Shown: positions 1 to 64,000, counted from the first letter of the stretch. The stretch: 64,000 nt of DNA from an uncultured Gemmatimonadales bacterium (GCA_963779755.1 CAVZZO010000003.1:1056001-1120000); one strand, 5' to 3'. Numbers and translations are program-made. Notes: generated by a model not told the origin, from the sequence alone.

Positions 1-323
1 CACCGGCGCCCCCGGCCTCCACCCCTTGCCTGGGCGTGGCTCCCCAGCAACACTTGTGGCACCTCCGGGCCTCCTTCCGGTTTGGCGGGACCGCTCCGTC
101 GGCGCAAGTCCCTGGTGCTGTTGACGTTTCGGGATGCAGCGGTGGTACCATACCTGCTGGCCCGTTGCCGCGGCTCAAACGTAACCCGGTCAAGCCACTT
201 CAACGCGACTATGCCGGCGGGAGACCGTCCCGGCGGCCGTCCGGCGGGCAGGTATCGAACAGCCATGACATCATCTTGCCATGGTGTATCTCCTGCAACA
301 GCCTGTCATCCGGGGACCGATCC

Positions 324-2135
324 ATGCCGGTGGACCACGCCAGAAGCCTGAAGGAGGCCACCGCATCGCCGCACCCGCTGCTGCTGGCCCTCTGGCTGGC
401 GCTCAGCGCGGGTCTCCTGGAGGCGTGCGTCCGGCTGACCCAGCGACTGGTGTTTCACCGTGTCACGCTGGTGAGTCCCCATATCATCTGGATGGCGCCG
501 CTGGCGGATCTGGTCTGGCTGCTCGGCCCGATCCTGCTGCTCACACTCCTCATGGCCTGGATGCCGCGTCTGCGGGAACATCCCCTGGTGACAGCCGTGC
601 CGGTATTCGTGGCCGTGCTCAGTCTGATTCTGCTCGTCACCAGCATGCAGAAGGGGGTGGCGCTATTTCTGGCGGCGGCGCTGGCCATCCAGGCAAGCCG
701 GCTGATCCGGCGCCACCCGGAAGGGGCCCGAAGGATCATCCGGAAGACGCTCCCCTTTCTGCTCGTGTTGCCGGTCCTGGGCGGAGTCGGGCTCTGGGCC
801 GGCCGCAGTTGGCAGGAGCATCGCGCGCTGAGCCGGCTGGGGCCGGCGGCTCCTGGCGCCCCCAATGTGCTGCTCATCATCTGGGACACGGTGCGGGACC
901 AGAACGTGAGCCTGGCAGGCTACGAGCGGCCGACCACGCCGGAGCTGGCCCGGACCGCCGCAGCGGGCGCCCACTTCACGATGGCATTCGCTACCGCGCC
1001 GTGGACGCTGCCGTCGCACGCGAGCATGTTCACCGGCCAGCGGCCGCTGCTCACCGGCACGACCATGAAGGGGCCGCTCAACGACCGGTATCCCACCCTG
1101 GCCGGCGTGCTGGGCCGGCACGGATACCGCACGGGCGGATTCGTGGCGAATACCTACTACGCCACCCGGGAGCACGGGCTTGACCGCGGCTTCCAGCATT
1201 ACGAGGACTACCGCCTCACCTCCCTGGGCACCGCACTCATCGCGTCGCAGCTGGGCTCGGTGCTGCTGGACCAGGATTGGGTCCGGCGGCTGGTGGGCTA
1301 CTGGAACCTGCCCGGGCGGAAGACCGCCGCTCGGGTCAACCGCGATTTCCTGCGCTGGGCCGGCCGCGGCGAGCGGCCGTTCTTCGCATTCCTGAACTAC
1401 CTGGACGCGCACCAACCCTACCTGCCGCCGGCCCCGTGGCAGGAGAAAATGGGGGCTCTGCCGAACCCGGGATTTCACCCCCGGACGCGGCACGCCACGG
1501 TGAACCAGATGACGCCGGCGGAGATTGCCTGGTCCGAGCGGACATACGACGCCGCCATCGCGTACGAAGACCACGAAACGGCGCAGCTGCTGGAGGCGCT
1601 GCGCCGGCGCGGGCTGCTGGACGGCACCCTGGTGATCATCGCGTCCGATCATGGCGAGCATTTCGGCGAGCACGGCCGCATTGCCCACATGAACAGCATG
1701 TACCGACAGCTGCTGCAGGTTCCGCTGGTGATCCGCTACCCGGCCGCGGTACCCGCCGGCGTCACAGTCACCGCGCCGGTGAGCCTGGGCGACCTGCCCA
1801 GCACCATTCTGGATCTCGCCGTGATCCGGGATAGCGTCTTCCCCGGCCGCTCGCTGGCGCGTTTCTGGGGCCAGACGCCGGCCGACCCGGACTCGGTGAT
1901 CTTCTCCGAGATGGGCAACCCCTATCCGCCGCTCGCGATCTCCCTGGTGGCCGGCGGGTACCACTATGTGAAATGGTTCAATGCTCCGCCCGAGCTGTAC
2001 AACCTGGCGGCCGATCCGCAGGAGCAGGACAACCTGGCGGCGCAAGACAGCTCAGCGGTGCAGGCATTCGGGCCGATCGTCCGGCGGCTGGAGCAGCCGG
2101 CGCGGATCAGAGCGAACGGAGCGGCTGCCCCCTGA
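324..2135 (+). CDS. Membrane-anchored sulfatase-fold (alkaline phosphatase superfamily) protein, Thr-type, copy 1
   Basis: About 5 N-terminal hydrophobic segments, then PNVLLIIWDTVR, TAPWTLPSHASMFTG, NYLDAHQPY, SDHGEHFGEH, ELYNLAADPQE. Start placed at ATG 324 (MPVDH) by comparison with paralogs; ORF track begins at 36. Confidence 0.85.
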   Translation: MPVDHARSLKEATASPHPLLLALWLALSAGLLEACVRLTQRLVFHRVTLVSPHIIWMAPLADLVWLLGPILLLTLLMAWMPRLREHPLVTAVPVFVAVLSLILLVTSMQKGVALFLAAALAIQASRLIRRHPEGARRIIRKTLPFLLVLPVLGGVGLWAGRSWQEHRALSRLGPAAPGAPNVLLIIWDTVRDQNVSLAGYERPTTPELARTAAAGAHFTMAFATAPWTLPSHASMFTGQRPLLTGTTMKGPLNDRYPTLAGVLGRHGYRTGGFVANTYYATREHGLDRGFQHYEDYRLTSLGTALIASQLGSVLLDQDWVRRLVGYWNLPGRKTAARVNRDFLRWAGRGERPFFAFLNYLDAHQPYLPPAPWQEKMGALPNPGFHPRTRHATVNQMTPAEIAWSERTYDAAIAYEDHETAQLLEALRRRGLLDGTLVIIASDHGEHFGEHGRIAHMNSMYRQLLQVPLVIRYPAAVPAGVTVTAPVSLGDLPSTILDLAVIRDSVFPGRSLARFWGQTPADPDSVIFSEMGNPYPPLAISLVAGGYHYVKWFNAPPELYNLAADPQEQDNLAAQDSSAVQAFGPIVRRLEQPARIRANGAAAP

Positions 2136-2562
2136 ATTCCACCAGGGGCCCGGCCGGGACGCCGAGCCGGGGGGGCCCGATGGGCGAGCTGGATCACGGC
2201 GGGATGCCTGACGGCACTGCCATCATGGCCGCTCCGGCATCGTCCGGCGCCGATTCCGGAGCCGGGAGGCCAGGCCGATAGTTCCTGGCCGGCGGGTCGC
2301 TGGCACGATTCTGGATAGGGAACGGGACCGCCCGGGCGGCCGGGGGGGTCTTCGGACCTGGTGGCAGGGCGCAATCTCGGAAATCTGCCCGTCAAATTGC
2401 CCGGGTTATCATTACGTCACGTCGGGGGCCCCGGCAGGATCGGACGCCCAGGCTGTACGCCCCGACCGACAGCATGGAGACCACCGGCCAGGTTGCGGCC
2501 GGTGCGGACCGGTTCTACCGGTTCGCGGCCCGGACGATTCGCTCATGATCAGGGAGTGGGGA

Positions 2563-4423
2563 GTGACGCATATCGATGTGGCAGCCAGCGCCGAGGCCGC
2601 AGCCGCGGCGGAGACCGGCCCCGACGACCGCAAGGAACGCATGCACATCGTGATCGGCGGCCACGTGGATCACGGCAAGAGCACCATCATCGGCCGCCTC
2701 CTGGCCGACACCAACAGCCTGCCGGAGGGCAAGCTGGACCAGGTGCGGGCCTCCTGCGAGCGAAACGCCAAGCCGTTCGAATACGCCTTCCTGCTCGATG
2801 CCCTGAAGGACGAGCAGGCTCAGGGCATCACCATCGATGCGGCGCGGGTCTTCTTCAAGACCGGCAAGCGCGACTACATCATTCTGGACGCGCCGGGGCA
2901 TATCGAGTTTCTCAAGAACATGGTCACCGGCGCCTCGCGGGCGGAGGCGGCCCTTCTCGTCATCGACGCCAAGGAGGGCGTCCAGGAGAACTCCCGCCGC
3001 CACGGCTACATGATGTCCATGCTGGGCATTTCCCAGATGGCCGTGCTGGTGAACAAGATGGACCTGGTGGACTACTCCCGCGACGTGTTCGACCAGATCT
3101 CGCGCGAGTACCGCGCGCTTCCTGGAACAACTCGGCATGGAGCCTGCCGCCATCATACCCGTGAGCGGCCGGCACGGCGAGAACATCGCGTCGCAGGCCG
3201 AGGCGATGGGATGGTATCAGGGGCCCACCGTCCTGGACCTCCTGGATCGCTTCACCACCGAGCCCGCTCCGGTCGAGGCGCCATTCCGCATGCCGGTGCA
3301 GGGCGTGTACAAGTTCACCGCCCAGGGCGACGACCGGCGGATCATCGCCGGGACCGTCGAGACCGGCCGCATCGCGGCGGGGGACGAGGTGGTGTTCTTC
3401 CCCTCCGGCAAGAAGAGCCGGGTCCAGAGCATCGAAGCCTTCAACCGGCCCCCTCAGACCCGGGCGGAAGCCGGTATGGCCACGGGGTTCACTCTGGCCG
3501 AGCAGATCTATGTGAGCCGGGGAGAGATCGCGGCCCTGGCCGCACAGGCACGGCCGCGAGTGACCACCCGGCTGCGGGTGAATCTCTTCTGGCTGGGCAA
3601 GCGGCCGCTCAGCAAGCAGCGGGAGTACGCGCTGAAGCTGGGAACCGCCCGGGTCAGCATGCGGCTGGAGGAGGTGCACCGGGTGATCGACGCATCCACC
3701 CTGGATGCGCAGGAGCAGAAGCAGCAGATCGACCGGCACGATGTGGCCGACTGCACTCTGAAGCTCAACCGGGCTATCGCCTTCGACCTGGCCGACGAGA
3801 TCGCCGCCACCAGCCGCTTCGTGGTGGTGGACGATTTCGAGATCCGCGGCGGCGGGATCGTGCGCGAGGCGCTGCCCGACCGGCAGACCTGGGTGCGCGA
3901 CAAGGTCCTGCTGCGGAATCTCAAGTGGGAGCCCAGCAATATCCAGGGCGAACGGCGGGCCGAGAAATACAACCAGCGCGCTGCCCTCCTCCTCGTCACC
4001 GGCGATGTCGAAACCGACCGGAAGGCGCTGGCCAAGGGCCTGGAGTCCCGCCTCTTCGAGGACGGCAAGGTGGTCTACTACCTCGGCATCGGCAACGTGC
4101 TCTATGGCGTGGACGCCGACATCGAGCGCAGCCACGAAAACCGCCTGGAACACCTGCGGCGCCTGGCCGAAGTGGCCAACATCCTGCTGGATGCCGGGGT
4201 AATCCTGGTGGTCACCGCCTCGGAGCTGACGCAGGAGGATATCGAGCTCATCAAGACCACCGTAGACCCGGATCGGATCGAGACCATCTGGGTCGGTGAG
4301 CGGGTCACCACCGACCTCTCGCCCGACGTCGTCCTGACCGACAGCGCGGAGCAGGAGGGCGACCGGGTGGAGCGGATCAAGCGGCTGCTGCAGGAGAAGG
4401 GCGTGATCTACCGGCCATGGTGA
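2563..4423 (+). CDS. cysN: Sulfate adenylyltransferase large subunit CysN with degenerate C-terminal APS-kinase-like domain; +1 frameshift near 3117
   Basis: [23 protein letters not shown] and NKMD GTPase motifs in ORF 2545; the protein continues in ORF 3137..4423 ([22 protein letters not shown]). Removing one base at about 3117 gives ...[13 protein letters not shown]... Confidence 0.88.
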
Positions 4424-5202
4424 GCGGCGAGATGGCGGCCCCGGCCCTGACGCCCGCGACCCTGGAGCAGCTGGTCGGCCTGGCGCATCGCGCCGGCGAA
4501 GCCATCATGGCGCACTATCACGAGGGGACCACGGCGGAACAGAAAGCCGACCGGAGCCCCATCACCGCCGCCGACCGCGACGCGCACCGGGTCATCGTGG
4601 GCGCACTGGAAGCCTGGTACCCCGGCGTCCCGGTGGTGTCGGAAGAAGGCAACATCCCGGGGCCCGGGGAGCGGGCCGGCTGGAACCGCTTCTGGCTGGT
4701 GGACCCGCTGGACGGCACCAAGGAGTTCCTGCACCGGAACGGCGAGTTCACCGTGAACATCGCGCTCATCGAGCAGGGCGAACCGGTGCTGGGCGTGGTC
4801 CATGCGCCCGCCATCGGCCGGACCTGGTACGCCGCCCGGGGGCTCGGCGCCTGGCGCCAGGAGGGCGGCAGCGCGCCGGTGCGGATCGAATCGCGCCCGC
4901 CCGAGCCCGGCCGGCCGCTCACCGTGGTGGAGAGCCGCTCGCATCCCTCGGCGGCACTGGAGGAATACCTTGCTACCCTCAACGTGGGGCGGCGGGTGCA
5001 GGCGGGCAGCTCGCTCAAGTTCTGCTGGGTGGCCGAGGGCCGGGCCGACATCTATCCCCGTCTGGGGCCCACCATGGAGTGGGATGTGGCGGCGGGCGAT
5101 TGCGTATTTCGCAACAGCGGCGAGGATGAGCCGCGACGCTCCCCGCTGCGGTATAACGCACCGGAGCTCAGGAACAACGGGTTTGTGATCGGGTTGGAAT
5201 AG
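4417..5202 (+). CDS. cysQ: 3'(2'),5'-bisphosphate nucleotidase (PAP phosphatase)
   Basis: KADRSPITAAD, VSEE, WLVDPLDGTKEF, GSSLKFCWVAEG, PTMEWDVAAG. Confidence 0.93.
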   Translation: MVSGEMAAPALTPATLEQLVGLAHRAGEAIMAHYHEGTTAEQKADRSPITAADRDAHRVIVGALEAWYPGVPVVSEEGNIPGPGERAGWNRFWLVDPLDGTKEFLHRNGEFTVNIALIEQGEPVLGVVHAPAIGRTWYAARGLGAWRQEGGSAPVRIESRPPEPGRPLTVVESRSHPSAALEEYLATLNVGRRVQAGSSLKFCWVAEGRADIYPRLGPTMEWDVAAGDCVFRNSGEDEPRRSPLRYNAPELRNNGFVIGLE

Positions 5203-5206
5203 AGAA

Positions 5207-7008
5207 ATGATGACTCACGAGAGCCACCGCAGATCAATCGGGCTGTTCCTGGGTCCAGTCCGTGCTGCGCTCTGGGTTGGTGCGGCAAGTGGCCTCGTTC
5301 AGGTGGCGGTCGAGCAGTTCGCCTGGCATTTTACCAGCGAAATCCGGAGCCTCGGCCCCAACATGATATGGATGGTTCCACTGGCCGTAATGCTGGCCTG
5401 CCTGGTGCCCGGGCTCGTGCTCGGACTCATTGCGCTCGCTCGCGGCAGGCCGTTGCCTGACGCGATGCTATACGGCCCGGTGCTCTTCCTGGGTGCGCTG
5501 AATCTGATCCTGTTCATTCCGGGCACGATTATTCTGTCGGATTATCTGATTGCCGCAGGGCTGGCGGTGATCGTCCTGCGGCTGGAGAGGCGCTACCATT
5601 GGCTGGACTGGCTCGTCCGCCGGACCGCGCTTCCCCTCCTGATGCTGCTGGCGGGGCTCACTGTGCTCGCGTTCGCAGGCGAGGCCATGCGGGAGCGCGC
5701 TGCTATTGCGAAGCTGCCTCCGGTACCCACCGGCAAGAACATACTGCTCCTGGTGCTGGATACTGTGCGAGGCATGGACACCGGCCTCGACGGTTTCGAC
5801 CGGCCGACCACTCCCGAGCTGGTGCGCTGGTCGGCGCGGGGAATCACCTTCTCCCACGCAATCGCACCCTCCTCGTGGACGCTGCCCAGCCATTCCACCA
5901 TGTTCACCGGCTATTGGCCTCAAGAGCTGGGAACTGACTGGAAGGTCCCTCTGAAGAGCAACGCCTACACCTTGGCAGAGTTCTTCGACAGCCTGGGCTA
6001 CGCCACCGCCGGGTTTGCAGCCAATCCCAGCTATGGAAGCCGCTATTACGGACTTGCCCAGGGGTTCCAGCATTATGAGGACTACCCGCTGTCGTTTGAG
6101 GAAGTCCTCACGAACGGCAAGCTCACGAGAGATTTCCTCAACCACCCCTGGGTTCGCCGCGTCTGGGGGTTTGACGATTACCTGGGACAGAAACAGGCGC
6201 CGGATGTGACCGGTCGGTTTCTTGAGTGGCTACCCCACAGGGGTGGCAGGCCGTTCTTCGCCTTCCTGAACCTGTTCGACGCCCACGAGCCGTACCTGCC
6301 GCCGGCCGGCTATGACAGCTTGTTCGCATCGAACACGGTCCGCCGGAATGATCTACTGGAGCACTTCCTTCATCAGGCTGAACGTCGGGAGAAGGAACAG
6401 ATGACGCCAGCCCAGGCGGAGCGCGAGCGTGAGGCGTACGATGCCGGTATCCGCTACATGGACACCTGGGTCGGGCGGATGTTGGACAGCCTGTATCGGC
6501 TGCACCTGCTCGACAGCACCATCGTCATCATTACGGCGGATCATGGAGAGCAGTTCGGTGAACACGGTAAGTTCGTACACGGTACTCGTTATACAGGCAG
6601 GTACTCGAAGTGCCCCTGCTCATCCTCGCCCCCGGCGAGCCCGGCAGGGGGACTCGTGTGGACCGGGTCGTGAGCCTGCGCGATCTCCCGGCCACTATTC
6701 TCGATCTGCTGGGCCGGCCCGATCACGCATTTCCAGGCACGACCTTGGCGGGCTGCTGGCGTGGCCCTGCCTGCGCAGCCAGCCCGGCGCTTTCCGAACT
6801 GCGTCTGGCCGCCGGCGGATGGGGAGCGTCTCTCTTCACAGATTCCTCTCACGCCATTATCTGGCACAATAACACCCACTTCTTTCTCTGGAAATCAGAC
6901 CCCGCGGAGAACGATGATCTGGCGAAGGCTCGGGGAGTACAGAACGTGGTCGCCTCCATCCGGGCGGCTCAACGCTCGAGTCAGAGGGCTGCGCTCTCCG
7001 ATGAATAA
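5207..7008 (+). CDS. Membrane-anchored sulfatase-fold protein, Thr-type, copy 2; -1 frameshift near 6584
   Basis: NILLLVLDTVR, SSWTLPSHSTMFTG, DAHEPY, ADHGEQFGEH. Adding one A at about 6584 restores HGNSLYRQVLEVPLLI, matching copy 3, and continues into ORF 6610..7008. Confidence 0.82.
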
Positions 7009-7381
7009 CCCCCGGAGCATGGTGGTCCCGGCCAAGCCCGACGCCACAGAAAGCGCAGCCGTCCTCTGGTTCACCGGCCTCTCGGGGGCCGGGAAGAGCA
7101 CCATCGCGAAGCGGGTGGCGGCCCGGTTGCGCCAGGCAGGCCACCGGGTGGAGGAACTGGATGGCGACGTCATCCGCGATATCTTCCCGGCGACGGGATT
7201 TACCCGCCCGGAGCGCGACCAGCACATCCGCCGGGTGGGCTGGCTGGAGCATCACTTGAGCGAGGGGCCGATGACCGAGGCGGCGAGTACCTCCCCTATG
7301 GGCCCGTATGGATCTGGATCTCTCCGAGACAGCCTTCCATCGGACCTCATCGCCATGCTGGCGCCGAGAGTTGACATATGA
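7001..7381 (+). pseudogene. cysC: Truncated adenylyl-sulfate kinase (5' part of cysC)
   Basis: VLWFTGLSGAGKSTIA...RDQHIRRVGWL is identical in protein to the gene at 9252. A 12-nt deletion follows, then unrelated sequence; the C-terminal half is missing. Confidence 0.8.
7058..7247 (+). repeat. 190-nt direct repeat, copy A (copy B at 9309..9498)
   Basis: Manual alignment shows 3 mismatches, all at synonymous positions. Confidence 0.9.
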
Positions 7382-9255
7382 GGGCTGGGTCCACGGGATC
7401 CCCCGGAATCCTCGAGTGGTATGAGCCGCTCATCCTGGCCGTCTGGATCGGTCTGGTGACGGGTCTCATTCAGGCCCTTGGGGTGCTGTTCCATCAGCGC
7501 GTGCTGGGTGATCTGATAACGCTGGGCCCCATGATGTGGTGGATGACTCCGCTGACGTTGGCGCTTCTGCTCGTCCCGGTAGCTGCAGTGGCCACCATTC
7601 TTGGCCGGTGGTGGCCGGGTATCTTCCGGTCTCGTTCCGTCCTTCTGGCCCTGTTGCTCACACCGGGCATCTTCAACGGCCTGCCTTTCTTCATCCCTAC
7701 AATGGGTTCGGGGGCGAGACTACTGTTTGCCGTTGGCATCGCGCTCGTCATCACCCGGATAGCAGAGCGGTTTCCTGTATCATCCCGGAGAATCATTGCT
7801 AGGACTCTTCTGCCGGTCGTTGGTGCCGTCACCCTGGCATTCCTGGCGACTCAACTGGCTCAACCAATCTGGGAACGATGGAAAATCCATACCTTAGCCA
7901 GGGCACCAAGCCACGCTCCTAACATCCTGCTACTTGTCCTTGATACTGTCCGGGGCGCGAACCTGAGCGTCAATGGTTATGGGCAGCCAACGACCCCATT
8001 CCTTGAGCGATACGCGAAGGGTGGCGTTCGATTTGCGAATGCGATCTCCACAGCCCCATGGACCCTCCCCTCGCATGCCAGCATGTTCACGGGCCACTGG
8101 CCTGACGAGCTCTCCGCCGACTGGGAAAGAGCTCTCGACGGATCTGCTCCGACGTTAGCGGAGGTTCTCAGCGCCCACGGGTACGTCACTGCCGGCTTCG
8201 TAGCCAACCTTGCGTATGTGAGCCGTGTCCACGGATTAAGCAGGGGCTTCGTTCACTATGAGGATTTCCGGGCTACTGCACCCGATTTCCTGGTCAGTGC
8301 CAAGCTGCCCCGGGATGTGGCGAACCTAGGGCGCGTTCGTAGGCTGGTGAGTTACTATGCGATTCTCGGGGAAAAGAAGGCCCCCGGGGTGGTCAACGAG
8401 GTTCTGCGCTGGCTCTCAGCGAGGAAGGCACACAGGCCCTGGTTCGTGTTCGCGAACTTCATCGACGCACACGAGCCCTGCATTCCTCCGGAATCTCTGG
8501 AGGAACGGCTAGGTAGCCCCGAGGTTCTGAAGGTGCGCCGGAAGCTGGGGCATTTGACTCACCTGCTATACCATGCGCTGTTGGAGAATAAGGCATCAGT
8601 TCTTTCGCCGGCTGGTGTAGAGCGGGAGCGCCTTGCCTATGATGCATGCCTCGCGTACCTGGACCAGAACCTGCAGCGTCTCCTTGATAGCCTCGCCACG
8701 CTTCGGCTGGACTCAAACACCGTCGTGATGATCGTCGCTGACCATGGCGAACAGTTTGGAGAACATGGACATTTTGTTCACGGGAATTCCCTGTATCGGC
8801 AGCTGATTCAGGTCCCCTTCCTCCTAGTCGCGCCGGGTCGTGTGCCGACGGGCGTGGTTGTCACAGATCCGGTTTCGTTACGGGATCTTCCTGCGACCAT
8901 CCTCGACCTGGCCGGCATCAACCAGGGGCCTATTCCGGGTAGCTCGCTTTCAGGATGTTGGACAGCTGATGGCTGTTCCGGCAGTCAGGTGATTTCAGAA
9001 CTCGTACTACCTGAAGGCCAACGCTCTTACTCGATAATCGAGGGCGGGCTACACTACATCAATTGGCGTGACCAGAAGAACTCCGGAGAACTCCTGTATG
9101 CCTGGCCTGATTCTGAGGAGACTCAGGACCTTGCTAAAGAGCCCGGATGGCAAAGTGCTGTAAGTAGGTTCCGCGCGGACTCGACAGATGCGGGAAACAG
9201 CCTTGCAGTCTGGCAATCCCGAGGCTCGCTACCATCAGAGTCCTTGGAGAGATGA
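7378..9255 (+). CDS. Membrane-anchored sulfatase-fold protein, Thr-type, copy 3
   Basis: N-terminal TM segments, PNILLLVLDTVR, TAPWTLPSHASMFTG, ADHGEQFGEHGHFVHGNSLY. Visibly more A/T-ending codons than the flanking genes. Confidence 0.87.
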   Translation: MRAGSTGSPGILEWYEPLILAVWIGLVTGLIQALGVLFHQRVLGDLITLGPMMWWMTPLTLALLLVPVAAVATILGRWWPGIFRSRSVLLALLLTPGIFNGLPFFIPTMGSGARLLFAVGIALVITRIAERFPVSSRRIIARTLLPVVGAVTLAFLATQLAQPIWERWKIHTLARAPSHAPNILLLVLDTVRGANLSVNGYGQPTTPFLERYAKGGVRFANAISTAPWTLPSHASMFTGHWPDELSADWERALDGSAPTLAEVLSAHGYVTAGFVANLAYVSRVHGLSRGFVHYEDFRATAPDFLVSAKLPRDVANLGRVRRLVSYYAILGEKKAPGVVNEVLRWLSARKAHRPWFVFANFIDAHEPCIPPESLEERLGSPEVLKVRRKLGHLTHLLYHALLENKASVLSPAGVERERLAYDACLAYLDQNLQRLLDSLATLRLDSNTVVMIVADHGEQFGEHGHFVHGNSLYRQLIQVPFLLVAPGRVPTGVVVTDPVSLRDLPATILDLAGINQGPIPGSSLSGCWTADGCSGSQVISELVLPEGQRSYSIIEGGLHYINWRDQKNSGELLYAWPDSEETQDLAKEPGWQSAVSRFRADSTDAGNSLAVWQSRGSLPSESLER

Positions 9256-9809
9256 GCACACTACACCATCCAGATTCCTTCATGACGGCTGATACGGCGC
9301 GACAGCCGGCCGTCCTCTGGTTCACCGGCCTCTCGGGGGCCGGGAAGAGCACCATCGCGAAGCGGGTGGCGGCCCGTTTGCGCCAGGCAGGCCACCGGGT
9401 GGAGGAGCTGGATGGCGACGTCATCCGCGACATCTTCCCGGCGACGGGATTTACCCGCCCGGAGCGCGACCAGCACATCCGCCGGGTGGGCTGGCTGGCG
9501 AGCCGGCTGGAGCACCACGGGGTGTTCGTCATCGCCTCGCTGGTGTCGCCCTACCAGGACTCGCGCCAGTTCGTGCGCGGCCTGTGCCGCCGGTTTCTGG
9601 AAATCTACGTCTCGACTTCGTTCGCCGAGTGCGAACGGCGCGACGTCAAGGGACTGTACGCCCGCGCCCGGCGGGGGGAAATCAGCCACTTTACCGGGCT
9701 GGACGATCCGTACGAGCCCCCGTCCGCGCCGGAGCTGGCGCTGGATACGGCGGGGATCACGGTGGAGCAGGCGGTGGAGAAGGTGATGGCACTGGTCGCT
9801 AGCTGCTAG
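9252..9809 (+). CDS. cysC: Adenylyl-sulfate kinase
   Basis: WFTGLSGAGKST, LDGD, CERRDVKGLY, FTGLDDPYEPP; ATGA overlap with the upstream stop. Confidence 0.95.
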   Translation: MSTLHHPDSFMTADTARQPAVLWFTGLSGAGKSTIAKRVAARLRQAGHRVEELDGDVIRDIFPATGFTRPERDQHIRRVGWLASRLEHHGVFVIASLVSPYQDSRQFVRGLCRRFLEIYVSTSFAECERRDVKGLYARARRGEISHFTGLDDPYEPPSAPELALDTAGITVEQAVEKVMALVASC

Positions 9810-9870
9810 TCACCAGTCACCAGCTGCGATGGCCTTGACGACCAGCGAACTCACTACTCACGACCGCAAG

Positions 9871-9924
9871 CGACTAGCGACTAACGACTAACGACTAACG
9901 ACCAACGACCAACGACCAACGACT
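9871..9924 (+). repeat. Heptamer tandem repeat (CGACYAA)x7+ just before cysD
   Basis: cgactag, cgactaa x3, cgaccaa x3, cgact. Confidence 0.9.
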
Positions 9925-9927
9925 CTC

Positions 9928-10809
9928 ATGGACCATCTCGACCAACTCGAATACCGCAGCGTACACATCTTCCGGGAAGCGTACGCCAACTTCAAGAACC
10001 TGTGCATGCTCTGGTCCATCGGGAAGGACAGCACGGTGCTGCTGTGGCTGGCGCGGAAGGCGTTCTTCGGGCACGCACCCTTCCCGCTGGTGCACATCGA
10101 TACGTCCTTCAAGATCCCGGAGATGATCCGCTACCGCGACCGGCTGGCCGCGGAGTGGAATCTCAACCTGATCTACGGGCAGAACCAGGTGGCGCTGGCG
10201 GAGAAACGCACCTTCCCGGACGGGGCGGTAGACCGGATCACCTGCTGCAGCCTGCTCAAGACCGAGGCGCTGAAGCACACGCTGAGCGGCGAATGGCCCC
10301 GCTTCCGCTTCAATCACGCGAAGAAGACCTACGAGCAGGACACCAATACCGAGCCCTTCACCGGGGTGATCGTGGGCGCGCGCGCGGACGAGGAAGGCAG
10401 TCGCTCCAAGGAGCGCTATTTCTCGCCCCGCAGCAACCAGAACCTGTGGGACGTGGGCGACCAACCGCCCGAATTCTGGAACCAGTACAAGACCGAGTTT
10501 GCGCCCGGAACCCACGTGCGGATCCACCCGCTGCTGGACTGGACCGAGCTCAACATCTGGGAGTACATCGAGCGGGAGAAGATCCCTACGGTATCGCTCT
10601 ACTACGACCAGGGCGAGGGCAAGCGCTACCGCTCGCTGGGCTGCTATCCCTGTACCCTGGCGGTGGAGTCCGACGCGAAGAACGTGGAAGAGATCATCGT
10701 CGAGCTCAAGAGCGGCAAGTTCGCCAACATCGCCGAACGCTCCGGCCGCGCCCAGGACAAGGACGACGGCGGCGGGCTGGAGACGCTGCGGAAGGACGGG
10801 TACATGTAG
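9928..10809 (+). CDS. cysD: Sulfate adenylyltransferase small subunit
   Basis: [10 protein letters not shown]-loop, [52 protein letters not shown] end. Confidence 0.95.
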
Positions 10810-10818
10810 GAAGGATCA

Positions 10819-10874
10819 GGATTCAGGAATCAGGAATCGGGAATCAGGAATCGGGAATCGGGAATCGGGAATAC
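10819..10874 (+). repeat. Heptamer tandem repeat (GGAATCR)x8
   Basis: Read directly after the cysD stop; the same unit occurs at 56634..56682. Confidence 0.9.
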
Positions 10875-10973
10875 AGGGCTCCACCCTTCCCGATCCTGCA
10901 GCGGTACATTCCTGCCGTCCTGCGACCGAGCGGCCTCCAATAGAAAGCCGCGAGGAAGTCCTTCAGGGCCGTG

Positions 10974-12326
10974 CTACTCTTCCGCCGGCTTGAAGGCGTT
11001 GGCGGTGAGGTCGCCCAGCAGCCCGTGCCAGACGTGGTTGGGATTATCCTCGACCTCGCGCACGATTGCCCGCATGCGGGCCAGTACCGGCGGCTCCTCC
11101 TCCTCGTAGACGTCTCCCTGCAGCAGCTTGAGCACGTCCAGCCGGTAGCGCGGATCGCGGATGAACGCGGTGAAGAGGACGTTGAGCCGGTAGTAGACGC
11201 TGATGAAATTGTACCAGTTCTTCGTGCCCCGCCGGATGGTCGACTCGTAGTCGTTGAAGGCGGCCCGGGAGCAGTCGCCTCCCTCCAGCGCCCGCAGAAT
11301 GTCGGTGTGGGCGAAACGTGAGCTGTTGAGCGCAATGCTGACGCCGGTGGAGAAGATCGGGTCCACGAAGCGGCCGGCGTCGCCCACCGTTAGCCAGTTG
11401 TCTCCGGCAATCTGGCTCATGCCATAGCTGTAGTCGCCCTCCTCGGTGAAGGCGCGCACCTGCTCGGCGCGGCGCAGGGCCTCGTGCAACTCCGGCCGGC
11501 TGGCCACGCAGTCCCAGAAGAACTTCTCCCGGTCGCCCGCGGCCTTGAAGTGCCGTTTCTGAGTGACCACGCCAACGCTGGTGACGGTGTCGCTGATGGG
11601 AATCTGCCAGACCCAGCTGTTGGTGATGGGCAGGAAGTGGACGTAGATGTAGTCTCCCTTCGTCCGGTCTCCCATCATGGTCGCATGCCGGTCGTAGCCG
11701 TCGAACCAGGTGTGGATGGCGTACTGATCGAACACCTTGTCCATCACCTTCAGCTTGAGCCGGTTCCCCAGGAAGGTGCGCCGGCCGCTGGCATCCACCA
11801 CCATGCGGCAGCTGGCCCCCGCCTCCTTCCGCCCCAGATTGAACCGGATCCGCGGCAGGCCCGGGTCGCTGAAATCTACGTCGCGGACACCGACCCCTTC
11901 GATCACCTGGGCTCCGAGCTTCTGGGCATGCTGCAGCAGTAGCGTGTCGAACTTCCCGCGGTCCACGTGGTAGGTGTAGTTCTGGTCTACCCCCTGCTGC
12001 TGCCGCTCCTCGAAGCGGATGTCGGCCATGCAATCGGCCTCCAATCCCTCCCACCCATGCTCGTAGGCGCGCGAGCTGCCGGTGGCGGTCCATATGGCCC
12101 CGAACTTGTGGGGGAATCCTGCCTCCTCCATGACGGGCAGGAAGTCCAGGTCCCGGAATACCCTGGTGCTCGAGGGAACCAGCGATTCGCCTACGTGGGG
12201 CCGGGGAAAAAGCTCGCGCTCGAAGACCGCGCAGGTCACCCCGGCCCTGGCCAGGTAGGCCGCCATGCTCGCGCCGGCGGGGCCGCCGCCGATGATGCCG
12301 ACATCGAAATCGGTCTGGGAAGTCAT
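10974..12326 (-). CDS. pltA: Flavin-dependent halogenase, pyrrolyl-carrier-protein type (PltA-like)
   Basis: GGGPAG, FPRPHVGESL, catalytic-Lys region FPHKFGA, WVWQIP (WxWxIP), GDAGRFVDPIFSTG. The C-terminus NWYNFISVYYRLNVLFTAF..DPRYRLD.LKLLQGDVY closely matches my recollection of PltA. ATG 12326 has a GGAGGA RBS. Confidence 0.9.
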   Translation of the reverse strand: MTSQTDFDVGIIGGGPAGASMAAYLARAGVTCAVFERELFPRPHVGESLVPSSTRVFRDLDFLPVMEEAGFPHKFGAIWTATGSSRAYEHGWEGLEADCMADIRFEERQQQGVDQNYTYHVDRGKFDTLLLQHAQKLGAQVIEGVGVRDVDFSDPGLPRIRFNLGRKEAGASCRMVVDASGRRTFLGNRLKLKVMDKVFDQYAIHTWFDGYDRHATMMGDRTKGDYIYVHFLPITNSWVWQIPISDTVTSVGVVTQKRHFKAAGDREKFFWDCVASRPELHEALRRAEQVRAFTEEGDYSYGMSQIAGDNWLTVGDAGRFVDPIFSTGVSIALNSSRFAHTDILRALEGGDCSRAAFNDYESTIRRGTKNWYNFISVYYRLNVLFTAFIRDPRYRLDVLKLLQGDVYEEEEPPVLARMRAIVREVEDNPNHVWHGLLGDLTANAFKPAEE

Positions 12327-12774
12327 CGGCTCCTCCGGTCCGGGGCCGCCGGAGAGCAGGACCTGCAAGCGTTCGCGCAGCAGACGAATCCGGCGCGCGC
12401 GGCTGAGATCTTGTCAGCGCCCTTGCGGTCGATGGTCTGGTACCGGTTGCAGATCACCGTGAGATAGACCGATCGGAAATGGGGTTGTGGCCTGCCCGCC
12501 ACAACGGCCGCAGCAGCACAGCAGGGATGATCCAGCCTACCGGCGGAATCGCGACGGCCGGTGACTCCCCGATACCCGTCCGGGAGCCGGAGCACCCTCC
12601 CGAGCACAAACCATGCCCTCGAGGCCTCCCTGCGGGCCGGGTGCCGGCCATGCCGAGGGCCGCTAGCTTACCCGGAGCAGGTGCCCGCAGCTGGAATGAG
12701 CCCGCAGCCCGGGGCCAACGCGCACAGTTCCTGCTGCCGGCGATATCGCTGGGACCACGGATGAGGAGCCGGTC
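12327..12774. promoter_or_regulatory. Divergent intergenic region between halogenase and prolyl-PCP dehydrogenase
   Basis: About 450 nt between head-to-head genes, both with GAGGAG-type RBS; no promoter motif confidently read. Confidence 0.4.
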
Positions 12775-13923
12775 ATGGATTTCGCCTGGTCTGTTGAACA
12801 GCTCGCGTTCCGGGACGCGGTCATCGACTTCGCACGTAGGTCTCTCCAGGACGATCTGATCTCGCGGGACCGCGCGAGCGAATTCAGCCGGGAGCAGTGG
12901 AGCCGGTGCGCCGAGTTCGGTATTCAGGGGCTTCCATTCCCCGAGGAATTCGGCGGGGCCGGCAGCGACATTCTGACGACCATCCTCGCCATGGAATCGC
13001 TGGGGTACGGCTGCCGGGACAACGGGCTGCTGTTCGGCCTCGCGGCGCAGATGTGGAGCGTGCAGATGCCGATCCACCAGTTTGCCTCGGCCGAGGCGAA
13101 GCACCGCTACCTGCCGAAGCTCTGCCGCGGCGAGTGGATCGGGGCCCACGCCATGAGCGAACCCGATTCCGGGTCGGACGCATTTGCCCTGCGCACCACG
13201 GCAGTCCGCGAGGGCGAAGAATACATCCTGAACGGCACCAAGACTTTCGTCAGCAACGGCCCCGTGGCCGACCTGTTTCTCGTCTTTGCCACCATCGACC
13301 GGAGCAAGGGCTTCCTCGGCCTCACCGGATTCCTGGTGGAGCGGGAGTGGCCGGGCGTCGGGGTGAGCCGGGAGATCGACAAGATGGGCCTGCGCACCTC
13401 GCCCATGGCCGAGGTGACGCTGGAGAACTGCCGGGTGCCGGCGGTGAACCGGATGGGCCGCGAGGGACGCGCGGGCGCCCTGTTCAACGACTCCATGGAG
13501 TGGGAACGGGCCTGCATCCTGGCCAGCGCCATCGGCACCATGGAGCGGCAGCTGGAAGAGTCCATCGCCTATGCTCAGCAGCGGCACCAGTTCGGCCAGC
13601 CAGTCGCCAAGTTCCAGGCCGTGGCCAACCGGCTGGTCGCCATGAAGCTGCGGCTGGAAACCGCGCGGCTGCTGCTCTACCGGGCCGCCTGGCGCAAGTC
13701 CCGGGGTGACGCGCAGTCTGGTATGGATGCCGCGCTGGCCAAGCTCTGCCTCAGCGAAAGCTGGGTGGCGTCGGCCCTCGATGCAGTCCAGATCAGAGGC
13801 GGGTACGGCTATACCACGGAGTATCAGGTGGAGCGGGAACTGCGGGACGCTGTGGGGGCGACCCTCTATTCCGGCACCTCTGATATTCAGAAGAACCTGG
13901 TTGCCCGCTACCTCGGCCTGTGA
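12775..13923 (+). CDS. pltE: L-prolyl-[PCP] dehydrogenase (acyl-CoA dehydrogenase family; PltE/RedW/AnaB-like)
   Basis: MDFAW start, LGYGCRDNGLLF, AHAMSEPDSGSDAF, KMGLRTSP, WERACI, GATLYSGTSDIQKN; clustered with a carrier protein and a Pro adenylation enzyme. Confidence 0.85.
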   Translation: MDFAWSVEQLAFRDAVIDFARRSLQDDLISRDRASEFSREQWSRCAEFGIQGLPFPEEFGGAGSDILTTILAMESLGYGCRDNGLLFGLAAQMWSVQMPIHQFASAEAKHRYLPKLCRGEWIGAHAMSEPDSGSDAFALRTTAVREGEEYILNGTKTFVSNGPVADLFLVFATIDRSKGFLGLTGFLVEREWPGVGVSREIDKMGLRTSPMAEVTLENCRVPAVNRMGREGRAGALFNDSMEWERACILASAIGTMERQLEESIAYAQQRHQFGQPVAKFQAVANRLVAMKLRLETARLLLYRAAWRKSRGDAQSGMDAALAKLCLSESWVASALDAVQIRGGYGYTTEYQVERELRDAVGATLYSGTSDIQKNLVARYLGL

Positions 13924-14184
13924 CCACATTGGTGTCGCAACCCTGCAACAAGCATCAGCACCATCCCCGCTGGTCCGGCCGCGTCTATACAGCTTAATCG
14001 CTTTATTGGCAATATCTTAACGGCCTCTTCCAGCTTCAGGGCATGGTGGCACAGGCATAGCACCCTCCACCTGGGTTTCGCCTTCAACCATGGTCGCTTC
14101 CCGCGGCCAGATCCGCCTCCGGCCGCCGGCACTCTCCCAGGACCGCCGGTGGGGAAGCCTCGCACTCCGGCAGGAGCAGTGTGA

Positions 14185-16737
14185 ATGACGGCTGGAACAC
14201 TGACGGCGGCAGCTCGGGAGCAAGCGGGTACCAGAATCGCCCGCGCGGACGTCCAGCAGCTCGCCCTGGTGACGGTGCAGCTGGTGCTGGCGCTCCTGGT
14301 GGTTCGGACGTTCCAGCTGGAGAGCCGGACGTTCTACAATATCCTGCTGCTGGCCGCCGGCGGTTTCCTGGTGAGCGCGCTACTCCCATTGCGCTTCCGG
14401 CAAGCCTGGTTCGTGGCCGTGTCGTTCACCGGGATCGGGGTCGCCTTCGGGGTGGCCGGAGGCGTGTGGCTGGTCGGCGCCGGCCTGTGCCTGATCGCCA
14501 TCTGTCACCTTCCGATCGCGTTCCGCTGGCGCGTGGTGGGCCTGCTGGCGGCGGCGGGCGGCCTGGCGCTCATGCGGGCAGGCAAGATCACCTCACCGTG
14601 GCCCCTGTCGATCTGGCCCATCCTGGGCTCGATGTTCATGTTCCGCCTGATCATGTACATGTACTCCCTGCGGTTCGACAACACGCCGCCGAAGCTGTCG
14701 CGGACGCTGGCGTACTTCTTCATGTTGCCGAACGTTGCGTTTCCGCTGTTTCCGCTGGTGGACTACGGCGTGTTCGCCCGGACCTACTACGAGACGGGCG
14801 CGTTCCGCATCTACCAGCGCGGCGTCAAGTGGATCGCCCGCGGCATGCTGCATCTGCTTCTCTATCGCCTGGTGTACTACCACCTGGTGATGCAGCCGGC
14901 CGATATCACCAGTCTGGGCGGCCTCCTGCAGCACTTCGCTTCCACCTTCCTGCTCTATCTCCGGGTATCCGGCCAGTTCCACATCGCGGTGGGGATGCTG
15001 CACCTCTTCGGCTTCCACCTGCCGGAGACGCACCACCTGTACTACCTGTCGTCCAGTTTCACCGACCTCTGGCGCCGGACGAATATCTACTGGAAAGATT
15101 TCATCATGAAATACGTCTACTATCCGGCGTATTTCAGGACACGGAGGCTGGGGCCGACGACGGGGGTCGTGATTTCCATGGGCGTGGTGTTCGTGCTCAC
15201 CTGGCTGTTCCATTCCTACCAGTGGTTCTGGCTGCGGGGCAGTTTTCCGCTGACGGCAACCGACGGCCTGTTCTGGTTCGTGATGACCGCCTTCCTCCTG
15301 GTCGCCGTGCTGAAGGAAACGCGGCAGGGACGACGACGGACCCTGATCACGGAGAAGCGCTGGCGCGTCCGCCGCGGCCTGGCGGCGGTGGCGATGTTCG
15401 CCATCATCAGCATGCTGTGGACCCTGTGGGACAGCAGTTCCGTACGCGACTTCCTGAGCCTGTTCCAGGTCGCCACCCGCGTGAGCCTGAAACAACTCCT
15501 GGCCATCGGAGGCATCGTGGGGCTGTACCTGGGGATCGCCGGGTGGCCGTGGGGCGTACAGACGCTGGCGGAGCGACAGAACAAGGCACCGAAGCACTGG
15601 TGGAGGCAGTCGAGCCTGCAGACCATGGCGCTCCTGGCCGGCCTCCTGGCGCTGGGCAACGCATGGACCCGGGAACACCTGCTCAACCGGACGGCACGAC
15701 AGGTCATGGTCTCCCTGCAGGAGAGCCGGCTCAACGACCGGGACGCCGCCATGCTGCAGCGGGGCTACTACGAGCAACTCATGAACGTCGAGCGCTACAA
15801 CAACCAGCTGTGGGACATGTACCGGGACAAGCCGCCCGGCTGGGTGGGGGCGACCAAGACCGATGCGTACCACGCGCTGCCCACCCTGCTGGGCGGCGAG
15901 TTGAAGCCGTTGGCTCGGCTGGAACTCAAGGACGCGCTGTTCAGCACCAACCGGTGGGGCATGCGCGACCGCGACTACACGTTGGAGAAGCCTGTGGGTA
16001 CCGTGCGGCTCGCCCTGCTTGGACCCTCGGACGTCATGGGCTCGGGCGTGACGGATTCGCAGACATTCGAGAATGTGGTGGAGCGCCGGCTCAACCGGGA
16101 GGCGGCGGCCGATTCGCAGCACTACGAGATCCTGAATTTCTCGGTAGCGGCCTTCAGCCTGGTCCAGCAGGCGGTAATGCTGGAGGAACGGGTCTGGAAG
16201 TTCGATCCGGATGCGGTGGCGGCCACCTACCATCCGGGATCCGACGGGCGAGTCGCCTACCAGCACCTGGCCAAGTCGTTCCTGGACAACATCCCGATCC
16301 ACGACGCGACGCTGAACGACATCATCCGGCGATCCGGGGTTCACCGGGGGGACGTACAGCCGGTGGTCTTTCGCAAGCTGCGGCCCTACAGCCGTGAGAT
16401 CGAGCAATGGTGCTTCCACACCATCGCCTCCGCTGCCCGGGCCCACGGCGTCCCGGCGCTCCTGCTGGTGGTGGACCCGCCGGGCGAACCCTCCAGAGCG
16501 GAGGATCCGATGCTCCCCATCGCCCGCCGGGAAGGCCTCGTCATCGCAGACATCCGCGACGCCTACGGCTCCCACGACCTGGATTCCCTGATGCTGGCCG
16601 AGTGGGATGAGCATCCCTCCGCGGAGGCACACCACCTGATGGCGCAGCGGATGTACCAGGAGCTCAAGGCCCACCCCGAATTTCTGCGACCTCACCGGCC
16701 CGAAGAGGCCGGAACCGCCACCCCGGAGGGGCAATGA
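14185..16737 (+). CDS. MBOAT O/N-acyltransferase fused to a C-terminal SGNH-like domain (AlgI/DltB plus AlgJ/DltD-like)
   Basis: Multi-TM N-terminal half with YYLSSSFTDLWRRTNIYWKDF and TWLFHSYQWFW (MBOAT His). Soluble domain with TNRWGMRD, LLGPSDVMGSGV, EILNFSV and WDEHPS. AGGAG RBS. Confidence 0.85.
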   Translation: MTAGTLTAAAREQAGTRIARADVQQLALVTVQLVLALLVVRTFQLESRTFYNILLLAAGGFLVSALLPLRFRQAWFVAVSFTGIGVAFGVAGGVWLVGAGLCLIAICHLPIAFRWRVVGLLAAAGGLALMRAGKITSPWPLSIWPILGSMFMFRLIMYMYSLRFDNTPPKLSRTLAYFFMLPNVAFPLFPLVDYGVFARTYYETGAFRIYQRGVKWIARGMLHLLLYRLVYYHLVMQPADITSLGGLLQHFASTFLLYLRVSGQFHIAVGMLHLFGFHLPETHHLYYLSSSFTDLWRRTNIYWKDFIMKYVYYPAYFRTRRLGPTTGVVISMGVVFVLTWLFHSYQWFWLRGSFPLTATDGLFWFVMTAFLLVAVLKETRQGRRRTLITEKRWRVRRGLAAVAMFAIISMLWTLWDSSSVRDFLSLFQVATRVSLKQLLAIGGIVGLYLGIAGWPWGVQTLAERQNKAPKHWWRQSSLQTMALLAGLLALGNAWTREHLLNRTARQVMVSLQESRLNDRDAAMLQRGYYEQLMNVERYNNQLWDMYRDKPPGWVGATKTDAYHALPTLLGGELKPLARLELKDALFSTNRWGMRDRDYTLEKPVGTVRLALLGPSDVMGSGVTDSQTFENVVERRLNREAAADSQHYEILNFSVAAFSLVQQAVMLEERVWKFDPDAVAATYHPGSDGRVAYQHLAKSFLDNIPIHDATLNDIIRRSGVHRGDVQPVVFRKLRPYSREIEQWCFHTIASAARAHGVPALLLVVDPPGEPSRAEDPMLPIARREGLVIADIRDAYGSHDLDSLMLAEWDEHPSAEAHHLMAQRMYQELKAHPEFLRPHRPEEAGTATPEGQ

Positions 16738-16997
16738 CACGCGAGGAGATCACCCGGACCGTCAAGGAGTTCATTCTCTCTCACTTTCTTCCGGGAGAGG
16801 ACCCCGCGGCGCTGACCCCCACGACGGCTCTGATCACCGATGGAGTGCTGGATTCCCTGGCCACCCTGGAACTGGTCTCGTTCCTGGAAGAGCGCTACGG
16901 CATCGAGCTGGAGGCCCATGAAGTTGACGCTTCCCGGATCGGCACCCTGGAGGGCATCGCCACTCTGGTGCTCGGCAAGACGGGCAGCAAGGTCTAG
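16734..16997 (+). CDS. Stand-alone peptidyl/acyl carrier protein (PltL-like)
   Basis: LITDGVLDSLATLELVSFLEERYGI phosphopantetheine Ser motif; ATGA overlap with the MBOAT gene. Confidence 0.9.
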   Translation: MTREEITRTVKEFILSHFLPGEDPAALTPTTALITDGVLDSLATLELVSFLEERYGIELEAHEVDASRIGTLEGIATLVLGKTGSKV

Positions 16998-17002
16998 CCC
17001 CG

Positions 17003-18547
17003 GTGCTGTTGCAGCAGTACCTGGACCGGTCAGCCGCCCGGTCGCCCGAGGCGATCGCGGTGGTGGATCCCGAACGGGGGGGCTGCATCTCCTACCGGGA
17101 CCTGGCGGTGCTGTCCGATCGGGTCCGTGACCGGTTGCGCTGTCAGGGGGTCGTTTCCGGCGATCGGGTCGGGATCTACCTGCCCAAGTCCATCGATGCG
17201 GTTGCGGCCCTCTTCGGCGTGCTCAAGACCGGTGCGGCCTACGTCCCCATCGATCCCGGCTCCCCGGCCTGGCGGGCCGCATACATCCTGGGCAATTGTG
17301 CGGTCCGGACCGCCATCGTGGAGGAGGGCTTCCTGGCGTCCCTCCGCGCCGATCCCGATGTACCCGCCATCCAGCCGCTGGTCGTCCCTCAGGCCGGAAA
17401 CGGGGGACTCCGCGCCGCGCTGGACGCCGCCGACGCTCTGGCACCCGCGCCCCCCAGCGAGACGGCCCGGCCCGGCCCCGAGGCGCTGGCCTACATCCTC
17501 TACACCTCCGGCAGCACGGGGAAGCCCAAGGGCGTGATGCTCTCGCAGCAGGCGGCCACCAGTTACGTAGACTGGTGCTCCGAAGTCTTCCGCCCGACCG
17601 CAGACGACCGCTTCTCGTCACACGCCCCGTTCCACTTCGACCTGTCCATCCTGGACATCTTCGTGCCGCTGAAACACGGTGCCCGGCTGGTCCTGGTCGG
17701 GGAGGAACTGGGAAAAGAGCCGCTGCGGCTGGCCCCGGTGATCGCCGGCCAGGGCATCAGTGTCTGGTATTCGACGCCCTCGATCCTCAACCTTCTGGCC
17801 CGCTACGGCAAGCTGGACCGCTACAGCTGGGGTGCGCTGCGGCTGGTCCTCTTTGCCGGAGAGGTATTCCCCGTGCCACAGCTTCGAGAGCTGAAGGCGC
17901 TCTGGCCCCGCCCGCGCTACTTCAACCTGTACGGACCGACGGAAACCAACGTCTGCACCTACTACGAAATACCCGCCGTGGTGCCGCCCGGGCGGAAGGA
18001 TCCCTACCCCATCGGGCGATCCTGCGAGCACCTGCGGTGCCGGGTGGTGGATCAGGACGGCCGGGAGGTCCGGCGGGGCGAGGAGGGCGAGCTGGTGGTG
18101 CACGGTCCCGGCGTGATGTCGGGCTACTGGAATCTGCCGGAGCAGAATGCCAGCGCGTTTCTGGTGGACCAGGGCGGAATGCGCTGGTACCACACCGGCG
18201 ACCTGGTGGTTGAGGAGCCGGAGGCGGGATACGTCTTTCACGGCCGTCGGGACCGGATGGTCAAGCGCCGCGGCTACCGGGTGGAGCTGGGTGAGATCGA
18301 AGCCGGGCTGGCGGCGCACCCCGGGCTGCGCGAAGTGGCCGTGACCGCGGCGGCAGACAACGCGTCCGGCGTGCGCATCAAGGCGTTCCTGGTCCATCAG
18401 GGAGAGCGGCCCTCGCTCATCGCGCTGAAGCAGTTCTGCGTGGAGCGGCTGCCGCGCTACATGGTCCCCGACCAGTTCGCTTTTCTCGACGCTCTGCCGC
18501 GTACCTCCACTGACAAGATCGACTATCAGGCCCTGAAAACGCTCTGA
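17003..18547 (+). CDS. pltF: Stand-alone L-proline adenylation enzyme (PltF/RedM/CloN4-like)
   Basis: YILYTSGSTGKPKG, FDLSIL, VWYSTP, LFAGE, NLYGPTETNVC, YHTGD, PRTSTDKID; manually extracted specificity code DLLYLALVCK. Confidence 0.87.
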   Translation: MLLQQYLDRSAARSPEAIAVVDPERGGCISYRDLAVLSDRVRDRLRCQGVVSGDRVGIYLPKSIDAVAALFGVLKTGAAYVPIDPGSPAWRAAYILGNCAVRTAIVEEGFLASLRADPDVPAIQPLVVPQAGNGGLRAALDAADALAPAPPSETARPGPEALAYILYTSGSTGKPKGVMLSQQAATSYVDWCSEVFRPTADDRFSSHAPFHFDLSILDIFVPLKHGARLVLVGEELGKEPLRLAPVIAGQGISVWYSTPSILNLLARYGKLDRYSWGALRLVLFAGEVFPVPQLRELKALWPRPRYFNLYGPTETNVCTYYEIPAVVPPGRKDPYPIGRSCEHLRCRVVDQDGREVRRGEEGELVVHGPGVMSGYWNLPEQNASAFLVDQGGMRWYHTGDLVVEEPEAGYVFHGRRDRMVKRRGYRVELGEIEAGLAAHPGLREVAVTAAADNASGVRIKAFLVHQGERPSLIALKQFCVERLPRYMVPDQFAFLDALPRTSTDKIDYQALKTL

Positions 18548-18599
18548 CCCGCGCCGTTCCCATGGACGGAGCGGCACACGCTGTGGCGGAGCGGCCGGC

Positions 18600-19529
18600 T
18601 CATGCCCTTCCCGTCAGGTACCCCATCAGCTCGCCCGCACTCCAGGCGGTCAGCAGCAGGAAGACCACCGCACCGGCCCGCAGATAGCGGCCGGTATCCC
18701 TGCCCCGGCTTGTCCGGCCCCGAAGGTGCCGGAGCCAGAGCAGCGGTGGCAGCGCCGGCGACAGCGCGGCCAGCAGGAGCCGCCGGTGCGGCGGGATCTC
18801 CCGGGCCCGGGTGTAGGCGAACAGGCGTCCCCAGCCGAAGCGCTCGGCCAGCAGCGCGCCCAGCCGCAATCCATCCCGCATCTGGTCCACCGCTATCTCG
18901 GGACTGAGGTAGAGCGTCTCCCCCCGCCGCCGCAGGGCCCAGTGAACCGTGGTCTCATGATACCGGTCGGCCCAGAGATCGCGGGTTGCCTCCAGGGCGC
19001 CGCGTTTGTAGCAGATGTTGACGTCCGAGACATACTCCCGCGGCCCCCCCTCGAAGGGCAGTTGATAGCGGCCGAAATCGCAGAAGTACACCGCCCAGTT
19101 GAGCACGCTATCGCGGGCGTTTTCGATCGCACCGCCGATCACTGCGTGGGGCAGGCGCGCATGCAGCGCCGCCATGCCGCGGGCCCAGTCGCTCCGGGGG
19201 ACGCCCCGGTCCTCGAGTATGGCGACGAGGTCGCCCCGCGCCCGGGCCAGGCCGGCGGCGCGGCGCCGGTCATACAGCTCGTGCTGGCCGGCCGGGCTCC
19301 CCGCCGGACGCCGGGTCTCCAGCCGGCCCAGCGGGAGAAAGATCAGGCCGGGATAGCGGCGCTCCAGGGCCTCGATGCCCGCCACGCTCTCGTCCCACGG
19401 CACGATCACCTCGAGCGCCGGCCCCTCCTGCTGCCGGCCCAGCGCATCGAGGCACCGCGCCAGGGTCTCGCCGCCGTCCACGATGGTGACCACGACCGAC
19501 AGCAGGGGCGCCGGAGAGGAAGCGTTCAC
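18600..19529 (-). CDS. Glycosyltransferase family 2-like protein
   Basis: LSVVVT, RRAAGLARARGDLVAILED, GGAIEN, C-terminal TM segments; paralog of 50105..51016. Confidence 0.75.
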   Translation of the reverse strand: MNASSPAPLLSVVVTIVDGGETLARCLDALGRQQEGPALEVIVPWDESVAGIEALERRYPGLIFLPLGRLETRRPAGSPAGQHELYDRRRAAGLARARGDLVAILEDRGVPRSDWARGMAALHARLPHAVIGGAIENARDSVLNWAVYFCDFGRYQLPFEGGPREYVSDVNICYKRGALEATRDLWADRYHETTVHWALRRRGETLYLSPEIAVDQMRDGLRLGALLAERFGWGRLFAYTRAREIPPHRRLLLAALSPALPPLLWLRHLRGRTSRGRDTGRYLRAGAVVFLLLTAWSAGELMGYLTGRA

Positions 19530-21130
19530 AGCAGGGCCTCCGCCATGCGGACCGCGTTGGCCATCAGGGTGAAGGTCAGGTTCTTCGCCGGCAGGAAGGG
19601 AAAGGTCGCTCCGTCGGCCAGACAGAGGTTGGGGAAATCGCGGCTCCGCCCCAGCTGGTCGGCGGTAAGCTCTCCTCCGGCCGCCATGGGGATGGTCCCG
19701 GCGTAGTGGATGCTCGATCCCCGGGGAAGAATCCGGGTCATCCCCGGCGGAACGATGCAGCCCAGCGCCCGGAGCGCCCGGCGCACGGTGACCAGCGCCC
19801 GGCCGACCCGTGCCGATTCGCCCGCCGGCGCCTCGCTGTTGATGACCAGATCGGTTCCCGCGGCGTCCGGCCGCGGACGTACCGAGAGCCAGTTTTCCGG
19901 CCGGCGCTCGTCGTGCAGCCAGATATTCGCCACCCCCAGGGCGGCATGACTTCCTCGGAACAGGGTCAGCGCGGAGCGCAGGTCGACCGGGAGGCTCTGC
20001 GCGATGGGGTGGACCGACGCGGCCTTCAGGGTCGTGATCTGGCCATGGACGTAACCGGCGGGCTCCTCCCCCGCGATCCCCAGCGCCAGTTGATGGAACT
20101 GATAGGCGCGCGTGTCCGCCGGCTCGCCCAGGCGGGCTGTGGTGAGAAAGGGCATCATGATCTGGCGGTTGTCCATCAGGCCGGACAGCCGGACCGTTTC
20201 TCCCGTGGCATGCCGGATGGAATCCAGAACGATCTTGGAGGAACCCAGCGTGCCGGCGGCCAGGACGAAGAGGTCGGCGCTGAAGCCGCGCACCGTGCCC
20301 GCGGTGGCGCTCCGGGCGATCATGCGGCCCACTTCGCCCGAGGTGTCGTAGTCGAACCGCTCCACCAGCACGCCCGGCACATATTCGAACGCCGCATGTT
20401 CCAGCAGCTGCCGCAGCGTGAACGAGGGCGTGTAGAGGGACTCTCTCGGGCAGCCCCAGAGACAGCGTCCCAGGCGGTCGCAGGCGCGGCGGCCGGCGTG
20501 GTCGCGGCTCAGTGCCGCCACCCGGCTCCGGCCCAGATAGAACCCCCTGCTCTGCAGGGAGGCCCGGGCCCGGCTGTACCGGCGCAGCAGGTGAGCCGTA
20601 TGGGGATCGGCCTCGATGGACGGCTGGTAGCGTTCCGACCAGGCGGAGAATCGCTCCAGGTCGTCCCGCTCGGCGCTGATGCCGATGCGCTCGGCCACGG
20701 TGTCGTAGTGCGGCGCCAGCGCCGCCGCATCGAACGGAAACGCGGCCAGCTCCGCGTCGTTCAGGGGGTAGACGCCGCCGGTCCAGGCCTCGGCCAGGCC
20801 GCCCCGGGCAAAGGAGCTCACCGGATCGAACCCGCGCGGCACCGACCGGAATCCGGGTGTGCCGGCGAACACATAGGATTTGCTGGGAGGAAACCCGTAA
20901 TACTTCGCGGCCCGGCTGGGATACACGACCGAATCCGCCTGGGGGCCAAGGAAATATCCGACCGGATCGGACAGCGCGGTACGCAGGGCCTCGAATGGCG
21001 CATCGGGCGCGACCGGCTCGGGACGTTCGTGCCCGACGTCGAGCATGGTGACCCGGTGCCCCCGTTCCAGCGCCGTCTGCGCAAAGTGCACCCCGCTCGC
21101 CCCGGAGCCGACCACCAGCACCCGGCTCAT
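19526..21130 (-). CDS. GMC-family FAD oxidoreductase
   Basis: VVGSGASG, GGLAEAW, CDRLGRCLWGC, LAAGTLGS, IHYAGT, NLCLADGATFP, NLTFTLMANA. Confidence 0.85.
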   Translation of the reverse strand: MSRVLVVGSGASGVHFAQTALERGHRVTMLDVGHERPEPVAPDAPFEALRTALSDPVGYFLGPQADSVVYPSRAAKYYGFPPSKSYVFAGTPGFRSVPRGFDPVSSFARGGLAEAWTGGVYPLNDAELAAFPFDAAALAPHYDTVAERIGISAERDDLERFSAWSERYQPSIEADPHTAHLLRRYSRARASLQSRGFYLGRSRVAALSRDHAGRRACDRLGRCLWGCPRESLYTPSFTLRQLLEHAAFEYVPGVLVERFDYDTSGEVGRMIARSATAGTVRGFSADLFVLAAGTLGSSKIVLDSIRHATGETVRLSGLMDNRQIMMPFLTTARLGEPADTRAYQFHQLALGIAGEEPAGYVHGQITTLKAASVHPIAQSLPVDLRSALTLFRGSHAALGVANIWLHDERRPENWLSVRPRPDAAGTDLVINSEAPAGESARVGRALVTVRRALRALGCIVPPGMTRILPRGSSIHYAGTIPMAAGGELTADQLGRSRDFPNLCLADGATFPFLPAKNLTFTLMANAVRMAEALL

Positions 21131-21557
21131 TCCGTCTCCGCCGCGGCGGCGCGGCCCGCCAGCACCAGGTGAGCCGGACCCAGCAGGAGGATGCCAGCCA
21201 GGAGCGCCGCCACGCTCACCAGCCCGGTGCGGGCGAGCGCCAGCCAGAAGGACACCCGGCCGCCGGACCAGCCGCGGGTGAACCGGCCGCCCGTGGCAGG
21301 GGCGTGTTCCAGAATGGCCAGGAGGAGCACCAGCTTCTGCCGCAGCGGGCCATAGGGCCGGAACCGGCGGGCATAGGCATCGGCAATCCGCGCCGCTGCG
21401 GGGCCCCGTCGGGCAAACCGGACCAGCGTCCCGTCAAACCGGTCCGCTCGCCGCTCCGGCGGTAGGGAATGGCGGCGTGGCCCCGCCGGTACCAGTCCTG
21501 GATGTAGCCGTCAGGCGCGGTATCGGCGAGATAGCGGCAGAAGACCCGGCATTCCAT
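21127..21557 (-). CDS. Hypothetical membrane protein, frameshifted near 21447
   Basis: MECRVFCRYL...YRRGH continues in a shifted frame as DRFDGTLVRFARRG...PLRQKLVLLLAILE to stop 21127, which overlaps the next start; start uncertain. Confidence 0.55.
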
Positions 21558-21585
21558 CTCGAGGACGGAGCCCGCCTCCCCCGCC

Positions 21586-22524
21586 TCAGGAATCCCGGGC
21601 GAGACGGCCGAGGAGGTCATCGAGTCGCGTGAAGCCGGGCATCAGCTCGGAGAGGAGGCGGCTGGGAAGCGCGGTACCGTTTTCGGTGAACGGCACCAGT
21701 TGCCCCGGCCCGACGGGAGCATGCGATCCGGCCAGCCGGCTGGCGAGCCGCAGGACGGCACGCAGGGGCGGCAGGGGGATATGCAGGAGCGGGCCGCTGC
21801 GGCCGCGCACCGCGCGCCGGATGGCGCGCAGCAGCCCTTCGAAGGTGATCACCTCCGGGCCGCCCAGCTCGACCAGGGCCTCTCCCGCCCCGGAATCAAT
21901 GAGAGTGGTCAGGGCGAGCGCCACATCTTCGACATCCACCGGCTGCACTCTCGCCGTGCCGCTGCCGGGCAGCAGCGCCACCGGCCCCGAGGCGAGCTGG
22001 CGCAAGCGCCGCCAGAGGGAACCGCCCGGCCCGAGGACGATGGTGGGGCGAACAATGATCCCGGGGATCGCAGCCGACCGTACCGCTTCCTCGGCCAGGA
22101 CTTTCGACCGGCCATAGGGGTAATCGCCAAGGTTGGAATAGCGAGCCGCAATGGAGCTGACCAGGATGAAGCGGCGCACGCCGGCGCGTTCGGCCAGCCG
22201 CACCAGAGCGCGGGTGGCGTTGGCGTTGACCCGCAGCATCTCGTCGGCGGACGCCGCCCCCGTGGCGGCACCCGCATGCAGCACCACCTCGATGCCGTCC
22301 AGGGCGTCGCTCCAGGATTCGGGCGCGCGCAGGTCCCCGGCGACCGCCTCCCAGCCCTCCGGCAACGCGGTGGCGGCGTTCCGGGTGAGACAGCGGACCG
22401 GTCCTCCGGCCAGCGACGCCAGCCGGCGCACCAGCGCCCGGCCGATGAAGCCGGTTCCGCCGGTGATGAAAAGCGAAGGTCTGGGAGAAGCGGCCGGCAG
22501 GCCGGCGCCGGCGGCGGGGGACAC
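21586..22524 (-). CDS. NAD-dependent epimerase/dehydratase (atypical SDR)
   Basis: FITGGTGFIG, YGRSK, IVRPTIVLG, VQPVDVEDVA; start GTG 22524 inferred. Confidence 0.8.
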   Translation of the reverse strand: MSPAAGAGLPAASPRPSLFITGGTGFIGRALVRRLASLAGGPVRCLTRNAATALPEGWEAVAGDLRAPESWSDALDGIEVVLHAGAATGAASADEMLRVNANATRALVRLAERAGVRRFILVSSIAARYSNLGDYPYGRSKVLAEEAVRSAAIPGIIVRPTIVLGPGGSLWRRLRQLASGPVALLPGSGTARVQPVDVEDVALALTTLIDSGAGEALVELGGPEVITFEGLLRAIRRAVRGRSGPLLHIPLPPLRAVLRLASRLAGSHAPVGPGQLVPFTENGTALPSRLLSELMPGFTRLDDLLGRLARDS

Positions 22525-22529
22525 GCGGT

Positions 22530-23327
22530 CTACGGCGAAACCCGGCGGACGGCCGTCCCCCGGCCCTGGGGCAGCAGCATTTCGCGCCAGAACTTCCAGC
22601 GCAGCCGGAGTACGCCCTTGATGTCCTCCCAGGCGGTACGGATGATCTTGACCCGGCTGTCGTCGTCTTCGACCCAGGTCACCGGGACATCCTTGATACC
22701 GTAGCCGTATTTCTCGGCCAGGACCAGCAGCTCGGTATCGAAGAACCATGACTGGTCGCGGACCTGGGGCACCAGCTCCGCCACGGCGTGATGGCTCACC
22801 GCCTTGAATCCGCACTGGGCATCGCTGAACGAAGTAAACAGGACGGCCTTGACGAAGAGATTATAACAGCGGGAGATGAATTCGCGCTTGATGCTGCGGA
22901 CGGTCCGGCTGGCGCGCATCAGCCGGGAACCGGTGGCCACATGGTACCCCTCCTCCAGGATGGCCGAGATCAGGCGGGGCAGCGCCGGGAGCTCGGTGGA
23001 GAGATCCACGTCGGTGTAGCACATGACATCCGCATCGCTCTGGGTCCACGCCTGCCGCAGCGCGCGCCCGCGCCCCCGCAGGGGTAACTGAACAAAGCGG
23101 ACATCGGGGTACTCCACGGCCAGGCGGCGCGCGACCACGTCGGTCCCGTCGGTGGAGCCGTTATCCACCACGACCACACGCCAGGTCCACTGCGGGTGCT
23201 CGGCCACAAACGCCCGGACCTCGCCCACGCTGCCGGCCAGGACATGGGCCTCGTTCAGCACCGGGATGACGAGATCCACGACCGGCTGCGACCGTCTGAT
23301 GGACTCCGGTCCGCGGGAATGCCCCAT
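22530..23327 (-). CDS. Polyprenyl/dolichyl-phosphate glycosyltransferase (GT2)
   Basis: VIPVLNE, VDNGSTDGT, GRGRAL, YTDVDLS, GSRL, DAQCGFKA, WFFDTELL. Confidence 0.88.
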   Translation of the reverse strand: MGHSRGPESIRRSQPVVDLVIPVLNEAHVLAGSVGEVRAFVAEHPQWTWRVVVVDNGSTDGTDVVARRLAVEYPDVRFVQLPLRGRGRALRQAWTQSDADVMCYTDVDLSTELPALPRLISAILEEGYHVATGSRLMRASRTVRSIKREFISRCYNLFVKAVLFTSFSDAQCGFKAVSHHAVAELVPQVRDQSWFFDTELLVLAEKYGYGIKDVPVTWVEDDDSRVKIIRTAWEDIKGVLRLRWKFWREMLLPQGRGTAVRRVSP

Positions 23328-23470
23328 AGGGGTGCGCCTCTTGATCCAGGCAGTGAGACAGTCCAACGCTCTCTGTGGCTCGGGAGCCACAGTTGGGCGC
23401 TCTGCGCCCCGCCCCGAGGCGGGCGGAGGGCGGATGGTTTCTTCCCAAGTTATTGATTTGCCGTACGATA

Positions 23471-25060
23471 CTACGTGTGCTCCACCTCCTCACCGGCGGC
23501 AAGAATGGTACCAGATCCCGCCATCCGGGCCGGGCCCGCCGGCGCATCGAACCCGGCCCGCCAGGGGCGATCGATGGTCCAGATGAGCGCGATGACCGCT
23601 CCCATTAGTACCAGGGTGGGCAGCGCGGAGACCGACCCGGTGAGCCAGGGGGCATACTGGGTGGCGGTCTTCCTCAGGACCGTCAGGGCGGGAAGCTGGA
23701 AGCCCTGGAGAAAGACGCGCTCGATGTTGTCGAACACCGTTCCCTGGTTCCGCACCATTGCCAGCGACCAGTTGACGACTACGGACAGCACCATGATCCC
23801 CGCGGCCAGGACGCGGGGCAGCCGCAGCAGCACCGCGGCCCCGGCCAGGAAGACGAAGGGGAAGATCGCCGCCAGGTAGCGGATGCCGGTCACGTACTGC
23901 AGGCGGGTGTACTGTACCACGCTGAAGAACAGCACCATGACCAGGGTGGTCGCGAGGCAGAACCAGGCCTCGCGGCGCGGCAGAAAGCTGCGGCCCCGGC
24001 GGACCGCCCAGGGTGTCGCCAGGGCGAGCAGCGCGACCGGCATCGTGATGAACAGCCCGAAGCGCGGATCGAGCAGCAGCATCCGGAACAACTCCGGCGA
24101 AAACCCGCCCACCCCCTGATAGCCGATATTGCTCCACTGCACCGGCGGCATCCAGTTCTGGGGCGGGAGAAAAGGGTTGCCGAACGAGGCCCATTGATAC
24201 CACCAGAGCAGCAGCACCCCGGGCACGGTGCCCAGGCCGTACCAGAGCAGGGCATCCCGCAGCCCCTTCCTCCAGGGGACGGTATCGGCGCGCCGCCACC
24301 AGGCGTACAGGCCGAGCATCCCGGCGATCAGCGCCCCGCTGTAGTCGCACAGCACCGCCAGTCCGCCCAGGAGTCCGGCCAGCATCAGACGGCTGCGCGG
24401 GGAGAGCCGGCTCCGGCCGCCCGGATCCCAGAGCAGCACGAAGGCAAGGAACCCGAAGAGACCGAGGGTCAGGTTCTGGTTGAGATATCCCGTTCGCAGG
24501 AAGACGGGAGTGCCGAACGCATAGACCAGGGCCAGCAGCAGCGAGCCGCCCTGACGCACGCCGAGCTGGAGCAGCAGCCAGAAGAGGACCACCACGCTCG
24601 CCGCGGAGATCGGCGCCTGGCAGAAGGCCTGGGTAATGAGCCCCACCAGCCCGAAGCGCACGTCGAGCCCGCGCTTGCGGATCCGCTGGTAGAACTGCAC
24701 CCGCCGCCAGCGGGGATCGTTATACACGATGGCGGTATCGCCGCGGCCGGCCCGGGCCGCCAGGTCGCGGTTGACGATCACGTCCACCGCCGGCTTCAGC
24801 AGAAAGTAGGGAACCGCGGCGATCATCGAGATGCCCGGATTGGCCCCGTGATGCGCCCCGCCGTGCGGCGCGTTGGGCGGGTTCTGGAAGATGTCCACGT
24901 GCAGGCCGTAGTACTTGTCCAGCCGGAAGGAGTGGTCCTCCACGATGCTCACCACCAGATAGTGCTCGCGCACGAAGTCGGTGGCGAAGTGGACCACATA
25001 CACCAGCCAGCAGGTGAGGAACAGCCTCCAGCCGATCCCCCGCATAGCCCGGCCTCCCAT
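23471..25060 (-). CDS. Polytopic membrane protein, probable GT-C fold glycosyltransferase
   Basis: About 11 hydrophobic segments, loop after TM1, YAFGTP, GIRYLAAIFP. Confidence 0.6.
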   Translation of the reverse strand: MGGRAMRGIGWRLFLTCWLVYVVHFATDFVREHYLVVSIVEDHSFRLDKYYGLHVDIFQNPPNAPHGGAHHGANPGISMIAAVPYFLLKPAVDVIVNRDLAARAGRGDTAIVYNDPRWRRVQFYQRIRKRGLDVRFGLVGLITQAFCQAPISAASVVVLFWLLLQLGVRQGGSLLLALVYAFGTPVFLRTGYLNQNLTLGLFGFLAFVLLWDPGGRSRLSPRSRLMLAGLLGGLAVLCDYSGALIAGMLGLYAWWRRADTVPWRKGLRDALLWYGLGTVPGVLLLWWYQWASFGNPFLPPQNWMPPVQWSNIGYQGVGGFSPELFRMLLLDPRFGLFITMPVALLALATPWAVRRGRSFLPRREAWFCLATTLVMVLFFSVVQYTRLQYVTGIRYLAAIFPFVFLAGAAVLLRLPRVLAAGIMVLSVVVNWSLAMVRNQGTVFDNIERVFLQGFQLPALTVLRKTATQYAPWLTGSVSALPTLVLMGAVIALIWTIDRPWRAGFDAPAGPARMAGSGTILAAGEEVEHT

Positions 25061-26136
25061 CAGGAGGCCGCCTGGCGGCGGGCGGCGGTCAGTTCGTCGC
25101 GGCTGGTGAGCCGGACGGGAATGCCCTCGGCGCTGCTGCGATAGACCGCGTGGGCCGCTTCGACGGCGCGGAAGCCGGCGAAGCCGTCGGCCAGGGCGGT
25201 GGGGCCGCCGTCGATCGTCCGGAGAAAGTCGTTCAGCTCATCGGCAAAGGACAGGAGCGCCGTGGAGGTCCAGCTCCTGAGCTTTTCCCGGACGATGATC
25301 TCGGGGTAGAAGCGCCGGGTGCGCCGGCGCGCGCCGCCGGGCTGGTCCTGGGTAATGAGCAGGTTGAACATGGGCGCGTAGTAGCCCCGGACCATGCCCC
25401 GGTCGCCGTAGACCTCGACGAAGAACCGGTAGCCTTTCCATTCCGTCCAGGTGGCCTGGTAGATCGCGGGAATGCCGCCGGGCCCGCGGAAGACGGCGAC
25501 GGCATTGTCTTCCGAGCCGGGCACCTGCCAGATGCGGTTGCTGGAGACCCCGTACACCTCGTCGATGCCGCCGAGGAAATGGGCCGCCAGGTCGGTCATG
25601 TGGATGCCGACGTCCATCATGGCCCCGCCGCCCGACTGGGGCGCCCGGTACTGCCAGTCGGCCCGGAAGTTGTGCAGTCCGTCGTGCCCGCCGAACACCC
25701 GCAGATGATCCACCGTGCCGATGCGGCCGTCGCGGATGACCTCACGCATGAACTTGATGGAGGGATAGTACCGGTGGTTGAACCCGGTGGCGAGCACCCG
25801 CCCGGAGGCCTCCGCCGCCTGCACCATCCGCCGGCAGGCTTCGACGGTGTTGGACAACGGCTTTTCGCACAGCACGTGCAGCCCCGCCTCCAGGGCGGCA
25901 ACCACCGCCTCTTCATGGTACTGCACCGGCGACGAGACCATCACCGCTTCCAGGCCCGGCAGCTCCAGCAGCGGCCGCCAGTCGGTGAAAGTCTTCGCGT
26001 CCGTGCCCTGCACGGCGCGGGCGGCCAGCTCCGCCACCGGGTCCATCACCCCCAGCAGCCGCGCCTGCGGGTGCTGCTTGACGGTGTCGGCCCGCAACCG
26101 GCCGATGGTTCCCGCGCCAATGATGGCGAATTTCAA
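25060..26136 (-). CDS. Gfo/Idh/MocA oxidoreductase
   Basis: IIGAGTIG, HVLCEKP, GFNHRY, GGGAMMDVGIH. Confidence 0.9.
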   Translation of the reverse strand: MKFAIIGAGTIGRLRADTVKQHPQARLLGVMDPVAELAARAVQGTDAKTFTDWRPLLELPGLEAVMVSSPVQYHEEAVVAALEAGLHVLCEKPLSNTVEACRRMVQAAEASGRVLATGFNHRYYPSIKFMREVIRDGRIGTVDHLRVFGGHDGLHNFRADWQYRAPQSGGGAMMDVGIHMTDLAAHFLGGIDEVYGVSSNRIWQVPGSEDNAVAVFRGPGGIPAIYQATWTEWKGYRFFVEVYGDRGMVRGYYAPMFNLLITQDQPGGARRRTRRFYPEIIVREKLRSWTSTALLSFADELNDFLRTIDGGPTALADGFAGFRAVEAAHAVYRSSAEGIPVRLTSRDELTAARRQAAS

Positions 26137-26163
26137 GGTGCTCTCCTCAGGTTATGAACCGTG

Positions 26164-26233
26164 CCTCGACCCCCTCGACCCCCTCGACCATCTCGACCAC
26201 TCAAAGAGGTCGAGGGGGTCGAGAGGGTCGAGG
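26164..26233. repeat. Inverted nonamer array (CCTCGACCC)n / (GGTCGAGGG)n hairpin
   Basis: About 4 units, short spacer, about 3 reverse-complement units; intergenic. Confidence 0.85.
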
Positions 26234-26253
26234 GCTCCATGTATTCTTCGAGG

Positions 26254-27675
26254 TCAGTCCTCCACCACGTGCTTCTCGAACTCCCTGCGGTACCCTTCCC
26301 ACTTCACCTCATCGAACACGCCGTTCTCCAGGCAGTTCACCGCGCAGTACGCCATGTAGAGGGCGTGATGGGTATTGTCGTGCGCGAACAGGCCCTGGCG
26401 GCCGTAGCTCAGCAGCCGGGGCAGCGTGGCCACCCAGCGGTCCAGCGCGCCGAAGGGAACCTCGTAGCCGTTGAGGTAGATGGGATAGGCCTGCCGCAGG
26501 CGCCGGGTGTGCACGGCGGCCGGGGGAGCGGCCAGCGGCAGCCCCGCCCGGCGCAGGTCGTCCGCCACCAGCCGGCCCAGCGCCGCGTCATCCAGGGCCC
26601 AGGCGTCATCATCCACCGAGCAGGGCAGCTCGGCGCAGATCGTGGTGCGCCCGCGCGGCTCCGTCAGCGCGGCGTAGTTCTTCGGTTCCGACAGCCGGGT
26701 GATCCGGATATCGGCGCCGGGGAAGTAGTGCGCATCGAACTCGGTGAACCGGTCCTGCGGCAGCTCCAGATAAATCAGGAGCATGGAGCGGTAGGAAATC
26801 GCCCCCGCCGCCTGCCGGACCTGGTCCGGCACGCCGCCGGTCATGGCCCGGGCCAGGATGGAAATGGGAATGGTGCTCCAGACGTAGTCGGCGTCGAAGG
26901 TCCGCCGCTCCTCTCCCGACTCCGCCTCCACCCGCCAGCAGCCGTCATCGCCGGCGGGCGGGGTCAGGCCGGTCACGCGCCAGCCCAGCTTGAGGTCGGC
27001 GCCGCCGCGCCGCGCTGCCTCGGCATACGCCTCGGTGATCTGCCCGAACCCGCGGCGCGGATAGAAGAACCGCCCCGCTCCGGCCGGCTTGAAGCCGGGC
27101 ACGGCGGAGAGCACCTTCTTCACCAGCTTGCCGAAGGAACCGGCCGAGACCCGGCGCCGGGCCTGAATGCCCGACAGCTCCTCCGGATCGCGTCCCCAGA
27201 TCTTGCGCGCGTAGGGATAGTAGAAATTATCACAGATGGTCGGGCCCAGGTTGGCACGCAGCACCGAGCCGAACGTCTCGCCTTCGGGCCGGCCGCGGAA
27301 CCGCTTCAGCGCCATATCACGCAGCACGCCGGCGGCGAACCCGGGATCCAGTCGCAGCAGCAGGTCGGCCGGTTTCAGGGGGAAGTGGATCCAGCGGCCC
27401 CGCAGCCGGATGCGTCCGTGCCGCGGCCGGTCCAGGAGGTCGCCGTCGAGCAGCGTGCGGATGTCGGCCAGGATCGCCGGATCGCAGGCCGGATGCAGGC
27501 GGTGGCTGCCGTAGTCCAGGCGCTGGCCCCCGGCCTCGAAGCTTCCCGAGTTGCCCCCGACCACCGGCTGCTGTTCCAGTACGGTGACCCGCGCGCGGCC
27601 CTGCCGCCGAAGCTGGCAGGCGGCGCCGGCGCCGGCCGGCCCCGCGCCCAGGATCAGCACGTGCGGCTCAGGCAT
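26254..27675 (-). CDS. FAD-dependent oxidoreductase (protoporphyrinogen oxidase / UDP-galactopyranose mutase-like)
   Basis: ILGAGPAG, VGGNSGS, DYGSHRL, YARKIWG, FFYPRRGFGQI, AYPIY, GRQGLF. Confidence 0.8.
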   Translation of the reverse strand: MPEPHVLILGAGPAGAGAACQLRRQGRARVTVLEQQPVVGGNSGSFEAGGQRLDYGSHRLHPACDPAILADIRTLLDGDLLDRPRHGRIRLRGRWIHFPLKPADLLLRLDPGFAAGVLRDMALKRFRGRPEGETFGSVLRANLGPTICDNFYYPYARKIWGRDPEELSGIQARRRVSAGSFGKLVKKVLSAVPGFKPAGAGRFFYPRRGFGQITEAYAEAARRGGADLKLGWRVTGLTPPAGDDGCWRVEAESGEERRTFDADYVWSTIPISILARAMTGGVPDQVRQAAGAISYRSMLLIYLELPQDRFTEFDAHYFPGADIRITRLSEPKNYAALTEPRGRTTICAELPCSVDDDAWALDDAALGRLVADDLRRAGLPLAAPPAAVHTRRLRQAYPIYLNGYEVPFGALDRWVATLPRLLSYGRQGLFAHDNTHHALYMAYCAVNCLENGVFDEVKWEGYRREFEKHVVED

Positions 27676-28645
27676 AGTTGGGACCCCGCGCGGCGGCCGA
27701 GCGCAACGAACCGCTCGCCTGGGCATCGCGGGCCCGCCGGCGGCGCCCCAGCAGGTACCAGATCGCGCCACCGACCAGCCCGCCGCTGATGAGCACCGTC
27801 TGCCACAGCAGGCTGGTGAGCACGCCCAGCTCCAGCGGCACGCCGAAGGGCGCCAGCAGCGCCGCCAGGCTCGCCTCGCGCACCGCCAGGCCGCCCAGGC
27901 TGATCGGCAGGAGACTCACCACCTTGGCCATGGGCCAGACGAAGAACCAGGCGGCGAGCGGCGGGTGTACCCCGATGCCGCTTCCCAGCCAGGCGTTGAG
28001 CAGCACGAACCCGCCCTGGATGGTGAGCGACAGCGCGAAGCCCGCCAGAGCCCGGCGGGGTTGCCGTCCCAGGCGGCGCAGTGCCACCAGGCTGCGCCCG
28101 ATGGGCCGGCGGAAGCGCCGGGGCCAGCGGTCGAGCGGACGGCGCAGCGCGAACGGCAGCGCCAGCGCCGCCAGTCCGAGGCCGATCAGCATCGCGATCC
28201 CCACGACCTGGCCACCCCAGCCCGGCAGCGCGTTGTGCGCCAGCAGGCCGCCGGCCGTCACCAGCACGGCCAGCGCGGTGACATCGGTAACCCGGTCCAT
28301 CACGCCGCCCCAGACGGCGGCCTCGGGCCGGCGGGTGAAGCGTCCCGCCATCGCCATGCGGAGCACGTCGCCGCCCACAATGCTGGGAAGGCAGAGGTTG
28401 GCAAACAGCCCGGCGGCGTAACAGTGGATGCCGTCCACCAGGCCGAGCCCGGCCCGGCCGGTGTTGACGAAGAGGCGCCACTTGAAGACGCCCAGGGTGT
28501 GCCCCAGCAGAAAGCCGGCCAGCACGCCGGCCCAGACCAGCGGCGGCAGCTCCTGGAGCGAATGCCAGACCTTGCCCCAGGGCAGGAGAATGGCGATGAC
28601 CGTCAGCAGCCCCAGGCTGACGGCAACCCGGATCCAGCGTTTCAT
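27668..28645 (-). CDS. Lysylphosphatidylglycerol-synthase TM / flippase-like protein (UPF0104)
   Basis: FANLCLPSIVGGDVLR, DRVTD, LPISLGGLAVRE. Confidence 0.85.
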   Translation of the reverse strand: MKRWIRVAVSLGLLTVIAILLPWGKVWHSLQELPPLVWAGVLAGFLLGHTLGVFKWRLFVNTGRAGLGLVDGIHCYAAGLFANLCLPSIVGGDVLRMAMAGRFTRRPEAAVWGGVMDRVTDVTALAVLVTAGGLLAHNALPGWGGQVVGIAMLIGLGLAALALPFALRRPLDRWPRRFRRPIGRSLVALRRLGRQPRRALAGFALSLTIQGGFVLLNAWLGSGIGVHPPLAAWFFVWPMAKVVSLLPISLGGLAVREASLAALLAPFGVPLELGVLTSLLWQTVLISGGLVGGAIWYLLGRRRRARDAQASGSLRSAAARGPNYA

Positions 28646-29535
28646 CGGTTCATCGCCATGCGCGCGTTCTGATCGGCCAGCAGCCCCACCGCCCAGACGA
28701 TCAGGGCGCCGAGCAGCGCCAGCACCGCGCTCTCGGAGAGGTTGTCGAGCATCACGTCGTAGGCGAACTTCGCCAGCCCCGCCACCGCCAGCAGCGCCCC
28801 CACCGGGATGAAGACCTTGAGGGGATTGAAAAAGACGATGGTCCGCAGAATCAGCAGAGTGAAGTCGTAGGCATGCCGGGGCCGGATCTTCGACTGGCCC
28901 AGCCGGGCGTGGTAGTTGATGGGGAGATACTCCACCGGATAGCTGTTGCAGGCGCAGGCCAACGTGATGGTCGTGGTGAAGGAGAACCCGTCCGGCAGCA
29001 GATGGACGTAGCGCTCTACCAGGTCCTTGCGCATGAGCCGGAGGCCGGAGTTGATATCGGGCAGGTGCTGCCCCGCCAGATAGCTGGCCAGCTGGCGCAG
29101 AAACCACTTGGCCGGCCGCCGCACCAGCGGAATGCTCACCGTCTTGCCGGTGCGCGCCCCCACCACCATGGCATTGGCATCGGCCCGCTCCAGCAGCCCC
29201 GGAATGGCCTCCACCGGGTAGGTGCCGTCGGCGTCGGTGATCAGGATCCAGCCGTAGCGGGCGTTGCGGATGCCCAGCTTGAGCGCGGCGCCATAGCCCC
29301 GGTTGAGCCGGCGCCGCAGCACGCGCACGCCCGTGCTCTCGGCGGCGCGGGCGGTCTCGTCGGCGGAACCGTCGTCCACCACGATGATCTCGTAGACCCA
29401 GCCGGTCTCGCGCAGCACCCGTTCCACCTCCCGGACCTGCTCCGCGACGTGGTCGGCCTCGTTGTAGGCGGGGATCACGACCGAGACGGCGCGCTCCAGC
29501 GGCCCGTGGTGGTCTTCGACGATCTCTTCGATCAC
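28642..29535 (-). CDS. Polyprenyl-phosphate glycosyltransferase (GT2)
   Basis: VVIPAYNE, VDDGSAD, NRGYGAALK, ITDADGTYP, DINSGLR, two C-terminal TM segments; GTGA overlap. Confidence 0.88.
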   Translation of the reverse strand: MIEEIVEDHHGPLERAVSVVIPAYNEADHVAEQVREVERVLRETGWVYEIIVVDDGSADETARAAESTGVRVLRRRLNRGYGAALKLGIRNARYGWILITDADGTYPVEAIPGLLERADANAMVVGARTGKTVSIPLVRRPAKWFLRQLASYLAGQHLPDINSGLRLMRKDLVERYVHLLPDGFSFTTTITLACACNSYPVEYLPINYHARLGQSKIRPRHAYDFTLLILRTIVFFNPLKVFIPVGALLAVAGLAKFAYDVMLDNLSESAVLALLGALIVWAVGLLADQNARMAMNR

Positions 29536-31220
29536 TCGGGTGCCCTCGCCTGTTGCAGAGTCGGGGTGGATACCATCACGACGACCGCGCCGCCGCCCAC
29601 CGTGCCGGGAAACACGGCCGCCTTCCGGTAATGGGTCTGCAGGCGCTGCCACAGCTCCGGCGCCACCGCCTGCAGCCGGATGGGGAAAGTGTAAAGCACC
29701 CAGGTGCGGCGGTGCCCCGCTTCGACCGCCAGCAGGCCCGCGATGCTGTCCACCTCGGTCCAGGGCCGGCGGTCGTATTCCCGGTAGGGATACCGGGTGA
29801 GATCGACCGTCACCACGGCATCGTCCGGCCCGGCGGCGCGGTCGATGTACCGTCCGGCTCCCGCGAAATCCTGCTTGGGGTGCCAGGCCCGGGGCACCGT
29901 GGCGGCGCTGGCCGCGATCACCAGGACCGCCGCCGCCGGGATCAGGCGCCGGGCCGGCACCGGCAGCAGCAACTCCCCCAGCCGGAATCCGCCGCGCATC
30001 GCGATCAGCACCGCAAAGCCGGCGCTGAAAAAGAAGAACCTGGGCCACAGGTTGTGGTGCAGGGCGACGATCGCGGCTGCGCTCAGGAACCCGGGCACCA
30101 GCATCACACCGGTCACCGCCCGGCTCTGCCGCCAGTAGCTCAGCAGACCGGCGCCCGTGACCAGCCCCGCGACCACCAGCGTGAGCCAGCCCCCCGGCAC
30201 ACCGCGCGCCAGGCCGCGCAGGGCTTCCGCGGCAAACCAGGAGGCGCTCTGCCACTCCGTGCCGGCGGCCGCCCTCGGAGGATGGACCACCGTCCCGAAG
30301 ACCTGGGGCAGCACCAGGGCATACAGCAGCAGCGAGAACGATGCCGACAGAAGAATGCCGGCCAGGGGCGCCCACGCCCGGCGGGGCGCCACACGGCGCG
30401 CGGGCAGCAGCACCGCCAGGACCAGCAGATGCGCGACCACCACCAGAACGGCGGTAATATGAGTGTACGCGGCCAGCGCCATGCAGGCGCCGTACAGGGC
30501 CGCGAGACGCCCCATGCCCCGCTCGCCGCCGCGCAGCAACCGCAGGAAGACGGCACTGCCCAGCAGCGTCCACAACAGCAGGCCGGTGTAGCCCCGGGCA
30601 TTCTGGCTGAACCAGACGTGATGATACGAGAAGGTCAGCAACCCGACCGCCAGCAGGGTTTCGACACCGCCCGTGACCAGGCGACCGAACCGGTACAGCG
30701 CCCAGAGGCTCGCTACTCCAAAGAGCGCGGCGGGCAGCCGGAGTGCCCAGGCGCTCTCGCCGAAAGCCCGGACCGCGCCCGCGGCAAAGAGCGAGTAGAG
30801 CAGATGCTGGTTCTGGCTGTCGTAGGTCGTGAGGACCCGGCCGAAAGGCAGGCGGACATAGTCCACCAGCGTCTGGATCTCGTCGAACCAGAGCCCCGCC
30901 CCGAGGTGGTTGAGGCGGATCGCAAGCCCGGCCGCCAGGAGCGCGCCCAGCACCGCCGTTTCCCATCGGGTGGAGCCACGCGCCGGCCGCAGCTCGTGGT
31001 CCTCCAGCAGGGGAGCGGATGGGTGCTGGCCCCAGCGCCGGCTCCAGGCCAGGAGGCCCGCGTGCAGCAGCAGCATGGCCTTGAGACACCAGACGCCCGC
31101 GACTACCTGACCCAGCAGAGGGGACCCCGCACCGGCCAGCCCCGTCGCCAGGCTCCGGACCGGCAGCAGCACGGCCACGGCGGCGAGGAGCAGGGCCGTC
31201 AGATAGGGGGGTCGGCGCAT
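29532..31220 (-). CDS. GT-C glycosyltransferase (PMT/ArnT-like)
   Basis: IRLNHLGAGLWFDE, WALRLPAALFG, HVWFSQNARGY, many TM segments. Confidence 0.82.
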   Translation of the reverse strand: MRRPPYLTALLLAAVAVLLPVRSLATGLAGAGSPLLGQVVAGVWCLKAMLLLHAGLLAWSRRWGQHPSAPLLEDHELRPARGSTRWETAVLGALLAAGLAIRLNHLGAGLWFDEIQTLVDYVRLPFGRVLTTYDSQNQHLLYSLFAAGAVRAFGESAWALRLPAALFGVASLWALYRFGRLVTGGVETLLAVGLLTFSYHHVWFSQNARGYTGLLLWTLLGSAVFLRLLRGGERGMGRLAALYGACMALAAYTHITAVLVVVAHLLVLAVLLPARRVAPRRAWAPLAGILLSASFSLLLYALVLPQVFGTVVHPPRAAAGTEWQSASWFAAEALRGLARGVPGGWLTLVVAGLVTGAGLLSYWRQSRAVTGVMLVPGFLSAAAIVALHHNLWPRFFFFSAGFAVLIAMRGGFRLGELLLPVPARRLIPAAAVLVIAASAATVPRAWHPKQDFAGAGRYIDRAAGPDDAVVTVDLTRYPYREYDRRPWTEVDSIAGLLAVEAGHRRTWVLYTFPIRLQAVAPELWQRLQTHYRKAAVFPGTVGGGAVVVMVSTPTLQQARAPE

Positions 31221-31424
31221 CCGGTAATCTTCATATCCGAAAAGGACATAGGTTGTCGAGCAATGTCCGTTCCATTGCCCGGGCCATGCAGAAACCGGGG
31301 GTAGCCTGCTTCAGGTGTTGACGGAATGCAACATAGCGGGCAATCTCCCCCACGTCAGCAGCCGGGAAGGCATCTAGCACTCATCCTGCAGCCGGGCAGG
31401 CCAACCTCTTCGGGGATCCAGCTT

Positions 31425-33218
31425 GTGACCACCACCGCCACACCGCCGCAACCGGCTCCTGCCGGGCAACCCGGGACGACCCGGCCACGGGGAGCCTTCT
31501 GGGCCCCGGTCCTGCTGGCGGGGGCCGGATGGCTCGCGCTGGTGATGGTTCTGCAGGCGCGGAACCCCCGCCTGGTTCCCTCCTGGCACGGCTTCCTGCA
31601 CTCGGCCATCGTGGAGCGTTTCCCGGCTTCCGGCCTGGTTCCGGAGAATCCGTTCTACGCCGGCGAGGGGCTTCACTACTACTGGTTCTATCACTGGATC
31701 GGGGCCGGGCTGGCCCGCGCCCTGAACCTGGACCCTCTGACGGCGCTCCGTTGGCTCAGCCTGGGAGCGCTGGTGCTGCTGGTCCTCGGAGCGGCGCTGA
31801 TCGGGCGCCGGATCTACCGGTCCACCTGGGCGGGTCTGGCGATCGGGCTGTTCGCGATCGCCGGAATGAACCCGCTGGGACCGGTAATCGCGGCCGGGCG
31901 GCATTTCATTCAGCACCGGCCCCTGGCGGAGTGGCACGGAGCCCGCGCCCCGGTGGAGACGGTCTTCGTCTCTGACGCGCTTGCCGACACGCTGATGAGC
32001 CGCCCGGCACTGCCTGCGATGTACCTCGGCGCCGACTGGCGCAACGGGCAGAATCTGGTCTGGTTCTTCGATATTTCATCCCGCGCCCTGGGGCTGGCCG
32101 CGCTCGTGCTTCTTCTGGCCTTGCTGGTCAGGCCTGAGCCCGGCGCCGGCGGGCTCGCCGCGCTGGCCGGCGCGACCGCCCTCACCACCGCGCTGAATCC
32201 CATAGTGGGCCTGGCGGGGGCCGGCCTGCTCGGGGCATCACTTCTCGCCCTCGGCTGGCGATTCCACCGGCCGGCCCCGGCGTCCCGCGCGATGCCGCGC
32301 GAGGCGCTCTGGAAAACCGCCGCCCTCGCCGCGGGAGTCCTGGGTGCGTTACCGACCTATATGGTTCTCCTGCGCCACTCGGGCGGAGCGGGCGGCCTGT
32401 CCAATCCGGCTCAAGTGCAGCTCAAGATCCTCGCCCTGGGAGCCGGCGCCCTGGTCCTCGTTCCACTGGCGCTCCTGGGAGCGCGGGCAACCCGCAATGC
32501 ATCCTCGCTCAGCGTGCACGCCGTTGCCCTCGCGGGCCTCGGCCTGCTGGCGGCGGCGGTCGCGATCCACCTGGAGAAGGGTAACGAGCACAACCTGGTC
32601 AATGCCGCCGCGGTGCTGCTCGCGGTGCCAGCGGCCGGGTGGCTGGTGCAGCGCCTCGACGGGAGTTCCCGCCCACCCGCCGTGGGCCGGCGGCGAGTAT
32701 TGCTCGCCGCGCTCCTGTTCCTCCCGGTGACGGCCGGCACCTGGTGGAGTTTTGACGGCCGCCCTGGCCTGCCGCTGCGCACCGCGGGAGGGCGGCTCCT
32801 GCGGGAACCGCCCGGCCACCCGCTGGCGCGCTTCTACGACTGGACCGTCCGACACACCGACCCGCACGCCGTGTTTCTGGTGGACCCCTCGCAGCCGGTC
32901 AAGATGTCGGGCAATGTGATGGAATTGCCCGCCTTCACCGGGCGGGAGATCTACGTGGGGCAATTGAACTACATGTCGAGTTCCTACCCGGACGTCCGCG
33001 CCCGGATGCAGTTGGCCCGCAAGGCCGAGGCGGGATTCCCGCTGGATGAACGGGACCTGGCCGGATTGCGGCGGCTCGGGCGGCCCGTGTACCTGGTGAG
33101 CTATCGTGCGACCGATCCGGCTCTGGCCGGACAGCTACGGGCGGCCTATGGCGCACCGGTCTTTGCGGACGGCTTTGTCGCAGTCTTTTCAGTGGTGCAA
33201 TCGTTGGCAGGGCACTGA
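31425..33218 (+). CDS. Polytopic membrane protein, possible GT-C fold
   Basis: PENPFYAGEGLHYYWFYH loop, many TM segments, soluble C-terminal domain; start uncertain (ORF from 31326). Confidence 0.55.
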   Translation: MTTTATPPQPAPAGQPGTTRPRGAFWAPVLLAGAGWLALVMVLQARNPRLVPSWHGFLHSAIVERFPASGLVPENPFYAGEGLHYYWFYHWIGAGLARALNLDPLTALRWLSLGALVLLVLGAALIGRRIYRSTWAGLAIGLFAIAGMNPLGPVIAAGRHFIQHRPLAEWHGARAPVETVFVSDALADTLMSRPALPAMYLGADWRNGQNLVWFFDISSRALGLAALVLLLALLVRPEPGAGGLAALAGATALTTALNPIVGLAGAGLLGASLLALGWRFHRPAPASRAMPREALWKTAALAAGVLGALPTYMVLLRHSGGAGGLSNPAQVQLKILALGAGALVLVPLALLGARATRNASSLSVHAVALAGLGLLAAAVAIHLEKGNEHNLVNAAAVLLAVPAAGWLVQRLDGSSRPPAVGRRRVLLAALLFLPVTAGTWWSFDGRPGLPLRTAGGRLLREPPGHPLARFYDWTVRHTDPHAVFLVDPSQPVKMSGNVMELPAFTGREIYVGQLNYMSSSYPDVRARMQLARKAEAGFPLDERDLAGLRRLGRPVYLVSYRATDPALAGQLRAAYGAPVFADGFVAVFSVVQSLAGH

Positions 33219-33314
33219 CGAGCCTTCCGCGTCTTCCGCGCGACTTGCGAGCAGTGCACCGGATCCTCATCTTGGGTGCCCGGCTCGTTCCCAATCCCAG
33301 GAGGAGAAATGCAT

Positions 33315-33959
33315 ATGCGCCCCCTGATTCCCTGCCTGCTGGCGGTCGGAGCCGTTCTGGCGTGCTCCGACAATGCGCCCACCCGCCCCGCCGACGCACC
33401 AATGGCCGCCCTCGCCAGCCTCCCGGCTCCGGGACAGGCGATCCCCACCGGCGAGCGTATTCATGGACAGAGCGTGCTCGAGGCGGTCTACGACGCCGAG
33501 CATGCCGGCGCGATCGGCTTCGTCAGTACGCCGATACACGCTCCGATGCACGCCAACGAGAAGGCCTGGGCGCCGATCTACATCGTCGTCTATCCCACGA
33601 ATTCCAGCGTGACGGGGACGCTGCTGTGCGAGGATATCCCGGCGGAGAACTGCCCCGACCACGGACCGGCGATCGCGGGGCTCGCACAGCAGATGCAGCC
33701 CGGAGTGTATGGAGGCGGGGTGCGGGGCCATGATCACCTGATGGATTACCCCGGAGGCGACGAGTTCAATGTTGCCTGGGAGCCCATCGTGGTGCTGTTC
33801 ACCAACAGCGCGGCCGCGAATCAGCACGTCCTGACGGACGCCCAGATCGATGCGATGGTGCAGAGCGGCGACGCGATCGAGATCCCGCTGCCTTCGGCCA
33901 CCTTCCATTGCGCGGCGGTAGCCCCGGCGCTGTGGAAGCGGTCGACGCCGATCAGCTGA
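33315..33959 (+). CDS. Putative lipoprotein, His/Cys-rich
   Basis: AGGAG RBS, signal peptide ending VLAC, CPDHG, GHDHL, FHC. Confidence 0.7.
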   Translation: MRPLIPCLLAVGAVLACSDNAPTRPADAPMAALASLPAPGQAIPTGERIHGQSVLEAVYDAEHAGAIGFVSTPIHAPMHANEKAWAPIYIVVYPTNSSVTGTLLCEDIPAENCPDHGPAIAGLAQQMQPGVYGGGVRGHDHLMDYPGGDEFNVAWEPIVVLFTNSAAANQHVLTDAQIDAMVQSGDAIEIPLPSATFHCAAVAPALWKRSTPIS

Positions 33960-33966
33960 ACGGTCC

Positions 33967-33997
33967 GGTGGACCGGTGGCCATCCCACCGGTCCACC
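33967..33997. terminator. Perfect 13-bp hairpin between convergent genes
   Basis: GGTGGACCGGTGG-ccatc-CCACCGGTCCACC directly after stop 33959; no strong U-tract. Confidence 0.6.
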
Positions 33998-34045
33998 ACC
34001 GGCGCGTCCCTTCTTCCGTCCTGACATCTGGCCCGTCCGAGACGG

Positions 34046-34777
34046 CTATCCCCGGCGATACTTCCAGAAGGTCCGCGAGCCGATGAACCAGTCGCGCAGG
34101 CCGATCTTCTTCCCTTCGGAACGGGACCGCGGGAAATAGCGGATCGGCACTTCGCGGATGGTGCAGCCCCGGGCGAGCAGCCGGGCGGTGATCTCGTGGT
34201 CCAGCTCGAACCCCGAGGATCCGAGCGGCAGCGATTGCACCAGAGCGGCGGGAAACAGCTTGAGCGCGGTCACGGTGTCGGTCAGGTAGGTGCCGGTGCA
34301 TGCCAGCGCCACCAGGCTCAGGCTCTGGCCGCCCAGGTAGGCGGGCCAGCTCTGGCCGGGATACTTGCCGGCCAGCAGGTTGCGCAGCGGCCCCGCCTCC
34401 GGATGCTTCAGATAGCGGCTCCCGTAGACCGCGTCCACCCCCTTCACGCCGAGCGCGCGCAGCATGGGGAGATAGTCCGCCGGATCGTATTCCAGATCCG
34501 CGTCCTGGATGATGAGATACGTCCCGGTGGCCAGCCGGATGCCGGCGCGCACCGCGGCGCCCTTGCCGCTGTTCCGCTCCAGCCGGTGCAGCCGGACATC
34601 GGGAAACCCCGCCACGATCTCCGGGGTCCGGTCGCGGGAACAGTCGTCCACCACGACGATTTCCCGGTCCACCCCGGCCGCCCGGAGATCGAGCGCGCGG
34701 ATCCGCTCCAGCAGCGTGCCGATGAAGCGTTCCTCGTTGTAGGCCGGGATGACGATGGACAATACCGGCAGGCTCAT
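34046..34777 (-). CDS. Polyprenyl-phosphate glycosyltransferase (GT2, DPM1-like)
   Basis: IVIPAYNEE, VDDCSRD, NSGKGAAVR, IQDADLEYDP, VYGSRY, GFELDHEIT. Confidence 0.88.
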   Translation of the reverse strand: MSLPVLSIVIPAYNEERFIGTLLERIRALDLRAAGVDREIVVVDDCSRDRTPEIVAGFPDVRLHRLERNSGKGAAVRAGIRLATGTYLIIQDADLEYDPADYLPMLRALGVKGVDAVYGSRYLKHPEAGPLRNLLAGKYPGQSWPAYLGGQSLSLVALACTGTYLTDTVTALKLFPAALVQSLPLGSSGFELDHEITARLLARGCTIREVPIRYFPRSRSEGKKIGLRDWFIGSRTFWKYRRG

Positions 34778-35526
34778 GGAGCCTCCCGCATTCGCAGATA
34801 CTCCGCCACCCGTTCCAGCTCGGCGGGCGTATTGATTCCCACCGCCTCCCGGCGATCCTCCACCGCGAACGTCACCACCGGCCGGCGGCGCTGGAGCCAG
34901 GGAATGAAGGGCAGGAAGTTACGCTCGCCCGTTCCCGCGGCGGGCGCCGCCTCGGACGCATAGGCCGGCAGCAACTCCCCGTAGGTTGGCCCCCGCAGGG
35001 CGAACAATCCCATGTCGGCCTCTCCCACCGGGGGCATGCGGTCTCCCTCCCGCCGCTGCAGCACGCCGCTAATGGTCCCCTGCCCGTCGCGGGTGAAATG
35101 GATGTAGGGGTCGGGAGCCTGGATGGTGGGGAACGCCAGGGCCGGCGCGGGCGTGGCTCCCGCCGCCAGCGCCAGGCGCCGGACCGTCTCCGCCCCGACC
35201 GCCACCTGGTCGCACCAGGTGATCCAGATCTCCCCGGGCAGCGGATGCGGCAGGGCCACGCTCGCCGCCAGGATCGCATCCAGCATACCGGTGGGCTCCG
35301 GCTGCAGCGCCGGGAGGATGGATTCGCCGCGGCCGCGGGCAAAGCGGCCGAAGGCATCCCTGAATGCCGGGCTGATGACGACCACGAACCGGTCCACCAG
35401 CCCGGCGTAGCGCTCGAGGATGTGCTGCAGCATCGGTTTGCCGTTCACCGGCACCAGCATCTTGGGCAACTCGCTGCCCAGCCGGCTTCCCCGCCCCGCG
35501 GCCGGGACGATCAGGACGCGCCGCAT
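34774..35526 (-). CDS. Nucleotidyltransferase (GlmU/MobA-like NTP transferase)
   Basis: VPAAGRGSRLG..LPK, QPEPTGM, TWCDQ, GINTPAEL. Confidence 0.82.
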   Translation of the reverse strand: MRRVLIVPAAGRGSRLGSELPKMLVPVNGKPMLQHILERYAGLVDRFVVVISPAFRDAFGRFARGRGESILPALQPEPTGMLDAILAASVALPHPLPGEIWITWCDQVAVGAETVRRLALAAGATPAPALAFPTIQAPDPYIHFTRDGQGTISGVLQRREGDRMPPVGEADMGLFALRGPTYGELLPAYASEAAPAAGTGERNFLPFIPWLQRRRPVVTFAVEDRREAVGINTPAELERVAEYLRMREAP

Positions 35527-36176
35527 GCCGCCGGTCCGGAGAGAAAGCCGGCCAGCGCCGCCAGGTCCGGCAGCGCGGCCAGGAAGCGGGGGTGCCGGAG
35601 GCGCAGCCCGCTGCGGACACTCACCACCGTGGCGCCCGCGGCCAGGCCGGCGGCGATTCCGGCCTCGCTGTCTTCCACCACCAGCGCCGCCTCCGGCCCG
35701 GTTCCGCAACGGGCCAGCACCAGCCGGTAGGTTTCGGGATCGGGCTTGCCCCGGCGGATATCGTCCCCGGTCACTACCACGGGGAAGAACTCCTCCAGGC
35801 CGGCATGCCGGAGCACCCGGTCCGCGGTGGCGGAGGAGGCTCCCGTACCCAGCGCCAGCCTGCGGCCCTGCCGGCGCAGGTCGCGCAGCGTCGGCACGCT
35901 GTCGGGAAACAGCAGCGCCGACCCGGCCACCAGCACCCGCGCCCGCTCCTGCTTGAACCGGACCCAGCCGGCGCGTTCGGCATCGTCCGCCGCCAGCGAC
36001 CCGGTGATTTCCGCCACCACCTCCGCCGTCGTGCGGCCCGCGATGCTGGCGTAATCGGGGCCCCGGATGCCGATTCTGGCCCACAACTCGGAAAAGGCGC
36101 GCTCATGACACGGCGTGGTATCAACCAGGACGCCGTCCAGATCGAAGACGATCAGGCCGGACGGATCCGGGCTCAC
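35511..36176 (-). CDS. HAD-family phosphatase (beta-PGM-like)
   Basis: FDLDGVLVDT, GKPDPE, VVEDSEAG. Confidence 0.88.
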   Translation of the reverse strand: MSPDPSGLIVFDLDGVLVDTTPCHERAFSELWARIGIRGPDYASIAGRTTAEVVAEITGSLAADDAERAGWVRFKQERARVLVAGSALLFPDSVPTLRDLRRQGRRLALGTGASSATADRVLRHAGLEEFFPVVVTGDDIRRGKPDPETYRLVLARCGTGPEAALVVEDSEAGIAAGLAAGATVVSVRSGLRLRHPRFLAALPDLAALAGFLSGPAACGAS

Positions 36177-38266
36177 TTGGGCAGGCTGACGGCGCCGGGT
36201 TGGTAATCCTCGATAGCGGGCCGGACGTCGGCGCCGCTGTCGCCCGGCTCCAGCGGGGAGCCGCCCCAGCGTCCCCGGAGGATGGCCAGCAGGGATCGCA
36301 CCCCCTCGCCCACGGTGGTGCGGTGGACCTTCTCCGGGGAAATGGGGAAGTAGTAGACCGGGACCTCCAGAATCTCGGCCCGCCGCCGCAGCAACCGGGC
36401 GAGCAGCACATGATTGAACTCGCGCCGGCTCCAGATGCCCGGAAGGGAGCGCAGCCAGGAGGAGCGCACCGCTCGCACCCCGGACAGCGTGTCCGAGATA
36501 TAGCGCCCGTAGAGCAGGAGACAGGCCAGGCTCAGGAGATGGCTGCCGGCATAGCTGACGGCGGCCTTGAGACTGCGGTGGCGGTAGAGCAGACGGTAGG
36601 CCTGCCGGATATCGTTGACCGAGAGCCGGCGGCTGCCCCAGACGGCGTCGATCCGCCCGCCGGGCAGATGGTTCAGCAGCGCCACGACGTCGTCCCCCTT
36701 GTACATCCCGGAGGACTCGAAGAGCACCAGATATTCGTAGGTCCGGTCCTGCGCGATCCGGTCCAGTGCGGCGTCCGTTGTGGACCCCAGGCCGGCGAGG
36801 TTGTGCAGTCCGAAGGGCAGGGAGGCCTCGAAACCGGCATCGAACGACTCCGCCCCCTCGTAGAACACCGTGGGCACCACCGGAACGCGCTCCACCCCGG
36901 CCCGGATGATCTCGACGATGCTCTGCCCCACCTTGTTGAGCGAGCCGCCGCCCAGCAGCGCCACCGCGACGCGGGGGCGTTCGCCCCGGCGCAGGAAGGA
37001 CTTGATGAACGGCGTGAGCACACGGGACGCGTCGTGCCGGCCGGAGACGCCGTCCTCGTAGTTGCCGATGCGCACCAGCCGGGGATCCTCCAGGCTCTCC
37101 AGCCGCCCCAGCGGCACGTAGGGTGTGCTGGTCTCCGGGTGCCCCGGCTCATTGAGCAGGAAATGCGTGATGAGACAGGGCGTCGGGATGTTCACCCGGT
37201 TCTTCTCCCGCAGGTAGTACTGCGCCCGGGTAATGAGATCCACCGCGCTGCTGCCGGAAATTTCGGCGTCTTCCACCAGGTTGGTGATCAGGACCTTGAC
37301 CGCGTGGAGATTCCGGGCCACCGCCGCTCCCAGGCCGGGCGTCAGGTAGGAGGGGAAGAGGCTCGAATGCTGGGTGCCGGGTGCATAGACGATGAGGTCG
37401 GCCTCGGCCAGGCGGCGCAGCAGCTCCGGGTTGGCGGCCGGGGTGACCTCGTGCGCGCCGACGTAACGCTGCAGCTCGTGCGCCGGCCCGGCATTGAGCC
37501 GGTCGCGGTCGGCGGCCGCGGGCGGCCGGTCCAGCAGGAAGATGTCCTTCAGGTCATGGGGCCGGTCGGCGCTCACGATCTCGGCTTCGGAACCGAGCAG
37601 CCGCCCGTTCCGGTCCAGCGCCACCAGCCACGCGTTCTCGCCCTGGGTGACGTTCAGGATCAGGCCGGCGGGAAGGCCCAGCAGGGCGCAGTAATCCTCC
37701 ACCGCCGGGTTGAACCGGCGGCCGCAGTGGAGGAAGCATCCCGCGAAGACCAGATTGCCCAGACTGCAGTCGGCAAAGGCAAAGGGAAAACCGCTGCGGT
37801 CCAGCTCGGCCTGCACCAGACGCAGCCGGCTCCCCACCGCGGAACGCACGGCGGGATCGATCCCGGCCGTCATCTGGAGCATGCGGCGTCCGGCATCGTC
37901 GTCCGGCGCCGGCGCCGGGGCCGGCGCGCCGGCCAGGCCGAGAATCCGCCGCGCATCCGCCGCCTCACAGGGATCCGGCAGGCGGAAATCCAGCAGGGCG
38001 ATCAGCTGCTCATCGCAGGTCCGCAGCTCCATCGCCAGCCGGGATGCGTTCTTGCGAAAGTCCGACGGGCCCAGGCAGTCGGGCAGGAACCGGCGGATTT
38101 CGCCGGTGGAGAGCCCGTCGTCATAGCCGTTGATGGCGAGGGTCAGCACGATCCGCTCGTTCTTGAGCAGCTCGCGCGACAGCACGCCCGAGCCCCGGCC
38201 GCCGGTGAAGAGGACCACCCGCACCGGCTCCGCGGGCAGCATCGTCGCGCGGTCGGGGTGGGGCAT
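36173..38266 (-). CDS. YvcK/CofD-family protein fused to a degenerate GT2-like C-terminal domain
   Basis: VLFTGGRGSG, NGYDDGLSTG, GPSDFRK, SLGNL, ADLIVYAPGTQHSSLFP; C-terminus DAVWGSRR, YISDTLSG, ILEVPVYY. Confidence 0.78.
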   Translation of the reverse strand: MPHPDRATMLPAEPVRVVLFTGGRGSGVLSRELLKNERIVLTLAINGYDDGLSTGEIRRFLPDCLGPSDFRKNASRLAMELRTCDEQLIALLDFRLPDPCEAADARRILGLAGAPAPAPAPDDDAGRRMLQMTAGIDPAVRSAVGSRLRLVQAELDRSGFPFAFADCSLGNLVFAGCFLHCGRRFNPAVEDYCALLGLPAGLILNVTQGENAWLVALDRNGRLLGSEAEIVSADRPHDLKDIFLLDRPPAAADRDRLNAGPAHELQRYVGAHEVTPAANPELLRRLAEADLIVYAPGTQHSSLFPSYLTPGLGAAVARNLHAVKVLITNLVEDAEISGSSAVDLITRAQYYLREKNRVNIPTPCLITHFLLNEPGHPETSTPYVPLGRLESLEDPRLVRIGNYEDGVSGRHDASRVLTPFIKSFLRRGERPRVAVALLGGGSLNKVGQSIVEIIRAGVERVPVVPTVFYEGAESFDAGFEASLPFGLHNLAGLGSTTDAALDRIAQDRTYEYLVLFESSGMYKGDDVVALLNHLPGGRIDAVWGSRRLSVNDIRQAYRLLYRHRSLKAAVSYAGSHLLSLACLLLYGRYISDTLSGVRAVRSSWLRSLPGIWSRREFNHVLLARLLRRRAEILEVPVYYFPISPEKVHRTTVGEGVRSLLAILRGRWGGSPLEPGDSGADVRPAIEDYQPGAVSLPK

Positions 38267-38268
38267 GC

Positions 38269-39594
38269 TCAGCTTCCCTCCAGCGCCAGCGCGCCGGCCG
38301 GTCCGGACAGCCCGACCTCCTCCGGGGCCTGCGCGAGCCGGTGCCAGCGGGCCAGCAGCTCGCCCTGGTAGCGGAGCAGCCACAGCAGGAAGAGCAGCAG
38401 CGGCCCGGCCTTCACCAGGCTCACCGCCAGCAGGGCGGCGTGGCTCGTCAGGGGGACGTGACTTCGGAACGCCATCACCAGGATCAGGTTCTGCGCCGGC
38501 ATCAGCGCGAAGAGGCAGACCAGCAGGAGCCGCGCTCCCCTGCTCCAGCTTCGCCACTGGGCCACCAGGAAGAGCAGCGGGATGAAGAGCAGCGACAGGT
38601 AATGCTCCCAGACGACCTGGACCGCCAGCAGGCTGAGTGCGACCGCCAGGAACATATCGAGACCGCGGCGGGCGCGCGTTTCCGGAAGCAGCCGGTGGGC
38701 GCGCCAGGCCAGCCACACGATGGTGGCGGCACCCAACCCGCGCAAGCCGAGGCCGATCAGGCCGGGGAGCGGGCCGCCCTCGCCGAATACCGGCCCGGAA
38801 TCACGGATGGGGCGGAAGGCGTCGCCCAGGATGGCCAGCGAGCTGTTGAAGAACCAGGGCGAAGGCTTCCGGCTCCCCGCGATCAGGATGTCGAGAAACT
38901 GCCGGTGAATCGGCCATCCCAGCAGGAGGATGGAACCGGCGGCGGCGGCGAGAAATATCCCGGCGAGCCACAGGGCGAACCTCCGGCCCCCCAGAAAGAA
39001 CAGCAGCGCCGGAATGAACACGAAGCCCGGTTTGATCAGCACCACGAGCAGCAGGGCCAGCGCGGCCCCCGGCCATAGCCGCCGGCGGTAGGCCCGGGAC
39101 GCCGCGACCACCAGGAGAAACACGAACGGCGTCGTCTGCCCGCCCACCCGGTAGATGGTCCAGAACGGCTGGTACAGCGCGACCAGGAGCAGGATGACGA
39201 GCGCGAAGGATTGCCGGGCGTCCACCGCGTCGAGGCCGGCTGCTTCGGCGGTCTGCCGGTAGAGGCAGAACAGGCCCACGGCAAAGGCGATGGTTCCCGC
39301 CAGTTTGAACAGCACCAGCGCGACGGGAGCACTGAAGAGCGCCAGGGGGGCGTACAGCCAGGCGGAGAGTGGCGCGCCCCAGAAGGCCATGCCTCCCTGG
39401 GGAGCGGCCCCGGCGATCAGGGAACCGGGGCGATAGATCTCGCCCAATTCGCCGGCTGCGGCACGACGCCCGGTATCGTAGAAATTCGCGAAGTCCCATC
39501 CCGCCCCCGCCGGGATCAGGATCCCGATGAGGGCCGGCACGCCCAGAACGAGGAGGCCGGTGATCAGGAGCCGGCGACGGCTGATGGGCGACAT
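38269..39594 (-). CDS. GT87 (DUF2029) GT-C glycosyltransferase
   Basis: WDFANFY after TM1, GQTTPF, LIKP, NSSL, VWEHY. Confidence 0.75.
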   Translation of the reverse strand: MSPISRRRLLITGLLVLGVPALIGILIPAGAGWDFANFYDTGRRAAAGELGEIYRPGSLIAGAAPQGGMAFWGAPLSAWLYAPLALFSAPVALVLFKLAGTIAFAVGLFCLYRQTAEAAGLDAVDARQSFALVILLLVALYQPFWTIYRVGGQTTPFVFLLVVAASRAYRRRLWPGAALALLLVVLIKPGFVFIPALLFFLGGRRFALWLAGIFLAAAAGSILLLGWPIHRQFLDILIAGSRKPSPWFFNSSLAILGDAFRPIRDSGPVFGEGGPLPGLIGLGLRGLGAATIVWLAWRAHRLLPETRARRGLDMFLAVALSLLAVQVVWEHYLSLLFIPLLFLVAQWRSWSRGARLLLVCLFALMPAQNLILVMAFRSHVPLTSHAALLAVSLVKAGPLLLFLLWLLRYQGELLARWHRLAQAPEEVGLSGPAGALALEGS

Positions 39595-39715
39595 CAGGAC
39601 TGAGGCGATAATTCGGATGCCGGCCGTCTCGCCGGCCGGCGGTGCGGGAGCGCGGAGCGGAAAACCCGGCAGGCCGGGCGCCGGTTCGGAGCGGAGCGGC
39701 GCCGGACCCGGCCCC

Positions 39716-39877
39716 TCACCCGCGCCGGAACAGCGAACCCACCTTCTTTGCCACCCCGACCACCTGGCGCCAGAAGATCATCAGGACGCCCCCGATCGCC
39801 CCCAGGATGGAGGTGAGGGGGAGAATCTGATCCGGCCCGACATAGAGAAGATGGAGACTCAGGAGATGCAGTGTCAT
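39716..39877 (-). CDS. Small (53 aa) single-pass membrane protein with YVGP motif
   Basis: MTLHLLSLHLLYVGPDQILPLTSILGAIGGVLMIFWRQVVGVAKKVGSLFRRG; purine-rich RBS, hydrophobic helix, basic tail. Confidence 0.65.
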   Translation of the reverse strand: MTLHLLSLHLLYVGPDQILPLTSILGAIGGVLMIFWRQVVGVAKKVGSLFRRG

Positions 39878-40075
39878 CCGGCAGACCCTTTCTTCGGCCC
39901 CGGTAAGAGAATTACTGGCCCCCGCTGCGGGAAGGGGCGTTTGCTGGTGCTGCCTGAGGCAGGGCAACCCCTGTGCCAGTCACTCCCCGCAGAGTCCAGC
40001 ACAGCGGGAGAGCAGCGGAGCCAATCTGATACCCAGCCTGGCGGATAGCTATGACGGCCGCCACAGACTGTTGCA

Positions 40076-42043
40076 TCAACGCAACGGTAGGGCTGTCAGC
40101 GAGATGCCAGCCTGGAGGCTCGGCGATCCGGCCGCGGATTGCGACAGGCTCCGGAGCCGCTGCAGCAGACGCTGGAACCGGGCATCCTGGCTGGGCAGCG
40201 TATCAAGGTCGTGGTGAGCGCCCGGATCGGACCGCAGATCGTAGAGTTCGGTTGCTCCGGACTCGAGTTGGATCACCTGCCACGCATTCCGGGAAACCAG
40301 CGACCAGACCATACCCTGCCCGGTCGGCCAGGTCTCGGGGTTTCCGGCCAGGAAAGGTGCCTCCAGCAGCACCGGATCGGTCGGCATGCCCGGCTCGACC
40401 AATGCGGCTCTGATTCCTGCCCCGGGGAAGGACACGTCCCGAATACCGGTCCACTGCATGATGGCCTCGGGCACGGCGGCCAGGCTGACCGGCGCCGGCA
40501 CGGTCGTCCCGGCCCATGGCGCATCCGCGCGCCATACGATGAGCGGTACCCGGATCTGCTCCGGATACAATCCTCCGCCGTGATGGATCATCTGGTGCTC
40601 ACCGAAGGCTTCGCCATGGTCGCTCGTAATGATTACGACCGTGTTCTGCAGCAAGCCGCGGCCTCGCAGACTGTCGAGCAAGCCGCCGATCTGGTCGTCG
40701 AGATACGACAGGCTCTCGTCGTAGCGCTGCCTCCACAGGGCCAGCACGGCGCTATCCGGAGGCGCCGCGTTCTCGTCCCAGGCCCCGATCTCTACCCTGC
40801 GCGGGTGCCACTCCGGCACCTTGGCCTCCGGCCCGAAGCGGCCGCGGTACGGCGGGGGAGGTAGATAGGGGGCATGCTGATCCATGTAATTGAGAAAGGC
40901 GAAGAACGGCCGCTCCCGACCCTGTCCCACCCAGTCCAGAAATTCCCGGTTGACAAGGGCGGCATTTTTCCGGCCCGGAATGTCCGGGAAGCCCATCCGG
41001 GGGAGGGCCCAGTAGGCCATCCGCCGCCCCAGTTCGGTGCGGCTGACCACGTCGCCGAAGCGGCCGAAATAATCTTCGTAATGGAGGAAGCCGCGGGCGA
41101 GTCCCGAGATCCGGCCCGTGAAGAAGACGTTCCCGACGAAGCCGCCCGTTCGGTAGCCGTGATCGCGCAACACCTCGGCGATGGTCGGGTACCGGCCATC
41201 GAGAAAGGCGTGGTGCGGGGTACCGGCCCGATGCACGTGCACGGGCAACCCCGTCATGAGCGTGGCATGCGAGGGGAGCGTGGTCGGAGCCCCGGCGAAC
41301 GCCTCCTGAAACAGGGCACCCGCACGGGCGAGCGAATCGAGCCGCGGGGTGGTGGGCCGGGCGTAGCCGTAAGCCGACAGATGATCGGCTCGCTCGGTGT
41401 CGAGGACGATCAGGAGCACGTTCTTCCCGTTCCCGCGTACCGGGCCCAGCCGGGCCAGCGCCAGGCGCTCCATCAGGGGGGGCAGGAGAAACCCGCCTAG
41501 CGCCCCGATCACCAGGACCGCCCCTCCCAGACTGGGCAGCGCCCGGCGCATCCGGCGGATCCAGAGGTCCCGCCGCCGCAGGTAGGAACGCAACACGACG
41601 GCGGTTACTCCGGCCGCCAGGATCAGAGCCGCGAGGGGCGACAACAGGTTGCGTTGCAGCCGGCTCAGCATCAGGGCGGAGATCAGCGCCAGCACGGCGG
41701 TCAGCGGAATGTCCCATGGGAAACGGGGCCGGATCGTCGCCGGGAGAACCAGGATGAGAGCGACGGCCAGATAGGCGAGCGCGTAGAACACCGGTGCGAC
41801 CAGCAGGACGGGCGGTGCCGTGCCGTTGTCCCAGGAGAGTCCACCCGGGATGTGGCTGAGGACCAGCGAACTGCCGGCTTCGATGAAGCCGTAGGCCAGC
41901 CCCCAGAGCAGCCCGATCCGGATCAGCTGGAGGGCGGCTTCACGGCGGCCCCCGGCCCCGGTGGCGGGGCGCCCGTCGAGCGCCCGGACAGGTGCAGCGA
42001 CCTGCCTCGCCGACAACCCGGGCGTGGACTCTTCCGGGCTCAA
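40076..42043 (-). CDS. Membrane-anchored sulfatase-fold protein, Thr-type, copy 4
   Basis: TM N-terminus, NVLLIVLDTER, APTTLPSHATLMTG, NYMDQHAPY, SDHGEAFGEH; TTG start overlapping the upstream stop inferred. Confidence 0.85.
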   Translation of the reverse strand: MSPEESTPGLSARQVAAPVRALDGRPATGAGGRREAALQLIRIGLLWGLAYGFIEAGSSLVLSHIPGGLSWDNGTAPPVLLVAPVFYALAYLAVALILVLPATIRPRFPWDIPLTAVLALISALMLSRLQRNLLSPLAALILAAGVTAVVLRSYLRRRDLWIRRMRRALPSLGGAVLVIGALGGFLLPPLMERLALARLGPVRGNGKNVLLIVLDTERADHLSAYGYARPTTPRLDSLARAGALFQEAFAGAPTTLPSHATLMTGLPVHVHRAGTPHHAFLDGRYPTIAEVLRDHGYRTGGFVGNVFFTGRISGLARGFLHYEDYFGRFGDVVSRTELGRRMAYWALPRMGFPDIPGRKNAALVNREFLDWVGQGRERPFFAFLNYMDQHAPYLPPPPYRGRFGPEAKVPEWHPRRVEIGAWDENAAPPDSAVLALWRQRYDESLSYLDDQIGGLLDSLRGRGLLQNTVVIITSDHGEAFGEHQMIHHGGGLYPEQIRVPLIVWRADAPWAGTTVPAPVSLAAVPEAIMQWTGIRDVSFPGAGIRAALVEPGMPTDPVLLEAPFLAGNPETWPTGQGMVWSLVSRNAWQVIQLESGATELYDLRSDPGAHHDLDTLPSQDARFQRLLQRLRSLSQSAAGSPSLQAGISLTALPLR

Positions 42044-42324
42044 GCCACCATCCGGTTGTACATCGCGCCGATGAGCCGACCCAGGGCATAGCCGAACACG
42101 AAGGCGTACACGAACCCGATCAGGCTGCCCAGAAAGGTGACCCGGTAGCCGGGAAAGAAGACGTGCAGCATCTGCAGGTGCTGCCCGGCGTTGGGGCCGC
42201 CCCGCAACACCAGGATGTTGGTGGCGAAAAAGAGACCGAACCCCAGGAGCAGGCCGAAGGCGATCCCCCACGCGCGGCCGTTCAACTGAAGCAGAGTATG
42301 TTGCACTTCGTCGTTGGTCGTCAT
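42040..42324 (-). CDS. Small membrane protein (paralog of the next gene)
   Basis: RAWGIAFG...FFPGYRVTFLGSLIG...YN. Confidence 0.75.
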   Translation of the reverse strand: MTTNDEVQHTLLQLNGRAWGIAFGLLLGFGLFFATNILVLRGGPNAGQHLQMLHVFFPGYRVTFLGSLIGFVYAFVFGYALGRLIGAMYNRMVA

Positions 42325-42331
42325 GGCTCGC

Positions 42332-42703
42332 TCAGATGTGGTCGAGAAAATCCCGGGTCTGGGCCAGCTCGGCACGAGTCCGGATCAGGAACAGGGAAAC
42401 GGCGACGACGAAATTGCGGCAGAACGCCAGGAACCATCCGCCGACGAAGCCGATGAGAAACCCCCAGCCCCATCCGATCAGTGCTCCGGTTACCGAGACA
42501 CGATAGCCTCTGAAGTACTGGGCCAGGAGGACCAGGCCCTCCCCCTCCCCCCGCAGAACCGCGATGAGCGTCAGCGCGGCAACGGCGGTGCCGACCGCCG
42601 TGCCCATCGCGACGCCGAAGGCGCGCTTGTGCAGGGGGGCGAACGCCAGCGCAAGGCGGCGGCTCAGGCCTTCCGGTGCGGCCGCGGGGGCGGTTGACGT
42701 CAT
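42332..42703 (-). CDS. Small membrane protein
   Basis: RAFGVAMG...QYFRGYRVSVTGALIG...RN. Confidence 0.75.
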   Translation of the reverse strand: MTSTAPAAAPEGLSRRLALAFAPLHKRAFGVAMGTAVGTAVAALTLIAVLRGEGEGLVLLAQYFRGYRVSVTGALIGWGWGFLIGFVGGWFLAFCRNFVVAVSLFLIRTRAELAQTRDFLDHI

Positions 42704-42778
42704 GGGGTTGCCACTTTCCTCAGGCATTCGCAGGGCCAATATGTGAGACGCTCTCTGCAGCGGCAATGCCGCGCCGGC

Positions 42779-43918
42779 TCAGGCGCTGGCCGCCGGCGGC
42801 CGTGACCGGCTTGATGCTTCCCACGGCGCGCGGGGCCGCCGGCTGGGAACCGGGGGCCAGGTCTCCAGGCCCACTTCGCTGAACGCCTGTACCGAGGCGG
42901 GCGGCTGGGGCTCGCCCACCACATGGTGCAGCAGGATGCCCGAGACCGCCGAGAGGCCGTTCACCAGGTAATAGAGCAGATGGAGCGGGAGAACGGCGAG
43001 CGCGAAGCCCCACCCCCGCAGGGCCCTGAAGGAGTGATACAGCGACCGGTTACCGTAGAGCACCGGGGCCAGCGCCAGGGCCGCCGCTGCCAGCCAGAGC
43101 GGCTGCCGGAGGAGTGCCGCCGCCCCCGCGCAGAGAAAGGCCAGCCAGACCAGCACGGTGCTCACCCGTTCCCGGGTCCGGACATTCAGCACCCCTTTCC
43201 GGATTCCCGGGTCGTCGTTCACCAGGAGCCGCATCCAGGGCACGCCCCGGTCCTTGAAATCGGTCGCCACCATGTTGCCCAGCGTCCAGCGCTTCAGGTG
43301 CGTCCCCTGAATTTCGGGCCGCAGCAGGATGCGGTGCCCCCGGGCCCGGATCCGGTGCCCCAGCTCGATATCCTCGATCTGCGGCTTGTAATAATGCCAT
43401 TCATCGAACATCCCGCACTCCGCAAAGACCGCCGTCCGGACTGCGCCACAGCCGGCCCAGAACGTTTCCGCCTCGCCGGTATTCTGGTGGTGTACCAGAT
43501 GGTGCAGAAGGTTCCGGTACTGGGAAACCAGCCCGGGAGCGGCGGGCCGACTGTCGTAGGAGCCGAAGACCGCCCCCAGGGCCAGGCTGTCGGAGAAGAG
43601 CCCGGTGAACCGCCGCAGGGCGTCGGGATGGACACAGACGTCCGCGTCCACGAAGACGATGATTTCGCCCCGCGCCGCCTCGAACCCGCGGTTACGGGCG
43701 TAGGCGGGCCCGTGGGGTTGGCCGGGCAGCCGGACCACCGCATCGGCGAAGCGGGCAGCCAGGACGGCCGTATCGTCCGTGCTGGCGTCGTCCACCACGA
43801 TCAGCTCCCAGCACTCCCGGGGCAGGTCGCTGTGCAGCAGCGCCTCCAGAGATTGGGGCAGAACCCGGTGGCCGTTATGGGCCGGCACGATGACGGAGAG
43901 AAACGGACGTTCAGACAT
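42779..43918 (-). CDS. Glycosyltransferase family 2
   Basis: SVIVPAHN, VDDASTD, GPAYARNRG, FVDAD, EDIELG. Confidence 0.88.
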   Translation of the reverse strand: MSERPFLSVIVPAHNGHRVLPQSLEALLHSDLPRECWELIVVDDASTDDTAVLAARFADAVVRLPGQPHGPAYARNRGFEAARGEIIVFVDADVCVHPDALRRFTGLFSDSLALGAVFGSYDSRPAAPGLVSQYRNLLHHLVHHQNTGEAETFWAGCGAVRTAVFAECGMFDEWHYYKPQIEDIELGHRIRARGHRILLRPEIQGTHLKRWTLGNMVATDFKDRGVPWMRLLVNDDPGIRKGVLNVRTRERVSTVLVWLAFLCAGAAALLRQPLWLAAAALALAPVLYGNRSLYHSFRALRGWGFALAVLPLHLLYYLVNGLSAVSGILLHHVVGEPQPPASVQAFSEVGLETWPPVPSRRPRAPWEASSRSRPPAASA

Positions 43919-44645
43919 GAAGCACCTCGCGAAGCCGCCGCGCCTGGCCGCGGAGACGCAGCCGCCAGCGGAACCGGGCGGATCCCCAATCCTCCAGCAT
44001 CCCCGCCTCACGAAGGTAGTACATATCCAGCCGGGGAAGCAGGTGGGGCCGGTCCTCCCGGGCCACCGGCCGCAGCTCGGTGGTGCACGCCAGGGCGAAC
44101 GTGTCCGCCGCCAGCGCCGCGACTCCGGCGTCGAGATCGCCGTAGGGATACGCAAAGGCGGCGGGCCGCCGGCCGGTTTCGCGTTCGATCTGATCGGCCG
44201 ACCCGGCGATCTCCTCCCGCCGGCGCGCGGCATCGAGCCGCGAGAGATGCGGGTGGGTCCGGGTGTGCGCGCCCAGGGCGATCCCGCGCTCGGCCAGGCG
44301 GCCCAGGTCGTCCCAGCCCAGCAGCGGCAGCGTCGGGATGCCCGGGCCGGGCGCCCCCTCCCAGTCGTTGGTCCCGCCAGCCCGGTCGGTCACCACGAAC
44401 AGCGTCGCCGGCAGTTGCAGATCCAGCAGCAGCGGCGCCGCCACCTCGCCGAAATTGGCAAACCCGTCGTCGAAGGTAAGCGCCACCGCATCGTCCTCCG
44501 GCGCCTGCCGCCCCAGCTCCTCCAACGGTACCACCCGCACCGGCCCGCCGGCCAGCCACTCGGCCTGGCGGCGGAACGTCGCGGGATCCACCGAGATCAC
44601 CGAGCCGCTCGGGTCGATGGAGTGGTACATGAGGATGGCGTGCAT
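43911..44645 (-). CDS. Polysaccharide deacetylase (NodB/CE4, IcaB-like)
   Basis: ILMYHSI, LTFDDGF, GAHTRTHPHL, FAYPYG, LPR. Confidence 0.88.
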   Translation of the reverse strand: MHAILMYHSIDPSGSVISVDPATFRRQAEWLAGGPVRVVPLEELGRQAPEDDAVALTFDDGFANFGEVAAPLLLDLQLPATLFVVTDRAGGTNDWEGAPGPGIPTLPLLGWDDLGRLAERGIALGAHTRTHPHLSRLDAARRREEIAGSADQIERETGRRPAAFAYPYGDLDAGVAALAADTFALACTTELRPVAREDRPHLLPRLDMYYLREAGMLEDWGSARFRWRLRLRGQARRLREVLHV

Positions 44646-44669
44646 GCGCAATCCGGGTTCGGTCCATTC

Positions 44670-44751
44670 GTAAGAGGTGAGAGGTAAGGCGTGAGGCGTG
44701 GCGGAATAGTCTCACGCCTTACGCCTTACGCCTTACCTCAAGCGCCTTACC
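44670..44751. repeat. Inverted heptamer arrays (GTRAGRS)n / (CTYACGC)n
   Basis: gtaagag gtgagag gtaaggc gtgaggc ... ctcacgc cttacgc cttacgc cttacct. Confidence 0.8.
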
Positions 44752-45724
44752 TGCCCACCGCAATTCTCTCGCGCTGGTCCGCCACTACGTCGGCGACGAT
44801 CTGCTCCAGCGACCGCTGGAAGCGGTAGCCGGTAAGCTGCTCCAGTCGCCGGATGTCGGGGACGCGGCGCTCCAGGTCTTCGAACCCCTCGGAGTAGGCT
44901 TCGGTATAGGGCACGTGCACGATGGGGGAGCTGCTCCCCGCCGCCGCGCGCACCATCTCGGCCAGCCGGTTGATGGTGATCTCCCGGTCGGTGCCGACGT
45001 TGACGACCTGCCCCACGGCATCCGGTGTGGCCACGAGCCGGAGCAGCCCCTCGACCGCGTCCTGCACGTGACCGAAGCAGCGCGACTGCTCGCCCGAGCC
45101 GAAGACCCGGATCGGCTCCCCCTGCACCGCCTGGGCCGCGAAGTTGGGCAGCACCATGCCGTAGCGTCCCGTTTGCCGGGGCCCCACGGTATTGAAGAAG
45201 CGGACCACCACCACCGGGACTTTCTTCTCCCGCCAGTAGGCCAGCGCCAGCCACTCGTCCAGCGCCTTGGAGCAGGCGTAGGCCCAGCGGCTGTGGCTGG
45301 TGGGGCCCAGCTTGAGATCATCCTCCTCGGCAAAGGGAATCCTGGTTCCCTTGCCATAGACCTCGGAGGTGGAGGCCAGCACCACCAGCTTGCGCTTCTT
45401 GGCGGCGGCGTTGAGCACCGTCTCGGTGGCCTTGACGTTGGTCTCGATCGTGTGCACCGGCTGCTCCACGATGAGCCGCACCCCCACCGCGGCCGCCAGG
45501 TGGATGGTGACGTCGCAGCGGTCCACCAGTTCGCCCACCAGGGGCGCGTCCATGGCCGTGCCGACCCGGTACTCGTAGCCCTCGCGGCCGATCAGATGGG
45601 TGATGTTGTCCATCTGGCCGGTGGAGAGGTCGTCGAGAATGAAGACCTTGTCCCCCCGGTCGAGCAGCCGCTCGGAAAGATGCGACCCGATGAACCCGGC
45701 GCCGCCGGTAATGAAGACGCGCAT
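44747..45724 (-). CDS. NDP-sugar epimerase/dehydratase (extended SDR)
   Basis: ITGGAGFIGSHL, HLAAAVGV, STSEVYG, YACSK, RFFNTVGPRQ. Confidence 0.9.
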   Translation of the reverse strand: MRVFITGGAGFIGSHLSERLLDRGDKVFILDDLSTGQMDNITHLIGREGYEYRVGTAMDAPLVGELVDRCDVTIHLAAAVGVRLIVEQPVHTIETNVKATETVLNAAAKKRKLVVLASTSEVYGKGTRIPFAEEDDLKLGPTSHSRWAYACSKALDEWLALAYWREKKVPVVVVRFFNTVGPRQTGRYGMVLPNFAAQAVQGEPIRVFGSGEQSRCFGHVQDAVEGLLRLVATPDAVGQVVNVGTDREITINRLAEMVRAAAGSSSPIVHVPYTEAYSEGFEDLERRVPDIRRLEQLTGYRFQRSLEQIVADVVADQRERIAVGR

Positions 45725-45741
45725 TCTTACGCTCCCGGTAT

Positions 45742-45837
45742 CAGGGACAAGGGACCAGGCACAAGGGACAAAGGTCTCAATGGTCAAGCAGGGCGGACGA
45801 CGGGAGTCGTGTCCCCTGTCCCCTGTCCCCTGTCCCT
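45742..45837. repeat. Inverted heptamer arrays (AGGGACA-like / TGTCCCC)
   Basis: cagggacaagggaccaggcacaagggaca ... tgtcccctgtcccctgtcccctgtccc. Confidence 0.8.
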
Positions 45838-47090
45838 CTTTCCAGCAAGCCCACCACCCGCCTGTCGCCCTTCTTTTCCGCCGTTCGCCTGACGATATCC
45901 AGATACCGCGGCACCACCGCGCTCTCGCTGTAGCGCTCCACGTAGGCCCGGTAGCCGTTCTCCGCCAGCCGGCGCCGGTGGGCCGGGTCGGCCTGGATCC
46001 GCCGCATGGCCCCCAGCAGCTCCCGGCCGGTCTCGAACAGCTCGCCCCCCGCCGCCGACTCGACGATCTCCGGGAAGGGGCCGATCCGGCGCGCGATGAC
46101 CGGCGTCCGCTGCCGGAAGGACTCGATCAGGATGATGCCGAAAGTCTCGAAGCAGACCGACGGCACGATCAGTGCCAGCGCGTGCTGGTAGTAGCGGCAC
46201 AGCTCGTCCGGAGCCACCCGGCCCAGAAACCTGACCCGCTCGATATCCTGCCCCAGCGCCCGCAGGGTCGCGCCATATTCCCCCTCGCCCGCGATCAGCA
46301 GATCGGCATCGGGGTAGTCGCGAAACAGCGGGATGACGTCGTCCAGCCCCTTGATCTTCTCCAGCCGCCCCACGAAGAGGAAATAGGGCCGCCCGTGCGG
46401 CGACTCGCCGGCCACCGCCGCCCCGCCCGGCTCCGGATCGGGCAGGAAGTAGGGCAGCACTTCCATCTCCCGGGGAAAGCCGAACTCCCGGTGCTTTCCG
46501 CGGCTGAATTCGCTCATCGCGATGAACGTATCCACGTGCCGCAGCTCCCGCTCCAGAAACCCGGTCCAGCGCCAGAGCTGCGGCGGCCGGCGGTAGCTCA
46601 GGGTGCAGCGCAGGCACTCCCGCCCGGTGCAGAGCTCGCGCCCGTGGCGCCAGAGCACGTGCATGGGGCAGACCAGCCAGTGCTCGTGCGCCATGTAGAG
46701 CTTGAGCGCGTCGCCGTAGCGGAAGAGGCCGGGGCCGCCCACCAGCGAGGCGTTGTGAAAATTGATCACGTCGAAGCCGCCCCGCTCCAGCAGCTCGCGG
46801 ATCTTCCCGCCGTTCACCACCGGGCGCCCGAGCTGCTGCGTCAGGAGCGGTGACAACGCCCCCACCCCGCTCCTCAGGCCGATCCGCTCGACCCCCTCGA
46901 CCTCCTCGACCCTCTCGACCCCCTCGACCTTCTTTCCCGCCAGCATCTCCCAGGCATCGGCGTCGTGCACCACCGTCACCCGGTGCCCCGCGCGCGCCAG
47001 GCCCCGCGCCAGTCGCTGGATGCCGATCCCATCCCCGCCGAAATTCCAGGGGGGATAGAAAGTCGTCAGAAAGCAGAACTTCAGCGGCAC
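45777..47090 (-). CDS. Glycosyltransferase family 4
   Basis: FYPPWNFGG, FVGRLEKIKG, PSVCFETFGIILIESF; internal nonamer-repeat insert encoding VEGVERVEEVEGVE. Confidence 0.88.
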   Translation of the reverse strand: MPLKFCFLTTFYPPWNFGGDGIGIQRLARGLARAGHRVTVVHDADAWEMLAGKKVEGVERVEEVEGVERIGLRSGVGALSPLLTQQLGRPVVNGGKIRELLERGGFDVINFHNASLVGGPGLFRYGDALKLYMAHEHWLVCPMHVLWRHGRELCTGRECLRCTLSYRRPPQLWRWTGFLERELRHVDTFIAMSEFSRGKHREFGFPREMEVLPYFLPDPEPGGAAVAGESPHGRPYFLFVGRLEKIKGLDDVIPLFRDYPDADLLIAGEGEYGATLRALGQDIERVRFLGRVAPDELCRYYQHALALIVPSVCFETFGIILIESFRQRTPVIARRIGPFPEIVESAAGGELFETGRELLGAMRRIQADPAHRRRLAENGYRAYVERYSESAVVPRYLDIVRRTAEKKGDRRVVGLLERGTGDRGQGTRLPSSALLDH

Positions 47091-47094
47091 GCGA

Positions 47095-48357
47095 TCATAT
47101 CCTTGTGCTCGTCGGGGACAGGGCACCAGGGACAGGGGGCAACGGGCACACCCCTTGTCCCTGGTTCCTGGTCCCCTGTCCCCGGCCTGCGTCCTCGATG
47201 GCCTGCAAGGCGATCGAAGCCGTGGCGGGCCACGAAAGCGCCCCCGCCCGCGCCAGCGCGCGCGCCGCCATGGCGCTCCGCCCGGCCGGGTCCAGCAGCA
47301 TGGAACGGAGGGCCGCGGTCACCGCCGACTGATTACCCGGCGGGATGAAAATGCCGCCGCCTTCCAGCAGCTCGGGCAACGGGCTCTCGCGCGTCGCGAT
47401 CACCGGCGCCCCACAGGCGGCCGCCTCCACCGCCGGCAGCCCGAAGCCTTCGCAGGCGGAGGGGAGCACCAGCGCCAGGGCGCGGCTGTGCAGGTGGCGC
47501 AGCTCCTCGTCGGGGACGAAGCCGGTCCAGCGCACCAGCGACTCGGTGCCCGCCTCGGCGATGGCGCGCCGGATGGCCGCCTGGTCGCCGTGGAAGGGAT
47601 CGCCCTCGGTGGCGCCCACCAGCAGCAGATAGGGCGGCGTTCCATGATAATCCGCCAGCGTCTCGGCGTGAGCCCGGACCAGCACATCCACGTGCTTGTG
47701 CGGGTTGAACCCGCCGACGTAAATGAACCAGCTCGATCCCGGCGGCACCCCGAACCGGGCCGCGATCCGGTCGGCCGCGTCGTCATCGCCGCCGGGACGG
47801 AACGCCGGGGCCGGGGCTTCCACCGCCACCCGGATCCGCTCGGGGGCCACCCGGAGATACCGGGCGATGTCCCGGGACGAGAACTCGGAGACGGTGAGCA
47901 CCAGGGCCGCCTGCCGCACCGCCGCCCCCACCTTGAGCCGCCAGAACAGCCGCGCCCGGGCGGTCGGCAGGGTCAGCTCGGGAAACCGTTCGGCGATGGC
48001 GTCGTGCACCGTCACCACCGACCTCTGGCCCGGCACCAGGGGAAACCAGGTGTACACCGAGGGCCAGAAGAAGACGTCGGGATGCTCGCGCCATACCGCG
48101 CGGCTCAGCCGCAGCATATCGGCGGGCGAGCGGTTGCCGTCGGCCGCCGCCGCCTCGGTGGGCGCGCGCGACTGCGCCACCACCACCCGGCGGACATTGC
48201 CGCCGGCCAGATCGAACGATTCGGCCGACCGGGGATCCAGAAAGCAGATCCACTCGTGGTCCGCGCCCGCCGCCGTCAGCGCCGGCAGCAGCTGCCGGAT
48301 GTAGCGACCGTACCCCCGCCCGTTGGCCCAGCAGGTCGCGTCGATCCCGATGCGCAT
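47095..48357 (-). CDS. Glycosyltransferase family 4
   Basis: MRIGIDA, GYGRY, TVHD, YVGGFNPHKH, PSACEGFGLPAVEA. Confidence 0.9.
   Translation of the reverse strand: MRIGIDATCWANGRGYGRYIRQLLPALTAAGADHEWICFLDPRSAESFDLAGGNVRRVVVAQSRAPTEAAAADGNRSPADMLRLSRAVWREHPDVFFWPSVYTWFPLVPGQRSVVTVHDAIAERFPELTLPTARARLFWRLKVGAAVRQAALVLTVSEFSSRDIARYLRVAPERIRVAVEAPAPAFRPGGDDDAADRIAARFGVPPGSSWFIYVGGFNPHKHVDVLVRAHAETLADYHGTPPYLLLVGATEGDPFHGDQAAIRRAIAEAGTESLVRWTGFVPDEELRHLHSRALALVLPSACEGFGLPAVEAAACGAPVIATRESPLPELLEGGGIFIPPGNQSAVTAALRSMLLDPAGRSAMAARALARAGALSWPATASIALQAIEDAGRGQGTRNQGQGVCPLPPVPGALSPTSTRI
47113..47183. repeat. Inverted heptamer arrays (GGGACAG / CTGTCCC family)
   Basis: ggggacagggcaccagggacagggg ... 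ttgtccctggttcctggtcccctgtcccc. Confidence 0.75.
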
Positions 48358-48362
48358 GCGCT

Positions 48363-48543
48363 AGGACGGCAGGACGGCAGGACGGCAGGACGGCAGGCGG
48401 GTAGCCCTCCGGGGATCGGTGGTCATACCGGGGGATGTACCGGCGGCCGAACGTTCCCGCGTGCGCTCACCTGCCGCCTTGCCGTCCTGCCGTCCTGCCG
48501 TCCTGCCGCCTTGCCCTCCTGCCGCCCTGCCGTCTTGCCGCCT
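48363..48543. repeat. Inverted octamer arrays (AGGACGGC)n / (GCCGTCCT)n
   Basis: 4+ units at 48363 and about 9 degenerate reverse units at 48470..48543. Confidence 0.85.
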
Positions 48544-50003
48544 TCCTCCAGCTTCTGCTCCTCGTGGTACTCGAAATCGGTGTTGACCGACCAGATATCG
48601 TGCGCCGCGCCCTCCATGTTCCACACCGCCATCATGGCGGTCAGCATGGAGTGGTCCTGGTTGTTGTATTTGTGCATCCCGTTGCGGCCGACGGTATGCA
48701 GGTTCGCGATGGGATCGATGTGGCCCCGCACCACGTCCAGGTGGGCCCGATAGGACCCGTCGTAGATGGGATAGGCCTTGGGCATGCGGATCACCGCGCC
48801 GTCGAACACCTTCTGGGGGTCGGCCAGGCCCAGCTGCCCCAGCTCCCGGCCGGCCAGGGCGATCAGGTCCTCGTCGCTCGAGTCCCAGAGCCCGTCGCCC
48901 TTGAAGCAGAAATACTCCAGGCCCAGGCAGGTCTTCCCCGGCTCCGGCACCATGGCGCGGCTCCAGTTGTTGAAGTTCTGGATCCGTCCGACCTTCACCC
49001 CGGGCGAGTGGATGTAGATCCAGTTATCGGGGAAGAGGTCCTCGGCGTCGAGCATGAGCGCCACCACCAGGAAGTCGCGGTAGCGCAGTCCCTCGGCCCC
49101 CTCGCGCACCGGGGCCGGCACGGCGGGATCGAGGCTCCGGACCAGGCTGCGGAGCGGCTGGCTGGAGATCACGTGGTCACAGGCCACCCGCCGCTCGCCC
49201 GCCGCGGTACGCACCCGGACGGCGGTGGCGCGTCCCGCCTCCACCTCCACCGACTGGACGTAGTGCCCCAGATGCACCTTGCCGCCCATGGCGCGGATCT
49301 TCCCGGCGCAGGTGTCCCACATCTGTCCCGGCCCCAGCCGGGGGTACTGGAACTCGTGAATCAGCGTCTTGATGGAAGTGGAGCGCTTGTTGATCGCGGC
49401 CGCGCTGAGAATCGCCTTGGCCAGCGAGAGCCCCTGGATGCGCTGTGCCGCCCACTCCGCCCGGATCTCGGTGCAGGGGATGCCCCAGACCTTCTCGGTG
49501 TAGGTCTTGAAGAAGATGTTGTACAACCGCTTGCCGAACCGGTTGGTGACCCACTGCTCGAAGTTCTCTTCCACCGGGTAGGGCTTGAAGTGCCAGCAGA
49601 CATAGCTGGCCACGATGGCAAACGCGTTCCAGAGCCCCAGGCCCTTGAGCGCATTGGAGGCCTTGAGCGGATAGTCGAAATATTTCCCGTCGTAGAAGAT
49701 CCGCGACAGGCGCGGGACCGAGATGAACTCGTGCTCCAGGATCTCGTGCCACAGCGCCTCGACCGGCGCCACCTTGGTAAAGAACCGGTGCCCGCCGATA
49801 TCGAACCGGTACCCCTTGTACTGCGCGGTGCGGGAGATCCCCCCCAGGATCTCGTCGCCCTCGAAGACGGTTACCCGGTGCCCCTTCTGGGCCAGCAGGT
49901 ACGCCGCCGTCAGGCCCGCGGGCCCGCCGCCGATGACGACGGTATGGTCGCCGGGGCGGAGCCGGTCAACCACGCGGGGACCTGCCGGGGGGCTGGGGGT
50001 CAT
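48423..50003 (-). CDS. FAD-dependent oxidoreductase (protoporphyrinogen oxidase / UGM-like)
   Basis: IGGGPAG, LGGISRT, FDIGGHRFF, YTEKVWG, FQYPRLGPGQMW, AYPIY, GRNGMHKYNNQDHS. Confidence 0.85.
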   Translation of the reverse strand: MTPSPPAGPRVVDRLRPGDHTVVIGGGPAGLTAAYLLAQKGHRVTVFEGDEILGGISRTAQYKGYRFDIGGHRFFTKVAPVEALWHEILEHEFISVPRLSRIFYDGKYFDYPLKASNALKGLGLWNAFAIVASYVCWHFKPYPVEENFEQWVTNRFGKRLYNIFFKTYTEKVWGIPCTEIRAEWAAQRIQGLSLAKAILSAAAINKRSTSIKTLIHEFQYPRLGPGQMWDTCAGKIRAMGGKVHLGHYVQSVEVEAGRATAVRVRTAAGERRVACDHVISSQPLRSLVRSLDPAVPAPVREGAEGLRYRDFLVVALMLDAEDLFPDNWIYIHSPGVKVGRIQNFNNWSRAMVPEPGKTCLGLEYFCFKGDGLWDSSDEDLIALAGRELGQLGLADPQKVFDGAVIRMPKAYPIYDGSYRAHLDVVRGHIDPIANLHTVGRNGMHKYNNQDHSMLTAMMAVWNMEGAAHDIWSVNTDFEYHEEQKLEEGGKTAGRQEGKAAGRQDGRTARRQVSARGNVRPPVHPPV

Positions 50004-50004
50004 G

Positions 50005-50104
50005 TCGTTGGTCGTCAGTCGTTGGTCGTTAATTGCCAGTTACTGGCCGCTGCCGACGGTCGCCGGTCTCTCACCCTGGTTCCTGATTCCTGGTCCCTGA
50101 TCCC
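50005..50104. repeat. Short heptamer repeats (reverse CGACCAA and GGAATCA-like families)
   Basis: gtcgttggtcgtcagtcgttggtcgtt; cctggttcctgattcctggtccctgatccc. Confidence 0.65.
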
Positions 50105-51016
50105 TTACCTGACCTTTGCCAGCGCATCCCCCGCCCCGAACCAGGCGCCCACCACCTCGCCGGCGGCCCAGCCGCCCACGAAAATGGCCAGCAGCGGCAG
50201 GGACCGGATCAGCTCCTCCCGGTGGATGCCCTTCTCCCAGACGCGCCGGACCGTGCGGTAGAACAGCACCGGCGGCAGGGCGAAGGCGGCCGCTCCCCAG
50301 GCCATCCGCTTCAGCAGCGGGGCTCCCCGGGTTCGCGCGCCGGCATAGGACCGCGAATACAGATAACGCTGGGAGAGATACTCCCAGACGGTGTAATGCT
50401 TCTTGTGCCCCACCCGGATGCCCGGACGGCAGTAGAGCGTCACGCCGCTCCGGCGCAGGTGATCGTGCAGGTAGTTCTCCCAGCGGCCCTCGGCGATCAC
50501 GGCGCGGCTCTGCTCCAGCAGGGCCCGGCGGTAGACGGTGTTATTCCCGGTGAGCCAGTCCGAGGGGCCGTCCGGCAGGGGCGGCAGCAGATGACTATAC
50601 TCGCACAGGAACGCCGCCCAGTCCACCAGGCGCTCGGTGGCGGCGTTCTCCACCGCGCCGCCCACGACCTCCTCGCCCCGTTCCTGGGCCTCCAGCAGCG
50701 CCCGGGCCCAGCCCGGCGGCACCAGCACGTGATCTTCGATGACCGCCACCGACGCTCCCCGGGCGGCGGCGAAGGCCTGCGCCCGCAGCGCCGGGATGGT
50801 GGTGTCCGCTGCCGCCTCCAGCAGCCGCGCCCAAGGGTACTCCCGCCGGACCAGCTCACGCAGAGGCTCCCCGCAACGGTCGGCCACCAGCACCTCCAGC
50901 CGGCAATCGCTCCGCTGCGCGGTCAGGGCCTCGAGACATCCCCCCAGATCGCTCCATCCATTGACCGAGGGCACAACCACGGAAAGCTGCGGCTCGGCGC
51001 CCTCAGATCCGGTCAT
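50105..51016 (-). CDS. Glycosyltransferase family 2-like protein
   Basis: LSVVVPS, AARGASVAVIEDH, GGAVEN, TGNNTVY; paralog of 18600..19529. Confidence 0.78.
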   Translation of the reverse strand: MTGSEGAEPQLSVVVPSVNGWSDLGGCLEALTAQRSDCRLEVLVADRCGEPLRELVRREYPWARLLEAAADTTIPALRAQAFAAARGASVAVIEDHVLVPPGWARALLEAQERGEEVVGGAVENAATERLVDWAAFLCEYSHLLPPLPDGPSDWLTGNNTVYRRALLEQSRAVIAEGRWENYLHDHLRRSGVTLYCRPGIRVGHKKHYTVWEYLSQRYLYSRSYAGARTRGAPLLKRMAWGAAAFALPPVLFYRTVRRVWEKGIHREELIRSLPLLAIFVGGWAAGEVVGAWFGAGDALAKVR

Positions 51017-51473
51017 CCAGCCCTGCTTCCCGCAGAATCTCGCGAATGCCGCTCGCCGCCGGCCCGTAGACCGGTGCCCGGATGCCCAGCCGGCGGCCCA
51101 GCAGCTCGACCCAGTCTTCCTCGTGGGCTCGCAGGTCGGTCGTCAGGGCGACCACGTGGCCGGTCGCCTCGGCCATGCCGGCCGCCAGGAGGTCCGGCAG
51201 GGCTACCCCGGGGGACGCCAGGACAAACCGGACCCCCTGGAAGACGCGGGCAAGCTCGGTCAGGCTGGCCGGGGCATCGGCGCGCGCGACAATCAGCTCC
51301 GCCGCGAAACGCCCCACGGCGGGCAGCATGTAGCCCAGCACCGCCTCCAGCCGCGGCCGCTCGCCCAGCGACGCCATCACCACGGAAATCGTGGGGGTAG
51401 CGGCCTCCCTGGGCCGGACCTCTCCCGGCCGGTCCTCGGCCGGCACGAAGATGACGCTCAAGGGAAGTGTCAC
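51003..51473 (-). CDS. Hypothetical protein, degenerate GT2-like N-terminal fold
   Basis: ISVVMAS, ELIVARAD, AGMAEATGHVVALT; overlaps the next gene start. Confidence 0.5.
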   Translation of the reverse strand: MTLPLSVIFVPAEDRPGEVRPREAATPTISVVMASLGERPRLEAVLGYMLPAVGRFAAELIVARADAPASLTELARVFQGVRFVLASPGVALPDLLAAGMAEATGHVVALTTDLRAHEEDWVELLGRRLGIRAPVYGPAASGIREILREAGLDDRI

Positions 51474-51769
51474 TCGCCGGCGGGGGAGCGGGTGGCCCGA
51501 ATGCTCCTCCGCCTTGCATCAGCGCTCATGGGCGATCCGGTAGAACGGTGGCTTCGTGCGGTCCAGGTCCGGCGAGTTCAGCAAACCCGGTGCCACACAG
51601 CGCCGATCTTGAGGAACGCCAACTCCGTGCGGCGCAACGTAATCCTGGTGATGTCGCAGGCGGTGACCGGCCTGGCGGCCCGCTGTCACGCGCGAAAGCC
51701 CCGCACATGTGGACCCGATGCAACAGGGCTCCCATCCCACGCCCCACAGACGGGTGGGCCGGCGGGCTG

Positions 51770-53419
51770 TCAAGGATCCTCCGGCGCGTGCCTCTCTCGT
51801 TCGGGGTTCCGGGCCAGGCTGTCCAGGGTGACGCACGCGGGGCTCCCGGTGGCAGCCGCGGTGTCAGCTGGGAAGTGGTAGAGGAAGGCCCGGCCGGGCC
51901 AGCGCTGCACCAGCCGCACCTGCCCGCAGAAGGCATCGACGAACGGCACCACGCGCGCCCCGCCCACCTGGGGGCTCACGAAGATGTAGCGGATGTTCCG
52001 CCGCTGGAGGAAACCTGCCAGATCGCCCCGGGCCTGTTTCAGCGCCAGATTCGGATGGTAGACCTGCCGCCCGCTGTAGTAGGAGAACGTGGCCTCCTTG
52101 ATGGTCAGGACAGCAGCATCGCGCGGGATATGGGCGGCGGCGTACCGCGCCGCCGCGAAGAAGGACAGCTGCCCCTCGTTGAAGCAAACCGGGCTGTCGG
52201 TCGCCCGGGCACGGGGGCAGCCGAGCGCATGTTCCACCCGCGGGTATTCCACCGCGATGCCGCGAGCGGCGAGCGGGGCGCAGAGAAGCACGGCCGCCAC
52301 CGCTATCGCCCGGCTTCCCCACCGGCGGGCCAGGGCCGTCAGGCCCACCACCATGACCAGGAGGAGCACCGGTGCCAGCGGCACCATGAACCGGGTCAGC
52401 TTGAAGGGCCACGCCCAGAGAACCACCGCGTAAGAGAGCAGATAGCTCAGGAAGACTGGATGCCGCCGCAGGCTCCACAGCCCCGCTGCCAGGAGCAGCA
52501 CGATGACCGCCACGATCCCGATGTTGTCGATCACCGTGCCGGGTACCGTCGGCACCTGGAGGCTGGTGGGAATCGACTGGAACAGGTAGGTGGAAACCAT
52601 CCGCCGCGACCGGTTGACCAGCTGGGCCGTGATCTGGGCGCCTGGCCGATCGAGTATCCGGCCGGTGGCCGCGGCGTAGGAGCGGTCGGCGAACTGATCG
52701 GGGGCAACCACGGTCCAGAGTATCCAGCCACCCACCAGGAGCGCGGCGAGCCCGCCCCATACCAGCACCCGGCGGTAGTGCTTCTGGAACAGCCAGACGA
52801 GGCCCACCGCCGCCACCATGCTCACCCCGACCGTTCGGGTCAGGCCGGTAAGAATCGCCAGCCCGCCCGCCAGGATGGTGCGCCACCGCCCCTCGGGCAG
52901 CGCAATCATGGCCCAGAGCGTGGCCACGCTCATGGTGAGATAGGGCTGCTCCGACACCGTCCTCCCGGCAAACCCTATGAGCCACGGGTTCACCGCCAGC
53001 GCGGCCAGCAATGCGAGCCCGGGCACCGGCCCCGCCAGCCTCCTCGCCAGATCGGCCAGCAGCAGGAGCCCCAGCAGCGCGAGCACCAGGGAGAGGAGCA
53101 AGGCACCGTCGAGGCTCCGGCCGGTGACGCTGGTCCAGACCGCGAGCATCACGGGATAGGCCGGCGGATATTGCGAGTGCACCGGCTTCCCCAACACATG
53201 CTGGTCCCGGTAATGCAGCGACTGGATGGAGCGGCTCAGCAACAGGTACTGCGCATCGTCGTTGGCGTTGGGGGTGATGGCGGGGGTACGGGTCACCCAG
53301 ATCAGGGAACCATGCAGCAAAAGCAACAGGGCCACGGCCGGCCAGTACCAGCGGCCCCCGCGGCCCGAGGGGCGGTGGGGAGGTTTGCCGGTTTCCTGGG
53401 CGAGTTCCAGCAGGGTCAT
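51770..53419 (-). CDS. GT-C glycosyltransferase (ArnT/PMT-like)
   Basis: NDDAQYLLLSRSI, YPPAYP, VSEQPY, LTRTVG, RFMVPL, many TM segments. Confidence 0.78.
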   Translation of the reverse strand: MTLLELAQETGKPPHRPSGRGGRWYWPAVALLLLLHGSLIWVTRTPAITPNANDDAQYLLLSRSIQSLHYRDQHVLGKPVHSQYPPAYPVMLAVWTSVTGRSLDGALLLSLVLALLGLLLLADLARRLAGPVPGLALLAALAVNPWLIGFAGRTVSEQPYLTMSVATLWAMIALPEGRWRTILAGGLAILTGLTRTVGVSMVAAVGLVWLFQKHYRRVLVWGGLAALLVGGWILWTVVAPDQFADRSYAAATGRILDRPGAQITAQLVNRSRRMVSTYLFQSIPTSLQVPTVPGTVIDNIGIVAVIVLLLAAGLWSLRRHPVFLSYLLSYAVVLWAWPFKLTRFMVPLAPVLLLVMVVGLTALARRWGSRAIAVAAVLLCAPLAARGIAVEYPRVEHALGCPRARATDSPVCFNEGQLSFFAAARYAAAHIPRDAAVLTIKEATFSYYSGRQVYHPNLALKQARGDLAGFLQRRNIRYIFVSPQVGGARVVPFVDAFCGQVRLVQRWPGRAFLYHFPADTAAATGSPACVTLDSLARNPERERHAPEDP

Positions 53420-53584
53420 CAGGGCCTGGGGTTGGGGGATGGATCAGCGGCAGGCGCAAACATGGTGCCAGCCACTGTCACACCATCAGATTACTGATGT
53501 GTGGGGTCACGGCTGGCCCTGCTCTTGCTCTACCGTCTACTTAATGAAGGCTCACACACTGTCACCCCCTCGGGCGCTGCCCGC

Positions 53585-55309
53585 ATGAACGGTACTCCTC
53601 CCCTGCCCCGCCGTCACCTCCTTACGGTGGCGTTGGAGGATTATTACCACGTCGGCGCGTTCAACAGCCTGATCCAGCGGGGCCACTGGTACCGTTTCGA
53701 GAGCCGGCTGGAACAGAACACCCGGCGCAGCCTGGACCTGCTCGACCAGCACGGCGTCCGGGCCACGTTCTTCACGCTCGGCTGGGTGGCCGACGCGCTG
53801 CCCGAGCTGGTGCGCGAGGTGGCCGGCCGGGGACACGAGATCGCCAACCGCGGATACTATCACCGCAGTATTCAGGAACTGACCCCGGAAGAATTCCGCC
53901 AGGACCTGTCCCGGTCAAAGGAAGCGCTGGAGCGCGCGGCCGGCCGGCGGGTGATCGGCTACCGCGTGGCCGACCGCTGGCTGGGCCCGGCGGACCTGTG
54001 GGCGCTCGATGTCCTGGCCGAGGAGGGCTACGAATACGACTCCAGCATCGGCCCGGTGCTGCGGGCCTTCTCCGCCGAGCCCTGGCGCCGATTTGCCCAT
54101 CCCCATCCCTGGGGAGAGCGCCTGCTCTGGGAATTTCCCATCTCGGCGCTGGCGTTCCTCGGCTGGATGCTGCCCATCTCCGGCGGTAACTACCTCCGGC
54201 AGTTCCCCCGCTGGCTCATGCGGCGGGCCGTGGCCCACTGGACCCGCACCTACGCCGCGCCGCTGGTGCTCTATTTCCACGTCTGGGAACTGGATCCCGA
54301 CCAGCCGAGGATCGGCGCCGCCTCGGCGCTGCAGCGGATCCGGCACTACCGCAACCTGCGGCGCATGCCCGAGATCCTGGGCGAATACCTGAACCGCTAT
54401 CGGTTCAGCAGCATCGCGGATCATCTGGGGGTGAGCACGGCTCTCCGGCCGGCCGCCCCGGCTCCGGCGGCGCGGAAGGCCGAGCCGCCCGTCCCCGCCA
54501 GACCACGCCCCCGCGCACCCGGCCGGACACCGGTGACGGTCGTCATCCCCTGCTATAACGAGGAACGTACCCTGCCCTACCTGGCCAATACGCTGGCCAG
54601 TGTGGAGCGCCGGCTGGGAGACGCGTGGGAGCTGCACTTTCTCTTCGTGGACGATGCCAGCGTGGACGGCACGTGGGAGTCGCTGCAGCGGCTCTTCGGC
54701 AGCCGGCCCGGCTGCCGGCTGGAGCGGCACCAGCGCAACCTGGGGGTGGCGGCCGCCATCCTGACCGGCATCCGCGCGGCCGACACCGACATCGTAGCCT
54801 CCATCGACTGCGACTGCACCTACGACCCGCACGAACTGGCCGCCATGATCCCCCTCCTCACCGCCGGAGTGGACCTGGTGACCGCGTCTCCCTATCACCC
54901 GCAGGGAAGGGTCCACAACATTCCGGCCTGGCGCCTGTTTCTCTCCCGCCGGTTGTCGGGACTGTACCGCCTGGTGTTGCGGCGGCCGCTGCACACCTGG
55001 ACCAGTTGCTTCCGCGTCTACCGGCGCGCCACGCTCACCCAGGTCCGCCTGCGGGAGAGCGGTTTCCTCGGCGTGGCGGAGACGCTCGGCATCCTGGTGC
55101 TGTCGGAGCGTGGCGTGGTGGAATTCCCCGCCACCCTCGAGGTCCGGGTGTTGGGCCGCTCCAAGATGAAAGTGCTGCGCACCATCGCCGGCCATTTCCG
55201 GCTGCTGGCGCGACTGGCGCTGGCCCGGGCCGGCGGCTGGCATCCGCTCCCGCCGGCGCACCCCGCCGAGCCGGCCGCCCGGAGCGAGCGGGAGCGGCTG
55301 GGTGTCTAG
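53585..55309 (+). CDS. Polysaccharide deacetylase (DUF3473 type) fused to a polyprenyl-phosphate GT2
   Basis: LTVALEDYYH, ATFFTLGW, SGGNYLR, YFHVWELDPDQP; then VVIPCYNEE, VDDASVDGT, IDCDCTYDP, TASPYHP. Confidence 0.85.
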   Translation: MNGTPPLPRRHLLTVALEDYYHVGAFNSLIQRGHWYRFESRLEQNTRRSLDLLDQHGVRATFFTLGWVADALPELVREVAGRGHEIANRGYYHRSIQELTPEEFRQDLSRSKEALERAAGRRVIGYRVADRWLGPADLWALDVLAEEGYEYDSSIGPVLRAFSAEPWRRFAHPHPWGERLLWEFPISALAFLGWMLPISGGNYLRQFPRWLMRRAVAHWTRTYAAPLVLYFHVWELDPDQPRIGAASALQRIRHYRNLRRMPEILGEYLNRYRFSSIADHLGVSTALRPAAPAPAARKAEPPVPARPRPRAPGRTPVTVVIPCYNEERTLPYLANTLASVERRLGDAWELHFLFVDDASVDGTWESLQRLFGSRPGCRLERHQRNLGVAAAILTGIRAADTDIVASIDCDCTYDPHELAAMIPLLTAGVDLVTASPYHPQGRVHNIPAWRLFLSRRLSGLYRLVLRRPLHTWTSCFRVYRRATLTQVRLRESGFLGVAETLGILVLSERGVVEFPATLEVRVLGRSKMKVLRTIAGHFRLLARLALARAGGWHPLPPAHPAEPAARSERERLGV

Positions 55310-56711
55310 CAGCCTCGGCGTGGCGGGCGGGGGCCTGCTGGGCATGACGCTCGCCCTGCGGCTGGCGCAGGCCGGCCATGCGGTCACCCTGTTCGAGGCG
55401 GCCCCCGCGGCCGGCGGGCTGGCGTCGCCGGAGGCGGTGGGCGAGTACCAGTGGGACCGGTTCTACCACGTCATCCTCCAGTCCGACACCGCCCTGCTCG
55501 GCCTGCTGGACGAGCTGGGCCTCTCGGACCGATTGCACTGGGGCACCACGCGCACCGGCTTCTATGCCGGGGAGCGGCTGTACTCCCTGTCCAACAGTCT
55601 CGAGTTCCTGACATTCCCGCTGCTCGGGCCGGTGGACAAGCTCCGGCTGGCGGCGACCATCCTTCATGCGTCGCGCATCCGCGACCCGCGGCCGCTGGAG
55701 CGCGAGCTGGCCACCGACTGGCTGCGGCGCTGGTCGGGCCGCCGCGCCTGCGAGCGGATGTGGTTCCCCCTGCTCCAGAGCAAGCTGGGCCCGAATTACG
55801 ACCGGGTGAGCGCCGCGTTCATCTGGGCCATCATCGCCCGGATGTATGCCGCCCGGCGGTCCGGGCTCAAGCGCGAGATGTTCGGTTACGTGGACGGGGG
55901 CTACGCGACGGTGCTGGAGCGGCTGCGCCCGCGCCTGGAGGCGGCGGGCGTGACGGTTCATACCGGCAGCACGGTGGGAGAGGTGCGGGAAACGGGGACC
56001 GGCGCGGAGATCGTGGTGGACCGCGTGGCACACGCCTTCGATGGGGCAGTGCTCACCTTTCCTGCCGGTGCGGTGGCCCGGGCCTGCCCCCAGCTGAAGC
56101 CGGCCGAGCGGGAGCGCCTGGAAGGGGTGACGTATCAGGGCGTGATCTGCGCGTCGCTGCTGCTGCGCCGCCCGCTGGGCGGCTTCTACGTTACCAACAT
56201 CCTCGACCACCGGGTCCCGTTCACCGGTGTCATCGAAATGACCGCGCTGGTGGACCGCGAGCGTTTCGGGGGGAACACCCTGGCCTACCTGCCGCGCTAT
56301 CTCCCGGCCGGCGACCCCTGGTGGGAGCGCAGCGACGGGGAAATCCGCGAGGAGTTCCTTCCGGCACTGGCGCGCATGTATCCCGGATTTTCCCGCGAGG
56401 ATGTGCTCGCCTTCCGGATGGCACGGGCGCGGCAGGTGCAGGCGCTCAGCACCCTGCACTACTCCGAGCGGGCGCTGCCGCCGCTCCGTACCACGCTTCC
56501 GCATGTCTGGATCGCCAATTCGGCCCAGATCGCCTACGGGACGCTGAATGTGAATGAGACGGTGGCACTCGCCGAACGCCAGGCACGGGCCATCCATGAG
56601 CTGCTGCCATCGGGGTCTGCCGGCCCTTGGAGTGGAACCAGGAATCAGGAATCAGGAATCAGGAATCAGGAATCAGGAATCGGCATGGCGCAGCCGACCT
56701 TTGACCTTTGA
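55302..56711 (+). CDS. FAD-dependent oxidoreductase (protoporphyrinogen oxidase-like)
   Basis: VAGGGLLG, AGGLA, WDRFYH, GYVDGG, TLNVNET; C-terminus reads through the GGAATCA repeat. Confidence 0.82.
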   Translation: MSSSLGVAGGGLLGMTLALRLAQAGHAVTLFEAAPAAGGLASPEAVGEYQWDRFYHVILQSDTALLGLLDELGLSDRLHWGTTRTGFYAGERLYSLSNSLEFLTFPLLGPVDKLRLAATILHASRIRDPRPLERELATDWLRRWSGRRACERMWFPLLQSKLGPNYDRVSAAFIWAIIARMYAARRSGLKREMFGYVDGGYATVLERLRPRLEAAGVTVHTGSTVGEVRETGTGAEIVVDRVAHAFDGAVLTFPAGAVARACPQLKPAERERLEGVTYQGVICASLLLRRPLGGFYVTNILDHRVPFTGVIEMTALVDRERFGGNTLAYLPRYLPAGDPWWERSDGEIREEFLPALARMYPGFSREDVLAFRMARARQVQALSTLHYSERALPPLRTTLPHVWIANSAQIAYGTLNVNETVALAERQARAIHELLPSGSAGPWSGTRNQESGIRNQESGIGMAQPTFDL

Positions 56712-56723
56712 CCTTTGACCTTG
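56634..56723 (+). repeat. Heptamer arrays (GGAATCA)x7 and (GACCTTT)x4
   Basis: Read directly from the sequence. Confidence 0.9.
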
Positions 56724-56768
56724 GGCCTCTTGACCTTCGACCATTCGACGACGGCGACGACCCCAGCG

Positions 56769-57743
56769 ATGGCACCTGCGCTCGCGAGCATCTCGCTCGA
56801 CCTCGACAACCTCTGGTCCTACCTCAAGACCCATGGGGACCCGGGCTGGGAGAAGCGGCCCTCGTATCTCGAGCGGTTCATTCCGCGGGTCCTGACCGAG
56901 CTGGAACGGGCGGGGCTCAGGATCACCTTCTTCGTGGTGGGTGTGGACGCGGAGCGCCACGCCGGCGACGGTCTGTTGCGCTCGCTCACCGGCGCGGGAC
57001 ACGGCGTGGGCAACCACAGCTTCCAGCATGAGCCCTGGCTGCACCGCTACAGCCGGGACGAGCTGGTGCGGGAAATCGCCCAGGCGGAAACGGCCATCGA
57101 AGCCGCCACCGGCCGGCGACCCCGGGCATTCCGCGGACCGGGGTTCAGCTGGAGCCCCACATTGCTGGAGGTGCTGGCGGAGCGGGGCTACCTGGTGGAC
57201 GCCTCGACCCTCCCCACCTTCCTGGGCCCGCTGGCCCGCGCCTGGTACTTCGCCACCGCCCGGCTCCGGCCGGAGCAGCGGGAGGAGCGGGGAGCGCTGT
57301 TCGGCAGCTGGCGCGACGGCCTCCGCCCCGTGCGGCCCTACCGCTGGGATCTGGCGGAAGGCCGTTCGCTGCTGGAGATTCCGGTAACGACCATCCCGCT
57401 GGTCCGGACGCCGTTTCATCTGAGCTATCTGATCTATCTCGCGCGATGGTCGGAGAGCCTGATGATGGCCTACCTGCGGGGCGCGCTGCGCGCCTGCCGG
57501 ATGGCCCGGGTGGAGCCCAGTTTTCTTCTCCATCCGCTGGACCTGCTGGGAGGAGACGAGGTCCCGGAGCTTTCGTTCTTTCCCGGCATGGATCTTCCTG
57601 TCCGGAAGAAGACCGACCTCTTCCAGCGGGTGCTGGGAACCCTGGCCGAGCGTTTCACCCTGGTAGACCTGGAGACTCATGCCGAGGCGCTGCTGGCCCG
57701 AACCGATGTCCCGCTGCGCGCCGCCCTGGCCCCGGGAGCCTGA
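56769..57743 (+). CDS. Polysaccharide deacetylase
   Basis: SLDLDNLWSY, ITFFVVG, GNHSFQHEP, FRGPGF, DAS, EIPVT, LLHPLD. Confidence 0.85.
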   Translation: MAPALASISLDLDNLWSYLKTHGDPGWEKRPSYLERFIPRVLTELERAGLRITFFVVGVDAERHAGDGLLRSLTGAGHGVGNHSFQHEPWLHRYSRDELVREIAQAETAIEAATGRRPRAFRGPGFSWSPTLLEVLAERGYLVDASTLPTFLGPLARAWYFATARLRPEQREERGALFGSWRDGLRPVRPYRWDLAEGRSLLEIPVTTIPLVRTPFHLSYLIYLARWSESLMMAYLRGALRACRMARVEPSFLLHPLDLLGGDEVPELSFFPGMDLPVRKKTDLFQRVLGTLAERFTLVDLETHAEALLARTDVPLRAALAPGA

Positions 57744-57776
57744 GATGCCCGCTCATCCGACCGCGAGTTGCCCGCC

Positions 57777-59750
57777 ATGTGCGGCATAGCCGGCATCGTG
57801 CGGTTCGACGGCTCCCCCGTGGAGCCGGCGGTCCTGGGCGACATGCTCGAGGTCCTGGCCCATCGCGGCCCCGACGACGAGGGCATGGTGACGGAAGGGC
57901 CGGTGACGCTGGGGATGAAGCGGCTCTCCATCATCGACCTGGCCGGCGGCCATCAGCCGATGCGGGCCGGCCCCGCCACGCTGGTCTACAACGGCGAGCT
58001 GTACAACTACCTCGAACTCCGGAGCGAGCTGGAACAGCGCGGGCACCGCTTCGAAACCCGCTCCGATACCGAGGTGATCCTGCGGGCGTACCTGGAATGG
58101 GGACCGGACTCCGTCTCGCGGCTGAACGGCATGTTCGCCTTCCTGCTGCACGACCGCGCCGCGGGCCGCCTCATCGCCGTGCGCGACCGCTTCGGCATCA
58201 AGCCGCTGTATCTCACCCGCGATTCCCGCGGGCTCTACTTCGCCTCCGAGATCAAGGCGCTGTTCGAGGTGCCCGGCGTGCGGCCGGAGCCGGACTGGGA
58301 CGCGGTGCGCGAGTATCTCACCTTCCAGTACGTGCTGGGCTGGAGCACGCTCTTCCGCGGGGTGGAGAAGCTGCCGCCGGCGCACTACCTGGTGGTGGAT
58401 ACCCGGACCGGCGCCAGCCGGGCGGTGCGCTACTGGGATCCCGCGTTCGAGGTGGACAGCCTGCACAGCGCGGAATTCTTCGCGTCCCGCGTGCGCCACC
58501 TGCTGGAAGACGCCGTGCACCTCCAGCTTCGCAGCGACGTGCCGGTGGGGACCTACCTCAGCGGCGGCATGGACTCGAGCCTGGTGACGGCCCTGGCGAG
58601 CCGGTCGGCAAGCGGGCTGCAGTCGTTTGTGGGTCGTTTCGGCGAGGGTCCCGAATTCGACGAGAGCCCCTACGCGCGGCTGCTGGCGCAGGCCTGCGGG
58701 GTGACGCTGCACGAGACGGTCGCCACCCGCGAGGAGTTCTTCGAGCTCATGCCCCGGCTCATCTGGCACATGGACGAGCCGGCCGCGGGGCCGGGCATCT
58801 ACCCCCAGTATCTGGTCTCCCGCCGGGCGTCGCAATCGGTGAAGGTGATGCTGGGCGGCCAGGGGGGCGATGAAATCTTCGGCGGGTACGCCCGCTACGT
58901 CGTGGCCTACCTGGAGCAGGCCCTGAAGGGCGCCATCTACGAAACCAACGAGGAGGGGAAGCATATCGTCTCCCTCGACTCCATCGTCCCCAACCTGCCG
59001 GCACTCCGGGCCTACACGCCCATGATGCAGCAGTTCTGGCGGCAGGGCATGTTCGAGCCGATGGACCGCCGCTACTTCCATCTGGTGGACCGGATCGCCG
59101 GCGCCGTCAGCCTCTTTACGCCCGAGTTCCGGGACCGCTACGACCGCGAGCGGATCTTCCAGCGCTTTGCCCGGATCTTCAACCGGCCGGACACGAAGTC
59201 CTACTACAACAAGATGACGGCCTTCGACCTCACCGCCGGCCTCCCCGCCCTGTTGCAGGTGGAAGACCGGGTCAGCATGGCCGTGTCGCTGGAGTCGCGC
59301 GTCCCGCTGCTCGACCACCGGCTGGTCGAGCTGGTCGCCGGCATCCCGGTGGCGTTCAAGTTCCACGGCGGCCAGATGAAACACATCCTGCGCCGCGCCA
59401 CGGCCGATCTCCTCCCACCCGCCATTCTCCAGCGCAAGGACAAGATGGGCTTCCCGGTGCCGCTCCACGTCTGGTTCCGCGCCGGCCGCGGCCGGGAATG
59501 GCTGGAGGACCTGCTGCTCTCACCCGGCGCCGCCATCCACCAGATCTTCGACCAGGGCGAGATCCGCAAGCTCATGGACTACCAGCGCGCCTACAGCCGG
59601 CGCGTCTGGGGTCTGCTCTCGCTCGAGCTCTGGTTCCGCACCTTCATCAAGCGGCCCCAGCCCGGCCCGGCGGAACGCGAGCACCGGCGCCGGGCGCGGG
59701 CCCGCTCCCGTTCCCGTACTCGCCCGGCCGATGCCGCTGACGCTGGTTGA
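57777..59750 (+). CDS. asnB: Asparagine synthase (glutamine-hydrolysing)-like amidotransferase
   Basis: MCGIAG, HRGPD, RLSIIDL, YNGELYN, RDRFGIKPLY, LSGGMDSS, GQGGDEIFGGY, ESRVPLLD, KMGF. Confidence 0.92.
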   Translation: MCGIAGIVRFDGSPVEPAVLGDMLEVLAHRGPDDEGMVTEGPVTLGMKRLSIIDLAGGHQPMRAGPATLVYNGELYNYLELRSELEQRGHRFETRSDTEVILRAYLEWGPDSVSRLNGMFAFLLHDRAAGRLIAVRDRFGIKPLYLTRDSRGLYFASEIKALFEVPGVRPEPDWDAVREYLTFQYVLGWSTLFRGVEKLPPAHYLVVDTRTGASRAVRYWDPAFEVDSLHSAEFFASRVRHLLEDAVHLQLRSDVPVGTYLSGGMDSSLVTALASRSASGLQSFVGRFGEGPEFDESPYARLLAQACGVTLHETVATREEFFELMPRLIWHMDEPAAGPGIYPQYLVSRRASQSVKVMLGGQGGDEIFGGYARYVVAYLEQALKGAIYETNEEGKHIVSLDSIVPNLPALRAYTPMMQQFWRQGMFEPMDRRYFHLVDRIAGAVSLFTPEFRDRYDRERIFQRFARIFNRPDTKSYYNKMTAFDLTAGLPALLQVEDRVSMAVSLESRVPLLDHRLVELVAGIPVAFKFHGGQMKHILRRATADLLPPAILQRKDKMGFPVPLHVWFRAGRGREWLEDLLLSPGAAIHQIFDQGEIRKLMDYQRAYSRRVWGLLSLELWFRTFIKRPQPGPAEREHRRRARARSRSRTRPADAADAG

Positions 59751-61437
59751 CGGCCGCCCGGAAGGGTGGCAGGTCCGCAAGATCGGTGTAATCGGCCCCG
59801 GCATCGTCGGCATGCCCATGGCCGCCCTGCTGGCCCACGCCCGCATCCGCGAAGGCAGCGGCGACCCCGCCCGCGTCCTGGTGATGCAGCGCCCCTCGTC
59901 CACGTCGGGCTGGAAAGTGGATGCCATCAATGCCGGCCGCTCGCCCATCGGCGGCGTGGAGCCCGGCCTGGATACGGTGGTGCGCGACACCGCGGCCCAG
60001 GGGCTGCTCGCCGCCACGCACGAGGTGAACGACCTCTACGATGCCGACGTGGTCCTGGTCTGCGTGCAGACCGACCGCGACGGCCTGGCCCCGGCCTACG
60101 GCCCCCTGCTGGAGGCCCTCACCGGCCTGGCGCAGGCGCTGGCCCGCCGGCCCGCCGGGAACACGCCGCTGGTCATTATCGAATCCACCCTTGCGCCCTC
60201 CTCCATGACCACCGTGGTGCGCGAGCTGTTCGCGCGGCACGGCCTGATCGAGGGCCGCGACATCCTGCTGGGCAACAGCCCCAACCGCGTCATGCCGGGC
60301 CGGCTGGTGGAGCGGGTAACCGAATCGGACAAGATCGTCGCGGGGCTCCGCCGGGCCACGCCCGAGCTGATCGCCCGGCTCTATCGCCGCATCGTCACCC
60401 GGGGCACGCTGCTGCCGGCCAACAGCCTCACCGCCGAAGTCGTAAAGACGCTGGAGAACGCCTACCGCGACGTGCGTATCGCCTTTGCCGCCGAGGTCTG
60501 CCGCTGGTGCGACGAGCTGGACATCGACTTCCACGCCTTGCGCGAGCAGGTGAACCGGCGGGTGGCGCAGAGCGACTCGGCCAGCGGCGACCCGATGGCG
60601 GTGCCCAGCGGCGGCCTGCTGGTGCCCACGGTGGGCGTGGGCGGCCACTGCCTCCCCAAGGACGGCATCCTGCTCTGGTGGCGGGCGCTGGAGGCCGGCG
60701 TCGACACCGGCAAGAGCCTGATCCTGGAAGCGCGCCAGATCAACGACGAGTCCCCCGCGGCAACGAAATGCCTGCTGGAGCGTCTGGCCGGCCCGGTCGC
60801 GGGGAAGCGGATCGCGCTCCTCGGTACCGCCTACCGCTTCGATTCGGAGGACACCCGCAACAGCCCGGCGCTGGTCCTGGCGCGCCTGCTGCTGGAGGGC
60901 GGCGCCGACGTGGTGCTGCACGACCCCTACGTGGCCCCGCACGACCAGAACCTCCGCCGCTATCAGCTGGAGCGCCGCTTCACCCGCGATCTGCCGCGGG
61001 CGCTCGATGCGGCCGAGGCAACCGTGCTTTGCACCGCCCACCACGATTATCTCGACGCCCGGGGCGGGATCCTCGAGCGCGGCCCCGCCGTGGTGCTGGA
61101 CGGCTGCAACCTCTTCCGCCGCGACCAGCTGCCTCGGCGGACCATCTACGGCGGCATCGGCCGGGGGCGGCGCGCGCCGCCGGAGAACCTGGTGGCGTGG
61201 ACCGAGCAGGCCTTCCGCGCCGTCGAAACCGGTGTTGCCAACGAGGTGGACGGCCTCTGCCGCTGGCTGGATGAACGCTACGGCTCCGACGGCTTCGGAC
61301 GGCTCCGGTTCGACGACGTGCGCCGGATTGCCGCCACCTGCGTCACCGGCTGCCTGCTGGCGCAACCGGGGGAGGTGGACGCCCCGCCGCCCTGGGCCGG
61401 CCGCCAGAGCCGGCTGGTGAGTCGCGCGGCACCATGA
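59731..61437 (+). CDS. UDP-sugar (UDP-HexNAc/GDP-mannose family) 6-dehydrogenase
   Basis: IGPGIVGMP, IIEST, PNRVMPG, KTLENAYRDV, GVGGHCLPKD, DTRNSP. Confidence 0.87.
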   Translation: MPLTLVDGRPEGWQVRKIGVIGPGIVGMPMAALLAHARIREGSGDPARVLVMQRPSSTSGWKVDAINAGRSPIGGVEPGLDTVVRDTAAQGLLAATHEVNDLYDADVVLVCVQTDRDGLAPAYGPLLEALTGLAQALARRPAGNTPLVIIESTLAPSSMTTVVRELFARHGLIEGRDILLGNSPNRVMPGRLVERVTESDKIVAGLRRATPELIARLYRRIVTRGTLLPANSLTAEVVKTLENAYRDVRIAFAAEVCRWCDELDIDFHALREQVNRRVAQSDSASGDPMAVPSGGLLVPTVGVGGHCLPKDGILLWWRALEAGVDTGKSLILEARQINDESPAATKCLLERLAGPVAGKRIALLGTAYRFDSEDTRNSPALVLARLLLEGGADVVLHDPYVAPHDQNLRRYQLERRFTRDLPRALDAAEATVLCTAHHDYLDARGGILERGPAVVLDGCNLFRRDQLPRRTIYGGIGRGRRAPPENLVAWTEQAFRAVETGVANEVDGLCRWLDERYGSDGFGRLRFDDVRRIAATCVTGCLLAQPGEVDAPPPWAGRQSRLVSRAAP

Positions 61438-61451
61438 TTCGCGGCAGTAGT

Positions 61452-61540
61452 CCTCGACCTTCTCGACCCCCTCGACCCCCTCGACCCCCTCGACCGATCG
61501 AGAAGGTCGAGATGCTCGAGAGGGTCAAGGAGGTCGAGGT
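61452..61540. repeat. Inverted nonamer arrays (CCTCGACCC family)
   Basis: Same unit as 26164..26233 and 46887..46930. Confidence 0.85.
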
Positions 61541-64000
61541 GGGCCAGACGCGGCACCTCGCCTGGCTCGAAGCGCTCAAGGCCTTCGCCCTCTTCGGCAT
61601 TCTGTGGAATCACACGGTCGAGGCCTTGGGGCCCGGCCCCTGGTTTACCAATCCCACCAACCACTGGCCCGCGCTCGCGGTCCGGTTGCACACCTGGTTT
61701 CCCGGCCCCGGGAGTCCCCTGCCCCGGCTGGCGCAATTCCTCGGCTGGCTGGGCGACAGCGGCCCGGGCGTCTTCATCCTGGCCAGCGGATTCGGCCTGA
61801 CGCTCTCCGCCCTGCGGCGCGGCGGGCCGGCGGGCTCGTGGGGCGCGTTCCTGCGCCGCCGGCTGGCGCGGCTGTTCCCGCTCTATATCGCCATGCACCT
61901 GGTGGTGCTGGCCCTTGCCCTGGGCGTGCCGGGCAGTACCGCGCGGCTGGATGACCCCCGCACCCTGCTCAGCCTCGCCGGGCTGCGGTTCAGCCCCGGG
62001 CTCTTCTTCTACCTGGTGCCGGCCTGGTGGTTCGTCTGGCTCATCCTGCAGCTCTATGTCGTGTTTCCCGCCTGTTTCCGGCTGCTGCAACGCGCCGGCA
62101 TCGCCCGCTTCCTCGCCGTCACCATCGGGTTCACCCTCGCCTGCCGCGCGCTGGGACTGCTCTTCTCCGCCAATCTCTACTACTGGATGACCGGCCTGTT
62201 CTTCGGCACCCGCCTGGCGGAATTTGCGGCCGGGATGGCGCTGGCCGCCTGGCTGGTGCAGGGGAAGCGCTCGATGACCGGGCCGTTCCGCGCATCGCGG
62301 GTGCTGGCGGCCGGGCTTCCGGTATATGTCCTCGGGGTGGCGGCGTCTCTCTTCTGGTGGGGCACGCTGGTGTCGAACCTCCTGGTGACGCTGGGGCTGG
62401 CCGCGGTCTTCTATGTGGCCTGGGCCCTCGCGCGCCGCGTTCGCGGGGCCGAAAGAGTCATGGTCCAGGTGGGAGCACTCGCGTTTCCCGTCTTCCTGCT
62501 GCATCAGCCCCTGGTGGACTGGACCGGCGCGTTCGTTGCCGCGCCGCTACCCCATCTGGCGGCGGCGGCCGGCATGCTGGTGCTCTCCTTCCCCGCCGGA
62601 TGGGCGGTCGAGCGCGCCGCCCTCGCGGCGATACGCCTGCCCCGCTCCTGGCCGGCATCACGATGGGCCCGCGTTGCCATGGTCGCGGCCACCCTGGCGA
62701 TGCTGGCGCTGCTGGCGGAACCGTTCCTGGCAGCGGGCGAATGGTCCCAGCGCGCCTGGGCCCTGGGTCTGGGGCTCGGAGTGCTGGCGCTGGCCGGAGC
62801 GGAAGCGGCCAGGTCCGGGCGGGGCGGCATGAGCCGGTGGTGGACCTGGTCGGCGGGAATCGCGGCGCTGGTGCAGCTCTTCATCCTGCCGGCACCGGCC
62901 GGTCTGGCGGCGATGAGCTTCGGGCTGTTGGCCGCCGGCGGCGCAATCCTGCTGCGGCGCCTGCGCGGAGGGACGCTCCTGCCCCTGGCGGCGGGCGGCG
63001 TGTTGGCCCTAGTCGCGTGGGGCGCGGCCGAGCTGGCGCTCACCCGGCTCGCGCCGGTCGAGGCCGGGGCCTGGGGCGAGCTGCCGGCGCTCATGACACA
63101 CCCCACGCGCACCTACGGCCTGCGCCCGGACCGGGTCACGCGCCTGCGCTACAACAACTACGACTACGTCCTGCGCAGCAACAGCCGCGGGCTGCCGGGC
63201 CCCGAGATTCCACTTGCCCGTCCCGACAGCGCGACATTCAGGCTGCTGGCCGCGGGCGATGCCTTTACCATGCCCGAGGGGCTGCCGTACCAGGACGGCT
63301 ATCCCGCGCTGCTCGAGCGGCACCTCTCGCGCTGTCTGGCGCCCCGCACCGTTCAGGTGATCGACGCCGGCATCACCGGCTACGGGCCGGCCGAGTCGCT
63401 GCCGCAGATCCGCGAGCTGGCGCCGGAGTATCGCCCCGACCTGGTGCTCTATCAGTTCTTCGTCAACGAATTCGGCGAGGCAACGCTGACCCCGGCGCAG
63501 CGCCGCGAGGCGATCGGGCTGGCCCGCGGCGGCTCCCGGCGCGGATATTACTGGGGCCGCTCCCAGGTGGCGCGCCGGCTGGAACGGGCGGAGGACGCGC
63601 TCCGGGAGCGGATCACTGGCCGGGCGGCGGCCTGGCGGTACAGCCGGTCGCTGCTCGCCTATTATCGCCGCGGCGAGAATCCGCTGTACGACGAGCGCCA
63701 CCGCCGGGCGGTTGCCGGCGATCTGGCGGCCATGCGGGCCGCCGCGGAGAAGAGCGGCGCGGCGTTTGCGGTCGTGTTTGTTCCCGGCGCGGTGGCGGTG
63801 GCGCCGCCCGGATCGCTGGCGTACTTCCCGCGGGGGAAACTCTGACCGACAGCTCGCGGTACGACCTGTCCCGTCCCTGGCACGCGTTGCGGGCCATCAC
63901 CGACTCGCTGGGCATTCCGGTGCTGGACCTGACTCCGGCGCTCAGGGCCGGCGCCCTGACCTACAGTACCGCTGCCTGGCACTGGAACCGCCGGGGCCAT
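61539..64000 (+). CDS. Acyltransferase_3 (OafA-like) fused to an SGNH-like domain; frameshift near 63835; runs off the window
   Basis: WLEALKAFALFGILWNH, FILASGFGL, RRRLARLFP, WWFVWLILQLY; NSRGL, AGDAFT, DAGITGYG. Adding one G at G5 63832..63836 continues as ...IPVLDLTPAL...WHWNRRGH. Start GTG after AAGGAGG inferred. Confidence 0.8.

Follow-up and report, generated by a model that had tools for sequence, protein, structure and literature searches.

A PltA-type halogenase cassette linked to a divergent MBOAT-SGNH fusion protein suggests a Dlt-like relay for halogenated pyrrole groups

Genes resembling those for a pyoluteorin-type halopyrrole starter unit were found next to a gene for a membrane-bound MBOAT-SGNH fusion protein in a window of 64,000 nucleotides, which is the whole stretch of DNA analysed here. 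The genome is described as soil, Gemmatimonadota-like. This arrangement raises the question of where the acyl group built on the carrier protein of this cassette is delivered. No description of this gene combination was found in the literature searched.

All five genes of the original prediction were recovered by gene calls, four of them also with Pfam matches, arranged as one divergent unit, and each of them is present as a single copy in the genome. The flavin-dependent halogenase of the PltA/Mpy16/ChlB4 type is encoded on the minus strand (10974..12368), divergently from the dehydrogenase gene and the rest of the operon on the plus strand. This operon encodes a flavoenzyme from the acyl-CoA dehydrogenase family that resembles prolyl-carrier-protein dehydrogenases (12775..13923), a fused divergent MBOAT-fold and SGNH protein of 850 amino acids (14185..16737), a small carrier protein of 87 amino acids (16734..16997), and a stand-alone, PltF-like adenylation enzyme (17003..18547). 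The ATG of the carrier gene overlaps the TGA of the MBOAT-SGNH gene, and this ATGA, on which the translational coupling proposed before is based, could be read directly from the sequence. The divergent intergenic region between halogenase gene and operon (12369..12774, delimited by the gene coordinates and the sequence) is presumed to hold two promoters; a simple scan of this region detected no sigma-70-like site. An exosortase gene and a Wzc-like gene are located upstream, and glycosyltransferases, sulfate-activation genes, and membrane sulfatase-family proteins are encoded in the window. The surroundings are those of an exosortase, sulfation, and glycosyltransferase locus, in line with the predicted glycan-locus setting.

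The four-gene core (MBOAT-SGNH, carrier, ligase, and dehydrogenase) recurs in many phyla. Among the 43 MBOAT-SGNH loci with at least 5 kb of sequence on both sides, a carrier gene was present in all 43, a ligase gene in 39, a dehydrogenase gene in 39, and all three in 38. When sequences are grouped at 50% identity, the family comprises about 1,700 clusters. A search for the five-gene synteny inside glycan loci, as proposed together with the original prediction, gave a divided result. The core is widespread, and the neighbours of the other halogenase-bearing loci encode sulfotransferases, AlgX/SGNH proteins, Wzy_C, and a flippase. However, the halogenase is a rare, accessory addition (6/79 loci), with relatives beside the operon in five other loci from three phyla, and the core cassette of several genomes (L018, L033, L073, and L035) is situated among housekeeping genes and not in a glycan locus. 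Because of the latter, a glycan acceptor is not a general feature of the cassette.

To our knowledge, the only known fate of products of PltF/PltL/PltE/PltA-type enzymes is their use as starter units. As in pyoluteorin biosynthesis, the cassette might supply an assembly line or another condensing enzyme whose genes lie elsewhere, and the MBOAT-SGNH protein would then be an unrelated neighbour. As noted before, no PKS, NRPS, or thioesterase was found among the 54 ORFs scanned in the window. A PKS or NRPS just outside the window, named beforehand as a finding that would speak against the prediction, was detected neither in the 16 ORFs of the 20 kb upstream nor genome-wide, and the 32 ORFs scanned at six other loci contained none either. 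The whole genome, which is 97% complete, encodes zero condensation domains and no modular PKS. Its ketosynthases are exclusively FabF/FabB-like, the nearest being a lone FabF-like enzyme 580 kb from the cassette, which is the one genomic finding in favour of a starter-unit role. With no condensation domains and only FabF/FabB-like ketosynthases, there is no assembly line to take over the cargo of the carrier. A PKS, an NRPS, a thioesterase, or any other known off-loading enzyme was not found anywhere in the genome, and the only cassette-linked acyl-handling protein is the membrane-bound MBOAT-SGNH protein, whose linkage is conserved across phyla. Hence, we consider a starter unit for a distant assembly line very improbable.

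The adenylation enzyme was recognized by Pfam AMP-binding (288.7 bits) and by the amino-acid adenylation model TIGR01733 (360.2 bits, above the cut-off of 317.4). Its anticipated similarity to PltF was confirmed: PltF (6o6e) was the best single-domain PDB match (340 bits), and the 401 bits obtained for LgrA are the sum of two domains with approximately 200 bits each. In the pocket region (residues 196–345), PltF scored highest with 122 bits, ahead of another proline ligase with 85 bits; no further enzyme exceeded 66 bits, and DltA did not exceed 60 bits. The segments FDLSILD, WYSTPS, and GPTETNVCT correspond to FDLSVLD, WYSVPS, and GPTETNVCT in PltF, and six pocket positions, presumably belonging to the specificity code, are the same in both enzymes (D213, L214, L217, Y256, V317, and T319; the last three code positions are not included in this comparison). 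The pocket residues are retained in 46 to 52 of 52 cassette ligases. For residues 320–400, DltA enzymes were the best PDB matches (46 and 45 bits, PltF 30.8 bits), and the DltA models scored 260.7 and 249.3 bits over the ligase, below their cut-offs of 476 and 559.85. From the pocket sequence, the enzyme is predicted to load L-proline. The carrier protein matched Pfam PP-binding (PF00550) with 21.5 bits (cut-off 20.8), and its phosphopantetheine attachment site, D40-S41, does not vary among the 35 homologues aligned.

All three ACAD Pfam domains were found in the dehydrogenase, and the acyl-CoA dehydrogenase-family gene of the original prediction proved to be of the prolyl-carrier type. The best PDB match by far was AnaB (4irn, 470 bits), followed by another chain with 333 bits, and PigA (5zw0) reached 304 bits. 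The top NCBIfam models were those of the pyrrole-forming PigA (441.7 bits) and RedW (413.5 bits), ahead of the next model with 311.6 bits; both scores are below the curated equivalog cut-offs (500 and 650, respectively). The product of AnaB is given as 1-pyrroline-5-carboxyl-ACP and not a pyrrole in the part of PMC6053186 that deals with this enzyme. Because the nearest solved dehydrogenase stops at the pyrroline-5-carboxyl stage, it is chiefly the halogenase that leads us to assume pyrrole formation in the cassette. This distance from PigA and RedW would fit a cargo that is oxidized only once, as by AnaB, and exported as a pyrroline-carboxyl (dehydroprolyl) group, with the halogenase acting at a different step or on a different compound. 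Weighed against the ranking of the NCBIfam models and the properties of the halogenase, such a non-pyrrole cargo appears improbable.

The halogenase, which lies divergently beside the operon and has relatives in the five further loci mentioned above, matched Pfam Trp_halogenase (2.5e-30). In the PDB search, its full-length matches to PltA, Mpy16, and ChlB4 reached 588 bits (Mpy16, 5buk), 579 bits (7fco), and 570 bits (PltA, 5dbj), against at most 143 bits for other halogenases and at most 30 bits for tryptophan halogenases, which agrees with the predicted PltA type. The GxGxxG and WxWxIP motifs reported earlier are present in the translation as GIIGGGPAGA (FAD-binding) and WVWQIP. K88 in the segment FPHKFGA was aligned with the second lysine of FPKKFGA in PltA, which we take to be the catalytic Lys73. 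The ORF as listed comprises 464 amino acids; judged from the nucleotide sequence, translation probably begins at position 12326, with an ATG preceded by GGAGGA, which would give 450 amino acids. According to the relevant section of PMC8407142, the substrates of PltA and Mpy16 are pyrroles tethered to a carrier, which argues for a pyrrole as cargo of the cassette.

The assignment of the 850-residue protein as an MBOAT-SGNH fusion was supported by fold and profile comparisons but not by Pfam. No Pfam family, including the SGNH families, matched the protein even at an E-value of 10, and NCBIfam gave no match either; Pfam MBOAT (PF03062) detected only another gene of the genome, located on contig C1. 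Some relatives of the protein do carry a PF13472 annotation. An AlphaFold2 model was obtained with a pLDDT of 84.6 and a pTM of 0.81. In a VIA comparison with this model, DltB (8jem_A) was identified as the best structural match of the MBOAT-fold core (residues 47–428, 14323..15468; Z 21.5, rmsd 4.4 Å, 360 residues aligned), and PORCN (Z 18.7) and HHAT (Z 17.6) were further matches with this fold (Foldseek E 1e-6). The profile–profile comparison with canonical MBOATs in hhalign yielded 96.6% probability and an E-value of 4.8e-10. The core, which is followed by extra membrane helices, contains H266, a W296-R297-R298-x-N300 motif, and H343. In the hhalign alignment, N300 coincides with the histidine of WRRWH in canonical MBOATs. 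This histidine is described as universally conserved in MBOATs and as required in DltB (PMC12148441, in the sections on the MBOAT active site), and the canonical MBOAT of the same genome possesses it together with an FXYXXF motif. Among 151 diverse relatives of the 850-residue protein, position 300 is asparagine in 148 and histidine in none. The protein is a divergent MBOAT in which asparagine replaces the universally conserved histidine, and since asparagine stands where characterised MBOATs have an essential histidine, the chemistry of this domain is not simply transferable from DltB.

The loss of this histidine, as well as the missing Pfam MBOAT match, could be explained by a dead MBOAT domain that only holds an SGNH esterase in the membrane or forms a channel for it, while another, unrecognised enzyme would use the carrier product. 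However, H266, R298, H343, G263, and G270 are retained in 148 to 151 of the 151 relatives, which points to strong constraint, and the carrier gene is linked in every well-flanked locus (43/43). The combination of His266 and Asn300 resembles a different active site kept by selection and not decay, and a dead domain seems decidedly improbable.

An R-G-Y-Y-E-x-L segment (residues 526–532, 15760..15780), placed after the last membrane helices and ahead of the SGNH domain, was identified by its conservation (Y528 in 151, Y529 in 150, G527 in 146, and E530 in 145 of the 151 relatives); the model has low confidence in this part (residues 525–537). A canonical FXYXXF motif was not found at a comparable place in the protein, and no plausible DltX-like small ORF was found between the cassette genes. 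RGYYExL occupies the position equivalent to FXYXXF/DltX. By analogy with the FXYXXF motif as outlined in PMC12148441, a tyrosine of this segment is a candidate acyl shuttle.

The SGNH-fold domain (residues 543–833, 15811..16683) was assigned from fold matches and conservation. CgnD (8a2n) was its best structural match (Z 20.6, residues 543–835), and a profile comparison pointed weakly to an SGNH esterase (E 0.0011). The residues of the Ser, Asn, and Asp/His blocks are retained in nearly all of the 151 relatives (S615 in 151, N651 in 149, D808 in 147, and H810 in 149), with an Asp-His spacing of DxH and not DxxH. The matches following CgnD are true hydrolases, namely TesA-type and acetyl-xylan esterases (Z 14–16, with 15–16 for the TesA type). 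Together with the frequent position of the core cassette outside any glycan locus, this would suit a secretion device, in which the acyl group would cross the membrane through the MBOAT-SGNH protein and be hydrolysed by the SGNH domain or transferred by it to a small alcohol, releasing free (halo)pyrrole-2-carboxylate or a simple ester without decorating a polymer. We regard such secretion as unlikely, because glycan-building neighbours are present here and at the other halogenase-bearing loci, and because the characterised bacterial MBOAT/SGNH pairs covered in the corresponding part of PMC12148441 all acylate envelope polymers.

With some reserve, we favour the reading of the cassette as a Dlt-like relay that exports halogenated pyrrole-2-carbonyl to an acceptor outside the cytoplasm. 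Regarding this pathway, each testable gene assignment of the original prediction and the absence of an assembly line were upheld; against it stand the asparagine in place of the MBOAT histidine, the failure to find FXYXXF or a DltX-like ORF, the scores of the dehydrogenase below the PigA and RedW cut-offs and its similarity to AnaB, which stops short of a pyrrole, the DltA matches of ligase residues 320–400, the core cassettes among housekeeping genes, and the missing Pfam and NCBIfam matches of the 850-residue protein. The original prediction is modified in that the conserved unit is the four-gene core, with the halogenase as an accessory. Beyond the observed gene identities, folds, synteny, and missing assembly line, we infer the following chemistry. 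L-proline would be loaded onto the 87-residue carrier by the adenylation enzyme, as suggested by the identity of its pocket with that of PltF. The prolyl-S-carrier would then be oxidised by the flavin dehydrogenase, presumably as far as pyrrolyl-2-carbonyl, since halogenases of the PltA type require an aromatic ring. One or two halogens would be introduced into the tethered pyrrole by the halogenase with reduced flavin from an unlinked reductase. The carrier may subsequently dock at the cytoplasmic face of the MBOAT-fold domain, through which the acyl group would pass, probably onto the RGYYExL tyrosine at the outer face, in analogy to DltX and PatA. Finally, the acyl group would be transferred to Ser615 of the SGNH domain and from there to a hydroxyl group of an envelope molecule. 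At this locus, the acceptor is most likely made by the exosortase, sulfation, and glycosyltransferase genes around the cassette.

A broader proposal is more tentative: possibly, the cassette represents a multi-phylum relay that esterifies an envelope polymer or lipid with proline-derived pyrrole-2-carbonyl, yields an organohalogen here and in a few other genomes, and operates with the His266/Asn300 MBOAT variant and a built-in Tyr-Tyr shuttle. If true, it would be the first covalently halogenated modification of a bacterial cell surface, and this active-site variant would be new for MBOATs.

Among the known systems, AnaC/AnaD/AnaB of anatoxin-a biosynthesis likewise combine a ligase for proline with a carrier and a prolyl-ACP dehydrogenase, AnaB being the solved structure nearest to the dehydrogenase of the cassette. 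The AnaB product is, however, passed on to polyketide synthases according to the pathway section of PMC6053186, whereas the cassette lacks these and has a halogenase. The ligase, carrier, flavin dehydrogenase, and halogenase of pyoluteorin biosynthesis (PltF/PltL/PltE/PltA) all have counterparts here. In contrast to such pyrrole cassettes, the present one is linked to a membrane-bound MBOAT-SGNH protein instead of a PKS, NRPS, or thioesterase, and its dehydrogenase resembles AnaB more than PigA. Mpy, Bmp, Clz, PigI/G/A, and RedM/O/W are further thiotemplated pyrrole sets. The polymer O-acetylation systems PatA/PatB and AlgI/AlgJ/AlgX also couple an MBOAT fold to an SGNH transferase and share additional helices behind the MBOAT core as well as a conserved segment with tyrosine ahead of the SGNH part, as far as they are described in PMC12148441. 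Unlike the cassette, they consist of two separate proteins, use acetyl-CoA without a carrier protein, and retain the histidine of WRRWH as well as FXYXXF at the C-terminus. In the Dlt pathway, teichoic acids are D-alanylated by the ligase DltA, the carrier DltC, the MBOAT DltB, the microprotein DltX, and the SGNH protein DltD. The cassette differs from it in a cargo predicted to be a proline-derived (halo)pyrrole and not D-alanine, in the flavin dehydrogenase and halogenase that would act on the tethered cargo, in the union of MBOAT and SGNH in one polypeptide, in the asparagine at the catalytic histidine position, and in the invariant RGYYExL as a candidate substitute for DltX and FXYXXF, neither of which was found; judged from its closest relatives, the host is probably a Gram-negative member of the Gemmatimonadota. 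Common to both are a stand-alone adenylating enzyme for the loading of a small carrier, a carrier gene abutting the MBOAT gene, a membrane protein with the MBOAT fold, for which DltB is the best match, and an SGNH domain on the far side of the membrane.

The five genes of the cassette were found where the original prediction had placed them, and the motifs it had named in the halogenase were recovered in the translation. The halogenase gene (10974–12368, minus strand), whose product contains GIIGGGPAGA and WVWQIP, likely starts at an ATG at position 12326, located 3′ of a GGAGGA in the sequence. The remaining four genes are on the plus strand, divergent from the halogenase. The acyl-CoA-dehydrogenase-family gene (12775–13923) and the gene encoding the 850-residue MBOAT-SGNH membrane protein (14185–16737) come first. 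They are followed by the gene for a carrier protein of 87 residues (16734–16997), with its start codon and the upstream stop codon sharing the sequence ATGA, and by the gene for an adenylation enzyme (ligase; 17003–18547), which starts 5 bases past the stop codon of the carrier. No convincing candidate for a DltX-like small ORF was detected in the 261-bp gap upstream of the MBOAT-SGNH gene, and a promoter and terminator scan of the locus yielded nothing exceeding the shuffled background. A search of sequencing runs listed no RNA data set, and a single DNA data set, from a soil metagenome, with a 0.15 share of the sequence words.

Among the solved structures, the full-length matches of the halogenase were 5buk (588 bits), ChlB4 (7fco, 579 bits), and PltA (5dbj, 570 bits), the first of which is Mpy16 according to PMC8407142. 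Other halogenases with solved structures scored at most 143 bits, and tryptophan halogenases about 30 bits. Lys88 in the motif FPHKFGA was aligned to the second lysine of FPKKFGA in PltA, which corresponds to PltA residue 73 by alignment count and which we take to be the catalytic lysine. None of the NCBIfam models was passed by the halogenase (best model CmlS, 157 bits vs. a cut-off of 900).

The best NCBIfam models for the dehydrogenase were PigA (441.7 bits, cut-off 500) and RedW (413.5 bits, cut-off 650), both below their cut-offs; the model ranked next scored lower by about 100 bits or more. AnaB (4irn), a prolyl-ACP dehydrogenase, was the best match among solved structures with 470 bits, followed by the next chain with 333 bits and PigA (5zw0) with 304 bits. 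The product of AnaB is 1-pyrroline-5-carboxyl-ACP, as stated in PMC6053186. Because AnaB stops at this stage, the sequence of the dehydrogenase alone cannot tell whether the oxidation reaches the pyrrole. A cargo that is a pyrroline rather than a pyrrole would fit the AnaB match, but is considered quite improbable; the main argument for an oxidation that would continue to the pyrrole is the neighboring gene, which encodes a halogenase of the PltA type.

The ligase passed the amino acid adenylation model TIGR01733 (360.2 bits, cut-off 317.4). LgrA ranked first among the solved structures with 401 bits, but this score is the sum of two domains (190 and 207 bits), so that the proline ligase PltF (6o6e, 340 bits) is the best single-domain match. 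In the specificity region (residues 196–345), the scores were 122 bits for PltF and 85 bits for 7thn, another proline-carrier ligase, whereas the remaining solved structures scored at most 66 bits and DltA at most 60 bits. The segments FDLSILD, WYSTPS, and GPTETNVCT were aligned to FDLSVLD, WYSVPS, and GPTETNVCT of PltF, so that the six pocket positions that could be mapped, presumably correctly assigned to the specificity code, are identical, with the final three pocket positions lying outside this reading. The pocket residues are conserved in 46 to 52 of the 52 cassette ligases. Residues 320–400 point against PltF, since the top matches of this part were DltA enzymes (46 and 45 bits), with PltF ranking only 47th among the 60 matches listed (30.8 bits). 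The carrier narrowly passed the Pfam PP-binding model (21.5 bits, cut-off 20.8), and its Asp40-Ser41 pair was invariant among 35 aligned homologues. Its top NCBIfam model was the OlsH/OlsI ornithine-lipid carrier (95.1 bits, cut-off 130), which far outscored the models of the FAS ACP and DltC. The paper on the OlsH/OlsI ornithine-lipid pathway deals with an enzyme resembling GH3 and with an alpha/beta hydrolase, and its text does not contain an acyl carrier protein. As no link to the cassette was found, this connection was dropped.

For the 850-residue membrane protein, Pfam gave no match even at an E-value of 10, and NCBIfam gave only an SGNH hint of 16.9 bits. A confident AlphaFold2 model was obtained with 30 homologues (pLDDT 84.6, pTM 0.81) and compared with known structures using Foldseek and VIA. 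The best match of residues 47–428 was DltB (8jem_A; Z 21.5, rmsd 4.4 Å, 360 aligned residues), and PORCN, LPCAT3, MBOAT7, and HHAT reached Z-scores of 17 to 19. Residues 543–835 matched SGNH proteins, namely CgnD (Z 20.6) and TesA-type esterases (Z 15–16). Searching the family profile against solved structures returned weak SGNH matches only (E 0.0011) and no MBOAT; thus, the link to MBOATs rested on the fold search and on a profile–profile comparison with hhalign. The latter aligned the family to canonical MBOATs (n = 5; four taken from relatives and one encoded in the genome of the window) over 316 columns with 96.6% probability and an E-value of 4.8 ∙ 10−10. The canonical MBOAT L086 of the same genome (G000:C1:861025–864666; 649-residue ORF, Pfam 115 bits, WRRWH) indicates that the ordinary and the divergent kind coexist in one genome.

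The hhalign alignment sets FTDLWRRTNIYWKDF opposite SDFWRRWHISLSTWL, which places Asn300 at the position of the catalytic histidine of all characterized MBOATs. This histidine is described as "universally conserved" and as required in DltB in the PatA paper (PMC12148441). Over 151 diverse family representatives, position 300 is Asn in 148 and His in none, so that the replacement is family-wide and not a local oddity. His266 is kept in 148 and His343 in all 151 representatives; in the SGNH domain, Ser615 (151/151), Asn651 (149/151), Asp808 (147/151), and His810 (149/151) are similarly conserved. A catalytically dead MBOAT, to which the loss of the histidine might point, is considered very improbable next to the conservation of His266 and His343. 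The PatA paper also describes a C-terminal FXYXXF acyl-shuttle motif in canonical bacterial MBOATs, and the five canonical proteins collected here end in an FIYFQF-type sequence. No such motif was found at a comparable place in the divergent family. Its members share an invariant R-G-Y-Y-E-x-L segment (Tyr528 in 151 and Tyr529 in 150 of the 151 representatives), located about 36 residues beyond the end of the alignment with canonical MBOATs, within the sole low-confidence stretch of the model (residues 525–537) that connects the membrane part to the SGNH domain. We propose that this segment may serve as a built-in acyl shuttle.

The original prediction was a Dlt-like pathway attaching halopyrrole groups to the cell surface. 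A Dlt-like relay that delivers a halogenated proline-derived acyl group to an envelope hydroxyl is the best-supported reading and, on balance, a probable one. The carrier would be loaded with proline, the bound proline oxidized, and the oxidized group halogenated. The acyl group would then cross the MBOAT-fold domain to a tyrosine at the outer face, shift to Ser615, and finally be handed to the envelope hydroxyl. One finding that the original prediction named as speaking against such a pathway was a PKS or NRPS just outside the window that uses the carrier, and none turned up. No PKS, NRPS, or thioesterase domains were detected in the 54 ORFs of the window, in 16 ORFs located within 20 kb upstream of it, or in 32 ORFs around six further halogenase-bearing loci. 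The genome (4.23 Mb, four contigs, 96.97% complete) contains no condensation domain, and each of the five cassette genes is present in a single copy. Strong ketosynthase matches were limited to three stand-alone genes genome-wide. Two of these are FabF/FabB-sized and located on another contig; the third is a lone FabF-like gene on the same contig, 580 kb away (fabF model 196 bits, below the cut-off). Use of the carrier cargo by a distant condensing enzyme is therefore extremely improbable. Release of the acyl group, either as the free acid or in a small ester, would suit the TesA-type matches of the SGNH domain, but we regard it as unlikely.

Scanning one genome per species revealed at least 601 stretches that encode proteins related to the MBOAT-SGNH protein; the best 79 of these were used as loci. 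They belong to Gemmatimonadota, Acidobacteriota, Pseudomonadota, Myxococcota, Chloroflexota, Planctomycetota, Verrucomicrobiota, and others. Linkage was counted in those 43 of these best 79 loci (of at least 601) that are flanked by 5 kb or more of sequence in each direction. A carrier gene was located within 6 kb of the MBOAT-SGNH gene in all 43, a ligase and a dehydrogenase gene in 39 each, and all three partners in 38 (exceptions: L038, L055, L058, L069, and L076). Halogenase homologues with at least 40% identity were present within 10 kb in only 6 of the best 79 loci (3 of the 43 well-flanked ones), with 77%–80% identity at L001, L003, and L006, 62% at L015, and 44%–45% at L037 and L076; weaker paralogues occurred at three further loci of this set. 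Since the halogenase is rare and the partners are nearly constant, the conserved unit is a four-gene core, of which the window holds a halogenating variant. The MBOAT-SGNH family comprises 1,724 cluster representatives at E ≤ 10−30 among 1.84 billion.

Further paralogues or gene copies were observed at several loci. One to three extra Trp_halogenase-family paralogues (28%–33% identity to the window halogenase) adjoin the cassette at L001, L002, L003, L006, L056, and L065, two or three mostly adjacent MBOAT-SGNH copies are found at L002, L003, L006, L008, L056, L058, L061, and L072, and L065 carries a second ligase and a second carrier. A Na_H_Exchanger-family transporter gene directly adjoins the halogenase gene at two loci from distant phyla, Acidobacteriota and Anaerolineales (L015:4300–5604 and L076:18346–19827), which may hint at ion or halide supply; none is located beside the window's own halogenase.

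The window encodes many GT2 and GT4 glycosyltransferases, PMT_2 and GT87 proteins, an LPG_synthase_TM protein, polysaccharide deacetylases, an asparagine synthase, and a UDP-sugar dehydrogenase. Four large membrane-anchored proteins (36–2135, 5207–6673, 7378–9255, and 40076–42271) carry a C-terminal sulfatase-family domain preceded by 175 to 280 residues without a Pfam match. Sulfate activation genes of the CysN, CysC, CysD, and CysQ types are present, an unusually heavy investment for a glycan locus. Two or three APS-kinase-like genes (6761–7381, 9252–9809), a CysD-like gene (9928–10809), and a CysQ-like gene (4417–5202) lie beside the sulfatase-family proteins. A CysN/CysC-like protein (2545–4423, plus strand) is apparently split across two overlapping frames, with GTP_EFTU in ORF 2545–4299 and domain 2, an eEF1A_C-like domain, and the APS-kinase part in ORF 3137–4423, which could be explained by a frameshift, by faulty assembly, or by the presence of two genes. 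An AT3 acyltransferase of 803 residues (61434–63845, plus strand; N-terminal Acyl_transf_3, 78 bits; long C-terminal part without a family match) represents a second, different route of surface acylation at the same locus. A CofD-like (2-phospho-L-lactate transferase) domain was found in an 847-residue protein (36173–38716, minus strand) next to a MobA-like nucleotidyltransferase gene (34774–36084), both inside the glycan locus.

The stretch just upstream of the window (L091, G000:C3:1036001–1056000) encodes an exosortase (TIGR02602, 143.7 bits, above the cut-off), DUF3485, a Wzc-like GNVR protein, an SLBB export protein, a sigma-54 activator and histidine kinase, and a FadD-like AMP ligase. 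This set indicates that the cassette is located in a polysaccharide region of the PEP-CTERM/exosortase type. The other halogenase-bearing loci contain sulfotransferases, AlgX/SGNH proteins, a Wzy_C protein, a flippase, and carbamoyltransferases. Among six core loci (62 flanking ORFs), two are glycan loci (L021 and L007) and four (L018, L033, L073, and L035) lie among housekeeping genes, so that a component of the envelope in general, instead of a product of the adjacent glycan genes, may act as the acceptor.

In the literature searched, which leaves most subscription journals outside, none of the papers listed linked MBOATs to carrier systems for prolyl or pyrrole groups, and none combined ornithine lipid, acyl carrier protein, and MBOAT; MBOAT, acyl-CoA dehydrogenase, and acyl carrier protein together led only to unrelated lipid metabolism papers. 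A preprint on sponge halogenases (10.64898/2026.08.03.742642) does not concern the cassette, its available text containing neither acyltransferases nor dehydrogenases. The present analysis adds a near-complete genome without any assembly line for the cargo, the exchange of the MBOAT histidine for Asn throughout the family together with a candidate Tyr-Tyr shuttle segment, AnaB instead of a pyrrole-forming enzyme as the nearest solved dehydrogenase, and the location of the cassette near exosortase and sulfation genes. The core without a halogenase occurs widely among bacteria of soil, sediment, and wastewater, so a common surface modification may have escaped standard glycan and lipid analysis, because esters are removed by mild base. 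Some organisms carrying the cassette are in culture, for example, Steroidobacter flavus CGMCC 1.10759 (L018) and a Rhodoferax isolate, which makes the hypothesis directly testable. The current model of MBOAT catalysis, which relies on the histidine together with an acyl-tyrosine shuttle, is also put to the test by a variant in which this histidine is missing. To our knowledge, the MBOAT relay has so far been known only for D-alanine and acetate, and the conversion of carrier-bound proline to pyrrole with halogenation only from soluble antibiotics. If the proposed relay is correct, this chemistry would also decorate the cell envelope as a structural modification.
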